Under the pieces are notes generated by a model. The model worked only from the letters and a program-made list of their open reading frames with translations, did no database searches and was not told the DNA's origin. From Tubulanus polymorphus (taxonomy: Eukaryota > Animalia > Nemertea): 64,000 bases of DNA. Made by a program: the position numbers and the translations under genes. The stretch is taken from NCBI RefSeq assembly GCF_964204645.1, contig NC_134032.1, forward strand, positions 13,814,275 through 13,878,274, read 5' to 3'. This document shows positions 1-64,000 of this stretch, one piece after another. How positions within the stretch are numbered: position 1 is the first letter of the stretch; the number at the start of each line of letters is the position of its first letter.

Positions 1-1049
1 ATATATATATAATCATATTGGAAAAATGATAGATCAATATTATACCTCTTCAAACTGATTAGAACTCCCAGTTAGTACGGCTCCATATTCACACAGCTCA
101 GCGGAGGAGCTGAAGTGATACCTGCAGCAAATCAGTACTGAGTGGAATAGCGCGTACCGTACCGTACATCTATCCCTGTCTCATCAACAGAAAGGGGAAC
201 GTGGAAGTGGAATCGATGTGGATTTACAACATAATTGGTTGAAATCGTGATCATTTATTCAACGTTGAAACAAAAATGTTGAATTCATGTTAGTTTTTCA
301 TCTAATCATATACAACCTTAATTTTACTATACAAACATTGAGTTTTAACATAATTTCAATGTCGTTAAAACCGTTCCTTCTCACTTGGAGGAAGGCAAAA
401 TAATATGCCCTCTCCACCGAGCATTTACGGAATGACTATTGGGTCAGAACGATTTACGAAAACCCCTATCCTCTGAGCAGAAAATTAGAAAAAGCCAAAC
501 TCCCTTAGTCTGATTATACCACAACACGATGTCTGAGCAGTTTTACAGAATATACTGTCGCGTCAGAAGCCGTTATTATTAGAAGGGCTTTGTGTAACCA
601 TCTCTGGGTGTTGATACAGCACGGCTTAGCTCTTCACTCCATCCATCAACTTCAATAAGACAGTTAAATCTTTCTACAATTGTCATTGCATCTTTGAAGG
701 AAAATGAATATATTTCATATATCTTTATTGATAAAATCCTAATTGTCACACAAAGTCGGAGGAAATTACGTTCAGAATGACAGACGACCCACAGAACGAA
801 GTCTGTCCCCTGGCTGTCTCGTGTAGCCACCTACGAATCCTATATGTCTCGCTATCGGAGGAAAAACTGTGATTGAAACCCTTAAAACGTGGATAGATTC
901 GTTTGACGATGAAACCGGTGTTTAATTGATGCACTCGAGAAGCTTCTGTCGTCTGAATATCAGACGATCTTATTCGAGTTACTGCGCCGAGACATCTCCT
1001 TCCGCCGCCTACTCAAACATCGTTATATGTGCCAGTTCAATAAAGCTAT

Positions 1050-1262
1050 CCTTCTTACTCTCTCTACTCTTTCCCTCTCTCTCTCCCCGTTTTCTCCCTC
1101 TCTCTCCATCTCTCTCTCTCTCCACTCTCGCCCCTCAATCTCTCCACTCTCACTATCCCCCTCAATCTCTCCACTCTGTTCTCACTCTCCATCTCTCACT
1201 CTCTCTCCAGCCTCTCACTCTCTCCATATATCCACTCTCACTCGCTCTCTCTCACTCTCTCC
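1050..1262. repeat. CT-rich microsatellite / low-complexity tract
   Basis: Degenerate (CT)n/(CACTCT)n run. The overlapping S/L/P-rich ORFs 926..1342 and 1027..1536 are by-products of it. Confidence 0.9.
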
Positions 1263-2317
1263 AGGGATCAGTAGTAATCCAGTGTTGTATCATTATCTTA
1301 GATATCTACATTTTGTGCGGCTTACTTGCCACAAATGGATGAAACATCGATTCCAACTGCAGACGATTCCAGTAGACATGGGAGTCTGCAGACAACAAAC
1401 ACATCAGATTTATTTGAGCAGTGGGCGGGGTGTAGTCTGTTGGGATCTCGACAGGATCTCCGGGGGTCGGGAGAGAAACAACCGGTTCAGTCCGGTCGAG
1501 ACCTCAGCCAGACCCCGGACGAGCTTAAACCAGTGACTCGTCTCTGATAACTAGGACGTATAGTAAACCTAGTCCGATTCGGTTAATTAGTCATAGTTTA
1601 ACCGGAGCATCGAGTCCCCGGAGTCTCAAGTCATTAAACACGCGGAGTTAAATACATTATGAGTCACTGAGTCGTATAGACACAGTCTCGAGATCTCTCT
1701 CTCTCCCCACGCATACACTGTGTGTTACGCAGTAACATCGTGACATCTGTTTGAATTTCATCCGTCGCGTTTACATTATTACATTATTCATTTTCGTGTC
1801 ATAATTGCACACTGTGGCTCCAGAAGGGGTGTTGGGGTTACTCTCAACTGTAATCTGGATGCGGATCCGGGGCCAGTAGGGCGCGGACCCAGTATAGCTG
1901 TTGCCGTAACCGTAAGATCGTCGGAGTGGGGTGGGCCGCGGATTGTAAGGGATTCCAAATCTCTTATACCAAAAAGGTCAATCCCTACTCCTATCACACA
2001 ACTATATATGTGCTTCGATTTCCGATTTCAAAATCAAACCCCCTGTTTCGCTCCGGGCTGGTCGGGTGGTGGGTTTGTAAAGGGACACCAATTAGAAAAA
2101 AATCAAACGAAAGTCACAGGGTCAATCCCTATTTTAAGATCAAAAGGTTAGAAAGATCGTCTGGACCTAGTAGGAGTTCCACAGTGTTGGGGAGTTAAGA
2201 TTTGATCTGCATTGTTCTCGCAGTTTGAATATATAACGGGTATGATATACAGGACACGTTTCGACCCAACCATCTAACCCGTAATTATTGAGTATTTCTT
2301 TATAATCTCTTACACAG

Positions 2318-3265
2318 AGTCCAGTACAAGAAAAAATGTCTGAAAACGAGAAACTATCGTTTAAAGATAAACGGAAGTACTTCGAGAAAGAGATCGAACA
2401 CGCTTCCGGTCCGTCACAACGAGGCGGCGAGAAAAAGTTTTCATATCTATCCGAAGACGAGGTCGCCAAACTGAAACAAGAAAATGGTAAGATTAAAGAG
2501 GACCAGGGCAAAATTTTGATCAGTGTGTGGCTTAGCGTCGTGGTAAAGTCCTCGACTGCTACCTATGAGATTGTGGGTTCGAATCCCTGAATTCTGTCAC
2601 CGTGGCGTCTGTTAGCGATATTCGTGTTATACTCCTAACTTTTTAAAATGCTTTTATTTTTCTCCGTAGTATTTAGTCTTTTTTTTGCAAAAACATTATT
2701 TTGTCCTCCACAAACCGTGGAATTACGTATCTCACATTATCTTATCTTTCTCACCTTTTACCCGCGAGTTACTAAATAAATCAGTATTTGCTATTAGAAA
2801 ATGTATTGAATAAATCATCAAAATCTTCATCTAACCAAAGTAGGAGATCATGATTTTGGGTATGAATTACTGCTTCTTATTGAACTACGCTCATTTCGCT
2901 GTGGTTATCCTTACGAGTTCTTTTTACAGATAAGAAAATGTCAAACATGTCTCAAGAGGAGTTGAGAAAACGAGTTTCAGACGAAATGTCACGTGACGAA
3001 ATGGATAAAATGATGTCCAGGTAAAGTTCATGATATCTCAGATATATCGATTTATATATGATCGATATATCGAAAGTGATTGGTACAATCGATATATCCG
3101 ATCGATTTATGTAATTGATATTTTTGAAGTCATCGATATACGAAATATCTGAATGATTGATGAAATTGATTGAAAGATAATCGATATTTCAAATTGAATG
3201 ATTATTCATCGATATTTCTGGTATTTCCGATTGACAAATAATGAAATTTCGATGATTGATACATC

Positions 3266-3300
<35 letters not shown>

Positions 3301-5599
3301 CCAAATTGATCAAATATATATATTTCTCCAACCCGCAGCTTCAATGTTGGAAAACGGTAAAAGTTCAATCGTGAATGTTGTAAAAAACAGAGTTTTGTGT
3401 TGTAGATTTTTGTTGTTTTCGCAAAAAAAATGTTTTTAATGTTTAGATCGATTTTGATGGTGTCGTTATCACGTGGCTGGTTTGTGACAATGTGGGTTCG
3501 AATCCTTGATTAATAGATTCATTTCAAAAATTAAGACATTGGAAAAAGGGCTGTCTGCGGTCACCATCCCCCAGGTGGACGCCTCTTTGTGGACAGTCCT
3601 AGCCCCATTGGTGCCCTTAAAGGAACCCTACAAAAAGGTTCTTTGAAGACCCTTTAGGGGTTCTCCCTGGGAGGCAAGCCCAAGAAACCATAAAGGTTCT
3701 TAGGTAGAACCCTTTGTTCTAAGAGTGTAGGCTGTGCGCTGTGCTCGGGATTGGTCCAAATCTAATAGAATCCAAAAAAACCAGATAGAAATTCGATAGG
3801 AATATATATTTTCAGAAATCAATGAAAAGACATATTTTCAATTTTAGTGAAAGCAAAAAATTATCACCTTCGGAAGAACGTCAGAAGGAATTAGAAAAAC
3901 GCTCTGATTGGCGGAAAGCTCGTATCCAATCGTTAGAAGAGGATGCACTTAGAGCCCAGTTAGTCATGTCTAAAATCAAATCTAGTTCTTCATCAGCTAA
4001 TCAGCCCGATCATAACGGTTAGTATTGAGTTTTTTAAACTTGGAACTAAATCGTTTTAATAATTCTTTCGTTAATTCAGTTAATGTGAATTCATTGGTTC
4101 AACTTTTGTTATTTCTGCATTTTAGATAACGATAAACCTGCGAACATTGTGACATCACCGGATAGTATACCAGACGAACAGGTCAGTATTTAACGGGTGT
4201 AGCGAAGAGGGGGTTAATTTCATTATCTATACTCGATAGAAATCGATTCGATGCTTTACGATGATGTGAGCATCGAAATTTTATAATAAAAAAAAAATTA
4301 AATGATCTTTTATCTTGTTCACCAAAATTTACTCCTTGCACACACGTACGTGCATGAGCCCAGGGTTCGAACACGTGAACTACGATGTGCAAAGCCCGCA
4401 AGTTTCCACTACACCACGGAGTTGATGTGAATAACGAGGTCTGGAAGTTTGTCTTGTATGAGGCCAGTGACCAGTCAATGCAGTGACCAGTCAAGCTTGG
4501 CAACTCTATTCACTAACAATACCAAGTTTTCCGCCAATAAAGAAACATTTCGGGCAATTTGAAAATATACAAGATAAGAATGAATGCTGATAGAATCTGA
4601 TAACTGAAAATAAATCTGTATCACCGACCAGCAAGGTGTTAGATCGCAATTTATTTGAGGGGTCGTTGGAAGGTCCAGTAGTTTCACCGAATGTTTCCTG
4701 GGGCCAGTTTCACACTGATGGCCTAGATTTAAGATCAATATGAGATCACGGTTTTAGAGCAAATCTATCCAAGAATAGTCTTTAGATTTAGGACCACTTA
4801 TGGACTTAAGTCACGACTGTGCAACTGGACCGTCCTAAGTGGAATTATCCGAACAAAATGCTATTCGTCACGGCGTATCGTAAAATCTGAATTCCGAATC
4901 GTTCTCTTTTTTTCATTCAACAACAGGCGCCGAATTTTCCTTCCGATTATAAACAGTTAAAAGTGAATCAACGCGAGGGCGAGAAAAAAGTGAAGGAAAA
5001 ATCGCGAGTGGTCGGCGAGAATGTGGTTCGTAAAATAGAGGAACACATCGACGAGGAGACAGGCAAGAAAACACTGAGAACCGTCGAGTACGTCGAGAAA
5101 ACTATAGAACATGAGGTAGGTTTAAACCGAAACCCTGTAATGCTGTAATATATGTATATGTGACAATAATGTATTTTCTATCTCTGTGCTCGAAATTTTG
5201 TAAAGAAATGGAGCAGCAATGTTAATGATAATAATGATTTAATTCCAACGCTCGATCTAAGTGCTCGTAGCCTTGCTATACGTTTCAAATATTGACCAAA
5301 ATTGCCCTAAAATGTATCGCGAGCGCTTGGAGTCCCTGCTAGTAATGTAAGAGGTACAACGTTTCGAGTGATCTAAATATAAATGTTAGTTAATGATAAT
5401 AATGATAATAATTTATTCAGCCTAAAATCCATATAAAATATGCTCATTGGCTTTCCATCATATATAAAAAAGCCTTGTTGCATCATAGTTGTTTAGGTAT
5501 CATATTTGTTGTTGTTGTTGTTTTCAGGTTGAGACAACAGAACAACAAATCGTCGAGTTAGAATTAGCGAGTGATGTCAATACTAACGGAGATCTGTAA
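2318..5599 (+). CDS. Scribble (LAP4) C-terminal-like coding region: either the 3' end of a scribble gene or a short standalone paralog/isoform
   Basis: Phase-consistent GT-AG exons: 2318-2486, 2930-3020, optional 18-nt 3339-3356, 3849-4017, 4126-4181, 4927-5115, 5528-5599 (stop TAA 5597-5599). The peptides EKLSFKDKRKYFEKEI, KKFSYLSEDEVAKLKQE and LSPSEERQKELEKRSDWRKARIQSLEEDALRAQLVM match Scribble C-terminal motifs as I recall them (LSFRERQKYFE; EKRALWRAARMKSLEQDALRAQMV). In-frame ATG at 2336. No LRR or PDZ exons in the window. Confidence 0.75.
2524..2592 (+). mobile_element. Degenerate tRNA-derived SINE head
   Basis: A-box-like TGGCTTAGCG and B-box GGTTCGAATCC in an intron. No intact cloverleaf. 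Confidence 0.45.
3266..3300. repeat. (GATT)n microsatellite in an ATCGAT-rich low-complexity intron segment
   Basis: About 8-9 tandem GATT units. Confidence 0.9.
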
Positions 5600-8373
5600 C
5601 ATACAGGTAATTATAAAACCACTTGAAATCTGGATCGGTCAGGTAGGTCGATGGGTCCCTCTCAATACCCTTCAAGATTGCATCGGACCTTCCCCATCGC
5701 TGCTAAAGTTTTGCCTAAGACCCCGCGTGTCTCCACGCCTACCACACTCGATCGCGGATCCTTGTGACTTGATCAACCTCGCATCCTCCAGACCAAACAC
5801 TCTTAAATCTTTATCACTTGTGCCCGTGAGCCTCGACCCTTCAAACCCGATCGATTTCCCCAAGCGCAACTTTGACAAGGAGATCCTCACGAATCCCTTT
5901 CAACCCAAACCATCTAACTGGAAGGCGTTGCTGTAACCTACCGATTAAACAACTGTGAAATGGTTTATTGGGATAATAGCTCGTAGCTGCAACTAATTCA
6001 CTCATTCTTTCTCTATTTCCAGGTGCTACAAACAGAGTTCGAAACTTCTCTCGATTTAGAAATAAAGACTGAAGAATTTCTAATTAAAGCAATATTTGAT
6101 TAATTAAAGTTTGTAATAATCTAGTCTATAATTCACGCAATATGTATCATCAATTATTATAATTACTTTGTATTCAGTTATTAATACTTTGTATAATGTT
6201 TGTTTATTTAATCGATTTTCGATTTCAGATTTTTGGGTTTAAATTCGGGTTTTCCTGGTTTTTGTACAACAAAAAACAAATCGTTGAACGAAATTGGTTT
6301 TTTTAGTTCGATCGGTAAAATCGGTAGTATTTCGCCTGGAACGATCTCCCACCCCTTTTTTATTTCGTTTATTTTCAATCAACACCGAGAAGAAGATATC
6401 GCGTCTTCTTCATAAATCCTATGATTAGGGGTGGTAGGTTGTTAAAAAGATGTGATGTAGCTTTTTGTAAGATATTAGTTCAAATTTCAGCCCACCCTCG
6501 GTTTTGCAACCCTCCCCGCGTCGACTTTACCCCATTCCAAATCAACGTATCATTGTAAATATTCGAAGATCCCAGAATTTTGTAAATAAATAGTCTAGAA
6601 GTTCGAAATGTGAATTATTTAAGTTTTCGGGGTGACCTCTGTGTTTTTGAAGGTCATGTGAATCTTGTTATAAGAGGTATGAAGGGGAGGTGAGATACGT
6701 AGTCACTCGGACTGCAGCGGTGGATTATTAGCATTTGTAAATCGTCTATAGATTAAAGCTAATTGTTATATTAAAACTAGTCTGTAAATAAAACTATCGT
6801 GTGTTTAAAAACTGTATTAAAAACTATTAAACTGACGAATGATCGTGTACGCATGCGCCAAAATAAATTCGAACATTTCCTATCTATAAACAAACCATTT
6901 CCGTCTCAATTATGACTGGGCCTGCTGCTATTCCATTTCAACTTGGAAGTTCTCTGGGAGCTAGTTGATAATGACCCAAAAGACTCCAACAGAAGGCCAT
7001 TCACTCGGCGTTAAGACGCCTGTAGGCAAAGGTCAAATGACAGGATGGAGGCAAACGAGGCTGAATTGTGAGCTCCTGGGCCTACTGGACCAGGATCCGA
7101 AACAACTCGACCCCAAACTCTACATCGAGCCCCGTTTTCACTACAATCCCACCAGCCATCACTGGAGCAGGACATGACTTGAGAATGATGCACTGCCGCC
7201 CGGCCAACCCTCGCCAAGAAAAAATGAAACCGTGTGCCCGTTGTGGTTGGTGTACTTCTAAAATAGTTGTTTTTGATAAATATTGCTTCGGTGTGGTCGG
7301 GTGAAGACTTGCTGTCATGTGCTGCCGCTGTGCATATGGTTAACGGTTTATATATGAACTAAATATGTTCCCTAACAGCCTATAATATGCTTACTGCGGC
7401 ATGCCGCCTTTTGCACTTGAATAGACTGGTTGCCTGTCCATTTCGTGACCGGTCACCAGTCTAGCAATGGAATTGATCTCTGCCGGATCCGAACGAACCA
7501 TCACTTCGGTTGAACTATGAAACAATATAGAAAGTTACCTTTTAGTATTACACCAACCTCGCTGAACGAAATAATTCGAACGAAGATTAACTCAAACTGT
7601 ACAATATATCAAATAAAGCTGTTTCATAATCCGATAAAGTATCTGATAGCAGTGAAGTTTGTGAATAAATACAGGATTCGAACCCTACATTTCAGTGTAG
7701 ACAAGTGGCGCCACCTGAACTGTCATGGTGTTTTTTATGGGGTCAATGGATTATTGTAGTAGTTTTGTATTTTGACACTGTACGTAAGTAATAATCTAGT
7801 ACCTAGCTGGGCCGTTACTACGGCTGGTATTCAGACTATGCAAGTAAGGCCTTGAAATAATCTGGAGTCTACTTTTTGTATGGGATTAATTTTTTGGGGA
7901 TATTTCGCATCTTTTTGAACACGACGGCCGGCGGTTGGTCCTAATCAGTAATCTATCTTATTCTTATTCCTTCGAGATTCGTTTTGGTTTTATCGGGTCG
8001 GGTTTCTCTTACTTGACCAGTGGAACCGTGCAGTCTGAATAAACCATCAGTTTTTTTTCATAATCTCGTTCTGACGTTCACACTGTAGGCCTACCCAAGT
8101 ATTGGCAACAAGTCTATACTTCAAAGAAACTATCAACTAAATCAATTTTAACAATATTTTTCCAGGTCATGATTGTCATAAACCATTTTAAAAATACTAC
8201 TAGTAAAGATAATGCAATGTGGTGTTTTTCTTATAGAATACAGACAGAATTGAACTGGTACCCGCCCATTGCCAACGTGGTAGAGCTTTACTAGTCTACT
8301 GGGATATCAGAGTATTATTGCGGTGTGGTTACTACTAGTCTATGATTACGATTATTGATTATTGATGGTTGTT

Positions 8374-19680
<11,307 letters not shown>

Positions 19681-19879
19681 AACGCTAATGATGATTGAGC
19701 AGTTAAAAGAGTGTTTGGCACCGACTGGCGTTCATGTATGTAGCTTGGCGTCAGGGATTCAAACCCGATGGTTATCCTGCTCAGATAGACCCAGTGCGTG
19801 TACAGTTGCGCATTGCACATTGTGGTGATGTGTCACGTATCTAAATGGGTTTTTCAGATTCGTAACTGGAGTGTTTAAT

Positions 19880-20260
19880 TCTGTAAGTGGATGTCTTGCA
19901 TCTGTAGTGGATGTCTTGCATCTGTAAGTGGATGTCTTGCATCTGTAACTGGATGTCTTGCATCTGTAAGTGGATATCTTGCATCTGTAACTGGATGTCT
20001 TGCATCTGTAAGTGGATGTCTTGCATCTGTAACAGGATGTCTTGCCTCTGTAATTAGATGTCTGGATTCTGTAACTGGATGTCTGGCATCTGTAATTGGA
20101 TGTCTTGGATCTGTAACTGGATGTCTTGCCTCTGTAATTAGATGTCTGGATTCTGTAACTGGATGTCTGGCATCTGAAATCGGATGTCTGGCATCTGTAA
20201 TCGGATGTCTGGCATCTGTAATTGGATGTCTGGATTCTGTAACTGGGTGCCTTGCACCTA
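19880..20260. repeat. 21-bp minisatellite (GGATGTCTTGCATCTGTAACT)n in the presumed PHTF 3' UTR
   Basis: About 18 units starting about 200 nt after the PHTF stop. Source of four periodic ORFs. Confidence 0.93.
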
Positions 20261-21976
20261 TAATTGTCTCGCACCTCCGTAGCCGAGGTATCACTGTAAC
20301 ACCTCCAACACACTATAGCAGTATTGTAGATTACAACTACCGTAAGAGCTGTATCGGCCAGTAGTATTGTGACCGCATTTTGTTAAGTAATAGAATTTGT
20401 CGCTAAATATAGACCGGACTGGTCATTTGAGATTAGTGTGAGTAATTTATTTAAGCAGAGCCGCTATCTATCAGTGGTTTGTATGTACCTATGTGTCGGT
20501 GTAACTGGGGTCTGTTTTGAAGTGTGAACATTGGATCTATTTTGATGCGTGACTTATCGTATGTTTTGATGCGGGGATGGGGGTCTATTTGGAGGAGGTC
20601 TCGAGCGAGCGGGACGGGGTATATTTAGTGATGTGTGAATGTAAATGGGGGGATATATTTTCTATTCGAGCCCCCTTTATTTACAACCTATTTGTGTGTT
20701 GTTCAATTGTGCCAAACTTTATTCTATCGTGTGTGTATTTTTGTCCAAATTTTGTGACGGACAGTTTGTAACCCCGCCCCCGAGAAAATGTGAACATTAC
20801 CTTAGTTTTAGGATTGAATTCATTTCTCCTATAATTTTGCTTGTGATAACCCCCCTCCCCCCTCTTTTTGTATTATTCATTATTATATAAACTATGTGTG
20901 ATCTAATTTAAACCTTGTTCGATGGTTATTATTAAGATAGAGGGCGCCTACCCCCAAATCAGATCTGAGAACATGGGTGCATCTAGGAAAATGGAAGGAT
21001 GGGGTCCAGAAGAAAATAATAGGCTTTTCTCGGATAAAGCAGTCATGTCGAAGTACACAAATGAGGTTCCATCCTCAATATTAAGATGTTCTTTACGAAA
21101 TAGTTGCTAAAAAGATACAAATTCCAATGAATATCATATTTGTGGGTTTTTGCTATCTCGGTCTTGCCGAAAAGGGCAAAGAGCGCCACCTAAATCCTTC
21201 CCACTGGGGAAAAAATCCTGGACTGGCTTTGAGTAAAAGGGATTTGATTTAAGGCCGACTCAACAGTATTTTTAGAATTTATTCATTTATTTATTTAACA
21301 ATCAGTAGAACTGATATTTGTGCATTTCATTGTATTAGTACCCTGGTATTTATATTTGAATCAAAATTTAAACAAATGTGCCGACATCAGGGGCACTCTT
21401 CATTATTACTACTATTGGGGGCAGACGGACATCAGTTCCCGTTTATACCACCAGAGGGCATGGCAAGTCTTATAGCCCTCTAGTTGTTTAATATTGTATT
21501 TATGATTTAATACCTGTAGGACTGTCGTAGGTTTTGTTTGCTGTATTCTAATCAAATAAAACTGTTCAAGAAAATCTTTCGAGTTGTTGAGATTATTTTT
21601 TTAGGCTCGAGGAATCAGAAGATATCATTCCAGTGATACGTCGACGACTTATCCAAATTCGTAATTCAAAAATAAAACTTAAGACTAAAAAATAGTGATG
21701 GCTCATCCAAAATGATAACTTAACTTAGGCCAAAAAATTGATACATTGTTTCTCATTTCTGCCAAGCTTATAAGTTGAATTGGCTGGCCACCTATCAACC
21801 CTGTGTACATACTTAACTTTTAAATTCATGATCAAGCTACCCATATAACAGACCGGGCAGTTTTAGAAATGAACTGATTTCGAATTAATGCAGTAAACAA
21901 TCGACTCGGCAAGATTTTGCGTCAAACCACCAAAAAGTCAGAACAAATCGGTTTGTTTTAAAAGAATTCTTTAATT

Positions 21977-23808
21977 TCAACTCGTTTTAAATTTACATCG
22001 ATCGCCTTTAATGCTTTTAAAACGTTCCAACGATTTATTTTTCTGTTTTAATTTTTGCGTTCGTTTTTCCGATTTGCCGCCGATCGACGTGTACTCGACG
22101 TTGATCTTCCGTCCGCCCAACTCTGAACGATGCAACAATAAACCTTGCTGTGAATTTGAAAAAAAAGAAAAATCGAAACCCTTAAATGATGGAACTAAAC
22201 TTCCTAACTCGAAGAAACTGTGGTCGATTTTCAAATCGACGGGAAAAGCACATTTCGACCCGAAAACGTCGTTCAGCGCGAGAAAAGACGTTTTCTCATC
22301 AGATCTTCCCCGTATCGAAAAAAAATGAAAATGTCGATGCGCAAAAGCAAGATTTACTCTATATTTCTTTTACCTTAAATGATTTTCCATCCGCAAATTC
22401 GACATAAGCAAAACCTCGAGGTTTCCCGGTTTCCTTGACTACCGGCAGACGGACTTTATTGACTTTGCCTACAACGAAAATAATGGCATTAAATACAGTA
22501 CACTGAGTTCTTACAGATCAAATTCCGTGATATTTCCCTGACTTCCCAGATTAAAATAATGAAATATCCTCCGACCTCAGTGAGAGTAGTTCTTATCAAG
22601 CGGTTCACTGGGCACCACTGAGAACAACAAGACAACAAAAATTTGAATTCCAAATTTTCAAGACAGGAATCGGAATTCTCCGGATTTTTCCGGCAAGGAA
22701 AACAAATCTGGTATTCGCTGCTCTTCAAGAACCCATTATACAGTAGAAATTTGGTCTGGTGGCGATCAGAGTTGAGGCAATCGGGGAGTTACCTACAGGA
22801 ACTCGTACTGACCGGCTGTTTGGAAATGTTTCTCTATTTTCTCGATCGTCGTCGTGAACGGTAAATTCCCTACGAATAAAACGTACAGTAGTTTCGATTT
22901 TTGTTTAATAGATGGCGCAGCCGCAGCGGGGGTTTTCGCCTAAAATTTGAAAAAAAACAAGAAACAATGATTTTTTACGATGCCCTGAGTTCATATTCAT
23001 CTCTCGAGAAATAGTAGTTACCGGCGGCGTTTCTGATGAAAGTTCCGAGGATAGTTCTGATAGTTTTTCCGAGTCTTCGTTCTTCTTCTTTTTTCTCTTT
23101 TTCGCTGGTGGTGATGCTGCTGAAGTCTCTCCGTCGCCGTCCGAGTCCAACTTCGCCGGTTTTTTCTTCTCTTTCAGAAAAGTCGGTATGAATCCGCTTT
23201 CATTTTTCAGCGGTTGAGTTTTTTTCGATTTTTTGCTTCCTGCCCAAAGAAAATATCTAAAACAATATAACTTTTTTTATGAACATAGTTTTGTTGTCAG
23301 AGATCAAAGTTGGAATAAATCCATTGCGTTCATTCAGGCGCTTTGGTGGAAGCAATTTTTGATTGTCACAGCAAAAAACCGATTTTTGACAGGGCAGCGA
23401 ATTTACTTCAATTCTGTAAAAATATGGTATTCAAAGAAAGAAAAACGTCATTCTGTTATTGTTGGAGCAGCAACTGTTCCAACGCCACTCTCACTAAATG
23501 ACTCTGAAAACCAATAATATGGCAACGGACGTAACCCTTTGGCTTTGGCACTTCGACATTTTCTCTCTGAAAAAATTAATTATTCTACCTAAATCATAGT
23601 TGAAGTTTGTGTCGATATCTTTCTGTTTAGACTTGCTGCTGGTCGTCTGCTCTCCCTCTCCGTCAACGCCTTCTGAATCTCGTTGTTGCTGTTTCTTTTT
23701 CTTCATCCAAAATTCTAGTCTACGCTTTTCCCGATCCGTCGGCGGTTTCTTTGAAGAATTCATTTTAGATTCTTGCTGAGTGGGTTTAGTGGCGGCCTTA
23801 GTCATCAT
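21977..23808 (-). CDS. Single-RRM, lysine-rich RNA-binding protein (Nop6-like; probably nucleolar)
   Basis: Exons 23808-23589, 23239-23022, 22939-22813, 22468-22374, 22147-21977, all phase-consistent. RNP2 VLFVGNLPF and RNP1 RGFAYVEF. C-terminal LHRSELGGRKINVEYTSIGGKSEKRTQKLKQKN resembles Nop6-family tails. Basic NLS-like runs (KKRKKKK). Confidence 0.85.
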
Positions 23809-24371
23809 ATTTAACAAGGTGCTGTGAATTTGGGAAGTAATTAACGATAAATAACTTTGTTAATCAGCAAAGTCGTAATAATTTTTCTTTTCGTGCATGC
23901 AAATATATAAGAAAACAAAATTGTTGTAACGTGGAGGTTACGATTTGTTCTTTCGTTGAGTGCTGCCGCTATGTATAACGTTAGCGGTGAAAATGTGAAC
24001 TAACTCGACAGCACTATATTCTTACTGTGGCAAGCGAATAATCAAGTTAGTTCACATATTCGCCGTCGACGATTAGTATAGAGGCAGCACTTGACGGGTA
24101 AGATTTTTGTGAACGAAACCATTTCTCGTTAGATATCGCGTATAAAACGTTTAAATATCAAAACTCCGCAAGGAATATAAGCTCCCACGCTATGTACGTG
24201 ATGACTATGCATAAATAAACAACAAATAGACATAAAACAAGGCTTGGACTTTCGAAAATGTATTATTTGACATGTAAGTCACACAGTCATGATTTATAGC
24301 AGTGTGTGGTGGCAGCACCGGACGGTTTAAACGCGGGCGGGGTCCAATTGTTTTTTCGTTCTAGCGAAAAA
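23809..24371. promoter_or_regulatory. Putative bidirectional promoter region between the RRM gene and IAH1
   Basis: Two divergent start codons only about 560 bp apart. Contains an inverted pair of a 57-bp element (23958-24091). Confidence 0.65.
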
Positions 24372-27300
24372 ATGGCCACTAATAACCACAGCTCAACAAA
24401 ATTGGTCAAATATCCGAAACTGATTTTATTCGGAGATTCGTTGACTGAGGTAAGTTCGAATGTAAACCGAGTTAATTGGGTAATTATCAATTAGTAATTC
24501 ATAGCTAATTACAATTCAATTAAATTTTTGTGAACACATCACCGGAACGCCGGTGTATTTTCGATTGCAGTATGGTTTTGGTGAAGGCGGGTTTTTCGGA
24601 TCGCATATCGCGCACTTTCTTCAAGGGTCAGTAAATTTTTTCCATATCATTTGCTCCGTGGTTTTTTAAATCAATTCATAGACTGTCATAGGCTATCAGG
24701 CCTACGTCCCATTTTGTTTCTTTTTTGGCCGGGCCGCCGACCGCCGAAGATGACCCGACCAAAATATGCGGCTTTGACTTTCGATTGATCTCAACGTATC
24801 CATATTATATTATTTTGTTCATGAATTGGTTCAAACCAAGTTTCTTTAATAAATTAAGTTGTTGCAATTTTTTTCCTCAAAATGTTCCTTGACTGCTCCT
24901 TGAACCACAATTTGATCTTGTTAGTATTTAAATTGGATCGATTTCATAGAAATGGATTTTTCCGTTGGTCCGTTTATTACGAGGTTAATTTAGATTGTTT
25001 TTCTGGTGCCAGAACTACCGCTAATAACGAACTTTTTTTCTGGTGCCCTGAGGTCCGTTTTAACAAGGTTCTACTGATTTCCAACGATTTCCTCAGTAAT
25101 AGTAATTTAATTTCTATCGCGTCTTCAATCACTGTGGTACAATGCTCAACGGCGCTTTCCATTAAATTCAAGCCATCAGTCGTCTGGGGGGGGGGAGTAT
25201 ATCATCCGAGAATTTAAGATTTAAGGAGAGGGTTCAGGGGCAGACTTTGACTGGAGCAAAAAGAAATGAAAAGGGCATACATTCAAAAAGGCCACAACTT
25301 AAAACAGACAGCCAAAACAAGGGTTTGGAAAATTTCACACAATCTAGGCACTTGAGGGACCTTTATGAAAAAGTGAATTTCGTGCTATGGGCCGCTGTTC
25401 TATTAATATTAATTGCGGGTAGATAAAGTGCTCAAAAATGCCATCGTATTGGCGCACTGGGAAGTTGCGACGGGAGCATTCATGCCCCTTGCGCTCCCAG
25501 TCTGAACACCATCTCCGCGGTACATGTATCAGACCCATAGTCTCTGTTGAAGACGCTGTGACGTGTAGTGTATATTTTTATAGTCGTTGCGATGTCGTCT
25601 GCCGTGGATACTCGGGTTATAATACTCGCTGGTGTAAACTCGTTCTTCCGTCGATCGTTAACCGTCCTATGATGATTGATGATGACGTAGTTGCCGTGGT
25701 GATTTTCCTCGGCGCTAACGACAGCGTGGATAAACTGTTGAAGCCGAGCCAACACGTTCCCGTCGACGAGTTCGGCGACAATCTACGAGAAATGGTCGAA
25801 TATTTACTGGTAAAAAAATTAAAAATTCGATTTAAAAAATTCACAACTGTGGAACTGAGCACGCGTTGTATCGGTATTTACTTAATTGGTGATATCTTGT
25901 TGACGCCGTTAGTGGAAATCGAGGGTTCTTCTGTATCAAGTGAGGATCCGCCAAGTGCTGTTGCGCGATGATGGCATCGACTACTACTGCGACGATAGAG
26001 CATTCCACTTATGGCAAGTGAAGACCCGCAAAATGATATCGTAGTGATATCGACTACTACTGTGGCAATAGAGGATTCCACTTATGGCAAGTGAGGATCC
26101 GCTAGGTTCGCGCTAGTGTTCAGTCGGTCTTCCGCGTTTAAATTCCAATTAAAGCAAGTAAATCATTTGAACCGCAGAATCAGTTCCGCAGTAAGGGCCC
26201 TGTACTATGTATGTTGTCAAATCGAAGGATGAACTAATTTTAACCCGCTGTCTCCTGATTATCACAAAGGGGGGATTAGCTGTGTTTCACAGATGATGAA
26301 GAGTCTCAAACCCACAATGAAAAAACCCTGAATCTTATTTCCTTGATGATAATGAGTTTTTCTTAACTCAGAACTGTGGAGCCAGGACCTGATTATCAAT
26401 GTTTTCAATATTTACAGTCAATAGGTTTACGCAGAAATCAAATAATCCTCGCTTCGCTGCCGGCATTTGATGAGAAGAAATGGAAGAAACATTGTGAAGA
26501 GAAGGGTAACAAACGATTGTTAACAACCGATAGTTTCATAATCCTTATTCCTGGATCATACGTTTGAGCAAATCAGCAAATCGATAATGCAATGGCCAGT
26601 TCGGGAAGGGGGAGGGGGTGTGGTTGGTGTCCTAAATAAAATGTTAAGTCTTTGAAATTCCATGCTCAAATATACCGGTCGGACTGTATATTTTCTGAAG
26701 AAAGATCAAAATTAAGATTGAATAGCTGAAAAAATAACAAAATCCTGTTCTGGCAATTAAAGCTGTTGTAAGTGAATTGCGGCGTAGCTTAGAGAAAGGC
26801 CCCAAATTTCTGAAGTAGACAACCTCCCTCCTTTCCTTTGACCATGGATCCACCCCTGGTTGGTGCTTAGAATAGCAAAATAAAACACACTTTCGAAATA
26901 ACCTCAAAACTACTCTGATGTTCACGACTATTTTGTAGGTAAGCCGTTTGGTAAATTTGAGAGCGCCGGACGTGGTTATTACGAGTCTTGTAAACAAGTA
27001 GCCGAATCGTGTGGAACTGAATTCGTAGATTTATTTCAGTCCATGCTGAAACAACCGGTAAAATTACATTTGAAAACTACGTCATTTACCCGATCATGGA
27101 CTCTGTCGATGATCTCATGAATCGTCATTTACCCGATCTGAAACCACTAATGCATTAGTAGCGAAACGTAGTTAATAAATAATTAAATAATTACTATCAG
27201 TCTTTACGTTTTACCGATTTATAGCCTTATATACTAAACATTGTATCACATTGAGTATTACATTTCGGTATTAATGGATTGCAAATATTTCACCGGGTTG

Positions 27301-27764
27301 AGAATCAAGGAAGTAAAAAGTTTTTCCAAATGAATTGAAGTGTTATTTACGACTCGCATGGTTGGAATGAGTCCACCGGTACCGCGAGTCGACCGGCTCC
27401 GCGAGTCGACCAGTATCGCGAGTCGACCGCTACCGAGTTGAGCGAAGTCTACTGTAAAAGATGTCGTCATTTCTAGCTAACCCCGTTCGTAAACCCCTCA
27501 AGGGACTAACTGGTAAAACTTTCATCAGCGCGTTAATATCCTCGTCATTTTTTTTCGTAGGACTGGAAATCGATGTTGAACGACGGTCTGCATTTTTCCG
27601 AAAGCGGCGGGAAATTCGTCGCCGAACAGATGTTGAAACGGATTCCGACCGATCACTTACGGATAATCCATCCTCTGTGGGATACGATCGATAACGATAA
27701 TCCGCGCGCAGTTCTTGATCAATGGTTACTAGAGATATCTGATAAACAAATAATTAATCAATAA
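24372..27764 (+). CDS. IAH1: Isoamyl acetate-hydrolysing esterase 1 homolog (SGNH/GDSL hydrolase)
   Basis: Exons 24372-24449, 24571-24626, 25584-25809, 26418-26505, 26939-27057, 27561-27764. The catalytic SGNH blocks are intact: LFGDSLTE, CDVVCRGYSGYNTRW, IFLGANDS, LNDGLHFS. Confidence 0.93.
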
Positions 27765-28992
27765 TCGATTATTTTCTTATCATTGGATCGATTTTGTTAG
27801 ACACTAAAAGGTCAATTATTTCCTGATTGATGGCAAATTATTGCATAATTAATAATCAATTGTGAAATACCTCATAGTCAATTATTGACTTCTTAATAAT
27901 CAATTGGTAGATAATTAGTTATTTGTCAATTATTTTCGAATGGATGGTAAATAACTGACTTTATACGTGTAGTCTCAATCATTCCCTAAATGGTCGTCAA
28001 TCAATTGTTAATTAAACAAATTTCGACTGCCGTCTCCAGCTAGGAAAATGATGTAGAAATATATCTCAATGTCTTCTTATTTTCTTATGAATGTTAAAAC
28101 TGGATAAATTGTATATCAGGAAATTCTCGATCCGGTTCAAACGGATGAGATTAATACGGATTATCCAGAAATTCGGATTAGGAATTCTATTCTATATATG
28201 TGCTGTAAATCGAGTGTACTAACATCGGTTTTAATGTTAATTTTTTTATCAATGTGTTTTTGAAATGTTTTCTGAAATCTATATACGACCAGTGGTAGCC
28301 TATCTGTTGAATGCGCACCTGTCACACCCTGCAGCATTGGTGAAACAGGTTGCCATACTTGCCAATTAACACCACCGGGCGTCCCATTTATACAACACTA
28401 TTCAACACCACCTGGTGTCACATTTATGCACTGTTTAAAGCCGTTGTGACGTGTGTATATTCAAACATAATTTTTTTCTCGTAATAAACGACTTTATTTC
28501 TTCTATGAAAACATGTTTTTGGCTTTTCCGTTATTTCTTATGTCTGGGGAAAACGTAAATTTAGCGGACTCAAAATCCCCCTCGATGGATTGCTTGAAAA
28601 CGTGGAATCTGGCAAGCATTTTCGCAACCACACTTTACAACACGTAGAAAGTTTATTGATCCGCACATAAATATGTACAAGGCAGGTATTTGCGCACATT
28701 GAATTGATAACTTGATAAAAAATTATTATTCTTAGAATACACACGTCCTTGTGTAATACTTAGTTTGATGGGGGTAGATTATACCGAGCTTTCTGGCTTT
28801 TATGATGTGAATCGATTTTATTTTTTTTTTAAAGTATAAATTTGCTTGTTTGAATATGGGGTTCGAACCGACCGGGTCAATGCCACACAACGCACATTTA
28901 TATAAAAAACGCAACAACGAACAGAATCATGATGATATTTTCAAATTTCAACAATAGTTTTATTGATTGAAAACTTCACAAACGCGATTTAT

Positions 28993-31900
28993 TTAGCAAA
29001 CTTGACACGATTTTCGGCAGTTAGGTAACATATATCGCGGATTCTTTTTGCATTCGCCGATATTCGCCCAATAAGGACACTGGTCGTTATTGTCCAAACA
29101 ATTCGGATTGGCTGTCGTGGTCGTCTGACCCGGGCAAGTACCTGTTTTGCAAAAATGACGAAAAAACGTTTGAAAATACTAGATAATCGAATATTCAAAT
29201 CTACTTCTATGAATAATGACGATTTCATCGAAACTTACCGCAAGAGACCCGACAATTCGGTAACATGTAAGCCGGATTCTTCTTGCATTCTCCAATATCG
29301 GCCCAATATTGACATTGCGAGTTGTTATTCACACAAGGCGGCTCCGGATCTTTGGATTTAACCACAGCCCCGGTGAGAGGATCGGTCCAAGTGGTATCTG
29401 ACGATATAACGATTTAATAATAATTGTAGGTTATCAAATCGTTGACGCATGAGCCTGGTATACGTCAACGGTTACAGTTGGGAATACAGATTTGAGAAAG
29501 TTTAAAATTCGAATATCGTTTTAAAGGGGAAACTGCTCTTAGATTAACACAATAGGTGGGAGGAATGAGATGGGGGGGGGGGGCTACGTGCTGTGTTTAG
29601 GGCTACAATCGAGGACTAACCTTTGTGCTGACACTTGCATTCCTTGTTCAAAAATGATTCTCCTCGGACACATTTTCCTTTCAAATTCGCCGGACAATGA
29701 GCTACATATAAAACATATGATCATCATTTATTATCGAAGTTACGCACAAACTTTTTTCTATGATAAATCGAACATATTCATATATGCATGTATGAAGGAA
29801 TTCAAAACATGAAATTAGAAAGAAAAATTGATTTAAGAAGGGCTGTTGGGGTATGTCTGGACGCAATTCAGACATTGGCGTCGCAGTAGACCGGGTGCGC
29901 AGGTACATGCGCAGCTTTCCGAACGAAAACTGGCGGCACCAATCAGATTGCTCGTTGTATAATCGTTGAGGCAAATTTCAAGGAAGAACTATAAATGGGA
30001 AAACCCGGGCTAAAATAAAACGGGATATCTGATTGGCTAAAAATCACATCATCTGAACTGCGCATGTATCTGCGCACACGGTCGATTATGGCAGGGTTTC
30101 GTGCCGTGGCAATCTCGATGCCATCAGGTTCGAATCCCTGCTGGGGGAGGATGGTGCAGGGTTGTGTTGTAATAATTACCGTCACATTGATACATGAAGT
30201 TAGCCACTTGCGTGTCGGACCAAGCTAAAGTCTTTTTATGCCAAGTGTCCTGAATCAGATGTTCTTTCGATGGATCTTTAGCTTTTATCGTCTGCTTGCC
30301 TTTATCTGAAAACGCCTGAAAAATAAAAACTATTTCACGGAGCGGCGGAAGCTTATCTAATTTGGTCCGACCATAGGAATTTTTTTTCTCTTTTTTTAGT
30401 CTGATAGCTTGGCAGTCAGAAACGACCAATCAATTTTTGTTGACAAAATTTGTCACAAAAAAACCTGCTAGAAATGTATGGATTGAGAATCGGACAAATT
30501 GTCACCTATAAAACTGAAGCGGGTGTGTGATTTGAGCTAAAATTTGACCCTAGCAGTAGGGTTACTCGAATACGAATACGAATATTTATTACACTCCAAC
30601 CATTTCCATGGTATATGGAGGAAAAGAAACGGTATTTACAATTATTTACAAAAACAGTAGATAAAAGCACTTTGAAACATAACAAACGTTATATACAACA
30701 TACTATTTACACGCACTACCGGAGGGATCTATATACATCCAGACCTAATTTGATAAATTTAGCAAGTTTAAAAGTTGGATTTTTTAAAACATCAAGATTC
30801 CGAAAGGTATTTGAATTTAGGTAGCTTTCACGGAATACGATAAGTAATTTACAGTCAAAAATGAAATGTAGTTCGTCGCCTAAAACGTTACAGGTGGGGC
30901 ATAATCTATCGGTTCTCGGTAGATGGAGATTTGACAATTTATTTACAGGTAGGAGATAAGATACTCGACACGCATACACATGCGACTCCTGGTGGACATA
31001 ATCATTAAATCGACGCTCCAGGAATATCTGATACTAACCGTTGTACCGTAATGCATAATACCCAAATAATCATAATGAACTCCATAATTATTCACTTCAC
31101 TCCAGGGCAGTTTATTAAACCAAACTCTCCAGGCGGGATTGACATTCTCGTAAATAATCTCTAAATATTCATCTCTGTCCGGAAGTTGATGTTCGTGTAC
31201 CCAGCCAATCGCGTGACCTAATTCGTGAATGACGGTACCCTTATATCTACATCCGGGTCCTAGATTCAAGGGTTGTGCACCCCCGCTCATTCCTAGATGT
31301 GAATTGCATCTGAAAATAAAACATCATTAGAAATTATCGATAAATATATATAATTCAATAATTGATGATTATTTGATATTTGTTCTGATGAATTTATTTT
31401 CGCAGTGATCGAAATTTTTTCGCACGGTTTGTCAAAATGGCATCTATTCTATTGTGTGAATTGGACCAGCCGTCTGACATGAGATTAGAGACAGCCTATG
31501 GGGAGTGACTTGCGCAGGATTCAGCATAGTGTTCTGAACCCAGTTCACAGTTTTGAACCCAGGGCCCAATTTCACAAAAAGTTTAAGCCTAAAACAGTTG
31601 AATTGTTTTCCTCATTGATGATATGAAGTAACCACTAGCGGTTACACAAAAAAATTTAATTTAAACATTTAATTTCTTGTGAAACTGGGCCCAGCAGTTC
31701 CACAGATTTGAGCCCAGATTCGCAGTTCCGGAGCCCATTCCACAATTCTGAGACCTGGTTCAACAGCTCTGGGCCAGGTTTCCGCAATTCTGGACCATGT
31801 TCCACTGTCTCGATAAAGAATAACGTCGGAAATGGACTAATTTAAATGCAACCGATAATGTGTGGAGGTGGGGGTCCTGAGGAGGTTGTGCGAGGTGTGC

Positions 31901-33355
31901 GTTGTTCCAAATGCATTCTTCCGCCATTTTGCTTTCCATGATCAGTAGAAGATATTCATCGAATTTTCTTCAATCGAATTCTCACCCGACGCCGTTTTGG
32001 ATTCTAATTCTATTTCTGGGATCATTCGGAGAAACTTCGGTGAACGTTAAACAAGATAGTTTCTCGTATTCATCCATAGCGGCGCGAATGTTCTTCAATT
32101 CATAGACGTCTGAAATAATAACGTAATGTCGATGTAATGTGATAGATGGCGCATGAGTGAAAGATCACCTTTGTCGTAACTTTTGGATTCAACATATTTT
32201 TTTAAATCATATATATCATTTTCTTATTTCTTATTCAAACTTTATAGATTGCATAATTTTGTTCTCCCAAATAAATCAAATTAGATGGAATGGCTAGTTT
32301 TCCGAATTCTGATAGATGGCGCATTAGTTTTCTTGGATTATAACTTCAGCACTCTAAAACGTACTGAAATCGCCGGCTTTGATGTAATAGTACACCTTAG
32401 CGTCCGGCCATCTTTTTGCCATGTTACTCGTAGCTTTCCTCTTGTTCCTGGATGCTGGGTTAGTCAGATACATTCTCACCGCCTGCTCCTCGCTGAGAAC
32501 CATGTCGAATTCCGAAAGTATTTTTCCATCTCCAGCTGCGCGGAAACTCCCCGAGAACGCTATAATTAAATTGAAAAAGAGTGGGTGTTACGGTTGCTCC
32601 TGGGATGGTAGGGTTGCTCCTGGGGTGGTAGGGTTGCTCCGGGTGGTATGGTTGCTGCGGGGGTTGTTATCTAGATAAGTGGGTTTAGGGTACATACCTT
32701 CTTTTCCACCAGACGCGGCGAGAATCGCCTGATCAATGCTCTGAAACTGAGACACGTCATCTTCGTTCACTGGCACTGCCGAAATTACCTGCAATTCAAA
32801 ATTGACCCTTCTTCTTATTCGATCAGTCCTTTGGTTCTTAATTTGTAACATCCTTCATTCAATTTTCGATTTATTTTTTTAGCGAAGCCCTGGGTTAGGA
32901 CTAGCCCCAAAAGACACACTAGGACCCAGTTTCACAGTTATCAGAAATGCATACAGACGTAAATATTTTTGTTTGGTTTGAGTCTTTGAGTTAAGAGTAT
33001 TTAAGATTGATTTTTCCTCAATGTTGTAACTCTCGACCGGACCTCGATTGGAAATAAAACTAACCTCGAGTTATGACCATGGTCACTATAGCGAAAGCCG
33101 GAGAACGCAACCAATTTTAGATTTGCTGAATATATTTTCTTATACTCAAACATAGTCCATGATTCATATAATTGAATCTGACGTTAGAAATTAATCTTTT
33201 TCAATTTGCATTTAATCGGGTGTATTTCAGGCTCCGTTCAGTTAAATTTGAGATTTAGAATCATTCTTTTTGCTTCGTAACAAATAAGTGAATTAATCAA
33301 TAAAACTTACAGCAGCCGCAGCAGCGACGCAGAAGCAGACAATGCTGTATATCAT
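28993..33355 (-). CDS. Secreted astacin (M12A) zinc metalloprotease with two C-terminal ShKT domains, about 389 aa
   Basis: Exons 33355-33311, 32788-32698, 32559-32365, 32109-31986, 31309-31039, 30315-30180, 29397-29239, 29141-28993. Signal peptide MIYSIVCFCVAAAAAVISA; propeptide ending in furin-type site RNKR; zinc motif HELGHAIGWVHEHQLPDRD; Met-turn GIMHYG. Two 6-Cys ShK repeats: CVNNNSQCQYWADIGECKKNPAYMLPNCRVSCGTC and CLDNNDQCPYWANIGECKKNPRYMLPNCRKSCQVC. Confidence 0.93.
30563..30968 (-). mobile_element. 5'-truncated non-LTR retrotransposon (LINE) 3' end inside an astacin intron
   Basis: Minus-strand ORF remnant RTDRLCPTCNVLGDELHFIFDC (CCHC-type motif typical of LINE ORF2 C-termini), followed by AATAAA and an (ATTCGT)n tail. 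Flanked by the direct repeat TACTCGA at 30563-30569 and 30962-30968. Confidence 0.8.
31563..31691. mobile_element. MITE family A (GGCCCAGTTTCACAAAAA...TTTTTGTGAAACTGGGCC); other copies at ~9408-9520, ~41130-41258, ~54450-54571, 57600-57706
   Basis: About 18-bp TIRs, 105-130 bp long, flanked by CAG/CTG. Consistent with PIF/Harbinger-type MITEs. Confidence 0.8.
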
Positions 33356-35020
33356 GATGTATCAAACGATAAGAATTCCTTCGGTTCCGTCGACTATTTA
33401 TCAGTTTTTGTTATCCACATTTTATCGGGGGTGTAATTTGTCAATTTCTCTTTTTCAACAAATGTTTGAAAACAAGTTCTACCGATAAGGACCGAATGAT
33501 TGATGCCGTCTCCTACTGCTGACGATTCTCCCTCAGTTTAAAATCGATTTTTCCGTTTAAATACTATCATCGACATCGTTTAGATTCTGCGAATTAGTTT
33601 GTAAAAATTCAATATCTCATTGTCTTCTGGCCGTGGCCACGGTCTTTGCTGCAATGAATCTTTAATGCACAACAACAGGATCTGCCTTCATTTATCACTT
33701 TACAAAAGACCCTCGTGCCCGAGATACACACAAAACGCACGAGTCAGGGAAATTGTTTTAAAAAGTAAATAGTAATAGACAAGGTGTTTTCCATTTATGC
33801 CTTTTTGGAAATTTTTTGAAAAATATCACGCTATTGGAATAAATACAAATATTAGAAAAAAAAACAATTGTTATTTTATTCTTCACAAAGTCTCATGTAT
33901 CAGTGCGGCCCGCGAGTGCTGTCAAGTTAGTTCACGAATTAGCCGCCAACGATATTTCTAGGGGCAGCACCTGATGGTCAAAATCTGACACAGATTCCAT
34001 TTCAAACAAATAATCGATCACCACCCAAATGTTATTGAATAGAAATACATTTTTGTCAAAGAGTTTGATGCCTTTTTAAAGGAAACTATTCTGTTGTGGC
34101 AGTGTATTCATTCAGGTAAGCGGTAAAGCGGCGATGTAGTGATTACTCACATGCCAAAGGTCGGAATTAATCATTCCGTCGCGTTCGAATCCCATAATTA
34201 TTAAGCGATATTTCATTCTTTGGCGAAATTTTCAAGTTCATATAAAAAGTTAAGATTGATCAAGGAAACGATGCAAAAGCGTTAAGTTTTTCATTTTTTC
34301 GTATCTTTTTAGCCAATAGTTATTAGTTTTGTGTCATTAATAATGGACTCTATAAAACAGGTTGATTCATTTTATTGTTAGTCAAGTCTTTGATTAAAAA
34401 AACCCAAATTTTGAATTCCTCAGTCCAAAAATGTTTCAGAATGTTCGACTGCTGTCGACTTAGATCAAAACCTCACCAGAAAGGTGAGTGATTCAATAAG
34501 AAAACCGCTACCCGACGACTGATCGCCCAGATACTGATCGCTCTGTTTAGAATTTATTTTTTGGCGAGGAGCAGTGCAACGCCGGACGCGGCTGATCTGA
34601 CTGAGCAGTCACTGCTGATGAGGATGTAGACCGACTGATCCTCTCCAGGTAGCGCTAAGCTCACCGCCCGCATTCTTTTCCAAGGTATAAAATAATACAA
34701 ATGCGAAAAACAGTTCTATTCACGAAAATTTTCTACTTTATTTATATCGACTATAACGAAAATAAACTTGACCAGAGTTCCGGTTTTATTCGATCGCACA
34801 AGTAACCATGTCGTTAGCATTTATTCAGGTATGGATTTGAAAATATTACAATATTCGATTAGGCTAAATGAAACCTAGAACGCGCAGCTCGGCTTATTGA
34901 GAACGATGTTAATGGATTCAAACTTGGCGCCTCGTCCGCCTTTGCGTGCGCCGTAACCGCATCTTGCCAGCCGGTGCTGCCATCTTTCAGTAGACAAGCG
35001 CAACAAAGCCGTATAAAGAG

Positions 35021-38000
35021 ATGATGGCGCTTAGACGCGTTGATGAGAGAAAATCTTCCCGTTCTTCGGCCGAAAATGATGACGAGGACGCTCACGTATT
35101 CGTCTTTGATAGGCGTACTGGTAACAGCCCTGAAGTGAAGATCAAAACGGGCGGATTATTCAATTTCCATGATTTTGAAGAGCGTGTTATTGAGGTAATT
35201 TAGAAATCAGTTTCTCCCAGGTGCCCCCTACAGTCGAGTAGCCATAACTATTTTCACTCGACGGTGCTTCCACCTGTAATCCAGAAATGAAAATTATATT
35301 ATGTTTATTAGCTTTTTCTCTATAATTACATATATTCTATGAATTTACAAAGAAAATAAAATGAAATTAAAGCATTACGGATCTTTGACCCATTTCAATC
35401 GTAATCCTAATTTTCAGTTGCTATTATGTTTAGAGTCTTCATCTAGATGTCAGCTTTAGACCATAGTCTTATAATAATTACAGTAATATTTAACCTTTAG
35501 TAAGTTACCAGATGATTCCTAATCCCAAATCTTGACTTGGTTTTTCACAGCAGAAACCAAATTGTTTTTGCGCTGGAAAATTTTTCAATCGACCTTTATT
35601 CTATTAGTTCAAATTTGTCTTTATTATGATTATTTTTACTGTATTTTATAATCAGTTTAATGATTTGCTGATTAATTAATGAAGAAAAAATTGTTATTAA
35701 TTATTTGGTCACAATAATTTTTGTCAGCATTTGAATCTATCGAAGACCGATGAATTCGTGATCACAACAACGGATAGAGAAAAAATATACAGCAATGAAA
35801 CCTGGGGTAGGTATTTGAAAAGACAACAAAAACAAACTTCAAATTTTTTGAAATTATCAATTTTATGAAAATTAGAATTCGGCATTCTAATACTCTGTCT
35901 GGAATGATGTACTGCCTCAAGCCCAGTTCCACAAGTATAAACACCACTTGCCCATTGGGCAAGCATATCTGAAATTTCGCTGGCCCCTGAAAAATCAACT
36001 TGCCCTACATAAGCAGTCTGATTAGTGACACAATCAACTGCTGTATCGAATGGGAAAAAGCTTTGAGACATGAAATTGCACTAGCGCAATGAACAAGGAA
36101 GTCTGATAATCATAACCTACTTACCCTGATGAAAATATACCGGGAAATCAGATAAGCACTTAGATTTCACCCTGCAATTATTGACCCCTGTTCTAATAAA
36201 GTTTCTGGTTAAGGTTGAGTGGAAGATTTACTCATTTTCAAATGACGTTAATTACGAGTCAATATCTTAAATCGGAACTGTGGAACTGTATCATCCTGAA
36301 AATATGACACTTGAGTTAAATCATTCTTGCAAGCTCTTAATTTGAAATAATTTCTTCCCAAATTTAATAGACTTTTAATTCTTTATTAGTTAGTATACCT
36401 GAACCTATCAATGATGCTACTTTCTTCAATAAGACCTAACCTCAAATGAGATTAAACATAAAAGCTTCCTTACTGACAATATTTGTAAATTTACATTTCC
36501 AGATAAAATCGATAAAGGTGATACTCTGTACGTATTGAAGGATGTGAACCAGGAGCTACCTGCGGCAGCGCAGGAGCGCGTCACTTATTTACCGCATTAC
36601 GATACGATTGTTAAGGGCGGCATGTATGAATACTACGCGTCAGAGGGACAAAATCCTTTACGTAAGTATTCTAACAAATTAAGACCAGTCTAAGCTCATT
36701 TTAGTTCTATAACCAATCAAACAACTAGAGACCAGTCTTAGCTCATTTTGGATCTATAACAAATCTAACAACTTAAGATCAGTCTAAACTCATTTTGGTT
36801 CTATAACCAAGTTAACAATTAAGACCAGTCTAAACTCATTTTGGTGCTATAACAAATCTAACAAATTAAGACCAGTCTAAGCTCATTTTGGATCTATAAC
36901 CAACCTAACAACTAGACACCAGTCTTAGCTCATTTTGGTTCCATAACCAATCTAACAACTCAAGACTAGTCCAAGCTCATTTTGGTTGTATTGCTAATCT
37001 AACAACAACTAAAGACCAGTTTTATGATTTTAGATCAAATTTTTTGCAACTGGCCCCTGGACTCAGTTCATTTCTCTAATTTAATTCTTATTGCATGATT
37101 CTGTATCATATTCACTAAGATTTAGAGGTCTTTTCGGTGTCTTCTCTATTTTAGCCTACGCGATTGCTGAGTTGATTGATAACGCTTTATACGCAACGGC
37201 TGAAAATACGGAAAAACGAACAATCGAAGTCCGTCTGGTGAGTGAGTCCGTGTCCGTCTGCTCTAACGACCTAAACGTTCTTGGAATTGCAGCCGAAAAC
37301 TCAAAATTTTGCCCTTTCGAGCTACATTTGTTAATTTCCTATGATTTACGCGGTTCCCGCCGTTCCGAGGAATCGGGAAGAACTAAGGAATTTCAAAATA
37401 GTATTTCCCAGTTTGGAATTTAGGAATTCTATTAGATATTGCAAATATTTGGGAAATTTCATTTTACACTTCACCTGGGATGTCCATTACTAGCCCTCTA
37501 AGACAACCTGTTGATGTCATGTTGATGTCCCTGTGTGTTGATGATATAATGTTCACATTTACGGAGGCCTTTTAATAAAAAATTAGGCAATTTTGAATTC
37601 ATGCAACTGTGGGAACAATGGATATAACTCGGAATTGTGGCATGGTTCCCACACAACAGGGAAATTGGGAAAAACTTGGAAATTTTGAAATAATAATTCC
37701 CGGTTTAAAAATATTTGGGAATTTGAAAAATTTTCCTCAAATCAGGAAAATTTTGGGAAATTCATTACATTTCACGTATCGCATTTGCCAAGGGCAACTT
37801 TCTTCAGCAATTTCCCTTGAAATCACCTTTATCAACCAGTCACCGCTAAAATGTTGACTGCAGCATGACATTATGTGTTCATTTCCATTTGGGAAAATTG
37901 AAAAATCGTCCATGAAATACTTGGGAAAAACTTGGGAATTTTGAATTCATATAACTGTGGGAACCATGCGGTGGAACTGCATCGTAAAAGGACAAAAATT

Positions 38001-41000
38001 TGTAAAAACCTAAATAATAATCTGAATATTTTGTTCCGCAGCATTTTGACGATACAACTCCGTCTAAGAACATGATTTGTGTAATCGATAACGGTAAAGG
38101 TATGAACCCGCGACAGTTGAATAACTGGGCCGTTTATCGACTGTCAAAGTTCAACCGAAATACAAAAGACTCTCGTAATAAAACCGGCGACGAATCGGGC
38201 AACAGGTAAGACGCTTACCATCGATAAAACACAGATATCTCAGGGTTTCCAGCGGTCCTTCCAAATCCTTCTTTGTCCTTCTTATAGAAAATGTTAGGAC
38301 AAACATCATCTTTGTCCTTCTTTTTGACTCTAAGTCCTTCCTTTTAATAAAAAAGTCCTTCCAATGTTCCAAATTTAATTTTCGCAAGCGATTTTGTCAC
38401 AAATTCAACTGTTGAAGTATTTTACTACTTAGGCCTGTTAATTCAATTGTCAGTAAGATTGGTCATACAGGAAAATGTTATCGGAATTATCCTGGAATGT
38501 TTGACTGGTCTACATGACTATAGTATTCCAGTGAAGGCATTGAGAAAATGCTTCCTTATGGGCCCTCATTTTACTAGAAAGAACAAAGTCCAAAAGTCCT
38601 TCCTTTTGAGTCTAAAATTGCCGAAAAAGTCCTTCTTAGTACTTCTTTTTACCCTGGCCTTACCACTGGAAACCCTGTATCTGCGTTGAGACGATAATAT
38701 AACAACTAGAATCCCGCAATAAATGCAAGAAAATAGTAAAGTCTGAAAATGTTTCCTTGAGCAGGTAGTTTATTCAACTTTTCGTCTATATACTATTAAT
38801 CATCTTCAGGAATACTGAGATACTACCAGCTCAAGGAAACATTTTTTTCGGACTAATTTTCTCGTCTTCATTGTAGGATTTTTGTTATATTAGGATACTT
38901 AGTTTTTTAATTTAAAATTTTTTTGTAATTTCTGTTTTACAACGTAGTCAATTTTCTTACCGAGAACATGAAGTCGGAAATGGAAACCGAACTTAAACAA
39001 CCAAAAATTTTTTCAAAAACTGTTTCAATTGTTGTACTGTAGACTATGTTTAACCGTGTATCAATTACCTCAATAAGTCAATTTGAAGTGAAATCAAAAA
39101 TGAGATACTATGAAAACTATTTCAGCTATCTATGTTATTGAATCATGAGAGAAAAAGTATCTGCCTCCCTATCTATCCTAACAGTCCTCTTTCTTAATTT
39201 CACCGATCAGAATCCGTTTGTCTGTTTTTTTTTCCTAGTGATAAAGAAGACGCGGATGATTCCAGTCAGACTGTGAACGCGCCTCGTTCGTTAAACAGCG
39301 ATATTTCATACTTTGGCGTCGGTGGCAAGCAGGCGATATTCTTCATCGGCACGGCAACTCGGGTAAATACAATTCTACAAGATGGAAATTTTATGAGGCT
39401 ATTTACGGTCAGGAAATTCAGGGAATTCCGAATTTATTTTTCTCTACAAAGAAAGGGAAGTGTCAGAGAATTTGAATTTCTGGAGTCTTTATGTTTTTGC
39501 TGTTTAGTGGCACAGCAGTGAGAAACCTCTTGATAAGAAACAACCCTCACTGAGGATATCTTATAATTCAATCAGGGAATTTGAATTGTTGGTGTCTAGT
39601 TGTTCTTGTTGACAAGTGGCACAAGGAACCTCTTGATGTGAACCAGCTTCCACTGAGGATATCTTGAAATCTAATCAGGGAATTTGAATTTTTGGTGTCT
39701 TCTTGTTTTTGCCAAGGATAAGTGGCAACAAGGAACCTCTTGATAAGAAACGGTCTTCACTGAGGATATCTTATAATTTGATCAGCGAATTTGAATTTTG
39801 GTGTCTTCTTGTTTTTGCCGTTGATGAGTGGCAACAAGGAACCTCTTGATAAGAAACAGTCCTCACTGAAGAATTTAATCAGGGAGTTTTTGGTGTCATG
39901 TTCTTGCTGGTGACATGTGGCACAAGGAAATTCTTGATAACAAACAACCCTCGCTGAAATCATCTCTTAATTTGATCAGGAAATATCGATTTTTGACGTC
40001 TTCATGTTTATTTTTCTCGTAGATGATCACGAAACCTAAGAATTCTCGAGACGTTCACGAATTGTGGTTGAGTAAAGAAGATTTCGAACGCAAAGAGAAA
40101 AACCGCGAAGCAATTTACAGCGGGGTCATCAGAAACAGAAAGGTACGAGATCTAAACTGGAACGTCGCATTGATACATGTTTGCCGCTGACCTGGAAAAC
40201 TCAGGGAATCAGAAAAATCTAAGAAAAACTCTGGCAATTTTGTTGAATATTACAAAAAAAACCTGGAAAACTCAGGGTCCGGTTCCACAGTTCAGAGTTA
40301 AGATTTGACCCTGAGTTAACTCATTGTAAATGAACTAATTTTAACTCAGAGTTAACTCTAACTCACAACTGTGGAACTGGGTCCAGGGTATTTGGATAAT
40401 TTGATTTAATTTTAATTTTGTTTTTAATCGTACAGCCTAGTACAATGCTCATTGTCGAGCGGAACAGAAAAAAAGAATTGTTACTATATACAAATTTTAT
40501 CCTGATAAAAAAAATAATGAATATGAATGTATGATATGAAGTAGCCTGCACTCTTAGTGGATACAGAAGGATTCTATAAGTGAAGTGATTTCAATTTTCC
40601 CTTGGGTAATTTTTGATTTCGAAATTAAACGCTATTGTCAATTGACCATGTGTTTCGTTATCAATACGAGATTCAATGAAATATTTTTTGATGTAATATT
40701 TGGTGAAAGGTCAGGACCCAGTTCCACAGTTGTGAGTTAGAGTAAACTCTGAGTTAAAGTTAGTTCATTTTCAATGTTTAAACCCAGGGTCAAATCTTAA
40801 CTCAGAACTGTGGAACTGGACCCAGGGAAATATCGGGGAATTTAGGATTTGCGTGAAGCACGTTTTGTATCGTATTTCACAGGCTGGTGACAACAGTCAT
40901 ATAAACACTGACGACGAGGTACAGCGTCAGTTGATCGAGGAGGAAACGAAAAAACCATCGGAGGAAAGTTTTACAGCCGTTCTCATACAGGGTATCAATC

Positions 41001-44000
41001 AAACTCACGTGCCGTATCTGAAAAACCAACTGAAGGAATGGACCAGACAACTGTCGTTAGTATAACTAGTTTCCCCCTATGATATCATTAATCGTTTCAG
41101 TGCTGACTCATTGATACCTGAAAGTGCTGGGCTCGGTTTCACAAAAAAGTTAAACTCAAATTTTTGGTGCAATTGCCATTGGTTACTTCATTTTTTCAAT
41201 GAGGACAACAATTCAAACTTAACCGTGTTAGGCTTTAACTTTTTCGTGAAACTGGGACCGGGAGATAATTTGGCGATTTAATTTTGGGCCAAGTGTGTTG
41301 AATAACGGGTACGCCACTATAGCGTGTCTACACCGTGGTGCGATGTATTGTTAATAATATTTCACCATGTGTGACAGGTACTGCCATCTTTCAATAGTGA
41401 TAAAAACTTATTACTTATTACATCAATACATTGCGGTGCGGTGTTCTAGCCAAGTCTATCCCTTATTTATACACCGCACTGTGGTGTAGATACACTGAAA
41501 GGGTTCATAGGTAATGGGGTACTCTGGCAATTGAGGGTTAGCCGCGTGGTTACTCTGATCTTCCGAGCTTAAATATCTTCAACACTTCGTTTTCAGTCAT
41601 ATTTATCACTATTATTTGCACGGTCCATCTGGCAACACGTCGGCAAATGACAGCAGTTTAACACAAACAGCAGACGGATTCAAAAACACCGATATCATCG
41701 TAAGTTTTCAAATTACGTATATTTTAGTTGTGAAATGTGAAACTGAATCCAGCAGTCAGTAACACAGTCATGGCTTAGATTTAAGACCAGTCCAAGCTCA
41801 TTTTGGTTCTTATTTAACAACTTAAGACAGCATTCTAACTGAGCTCATTTTGGTTCTATAACAAATTTAAAACATATCCAGTCTAAGGTCATTTAGCCAA
41901 CGTAACAACTTGAGAGACCAGTCTTAAGATTTTAGACCACCATGGACTCTTAGCCACAACTGTCTAACTGGGCCAAAGGGACTTGTAGAATGTGGTGTTT
42001 AAGAAACCTGGCCCCCAAATCCACCGTTGAATTTCAAAGTGAGAAATTTATTTTTTGCCAGATCCTGATTAGATTAGGTGAACTCATTTTGTACTTGAAT
42101 TGAACATAGGGAACTTACCTTACCAAAAGTTGTTGATTATTTCTGCAGGTGAAGTTATATACGCGAGGTCAGGCGGAGCCACGTGTCGTGAATCTGCGTG
42201 AGATCGATGATGACATGCAGTCGTTGTATATTCAAACGGCGGTTTCCAGTTTCGAATTCAAAGCGACAATAGAAGGCACCGGCGTCGTCGAGGGTATTCT
42301 ACGCTATCATCCGTTCCTGTACGAGCGAGAAACCTACCCGTCCGATGCCCTTGACCCTCGTGGTAAGTCGGCAAAATTGATGAAAAAGATGTAATTTTCA
42401 GTTGATATTTTAGGAACTGCTTTCCCTTTAGATTGTTATCTCTATCCAATCGCCTGGTTGTGGTTTTCGCGCGAAGAAAAATTGAATTTTAGATTTGCTC
42501 TTTTAGTAAAATCTGTTCTGATTGGTCCGTATAGGAGAGGTTTGGGTTAATTCTACCAATCAGAATTAAGGATGCTTGATTCCAATTAACTTGAATTGAA
42601 AAATCTGTTAATGGTGCTGGTATTTTTAGCAGCTTGTAGTGCAGAATGTCTTTCTCTGCTATTACCCGTTATTCTATGTGGGTGGTTGATATATTTTGGT
42701 GGTCATTTTCAATTCTATAAAGATTTTCCTTAGCTTATCTTTGATTGGATCCATTGGGCTTAGTTTTTAGTAGTTTTTAGAAAAAATGATGGTAAAGTTT
42801 GGTCCTATAAATCCCCTCTTTAGCCAGTGGCCCAACCTGCGGTTGACTCTGACCCAGCCTGTCACCCCTCCAATCCTCAATTGAACTGGTACGACCTTAT
42901 CACCCTTGTAATCAGTCATTCCTATGGGGCAACTCCAACAAATCCGAGTTGACTGGATGCCTCCAATTTTACCCTTTAATTGATGACATGCTGACCAGTA
43001 ATCAGACCTAAAAGTCACCGGTGGTCAAACCCCTGGTGCCAGTTACACAGACATGCCTCAAATTGAAAACCAGTCTAAGACCTTCTTAGATGTATAAAGT
43101 CAACAAAGACCAGTCTTAAGATTAACTTTAGATCATGTCTAGGCTGAAGTCATGACTGTGCAGCTGGGCTACCTACTGTAGGTCAGGTCTATGTTGACAA
43201 GTGTTTAAACCCCGCCTTCCTCTATCCTTAAAAACATATATGAAATTTGACCCAGATAAAGAACAGAGAGAGCGTTGAACTGACAACCCTTCAAACGGAT
43301 CATTAAATGAATTCATAATTAACTCATTATCGTTTAAATCATTTTCAATCATCGCTTTCTGTTTCACAGCTTTGATGTCGTCAGGGCAACCCGGGGAAGG
43401 TAACAATGAAAACCCCCCTCTCGTCTATCGCTGGTCTCATCGCAATTCGATACCAGGTTTTACACAGTTCTCCCTCCTCCCCCCTCTATGTTTCGGACGA
43501 ATTCTTCGTGAATTCGAGTTAAGAAATTAAGATTCGAAAATTCTAACATTCATATTAGAATCACATTTCTGATAAACTACGGCCAGAAATATCAATTGCG
43601 AATCACAATCTCTCTACCGGCCGCTTCTATCAGGTTTACAGATTATACTATTCCCGAATAGGTTGAGCGTATTCTGGTCAGAAAAGAATTCAGGAATTAA
43701 TAGAGACCGATAGAAACGTGCCATTGCATTGAGTTATAGATTGAGATTGATGAAATGTTGCTTCCTTTATGATACAATCACAATGATGCGATTATCGCAA
43801 ATTGTTAACCGAGTTTAGTTTTCAGTCTATAGAAATCGAAACCTCTAGGTACGAATTGCGATTGGGGCCTTTTTCGATGTGTTTTACTATGGCTGTATTT
43901 ATTTTTAACTGTCATGATTATTTCTGGTCAACAATTTCAGCAAATCTCGCGTATAGACGAAAATTCTAATTTCTACCGGTTAAGATTTAACTGCTATTTT

Positions 44001-47000
44001 AGGTTTGAATTTGTAGCGAGGTTTTCTGCTATTTTTGCTGCCTTGCAGGGTTCGTAGCGGTCCTTGAAAGCGGTCGCGGAATAAGACTGGTCATGGAGGC
44101 TATGAACCCTGTCCTTGGTTTCTTCTTAATATAATGTGTTTCATACATACCACGAGTGTTTAACATGGAATGATGTGTTTTTTCTTTAGATTTTGTTTTA
44201 TCATAATAATCCTCAGTTAAATGTATTTATTATGAAAATTCCCTCTTACCCCTAACTATTTGTTTGTAAAATGAGCTTAAACTGGTTTTAAGTAAGATTG
44301 GTTCAAGATGGATAAAATGAGCTTAGACCGACTGGTCTGAAGTTGTTTCATTGGTTGTAGGACTCAGACCGGTCTTAAGCTTGGACCCCTGTGACTGGTC
44401 CATCCCAGCAACAGGAATTTGAAGATTTTTGAATCCTTGGTTTCGATGAAACATTTCCTACTTGGCCTAAATTCAGATTAGAATTAATTTTACCTGCCCT
44501 CTCACCTGCCAGACATTCAAACAAATTATACAAACTTATTAATCCACCCATTTTTTTGTGTTTTTAATTTTTTTCAGTTTCTTCCGGTAACCGAACATGC
44601 TTTAAATAAGATTTTTCACAATTAATTTTCTATTGAAATTTGGCAGAGTCTAGAACTCACCTGAGGATCTGATTCCACTGTTAAAATGAATTCCACTGTT
44701 TTGAATGTTTTAACCGTCGAACCAAGTCTTTAACGTAAAATCCTTGATCTACGGTTCACTCAATTGTGCTGAATTGTGGAACTGGGGTTCTGCTCTATCC
44801 TCCTTTAAAACTAACTCATTCCACTCTCTGTATCCACCCTTAGTATCCACACATAATCATCACATCTCATTCTGCACATTTTTTTTAAAGAGTCAAAAGT
44901 TAAACCACATAAGGGTAATTGGTACTGACACTATTCTCCTAGCTACCAGAATTGCACCAGAAATAAGGGATCTATATTTTAATCACTTAAGATTTGCTTA
45001 ATATTTCAATTGATTCAAATAATTAACAAACTTTTTTTCTCCAATCACTTTAACTATTTTCAGGTGCACAGATTCTTGATGGTACTAAATGAATATATAT
45101 TTCTTTCAAAGATTTTTGAATATGACTTTCGTATCTACCTATTATCGATGTTGTACTACAACGAACCGAGTTCCAAAGTTCAGGTGGATAGTAATTGACT
45201 CCAGAAATCTGACTGAATTTACATCAGTTTGACTCATAACTACGGAACTGGGTTCAAGTTTCTCAACGAAAGATTTTTAACCCCTTCTTTTAACGTTTTC
45301 ATAATTGTGACCCCTGCGTTCATCTTAAAACTTATGACAGGTTGAAAACATTGTTGCCCCCTCCCCCCATTCCCCCTTCATACCCGTATGCAACCTCTGA
45401 ATAACAGCTCTGTATTTAATATCTATGTACATATACCTTATATTTACTACGGCTTGGATAAAACTTTAAACCAGACTCCGTGATTGGAAATTCACTTATT
45501 CTTACACAAGAGTCATAAGTCCAAAAACTGTTCACAAGTTGTTAGGATAGCTATAAATTGAACGAAGATGATCTTAAACTGGTCTTAAATTGCTGTGCAA
45601 CTGACCCCAGGAGCTGAATTATTTTAAGTTTTATCCAGGTTACAACGTACACATTAGTTTTAGAATTATTTTATTTCATTATATGTTACCCTCTGCACAT
45701 GTTTTTCTAATCTTTTACCTCAAATATTTTCAAACATTCATGTAATTGATATCGTAAAATCTAATTTGTCCTTATATGAGGCGTACACGGCCAAGTGTAA
45801 GTCAGTGAGAAAAATTACCGGAACCAATTATTGAATTTCGATTATTTTCTGTCTGTGTAAATTTCAACAACTTGAAAAAAAATTCAAATTTTCGCAAGTC
45901 ATCTCTGTGTGAAATGGGCTTATACGTGCCTCTAAGTTGCTTCCGTGAAAATAGTGAAATTGAAGAAAGAGATGTTTATTTCTGAGTGATTGTTATTTTT
46001 GTTTGTAGCCGATGTGGACGCCGATGACGACCACGATTATACGGTATCGGATACTCGACCTGCGCGCGGTCGTCGACCGATATTCGAATGTTACTGGAAC
46101 GGTCGACTGATTCCGTATACCAGTATCGAAGAGTAAGTAGTCATCAATCCTCCCCCTCCCCGCAACCCTGGGGCCAGTTGCACAGTCGTGACTTAAGTCA
46201 AAAAGTGGTCTTAAATCTTAAGACTGGTCTTAAGTTGTTAGATTGGCTATATAACTAAGTTGGTCTTTAGACTGGTCTTAAGTCTAAGCCATGACTATGC
46301 AACCGGCCCCTGGAACTGGGTCCAGTTTTTGGTCGAAACTGAATGAATAAATAAAAATAAAGTCAAAAGCTTCTCTAAGCCCGTTCAGTCGCTGTAAGCA
46401 TTTCTGTTTTGGGTTGAAACCGAACAAGTTGTGGATTAAATTCTTCACACTTGATATTTCTGACATCCTACGATGCAGTGTATTATAAGATACTGTATTT
46501 TGCAGTTTTGAATGGTGCGCTATGCCCAAGAAAAGTAAAGTGGTCCCGGTGGAATGCTATAACAGGTAAGGATTAAGGTTTTCAAGTAGCATGAAAATAT
46601 TACTTTTCTGAAACTTGGGAGACACGGTGGATTCTGACAATGAATGATGTCATATCCCAAAAATATACTCTCTTCTATACTCTCTTCTAAGTTATTTGAA
46701 TCGAGTCTAGTTGATTTGAATCGAGTCTAGTTGATTTGAATTGAGTCTTGTTGATTTGAATTGAGTCTTGTTGATTTGAATTGTATCTTGTTGATTTGAA
46801 TTGAGTCTTGGATTGATTTGTTGTAACTTTTTGCGATCTGACTGATCTATTTATTGATTATTTCAGGGTTTCCGGTGTTCTATGGACTAACGATAAATTT
46901 CAAGTATCGACGAACAAACTGACATTCATCGACCTTGAGATGAGGTTACGAGACAAGCAGGCGGTTTTCAGTCGTGTAGGAGGCACTGCTGGACACCACG

Positions 47001-50000
47001 TTAGTAGCCAATAAGATTCTGGAGTCAGTTACATAGTTCTGGGTGTTAAAATGACTCGGGGGTGGGGGGGGTAGGGTCGGGGGGGGATTGAGATCATTAG
47101 AACTTAGAACAATAACCACACTCAAACATGGTGAACGGATAATCAGATAAAAACCAACTATCTACAAATTAAAAGAATTTAAAAACAAGAATCTATTGAT
47201 TCGAACAATCTAAAATATATAAAATACCTCACTCAAGGAATTATGTGTAATCACAAAGAAAAATCAGGGAAAACTGGACGGAAAGTGGCGCCACCCTGTG
47301 ATAAGATTAAGATTTCAAATCTCTGATTTTATTCAGGATCGAAGAACCGCGATTGATAAAGAATTTCTCAACTGGTTGAAAGAATGCCACGAACAGCAAG
47401 ACAAACAGATCAAATTCTGCGGTTTTCAAGGTCACGTTGTGCGCACCGATTTGCCGAAAAATAAGCAGACGCCGTGGGCGGAATACGACAGTATCGAGTG
47501 GGACGGGAAGATGTTTAAAACCGGGCAACTGGTAAGTGGAAAGATTCCCACGTGCTGGGGCGGATCCAGGGACTAATTTTGAAGAACTTGTCAAACCCCT
47601 AGAGGGCACTTCGATGTCTGAGAAGGAAACATAACTTGTAACTGGACCTCAAACCAGTCTCACAAGTCTCCAGGGGCCGGTTCCATAGTCAGGGCTTAGA
47701 CTTAAGACCGTTCTTAAACCAACTTAGTTCTATAGCCAATCTAACAAGTTAAGACCTGACTTAAGATTTAAGACCACTTTTGGTCTTAAATCTTGACTAT
47801 GGAACCGACCCCTGAATCTGCTCCTGACACGCCATGAGTGGAATACTCTATTGCCACAGTAGTTGACGTCCTTCTGCACACAAGCAACACCTGGTGGATG
47901 CTTGGAGTAGATCGCAAAATCCTGCTGAATGAATCATATTTATTTTATTTTCAGACTAAGATCGTTAGGACGGTACCGATCACGTACGGAAAGATAAAAC
48001 GGTTTTTATTATACGGAGATCACGAGGATGATGTATTCGCGACGGGGGGCGATATGGAAATCTCACAGGAACCGTCTGCTTTATATGACGAACTGAAAAT
48101 ATTCCCGCTCGTTAAATTGGACCGACACGCGACGCAGACGGCTTGTCGTAAATATATCGAAGAGGAAGAGGCTCGGTGAGTTGATTTAAAAATTGAACAG
48201 TCGCCTGTTCTCGATTGTCAAAATCATGTGGCCACTGACCTGTCAAATATGGAAAACTCAGGGAATCAGAAAAAAATCTAGAAAGGGAAACTCCAAGGGA
48301 TTTGTATATGGATGGAATGCAGACACCTTGGATGATGTGAATTTGGATGATGTTATTGACCATGTTTTTCTTTATCTATTATTTTTTATTTATTAAAAAT
48401 GAATAAATTGTAGCATTTTAAACCTAGAAACTCCTCAGATTCACTCAGGGAATATTGCGTTTTAACATCGAAAACTTAGGGTTTTGTAAATGGTCAGAAA
48501 GTGGCGCCATCCTGTGCCCCGGTATCGTACTTAAATTTATCATAACCGGTAATCGGTACGTTTTATAGGTTACCGTTTCAACTGGAACTCGATTGGCCGG
48601 AGGGTAACGCCGTATCTGATGGAGAAAAACGCCCGGCCGGGCAAACAATCGGCGATATTAAAGTATCGATTCTCAATCGGAAGGGTGAAAATATCGGAAA
48701 GTTACCGGGCACGACCGGGCAACAGAAAAAACTCCTCGTCGAATTGAAGATCATCTGGCACGGTAGGTCTTCAAAAACATTTCATTGTCAAGAATTCTAT
48801 ATCGATCAATTATCTATCGACGGAACTGTTCGCTTGTTTGTTTCACAGCGCCATCTGGTGATGAAGTGATCGTATCTCATATAAGTCAACACGGTAAAAG
48901 TTGGCCGTATTGGTTCCGTAAAATGGGTGAGTACGTCTGCTGACCTTGAGAACACTTGTTTCTATTAGCGTAATAAAGAAAGGTCATTTGTAGTCATTTT
49001 GACTGCCTGGTGGCTATCTTTATTTGTCTTATACATATGGCAGTTTTCAGTTTGATTTATTTTCAATCATGTTGTGCTTCTTTTTTGTTGCAGAGAATAT
49101 TAAAAATCTAGGCGAACACACCCTTCAGTTACAAGTCGTTCTCAACGAAAGTGGAGCTAATATTTTCGCCGGGCAAGAACTACCGTCGCATAAACTGACG
49201 TTTACTGTTACAGGTAAATAGAATTTATTCACTTCATAGAATTCATTCTCTTTTATTTTCCCTGCGGGGTGTTTGAACTGTATTACGTGATCCTTGCGCC
49301 GTACAAGAACTATTTATCATTGTTATTACTATTACTTCATAGACGCGAAACTAATAAATTTGAAAAAGTATTTACTTTTGGAAAAGTTAAGGATTAGACC
49401 TCGATTAGTGCTTACTTCTCGGGGAAAGTGTCGAAAAGTACAGGGAATTTCTACTGTCAGACGACTGAAACATTAATAGCCAAGAATGAATTTGATACCC
49501 AGGACCCAGTTCCACAGTTCTGAGTTAAGATTTGACCCTGGGTTAAAACATTGAAAATGAAATATAAGTTTAACTCAGAGTTAACTCTAACTCACAACTG
49601 TGGAACTGGGTCCTGTCTGTCTCCAACAGGGTTTTAAAGACAGGAATTGAACAAGGTTGAAGCTGTGTCTTGACGTGACAACGCGAAAAAAATTTCATTC
49701 GTCGCATTGTCATGTAGAAGTTTTTGATTGTTTTTTAAACAGAGGCGTCAGCTCAGAAGTTTACCGTAGGTTTATTAGACGGTCCATTCCGTATCGGTAC
49801 GACGTTCAGTATTCCGCTCGAGTTCCAGGATGAGTACAATCACGCTACAAAACCAGATAAAAATAACAAACCAACTCTACACGCTACGTGAGTATACATC
49901 AATCCCCCTATGACATCATCGTTGGATCGATCTATGTATTGACCATTACAAAAATGATGACTTACATGAATCTCCCTATGACATCATCATTGGATCTATC

Positions 50001-53000
50001 TATGTATTGACCATTACAAAAATGATGGCTGCATCCAAGAATCCCCTTATGACATTATTAAATTGACCTCATCCCAAAAAATGTGGCTCCCTCATAATTC
50101 CTTAACTCCCCCTATGACATTATAAATTGATCTAAAGCTTATTAAAAAAAAAAATATGGCTCCCTCCTTAAGTCCCGCTTTGACATTATCAAAATGATTT
50201 AAAGTCCTGCCAAAGAAGATAATTCATTCCAATAATCGGGCTATGACTTCATCAATTATCTTAAGTGAAATAGAATGTTATATAGAAAACATGGCTACCA
50301 TAAATCCCCCTATGACATCATCATCAAATTGATCGTTGTACAGAACGTTCCAAAATAGATCGATTAATTCCTTAATGACCGCACCAATCTGCAGCCTACA
50401 GACCGTGCTACCTCATTAATCCCCCCCTGTGACGCGTTCGATTTTACAGAGGTCTCGAATTGACTTACGAAAAAACGGAACTCCGTGGAAATGCGCTGAT
50501 AATCAAAAACATCGTCGCTATGGGTACGGTTCCGATCAGCACCGGTAAAAACTTCAATTTGATCATCCGCGTTCCGAATCTGGCCGACGATTCGCAAACG
50601 TTGAAAATTCGTATGTTACCGGGACCGCCGCGTAAATTACTGGTGGAGCCGACGGCTGATACGATCGAAATAGAGAATTATTCAAATCTGGAGTTTAGAG
50701 TCGCTGTACATGACGTCGCGGGTAACATCACCTGTCAACCAAAACTTAAAGCTGTTTGTAAGGTACGTACCTATATCATGTGGATATATACCTATATCTT
50801 GTGGAGCGGTGTGGCCGAGCGGTTAGAGCGTTCGGCTCTGGGAAGCCAGGTCGTGGGTTCGAACCCCGTACATTGCCGTAATGTCCTCGGGCAAGACACT
50901 TGATCCTCATCGTCTCTCTCCACCCGGGAGTAAATGGGTACCTGGCACGATAGATGACTCTTGAGGGCTTGTTAGCAGTTCGGTGTTACTTCTCCCCAGG
51001 GAAAGATGACTGATACATGTTAGAGTATAAAATTGGCCGGGGTAATAATATCGAAAAATGTGAAGCGCTCTGAGCAGCCTGGCTGGATTAAGCGCTATAT
51101 AAGACACATATTATTTTTATTATATTATTATCATTATAATTATCTTTATGATTATATTATTATTATTTTTGTTATTGTTATTATTATTATTATTATCAAT
51201 GTTATTATTACTAGTGAGTTACAGTAGTTGCTATTGTTATTATCCTTGTATCCTCATCAATTATATCGTGTTCTTATTAAATCATGCACGGGCATCACCC
51301 CTCCTCATTAGGTACAGCCCTTAGGGCTTGGGGATATCCTACTTAAATGTATATATTCAGTAATCATGTGTAATAATTGTTATTAATATGTTATTATGCA
51401 TTTGAGAACATTTTTTCATTCATTAAAACAAATGTTAAGATCATTTTGGATCTGTAATCAAACTTTGTCTATTCATGCGCATTTACGAACTGTCTGCTTT
51501 TGTTGATATTTACAGTTCACTGGTGCAGCTAATATCCCGTCATATTCGGTTGATCTGTCGGGCAGCGGTCAGGGTGTTCTCACCGGGGACTGTATCGTTC
51601 TGCCGAAACTAAAAGAGCCCGTTCAGATGAAAGCAAAAATTGACTTACAGGTAAGAAATAACGTCCGTTTAGAAAGAATCGGATTCGAGTCCTGAATTGC
51701 GAGTCACAGGGGTCAGATTGTTTAGAAAATTGTAATAAGATTTTGAAAAATACCTAAAAGAAATCATGAAAATATGTGTCAAAATATTTTGATCCTTTTT
51801 TATGCCACTGTGGAACTCTGAATTTATGCACAATCTGTGTTAAAATTTAAGAAATTATATTTTTTTATCCATCTCGATTTTGATCGGTAACTGCTTATGT
51901 TACTGGCATTCTATCTCAACTTTAAAAAATGTGAATAGAATTATCTGAAAATTTGTCGTGAATTTTTATCAATCTGATCCCTGCAGTTAGATTTGACTGG
52001 GTGGAGTTTCACTTGTTTTGATTGACAGTTTGAGCGTATGAATATTACAGGGTTTGAAAGTAGTTCCGTCTGTTGAGAAGTTGTTGTTTATTTACCCGAG
52101 CACGCGAGCAGCCGGACTGCAGCTGTTTTATAAAGATAATGATCGAACGTTGTCGATTCGACCGGGCCAAGAAATACACGCGATCGCCGGTGAAAATATT
52201 CGCGGACTCAGTAAGATAATTTTCATTATTCGTGCAACTTTTGTGTCTCTCGTACAGGATTTGACTCTTTGAGTTTAAAGATTGAAAATCGTTTACTAAT
52301 TTTAACTCAGGGGTTATCTCAAACTCAGGGTCCAGTTCCACAGTTCTGAGTCAAGATTTAACTCTGAGTTAACCCATTGAAAATGAACTTTAAGCTTCGA
52401 CTCTGCCACAACTCTAAAACCAATTGCACAGGCGGGTATTTGGATGTTTTGAAGGGGTTGACCTGAAAATTGGAACGGTCGCTTTATTTTAAAAGGGCAG
52501 GATTGGCAATGTGACGGCTGCAACGTGAAACGTTGTGAGGGTTCTGGTGACCATAGAAAATTTAGGATACAAGGGGGCTTTTCTAGGCCTTATCAGGTCC
52601 CATTTGTCTTTTTACGAAGGCATTTCGGAGGACTAATATTCTAATCTTGAACAGGCTGGACCAGTCCAACCCTCGGCTCAATCCGCCTTTGAATTGGCAC
52701 AATCTATTACTGTGTTATAAAATTTTTTTGATTTTTTCGCAAAATAAAAACGACTGTTTGTGAATTTCTCGCAGCATTCCGTCTGATGGACGAAGCCGGA
52801 CGTACGATCGAAATGGATTTGGACGTCGCGTTGAAGGTGCGCGTGAGCTGGACTCCGAAATTACTGAAAGACTACGTTCTGAAAGGACTTCTGCCGGATA
52901 TTAAAGTACCGAACTCAACGCAGGACACGAAATATTGTCACATCACGTTCATCGACGGGTCCGGTTTAGATTTCTCGTTCAGCGTCGTGCCCGTGCCCGG

Positions 53001-56000
53001 CGACGCAGGTATATTGAAATGTAAATGTCAGGGAACGAACGTCATGAGGCTCGGAGAGATTTTGTCGTCGGAAATCACGATCACGATTAAAGATAAACAT
53101 GGAAACGAAATAAAAGGAGTAAGTAGCAAAAATCATCTTCATCTTACTGAATCTGTCGAGTCATTAAGGTTGAGTTAACCGGTGATTAGTTGAAATGGTG
53201 ACGATGAAAAGTTAATCGTTGCTGTATTTATATCAGGGGCTGCAGTTACTCAAAATCTGGTTACAGTTTAACCCTTTCAGTGCTGACTAATTAATACCCT
53301 ATAGTGCTGGAGATAATTTGAAAATTCCACCTTAGTGTGTTGAATAACGGGAACACCACTATAGTGCGTCTACATCGCGGCGCGGTGTATCGGTAGTTAC
53401 TAATATTTCACTATGTTTGACAGTTGCTGCCAACTTTCAAGAGAGATAATTAGTAATTACATCAATACACCGCAGTGCGGTGTACTAGCAAAATCTATCA
53501 CTGATTTATACACCGCACTGCGGTGTAGACGCAATGAAAGGGTTAACTAGCGGATAGTTGACATAGTGACAATAAAAAGTTCATTGTTACTACGGCATTT
53601 ATCCACCGTCATCTGAAACCAACTTTTGAGCGACTGATGCATTTGAGCCCCAGATTGATGTGGAAAATGTGAAGAATCACAAGTAATTGTTATATTTAGA
53701 GTATTTTTAGCGTATTTTTGTTTGTTTTTCAGTTGGGACCCAATGATTTGGCCGAACTCGAGATATTCGGCGAAGGATTAAACGTTTCTGAAGTGGAGCG
53801 AGATTTATCCGAGCTGGCGAACGGTTTCGTAATTCGAAATATCAAATTCGAAGGGGGTCAACTGGGAACGCGTGAGGTCAGCGTGCGATGGCGGGAACTG
53901 ACCGACTACGTCCGTCTGCAGATGACCGCCGGCCGTCCGAAATCGGTAACGTTTCCCGGCTGGAATCTCGACAATCCGTGGAACGTGTACGCCGATCGCA
54001 AACTAACATGGCCGCTGATCGTACAACTGATCGACGAAATGGGTAACCCTACGACCGATCCGGACTCGAAAATAACCATCATAAAAGACAACGCGTTGAA
54101 GTTGACGCCGACGCCGATGCCGACTCGAGCCGATTCTCGAGGACAAGCAAATTTCGGTCATATGTTCATCTCGGGAAAACGCGGTTTATATCAGATCCAG
54201 GCTAAAGCTCTCGTCGGACGAACGGTTCTCATGGGAACCAAGTTGAAAATTAACATACAGCCGGACGCGACGAAACCTGTCAATCTCGAGGTGCAGTACG
54301 ACGCCCCGCCCACTTATATAGTCGGAGAACCACTACCAGGTGAGGAAAAATAGTCAAATGATTGTTGTCAGTGACAGCTAGGAGTATCCAGTCACAGTCG
54401 CAACTTAGGTTATTAGACTGGCTGCTCTACAGTTGTAAGTTGTTAACAGGGCCCAGTTTCACAAAAAAGTTTAACTCAAATTCTGGTGTAACTGCTTTTG
54501 GTTACTTCATTTCTTCAATGAGGACATCAATTCAAACTTTTTAGGCTTACACTTTTTCGTGAAACTGGGCCCTGGAGTTAAATCAATTCATTTGCAATCT
54601 GTTAATTGTTAATTCCGAATTGTGGAACTGGATCCTGAGTTCTGACTGGCTTAAACCGGTTCCACCACTCTTGATTAAGTTTGATTCATGCTTATTCGAT
54701 GTTAACTCATGATTGTGGAACTGGTCGGGTGTTTTGCCTGAGAACCTGGGTCCTCGATCATGCTGTAATAATTGAATATAGACTAATTCGAAAAATATGA
54801 TTTTTAGCCTCAATTCATTGAATACCAGTAATAAGAGGTTGTTTTGATGTGAATTTCAGTGTTTACCGTGAAGATTATCGCTGAAGATGACTCGCCCATG
54901 TCGTCTGCTCAAGCTGCGAACCTCACTATGAAACTGTGGAAGGCTAACACATACATGCCTAGACCACCCCTCGATGTAAGTAGAATCTACCAAAACTTTA
55001 CAAATCAGCGGGGAAAATAAGAGAAATCACGATTTATTTCTCTCCCTGCAGAGATATCAGGGAATTCTTACTTTCTTGAAGAAAAGCCACTGGGAGTTTT
55101 TGGTGTCTTGTTATTTTTGCTGGTGACGAGTGCCACAAGGAAACTCTTGATAAGAAACAACCCCCACTAAGCGTATCTTAAAGTTCTATCAGGGAATTTG
55201 AATTTTTGGTATCTTGTTGTTCTTGCTGGTGACGAGTGACACAAGGAACCTCTTGATAAGAAATAGCCCTCACTGAGGATATCTTATGATTTAATCAGGG
55301 AATTTGAATTTTTGGTGTCTTGTTGTTCTTGCTGGTGATGAGATGACACAAGGAATCTCTTGATAAGAAACAGCCCTCACTGAGCGTATCTCAAAGTTCT
55401 ATCAGACTTGTTATTCTTGCTGGTGATGAGTGACACAAGGAACATCTTGATAAGAAACGGTCCTCACTGAGGATATCAGGGAATTTTGGTTTCCCTGATG
55501 TGTTAGAACCCTTAATTTTCATTCATTTCTAGTTTGAAGTTGCCTGCGAGTTAATTAGAATTACTAACAGTTTGTGAAACCTGGGCCCATAAAAAAACTG
55601 ATACTTTCTTTTAATGCAATTTCTAATCAACAGGCTGTGTCTTACTCCCCGGACGCGAGACACAAGAACGAAAAAAATGGCACTTTTACATTCAGGTAAA
55701 TCATCAAATAGTCGGGTTTAGGGGAACTGTGTGTTATTGGGTCATGATTTTGATATACATAAGTTGAAGACATAGTTCATTCTATTTGATCGATTCGCCA
55801 GACATAATGAAGACCCCCTCGCTGCCGCCCACCAGCTATCCCAGTAGCCGACTCAAGATCTTTAGTTAATTTCCTATGAACTTACATCTAGAATATTAAT
55901 CTCTAAGGTTTTTCGCCTCTGCCGAATGGGAATCCTGGCTTGAATGATGAAAAAATTGAAAAACTCGAATTTATTTTTTTTTTATCACAGTGTGCAGAAT

Positions 56001-58298
56001 TCAAACTTTCCAAGAATCATTAGTTTGGACATATGTATCGACAGTTCACTCTTTCTTCAAAAAATGATTTCATCTCACAAAGGGAATTTGAAAAAAATTT
56101 TCTTTTCCTCCTGCGAAATGATGCCCCGTAAACCAAGCTATTAAAAAAAAGGCCTTAGTCACGTCCTCAAAACTCTTGATTGGTCTCAAGGGTTCAAATA
56201 TAGCGGGATTTTTATTCATCGTTCATCATGGATAGATTTCTATTGAATCCGAGAAGAAATGCGGCCATCGTTGTCCTAATGCACACTAGTGACACCTGGT
56301 GAATCCTCGCTTGCCACAAGCGAAATCCTTAATTGCTAACATTTAATGTAGAGTCCGTATTGTTTTTTTTTTCGGCTAGGCATATCCTGAGTGCAAATGC
56401 AAATGTTGAAATTTTACCGGAGATTGATTTTATTTTGTAGCGAGAAAGTGATTCCGGAGATTTGTGGCGGGTCGAGTATAATGTTCGTTTATCAGGACGC
56501 AAAATACGAAGTGGTCAGTCGTCAAATAGCGTTAAACGTCGAACCGGCGCCACCTGCTGTCATTGTACCGTATCAAAACATCGGTACTCCGACCGTGTCG
56601 AATACGTCGAAGGCGGCAAGTCGCAGCCTGATCAGAAATCTCAAACTTGAGTTACACGTGAGTCGAATTTCCCTTTTGAGAACAGATGGCTGCCTCCATT
56701 GATCACCCTACGCTATCATTGAATTGATATTAGAACACACAACTGCTTCCACAATCCCATCCCCTTACGATGTCATCAAATATGCCCCCCATTCGATCTA
56801 TAATATACCTGTCCGCCGTGTCCAGAAATGATGGCTGCCTCCATAAATCACCTGATGACATCATCAAATAAATTCCAATCATAATTCACATCTGACCATC
56901 AATACATGTATACTGTGAAAGTGGTTGCCTTCACTTCAGGGAAATTACTGACCAGGAAAAACTGGAAAACTGAAAAATCTCAGGGAACTTGACAAGTTTT
57001 TCCATAACTTGGAAAACCCTGGAAATTTGGAGATGTAATTGACCATGTATTTCTTTATTAATACATGATTCAATGAATAATGAATAAATTGTAACATTTT
57101 AAACCTTCAAATTTCTCTGATTCACTCATTGAATTTTGTGTAATCACATGGAAAAATTTAGGGGACTCATAAACGGGCGGAAAATGGCCACGTGATGTCG
57201 CATGGTTCGTGGCTTGCGGTAAAATATCTAATAATTGTTTGATATTTCAGGATAAATACCATAATGTAACGGGTAGCGATGTAGACGGTTATATATCGGT
57301 GGAGATATTGGCACCAGACGGTGTCGAGGATATTCCTACGTTTGTAGGTAACACCAGAACGTTGCAGGTGCCGTTACAGCACGGTTTCGCTAATATATCG
57401 GTAAATATTAACTATTTCATAGAATAAAATCTTATACTCTGAAAGGAAATGAGTCCGAAAAGGTTTCTGATTTATTTTATCATGATAATCTTCAGGGCCC
57501 GGTTTTATAGACTGGTATCAACTTTAACCCAGGGGTGCTAGCTCAATTCATTTTCAACTTAGTTATGAAGATAATACCAGTCTATAAAACCGGGCCCAGG
57601 GCCCAGTTTCACAAAAAGGTTTAACTCTTAAATCGATTTGATTTCTTCATTAATTCAGTTTATCTTAAATCGATTTAGGGCTTAATCCTTTTTGTGAAAC
57701 TGGGCCCAGGATTAAATACTTAGTGACAAAAAGAAATATGAAAATTAGTTACAGAGTTCCATTACCCAGAGGTTTTATTTTCTTTATCTATCTTGAGTAA
57801 AAGAAGACTTTTTGGCTATCCTTCAAAAGAGTTTAAAATGGTTACTTAATGACCACGAGGAAAAACAGGAAAACATGAGTCATTTTAGAGACTTTGTTTT
57901 AGAAATTTTATTGTGTTGTGGTGTCACTTCAAACCGATCGGCATTCTATAGCTTTGAGACTTTGAAATGTCCATTTATGGCTGTTGAACTAAGTGCAGAA
58001 TTTTATTTAGTTCATGTCTAATACGTAAACAGATCACCTCCATAGTTCTGATATCTAACTCACTCGCGGTATTCTAACTCAGCTGTGGAACTGGGTCCTC
58101 TATTCAACAGACTTCGCTTAAAATTCAGACGCGATTAAACTAATTAATGAAATTGTTAATTACAGAGTTTAACGATCCAGGAGAATTCACCCGGCGTAGA
58201 TGGCCAGGAATTCACGCTCGAATTGAAAGTTGTCAGTAACGATATTCCTAAAAACCAGTCGGTTCCACCGTATACAATACCATTCCTGTTCTATAATG
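35021..58298 (+). CDS. SMCHD1: Structural maintenance of chromosomes flexible hinge domain-containing protein 1 orthologue (3'-incomplete in window)
   Basis: About 29 exons, including 35021-35194, 35728-35806, 36503-36661, 37155-37237, 38042-38205, 39239-39362, 40023-40142, 42149-42362, 46009-46132, 47337-47531, 53733-54339, 58166-58298. Diagnostic peptides: [43 protein letters not shown] (GHKL motif I), IDNGKGM (motif II), [20 protein letters not shown] (motif III), [54 protein letters not shown]. The last visible exon ends [10 protein letters not shown] at a GT donor, just before where the coiled coil and hinge are expected. Confidence 0.95.
36670..37025. repeat. About 45-bp tandem array (AAGACCAGTCTAAGCTCATTTTGGTTCTATAACCAATCTAACAACT)n
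   Basis: About 8 units. The unit matches the internal segment of MITE family C. Confidence 0.85.
38697..38890. mobile_element. MITE-like imperfect palindrome
   Basis: AAAATGTTTCCTTGAGCAGGTAGT near 38747 pairs with ACTACCAGCTCAAGGAAACATTTT near 38822, and the outer arms also pair. Confidence 0.6.
39500..39990. repeat. About 100-bp tandem repeat family; second array at ~55080-55490
   Basis: Unit containing GTGGCACAAGGAACCTCTTGATAAGAAAC...CCTCACTGAGGATATCTT...ATCAGGGAATTTGAATTTTTGGTGTCTT, about 4-5 copies at each locus. Confidence 0.85.
40276..40383. mobile_element. MITE family B (GACCCAGTTCCACAGTT...AACTGTGGAACTGGGTC); copies at ~40715-40822 (inverted) and ~49503-49612, partial at ~52330
   Basis: Near-identical elements of about 110 bp with TIRs and CWG flanks. 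Confidence 0.85.
49900..50335. repeat. Degenerate tandem repeat family with core TCCCCCTATGACATCATC; related copies at ~56690-56870
   Basis: Core recurs about 7 times at roughly 60-70 bp spacing. Confidence 0.7.
50801..51210 (+). mobile_element. tRNA-derived SINE with CORE-like central domain and L2-like 3' tail
   Basis: A box TGGCCGAGCGG; B box GGTTCGAACCC; central GTCCTCGGGCAAGACACTTGA...CTCTCTCCACCCGGGAGTAAATGGGTACC; 3' AAGCGCTCTGAG...GCGCTATATAAGA followed by (ATT)n. Confidence 0.85.
53272..53542. mobile_element. piggyBac-like MITE (TTAA target, CCCTTTCA termini); diverged copy at ~41092-41504
   Basis: TTAA|CCCTTTCAGTGC ... GCAATGAAAGGG|TTAA. The copy near 41 kb shares the internal sequence and carries a nested family A MITE. 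Confidence 0.8.
57496..57706. mobile_element. Two different Harbinger-like MITEs inserted back-to-back at one CAG site
   Basis: CAG-[GGCCCGGTTTTATAGAC...GTCTATAAAACCGGGCC, 57496-57596]-CAG-[GGCCCAGTTTCACAAAA...TTTTGTGAAACTGGGCC, 57600-57706]-CAG. Confidence 0.85.
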
Positions 58299-58311
58299 GT
58301 AAGTACAACAC

Positions 58312-58985
58312 TAACTCTTCTTACATGCCGCAGTAGGCTCAATGTTTTTATCTCTCCTCACTTGCCGCAGTAGGCTCAATGTTTTTATCTCTCCTCGACA
58401 GTAGGCTGAGTGTTTCTACGTTCTCCTTACATGCCGCAGTAGGCTCATTGTTTCTATCTCTCCTCACATGCCGCAGTAGACTCAGTGTTTCTATCTCTCC
58501 TCACATGCCGCAGCAGGCTCAATGTATTTATCTCTCCTCACATGCCACAGTAGGCTCAATGTTTCTAACTCTCCTCACATGCCGCAGTAGGCTCAGTGTT
58601 TCTATCTCTATTCACATGCCACAGTAGGCTCAATGTTTCTAACTCTCCTTACATGCCGCAGTAGGCTCAATGTTTCTATCTCTCCTCACATGCCGCAGTA
58701 GGCTCAATCTTTCTATCTCTCCTCACATGCGACAGTAGGCTCAATGTTTCTATCTCTCCTCACATGCCGCAGTAGGCTCAATCTTTCTATCTCTCCTCAC
58801 ATGCCGCAGTAGGCTCAATGTTTCTAACTCTCCTCACATGCCGCAGTAGGCTCAATTTTTCTAGCACTCCTCACATGCCGCAGTAGGCTGAGTGTTTCTA
58901 GGTTCTCCTTGCATGCCGCAGATGGCTCGATGTTTAAGTGAGAGAGATGTATGTTCTATGATGCTCACTTGCCGCAGTAGGCTAA
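58312..58985. repeat. 37-bp minisatellite (CACATGCCGCAGTAGGCTCAATGTTTCTATCTCTCCT)n
   Basis: About 17 units between the last visible SMCHD1 donor and the stop codon of the antisense LRR-ZU5 gene. Confidence 0.95.
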
Positions 58986-58988
58986 CTA

Positions 58989-60984
58989 TCATACGTACAG
59001 ATTATGAAGCATGTGTTCCACTGATTTACAGGCTTTATATTTACACTTGGCCTTCGTTAGAATCGCTCCTTTCCTGGAATACAAAAACCTTCGAGTCTTT
59101 AATTTAGAACCTTTGAAATAATAATAATAATAATAATATATTTTCTCATATAGCGCACCCCTACATGGTAATCGGTGCGCTTACAAATACAAATAAACAA
59201 ACTTTTAAAAGTAAATATTCTGTTGCAGTTTATAACAATGCGTTGCTCAGTAACTGTATAAATCGGTTATATTTCTTACCCTGAGAAATGCCATGTTTGT
59301 ATCGTGATATATCCATTGAGCGCTCGATATCCCGAACTGCACGGGATACACGTATTATCGTCGCGATATGTTAACACATGTAAACGGCCTTTCTGCGGCA
59401 TAGGTGGCGCCGGTATAGTTACTAAAACCTACAAATACATATGAGCGGCCATTTTAGAAGCGTATGATGGGGAGTAGGGTTGATGGAGGGGAGAGGGGAA
59501 TGAATGTGTTGGGGTTGTAGTTTATACAACCTGCTGAGAGGGGAAGAGGCTAGGTTAAGTGAAACTATATATTCAGTACAATTACCTGCTCGTTAAAGTT
59601 ATAATTCCTACTCTGCCACAGGTGCACTATATGACCGACTGAGATGATATTATCGATCATTTTATTTCGAAATTTCAATTTCAACAATGATTCCTGGTCG
59701 ACTTTCTCCAACTGAAATAGATAAAACATCTGACGTTTAGTTTAATGTGGAGTCCAGTAGCTACTATAACCAACTTCCGGGGCCCAGTAGCTACTATTAC
59801 TATCCTCTGGAGCCCAGTAGCCTGTGTAGGATCCCGTGCGATAACCAACTTCTGGGGCCCAGTAGCTACTATAACCAACTTCTGGGGCCCAGTAGCTACT
59901 ATAACCAACTTCTGGGGCCCAGTAGCTACTATAACCAACTTCTAGGGGCCCAGTAGCTACTATAACCATTTCCAGAGATTCATTTAAAATCCGACCTCGG
60001 GTCGGAAAAGAAAAAACAATTCTCTACCTGCATGATGATATCGGTAGCTGCATCAACCGCGTTCACCGGGAAATACAGTTTAATATTCGGGTCGAGCGAA
60101 CATTGAAACAATCCTCCGGCCGGAGTGACCGTGAACTTATCCGGTTTCATACGGATCAAACTACCCCTGAGATCGGCTGCGTACGGGTAGACGTCGCGGG
60201 GCGATTCGTTCTGCAACGCCGGTATCAACTCGTTCACGGTACCGGTAGCCACGCCGTGCGATGATGTCATCAATCCGGTGTCGTCTAGTATAGCGGTTAT
60301 ACTGGAAATAAATGTGAATCAGAGATTTAACAGTTTCCTCGAGTTCGTGCATTAGTAAACATCGTTAAAACCGTTTTGATGTCAAGTTCGGATAGAAATA
60401 CAAGTCATCGGATAAGTCATTGAATAGAAATATAAGTCAGGGTCTGGTTTATATCAATCATTGAATCAATAGACAATCAATCAATCATTAAATGATTGAT
60501 GATAAGTCATTGAAGTCGTCTCCATCTTTCAGTCATAATTTGTTTTACCAATTCACTTTTAGTTAAGTCGTCATTTGGATAAGTTGTTACACTACTTAAG
60601 TTGTGTCTCTAGTGAATTGTATTTTCAATTCAATTCAAGTGTAAGTAAATGTACTTAGAAGCGTAAGTCGTTGTGTGAATAAATCAATAAGTGGAGTGGT
60701 GTGGCTGAGTAGTTAGAGTGCTTGACTCGTGGGTTCGAACCCCGTACATTGCGGTAGTGTCCTCGGGCAAGACACTTGACCCTCTATTGCCTCTCTCCAC
60801 CCAGGAGTAAATGGGTACCTGGCCTGATAGATGACTCCTGAGCGCTTGTTAACAGCTCGCTGTTACTTTTCCCCAGGGAGAGATGACTGATACATGTTAG
60901 AGTATAAAATTGGCCGGGGTAATAATACCGAAAATGTAAAGCGCTCTGAGCAGCCTGGCTGGATTTAGCGCTATATAAGACACA

Positions 60985-61018
<34 letters not shown>

Positions 61019-64000
61019 AATCATCAACATAATCGTCGTCCTAACTAGTACACGACTTAGACTTAGATTTAGTTCATTTTCAATTCGTCGCTCTCAACAG
61101 ACACAACTTGTCAAACTTTACTCTAACTACTTAAAAAACACGTACTGAAAAGGTCTGAATTAATAATGAATCGTGTGAATGAAATCGATATTGTTTAATT
61201 CGGGGTTAATGATGTAATAGCATGTTATACATAAATATAATCAGTGGCAGCCGTGGAGTCATGAGGGAGTTAGATCTCCCCCTGGGGAGTTAAGGGGTGC
61301 AGGTATCTATCTAATTAAGTGGGATGTTTATTTGTTATTTATGGTACCGAGTGCCTTTGCATAATTTAGCGATAATTTTCATTACCCTCACCTGCCCCCT
61401 TCACACTTTCAGCGGTATCAACCATCGATAATAAAGTTGTTAAAGATAAAACTACCTCTGTATAAACCCTCTGTCTAAAAACAAAATAACCTCGGTAAAT
61501 CCCAGTTGTACAGTCTTTAATCTTTAGACTGGTCATCTAGTTGTTAGATTGGCTATAGAACTGAAATGAGCTCGGACTGGTCTGCGTTACTACGTTAGAT
61601 TGGCTATAGAAGCAAATGGAGCGGAACTCTTGAACTGGTCTCCTAAACCAATCTCGTTTTAAAAACCCAATCTCTTCCGTTTGATGTTTTTCTATTCAAT
61701 CGTTAATTTCTCGATGAAATTGAACCAGGGTCTGGTTTATATCAATCATTGGACAATCGATCAATCATTAAATGATTGACGAATCAGTTCGTTCAGCTCA
61801 TGGCTCAGATCTGCTTCTTGTCAAACGGAAATCTGTATATCAGTCTCGGTAATCATTTTAACCATGGAACCAATTTTACTGTCCAAATTAACCCGATCAA
61901 AGTAAAGACAGATGACAACTAGGGTATGGTTTTGTACAAGCCCTGAGTCTTACGATACTATCAATGTTGAATCCCTGTAAGGGCGGGATAAGGAGTGAAA
62001 TTTATCTATAAATCAAAGTATATCGTGGTGACTGGTTTATATGAAACGTGGGGTTGTGTGTGGGTTATTACTTACTCAGGTCTACTTGTACGCAGGAAGT
62101 TGCCTCTGTGTGATATGACTGGTTTCAGTAATTGATGTTGTAATAATGATTCTAATTGATTACACAATCCTAGTAACGTATAATCAGTCCGGACTGTGTC
62201 GTACCAGCCGCCGCCGCCGTTATTACGCAATATACTCTTATCCGATTCCACGGTGAACTGTCTCGATGGGCTTTTCTCGACGTTCCCGAGTTTGTCTCCG
62301 GGTTTTAGCAACATCCAGTTGTCATTTTCGGGCATTTTCCTCAAATTGTGTCGATTGACGATCAGGTCGTTAGGTGGCGCCACCGCTGCTGGGTATCGAT
62401 GTCGATCCCAGCGTTCGATCGCGTCGTGACGACGACGTAAATCGTGCGCTCGATTACGATCATTGTTGCCGTCGTCGTCACGGTGATTGGTGTCGCGCGG
62501 CGGTAAAGCGGTTCGTCCGTTGGTGTGGTGATGAGGCTGTAGGTGGCGCCGGCGTCGTCGTGGAGGCGACCGGATGTATCTACGCGTTCCGGTCGCGCTG
62601 TTATCCGTCAGATAGGGGGAGCTGTCGCTGTCGTGTCCCGCTGCCTTCGTACCGTTAGGTTTTTGAGTCGGAGCCGAGTCCCACGAGTCGTAACCGCTGA
62701 CGTCTCGTCGCGATCGCATCGTGCTCCGTTTCCCGGAAACGACCGGCGTTTTTCTCATCGTCTCGCCGTCGGAAACAGCGCCCCCTCGGTCGCTCCGTTT
62801 GATAACACCGTCGCGGTTTTCCCCGATCGCGCGTCGGCTACGATTAACTACTTCCACGTCGACAGCGTCTTCGTCCTCCGTCGACTCGTTTCGTCGTAGA
62901 TTCATCGACCGGTCGAGCACAATCGGTCGATTCGAGATTTTGTTACCTTTGATATTGAGATATTCGAGTTTGACGAGTTCGTTGACGGATTGCGGCAGTT
63001 CGGTCAAACGATTATAACCGATATCGAAAACGCGAAGTTCCTTCAACAATTCGACGTCTTTCGATAGATATCGAATTCGATTTCGACTCAGTTTCAATTG
63101 TTGTAAATTCGTCAGGTTGCAGACGCCGAGCGGCATGTTCGCCAGCCGGTTACGATTCAGATTCAAATATCGTAGTCGACGCACCTGTATCAACGCGCAG
63201 TTCGTGATCTGATTTTCGGACGCGTTTAGATATTCGAGGTCGTCGAAATTACAGCTTAAACTCGTGAGTTTATTGCGTTCGACGCGCAGTGATTTGAGTT
63301 TGGTGAGTTTCGCCACGTGAGTCGGTAACGATTTGATCGCGTTCGACGCCAGATTCAAACGCGCGAGATTCTTCAACGCGAGCACGTCGTGCGGGAACGC
63401 GTCGAGGTGATTCGCGCGCAAGTCGAGATCGACGAGCTGTTTCAGATTCTGGATCTCGCGCGGTAGTCCGCGTAGCTGATTGCCGCCGACGTTCAGCGTT
63501 ACGAGCGTTTTCAACGCGACGACCGTCGCCGGGAAAACGTCGAATCGGTTTTCGGCGATATTCAACGTCTTCAAACGTTTCAACGTTTGCATTGTCGCCG
63601 GCAGTCGCGTCAACCGATTCGCTTGTAAATCGAGAATCTTCAGATTCTCCAACCGCCCGAAGTCGACGACCAGATTCTCGAGTTGATTACGCGCCAGTTT
63701 CAGAACGCGTAGGTATTTCAGCTGACCGATTTGCGCGGGCAAAGCGCGCAGTTTATTGCACGATAAGTCGATTTCGCATAAATGCGCGCAGTTGGAAATA
63801 GTTTCGGGAATCGACGTTATTTGGTTGCGATGCAAATCGAGCACGCGTAATTTGCGCAGGTGCCCGACGTAAACGGGCACGGTTAGTATTCGATTGCGCG
63901 GCGCGCGTAGTACCTCGACGCGCTGGAAGTTGAACGCCTCGAGAGGTATCTCGCGAAGGCCGCGATCCGACAGGTTTAACTCGGTCCAGCCGCGTTGATT
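58989..64000 (-). CDS. LRR + ZU5-like (PIDD1-like) protein, 5'-incomplete, apparently nested antisense in an SMCHD1 intron
   Basis: A large exon open from the window edge (64000) to 62076, encoding about 15 LxxLxLxxNxL repeats plus an R/S/D-rich linker. Then phase-consistent exons 60301-60028, 59711-59586, 59428-59280, 59073-58989. These encode FTVTPAGGLFQCSLDPNIKLYFPVNAV, ISVGHIVHL, VLVTIPAP, TIQTWHFSG and a tail of about 30 aa ending HNLYV-stop. Confidence 0.85.
59750..59970. repeat. 30-bp minisatellite (CCAGTAGCTACTATAACCAACTTCTGGGGC)n in an intron of the LRR-ZU5 gene
   Basis: About 7 units. Source of four periodic ORFs. Confidence 0.92.
60691..61016 (+). mobile_element. Second copy of the tRNA-derived CORE-like SINE
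   Basis: Closely matches 50801-51110, with a short deletion between the A and B boxes. Ends in (ATT)n. ATAAATCA occurs near both flanks (possible target-site duplication). Confidence 0.85.

What the first reader, a model, noticed from the sequence alone, without database searches (positions are those of the whole stretch)
58989..64000. PIDD-like LRR-ZU5 protein with an HFS self-cleavage motif but no death domain
Seen in sequence: about 15 LRRs, a charged low-complexity linker of about 290 aa, then four small exons that the ORF track mostly misses. They splice in frame into a ZU5-like domain ending TIQTWHFSG (HFS codons 59290-59282). The stop comes about 30 residues later (SGKGAILTKAKCKYKACKSVEHMLHNLYV). 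Established: PIDD1 has LRR-ZU5-ZU5-UPA-death domain and autoproteolyses between F and S of HFS motifs to release its signalling fragments. Inference: this looks like an unusual architecture in which autocleavage would release or retain only a short basic, Cys-containing peptide. It could be a decoy or sensor for PIDDosome-like signalling, or a separate self-processing LRR sensor family.
Basis: partly seen in the sequence, partly recalled or inferred. Interest (0 to 1): 0.8.

Follow-up and report, generated by a model that had tools for sequence, protein, structure and literature searches.

The report
Ribbon-worm LRR–ZU5 protein lacking death domain
This is a real, intact gene for a protein with about 15 leucine-rich repeats and one ZU5 domain that stops shortly after a PIDD-style HFS motif. 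It belongs to an undescribed family shared by ribbon worms, molluscs, annelids and flatworms, but HFS itself is not conserved across that family.

Summary
On the minus strand, one large exon (about 15 LRRs, a charged linker and a conserved helix motif) is followed by four small GT-AG exons. They tile co-linearly onto annotated mollusc proteins and onto a 160-residue Lineus longissimus protein. HFS sits at 59290-59282 and the stop at 58991-58989.

- **The short end is genuine.** L. longissimus stops at the same codon position. Full-length mollusc and annelid relatives end at or within 7 residues beyond it. No ZU5, UPA or death-domain match lies in the window.
- **It is not the PIDD gene.** The same genome has a separate, canonical PIDD-like gene on contig C4, with LRRs, two ZU5 domains each carrying HFS, and death domains.
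- **The ZU5 fold is confirmed.** AlphaFold2 gives pLDDT 94, and the best structural match is ankyrin-B ZU5 (TM 0.80). HFS lies in the loop before the last strand. The tail forms that strand plus a conserved helix (KCKYKAC), so it is part of the fold.
- **HFS is not a family feature.** It occurs in both ribbon worms, Owenia and Elysia. About 8 of 28 relatives lack the Ser/Thr nucleophile yet keep the tail.

Self-cleavage is possible here but untested. No RNA data were available. The scan had noted only this same stretch before.

The parts
62076..64000 (-). Exon 1, the part inside the window. The coding sequence starts at an ATG 180 bases beyond the window end (L001:2681). The donor GTAAGT begins at 62075, in phase 2.
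   Evidence: Open frame. Its relatives include Lineus longissimus P0001 at 55% identity, E 8.6e-146.
62897..64000 (-). Array of 15 to 16 leucine-rich repeats (residues about 65-428).
   Evidence: Pfam LRR_8 E 6.6e-49 and LRR_14 E 2.1e-37. Fifteen regex units at a spacing of 20-23 residues, mostly 23.
62186..62896 (-). Charged, poorly conserved linker rich in Arg, Asp and Ser (residues 429-665).
   Evidence: Composition. This region does not align between orthologues and differs in length between them.
62102..62185 (-). Conserved pre-ZU5 motif, DYxLLGxCNQxExLL...PVxSxxG (residues 666-693), predicted to be a helix.
   Evidence: Conserved in nemertean and mollusc orthologues. tblastn hits at 62188-62057. 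It is helical but of low confidence in the Mercenaria model.
60028..60301 (-). Exon 2: the end of the linker and the first strands of ZU5 (FTVTPxGG...).
   Evidence: GT-AG borders. Aligns to orthologues. P0134 hit at E 3.7e-12.
59586..59711 (-). Exon 3: the ZU5 helix and central strand.
   Evidence: GT-AG borders. P0134 hit at E 2.3e-14. This exon is fused with the next one in L. longissimus.
59280..59428 (-). Exon 4: ZU5 strands ending in TWHFS. The donor GG|GTAAGA is in phase 2.
   Evidence: It is 76% identical to P0134. P0134 hit at E 4.5e-23. L. longissimus has the identical splice-site sequence.
59282..59290 (-). HFS tripeptide codons (CAT TTC TCA).
   Evidence: Read directly. The equivalent residues 130-132 of P0134 lie in the loop between strands 123-128 and 133-139.
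58989..59073 (-). Terminal exon. It encodes the last ZU5 strand, the KCKYKAC motif, an amphipathic helix and the stop TGA at 58991-58989.
   Evidence: The tail is conserved in Nemertea, Mollusca and Annelida. L. longissimus stops at the same codon position. P0134 hit at E 6.7e-6.
58311..58935 (.). Tandem array of a 37-bp unit (17 copies) directly downstream of the stop, in the presumed 3' UTR or flank.
   Evidence: Tandem Repeats Finder score 889.

Best explanation
This is a single-copy, intact gene for a cytosolic protein of about 912 residues.

**Architecture, in order**
- A short basic N-terminus.
- 15 to 16 LRRs of the SHOC2/LAP type.
- A disordered charged linker.
- A conserved helix motif.
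- One ZU5 domain.
- A conserved 27-residue tail.

It belongs to an undescribed family found across spiralians: Nemertea, Mollusca, Annelida and Platyhelminthes. It is not the PIDD orthologue, which lies elsewhere in this genome.

**Shown here**
- The tail is the last beta-strand of the ZU5 sandwich plus a capping helix that carries the KCKYKAC motif. The protein therefore ends where its ZU5 module ends.
- HFS occupies the loop where PIDD, Nup98 and the NLRP1/CARD8 FIIND cut themselves.

**Inferred**
- The protein most likely acts as an adaptor. The LRR solenoid would bind a partner, and the ZU5-plus-tail module would bind a second partner or the cell cortex, as ZU5 does in ankyrin and ZO-1.
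- The ribbon-worm, Owenia and Elysia versions may undergo F|S autoproteolysis. I put this at roughly one in three.
- If they do, the two pieces would stay together non-covalently.
- The family's core function cannot depend on cleavage, because several lineages lost the nucleophile and kept everything else.
For: - **Gene model.** Canonical splice sites and phases. Co-linear tiling of the exons on P0004 and eight other mollusc proteins.
- **Single copy.** The 160-residue L. longissimus protein P0134 matches the four exons and nothing else in the genome.
- **Genuine end.**
  - The L. longissimus tail exon stops at the same codon position, with TAA and no GT donor nearby.
  - Full-length Mercenaria, Pecten, Patella, Mytilus, Haliotis, Octopus, Elysia, Owenia and Dimorphilus proteins end at or within 7 residues beyond that position.
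  - Pfam ZU5, UPA and Death searches of the whole genome give no hit in the window.
  - tblastn with orthologues and with the PIDD-like gene finds no further exon.
- **ZU5 identity.**
  - Pfam ZU5 is above its cut-off on orthologues, at 32.8 and 31.0 bits against 21.
  - The family profile hits ankyrin ZU5 in the PDB at E 6e-11.
  - It also hits ANK-ZU5-DD proteins at E 1e-24 to 1e-13.
  - The AF2 model has pLDDT 94.2 and pTM 0.87.
  - Foldseek gives ankyrin-B 4d8o at TM 0.80 and E 1.9e-9, then UNC5b, GAIN domains and the NLRP1 FIIND.
- **Tail is part of the fold.** Strand 133-139 and helix 144-159 have high confidence. The NLA-bearing Mercenaria protein shows the same topology.
- **Separate PIDD-like gene.** L005 encodes LRRs, two ZU5 domains with TWHFS and PHFS, and two death-domain exons.
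- **Taxonomic spread.**
Against: - **No transcript evidence.** The only runs that hold this locus behave as DNA, with no splice joints. The exon 1 to exon 2 junction and the 3' end therefore rest on homology alone.
- **Fold shown on a proxy.** It was predicted for the L. longissimus orthologue, which is 62-76% identical to the window exons. It was not predicted for the window protein, because the spliced protein was not assembled.
- **Adaptor function is by analogy.** No partner, localisation or phenotype is known.
- **HFS may be ancestral.** Its presence in three phyla could mean that cleavage was the original and main function.
Confidence: 0.7

Rival explanations
1. The protein is a self-processing LRR sensor. 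ZU5 autoproteolysis at HF|S frees or exposes a short basic, Cys-containing peptide as the functional output, or the protein acts as a decoy in PIDDosome-like signalling.
For: - HFS lies at the canonical loop before the last ZU5 strand.
- The context TWHFS is the same as in ZU5-1 of the genome's own PIDD-like gene.
- HFS is kept in two ribbon worms that are only 55% identical in the LRR region, and also in Owenia (an annelid) and Elysia (a gastropod).
- Most relatives keep Ser or Thr at the nucleophile position.
- In PIDD1, HFS sites in ZU5 domains do self-cleave (PMC9162469; PMC3210808).
Against: - About 8 of 28 relatives have Ala, Lys or Glu at the nucleophile position: Mercenaria, Mya, Octopus, Candidula, Dimorphilus (2 rows), Pinctada and one unnamed fragment. 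The five of these whose sequence reaches the tail keep it nearly unchanged.
- Phe is replaced by Leu in many relatives. UNC5b has Leu at the position of the buried Phe that CARD8 needs to cleave itself (PMC3210808).
- The piece after the cut is a core strand plus a packed helix, so it would not dissociate on its own.
- There is no death fold or other PIDDosome-binding part.
- Similarity to the PIDD-like ZU5 is marginal.
Confidence: 0.2
2. The 3' end is mis-modelled. The real transcript uses the GTACGT or GTATGA donor near 58995 and continues to a second ZU5, UPA and death-domain exons, which would make this an ordinary PIDD paralogue.
For: GT dinucleotides exist at 58998 and 58994. No RNA data were available to exclude their use.
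Against: - The stop is at the same codon position in L. longissimus, where no GT donor is present.
- All full-length orthologues in three phyla end there.
- There is no ZU5, UPA or Death match anywhere in the window.
- The DNA just downstream is a 37-bp satellite. After that come exons of an SMCHD1-like gene on the other strand.
Confidence: 0.03
3. It is a decaying or non-functional remnant of a PIDD-like gene that lost its 3' half.
For: The domain order, LRR then ZU5 with HFS, resembles the N-terminal half of PIDD.
Against: - All five exons are open with intact splice sites.
- The whole architecture, including the tail, is conserved across Nemertea, Mollusca, Annelida and Platyhelminthes.
- Its nested position inside an SMCHD1-like gene is conserved between the two ribbon worms.
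Confidence: 0.02

Closest known systems
PIDD1 (LRDD): LRR, ZU5, ZU5, UPA, death domain
   Same: Both have N-terminal LRRs followed by a ZU5 domain whose last loop carries HFS. The context TWHFS is identical to ZU5-1 of this genome's own PIDD-like gene.
   Different: - It has 15-16 LRRs, against seven reported for PIDD1 (PMC9162469).
- It has one ZU5 domain, not two.
- It has no UPA and no death domain.
- It is a separate locus from the canonical PIDD-like gene on contig C4.
- ZU5 sequence similarity is only marginal.
- HFS is not conserved within its own family.
Ankyrin ZU5 domains (PDB 4d8o, 3ud1, 6m3q)
   Same: They are the closest solved fold (TM 0.80, E 1.9e-9). They are also the closest solved sequences to the family profile (E 6e-11).
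   Different: Ankyrins have ANK repeats, tandem ZU5 domains, UPA and a death domain. They have neither LRRs nor the KCKYKAC tail.
FIIND of NLRP1 and CARD8 (ZU5-UPA with SF|S autoproteolysis)
   Same: The ZU5 fold is shared (7crw, TM 0.51). The candidate cleavage tripeptide sits just before the long last strand, as described for CARD8 (PMC3210808). In NLRP1 an LRR domain lies upstream of the ZU5.
   Different: Here there is no UPA and no CARD. The C-terminal fragment would be about 29 residues, not an oligomerising effector domain.
SHOC2 and the LAP family (Scribble, Erbin, LRRC1, LRRC7). These are the names that database pipelines gave to the orthologues.
   Same: A long array of 15-16 cytosolic LRRs of 23 residues. 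Automatic names such as 'SHOC-2-like', 'lap4-like' and 'scribble homolog' come from this similarity.
   Different: No PDZ or LAP-specific domains were found. SHOC2 and the LAP proteins have no ZU5 domain.

Membership tests
PIDD1 / LRDD | N-terminal leucine-rich repeats | tested here: met
   Pfam LRR_8 E 6.6e-49. Fifteen units counted.
PIDD1 / LRDD | Two tandem ZU5 domains followed by UPA | tested here: not met
   There is one ZU5-sized module only. Pfam ZU5 and UPA searches of the genome give no hit in the window. Orthologues show a single ZU5 stretch.
PIDD1 / LRDD | C-terminal death domain | tested here: not met
   There is no Death hit on contig C8 near the window. The orthologues end at or within 7 residues beyond the window's stop position.
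PIDD1 / LRDD | HFS autoprocessing motif at the end of ZU5 | tested here: met
   The sequence motif is present at 59290-59282, in the equivalent loop. Cleavage itself cannot be tested with these tools.
PIDD1 / LRDD | Orthology: being the genome's PIDD locus | tested here: not met
   A canonical LRR, ZU5(HFS), ZU5(HFS), DD gene lies at C4:5993001-6003000.
ZU5 domain superfamily (Pfam PF00791) | Sequence match to the ZU5 profile | tested here: met
   Orthologues P0004 and P0003 score 32.8 and 31.0 bits against a cut-off of 21. The family profile hits ankyrin ZU5 at E 6e-11. The window's single exons are too short to score alone.
ZU5 domain superfamily (Pfam PF00791) | ZU5 beta-sandwich fold | tested here: met
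   The AF2 model of the L. longissimus orthologue has pLDDT 94.2. Foldseek gives TM 0.80 to ankyrin-B ZU5 and 0.65 to UNC5b.
Spiralian LRR-ZU5-KCKYKAC family (unnamed; defined here) | 15-16 LRRs, a variable linker and the DYxLLGxCNQ helix motif | tested here: met
Spiralian LRR-ZU5-KCKYKAC family (unnamed; defined here) | A single ZU5 followed by a KCKYKAC tail and a stop 12-19 residues after the motif | tested here: met
FIIND (NLRP1 / CARD8) | ZU5 plus UPA with an SF|S site and a C-terminal CARD | tested here: not met
   No UPA was found and the tail is only 27 residues long. Only the ZU5 fold is shared.
LAP family (Scribble / Erbin / LRRC1 / LRRC7) | 16 LRRs plus LAP-specific domains and usually PDZ domains | tested here: not met
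   Pfam finds LRR families only in exon 1 and in full-length orthologues P0135 and P0136. No PDZ domain was found.

The most novel reading that the evidence does not exclude
In HFS-bearing members (ribbon worms, Owenia, Elysia) the ZU5 domain cuts itself at F|S. That would leave the smallest known ZU5 autoprocessing product: a strand-plus-helix peptide of about 29 residues, held non-covalently. As in NLRP1 and CARD8 'functional degradation', destruction or unfolding of the LRR-ZU5 part would then free this basic, Cys-bearing peptide as the signal. Lineages with NLA, HLA or TAK would be natural non-cleaving variants.
Probability: 0.12. Interest if true: 0.75.

Novelty: new variant of a known kind. 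Interest (0 to 1): 0.45.

Why it matters
ZU5 domains are known from four settings: ankyrins, UNC5 receptors, PIDD and the FIIND of inflammasome sensors. In all of these the domain is followed by UPA and a death-fold effector. In the last two it is a self-cutting switch.

Here the same module is joined to a long LRR array and ends in a 27-residue conserved tail with no effector. This layout is conserved across at least four spiralian phyla, and I found no paper describing it. Database entries carry misleading automatic names such as SHOC-2-like, scribble homolog, lap1 and even 'leucine-rich repeat and death domain-containing protein 1'.

The family also offers a natural experiment on what makes a ZU5 domain cut itself. 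Close relatives differ only in the HFS position (HFS, HLS, HFT, NLA, HLA) on an otherwise conserved scaffold.

For genome annotation, the L. longissimus record splits this gene into two models. One is a partial LRR protein and the other is a 160-residue orphan. The comparison here shows that they are a single gene.

Tried and rejected
- **Pfam on single exons.** There was no ZU5 hit. The exons of 27-91 residues are too short, so I judged the domain on orthologues instead.
- **RNA evidence.** Runs X1-X3 cover introns and exons alike and show no splice joints, so they are DNA-like. The one run guessed to be RNA (X4) laid nothing. The transcript structure is therefore untested.
- **hhalign of the family profile against this genome's PIDD-like ORF.** The result was E 0.004 but probability only 8%. 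The HFS positions line up, but this is too weak to count as evidence of special kinship to PIDD.
- **BLASTP of the Mercenaria ZU5 against the PIDD-like ORF.** Nothing significant was found.
- **Second AF2 model, Mercenaria residues 565-794.** The ZU5 and tail were reproduced. The conserved pre-ZU5 helix had pLDDT of about 50, so nothing can be said about whether it docks on ZU5.
- **Pfam on single exons of the opposite-strand neighbour.** This was negative. Its identity as SMCHD1-like rests on the L. longissimus annotation and on exon-by-exon tblastn.
- **ARAGORN on the very high-copy repeat in intron 1.** No tRNA was found.
- Every search used single exons by reference, and the fold was predicted on the database protein P0134.
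- **Complex prediction not used.** The post-HFS piece is shorter than the 30 residues that tool asks for.


Full report
**1. What is in the sequence**

The minus strand carries one long open frame that enters the window at 64000 and runs down to 62076. Extending the window from the same genome shows a likely start ATG 180 bases beyond the window end. Exon 1 therefore codes for 701 residues plus two bases.

It contains 15 regular LxxLxLxxNxL units, 20-23 residues apart and mostly 23, at residues 88-415. Pfam LRR_8 scores E 6.6e-49 and LRR_14 scores E 2.1e-37. A linker rich in Arg, Asp and Ser follows. A conserved motif, DYxLLGxCNQxExLL...PVxSxxG, lies at 62185-62102.

The exon ends CCT GA|GTAAGT. 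Exon 1 therefore ends at 62076, because the donor GT is at 62075-62074.

Four small exons follow, all with GT...AG borders and matching phases:
- 60301-60028
- 59711-59586
- 59428-59280, ending ...TWHFS, then GG|GTAAGA
- 59073-58989, with the stop TGA at 58991-58989

The HFS codons are exactly 59290-59282. The implied protein has 912 residues.

Every search used single exons by reference.

**2. Is the gene model right?**

No transcript data could be had. The three runs that hold the locus cover introns and exons alike and show no splice joints. The one run guessed to be RNA laid nothing. The model therefore rests on comparison, and that evidence is strong.

- **Relatives of exon 1.** Its best relative is a partial Lineus longissimus protein, at 55% identity and E 8.6e-146. 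Next come bivalve proteins of 735-794 residues that carry a Pfam ZU5 domain.
- **Tiling.** The four small exons tile co-linearly, without overlap or gap, on the C-terminal 200 residues of Mercenaria P0004 and on eight other mollusc proteins.
- **The L. longissimus locus.** The same exons are present. Exons 3 and 4 are fused there, and the last intron sits at the identical TCAGG|GTAAGA site.
- **A split annotation.** The database holds the ZU5-tail exons of L. longissimus as a separate 160-residue protein, P0134. The public annotation has therefore split one gene into two models.
- **Single copy.** P0134 searched against the own genome finds exactly the four exons, at E 4.5e-23 to 6.7e-6, and no second copy.

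**3. Does the protein really end there?**

Four observations speak against it.

- **Same stop position.** In L. longissimus the tail exon stops at the same codon position, 27 codons after the intron-spanning Gly. It uses TAA, and no GT lies nearby.
- **Orthologues end there.** Full-length orthologues from Mercenaria, Pecten, Argopecten, Patella, Mytilus, Haliotis, Bulinus, Candidula, Elysia, Octopus, Owenia and Dimorphilus all end at or within 7 residues beyond that position.
- **No further domains.** Pfam ZU5, UPA and Death searched over the whole genome hit other loci, but nothing in this window. tblastn with orthologues and with the PIDD-like gene finds no further exon.
- **What lies downstream.** The DNA right after the stop is a 37-bp satellite of 17 copies. 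About 690 bases further on lie exons of a gene on the other strand.

I put the chance of a mis-modelled 3' end at about 3%.

**4. Is it a ZU5 domain, and where is HFS in it?**

- **Pfam.** Single window exons are too short to score. Orthologues do pass the ZU5 cut-off, at 32.8 and 31.0 bits against 21.
- **Profile against 1.84 billion representatives.** It finds 17 clusters at E below 1e-30, which are the family. It then finds ANK-ZU5-death-domain and other ZU5 proteins at E 1e-24 to 1e-5.
- **Profile against PDB sequences.** It hits ankyrin ZU5 domains at E 6e-11.
- **Structure prediction.** AlphaFold2 on P0134, with a 26-row family alignment, gives mean pLDDT 94.2 and pTM 0.87. P0134 is 62-76% identical to the window exons.
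- **Fold search.** Foldseek places the model on ankyrin-B ZU5 (4d8o, TM 0.80, E 1.9e-9). Erythrocyte ankyrin ZU5, UNC5b (3g5b), GAIN domains and the NLRP1 FIIND (7crw) follow.

In the model, HFS (residues 130-132) lies in the loop between strands 123-128 and 133-139. [quoted passage not shown]

The tail is not an appendage. Its first part (GKGAxLT) is that last strand. The rest (KYKACKSxE...) is a confident helix at residues 144-159. The Mercenaria protein has NLA in place of HFS and gives the same topology.

**5. It is not the PIDD gene**

The same genome has a canonical PIDD-like gene on contig C4 (L005). A 767-residue open frame there carries LRRs and two ZU5 domains, which end ...KTWHFSLF... 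and ...VPHFSWY.... Two death-domain exons lie downstream.

Similarity between the two genes' ZU5 domains is marginal. BLASTP finds nothing beyond the nine residues around TWHFS. hhalign gives E 0.004 but a probability of only 8%, although it does align HFS on HFS.

The window gene is therefore a separate and old lineage. It is neither a truncated nor a recently copied PIDD.

**6. The family and the fate of HFS**

Named members come from four phyla:
- **Nemertea:** this genome and L. longissimus.
- **Mollusca:** bivalves, gastropods and Octopus.
- **Annelida:** Owenia and Dimorphilus.
- **Platyhelminthes:** Macrostomum, a truncated model.

I found nothing comparable outside spiralians. Beyond the family, the LRR search drops straight to generic LRR proteins and the ZU5 profile drops to generic ZU5 proteins.

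Across about 28 sequences the tripeptide reads as follows.

| Tripeptide | Where it is found |
|---|---|
| HFS | Both ribbon worms, Owenia, Elysia and three unnamed fragments |
| HFT | Patella and one fragment |
| HLS | Pecten, Argopecten, Bulinus, Biomphalaria and one fragment |
| HLT | Haliotis and one fragment |
| QFS, QLS, QLT, MLT, NIT | One sequence each |
| NLA | Mercenaria, Mya |
| HLA | Octopus |
| QFA | Candidula |
| SLA, TLE | One sequence each |
| TAK | Dimorphilus |

About 8 of 28 thus lack a Ser or Thr nucleophile. The KCKYKAC tail is near-invariant wherever the sequence reaches it, including in the NLA, HLA, QFA and TAK species.

My inference is that HFS may well be ancestral, since it occurs in three phyla. 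Cleavage cannot be what selection maintains across the family.

**7. How it most likely works**

*Shown.* The protein has no signal peptide or transmembrane segment that I could see. It has a long LRR solenoid, a disordered linker and a compact ZU5-plus-tail module.

*Inferred.* It is an adaptor in which the LRR binds one partner. The ZU5-tail module would bind another partner or the cell cortex, as ZU5 does in ankyrin (spectrin binding) and ZO-1. That comparison is from my own knowledge.

I rate autoproteolysis at F|S in the ribbon-worm protein at about one in three.
- **For it:** the exact motif lies in the exact structural place, and PIDD1 cuts at such sites (F445|S446 and S588; PMC9162469).
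- **Against it:** the motif is variable across the family.
- **If it happens:** the post-cut piece is a core strand, so the two parts would stay together, as they do in CARD8 (PMC3210808).

Release of a free peptide would need unfolding or degradation of the N-terminal part. That is the most novel reading still open, at a probability of about 0.12.

**8. Novelty and score**

Two full-text searches found no paper on this architecture. Database names for the orthologues are automatic and inconsistent.

I class the gene as a new variant of a known kind: a ZU5 module joined to LRRs, as in PIDD and NLRP1, but ending without UPA or a death fold. Interest is 0.45. The gene is solid and conserved, and it sets up a clean test of ZU5 autoprocessing. 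However, no function is known, and the feature that made the finding exciting is not conserved.

**9. Organism**

My only own evidence is that the best relatives are from the nemertean L. longissimus.

Noticed in passing
window 49726-58303 (+ strand) and L002:5838-9507 (window-equivalent 68838-72507): The LRR-ZU5 gene lies inside an intron of a large gene on the opposite strand. Exons of that gene flank it on both sides. They match, in order, the exons of the gene annotated as SMCHD1-like (HATPase_c_3 plus SMCHD1 Ig domains) that surrounds the orthologue in Lineus longissimus. The nested, antisense arrangement is therefore conserved between the two ribbon worms.
   Followed up: partly
L004:10001-15503 (Lineus longissimus, GCA_910592395.2 OU343010.1): The public annotation splits the orthologue into two models. 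One is a 'partial SHOC-2-like' LRR protein (P0001) and the other is a separate 160-residue protein (P0134) that holds the ZU5 domain and tail. By comparison with the window and with molluscs they are one gene.
   Followed up: yes
L005 (G000:C4:5993001-6003000), minus strand, ORF 4655-6955 plus exons 2945-3286 and 2018-2284: This is a canonical PIDD-like gene of the same genome. It has LRRs and two ZU5 domains, each ending in HFS (KTWHFSLF and VPHFSWY). Two separate exons downstream each match the death-domain profile, so the gene may carry two death domains.
   Followed up: partly
window 58311-58935: A tandem array of a 37-bp unit (17 copies, 86% matches) starts about 55 bases after the stop codon. 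It lies between the LRR-ZU5 gene and the nearest exon of the opposite-strand gene.
   Followed up: no
window 60600-61000 and 61400-61600 (intron 1): These are very high-copy repeats. Summed contig depth is in the thousands, against about 30 in the flanks. One run carries a contig that skips 60472-61751 (1,280 bases), which suggests an insertion/deletion polymorphism of a mobile element within the intron. ARAGORN finds no tRNA there.
   Followed up: partly
window 59749-59968 (intron 2): A 30-bp tandem repeat (about 4 copies at 98% and 2.4 copies at 81%) creates long spurious open frames on both strands between exons 2 and 3.
   Followed up: no
window 30946-31290 (- strand): An exon encoding the catalytic core of an astacin metalloprotease (HExxHxxG motif; Pfam Astacin E 1.6e-25).
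   Followed up: no
P0284, P0285, P0286 (Octopus isoforms): Octopus records list shorter isoforms (626-650 residues) in the same 90% cluster as the 737-residue LRR-ZU5 protein. Alternative splicing may therefore produce forms without the ZU5-tail module.
   Followed up: no
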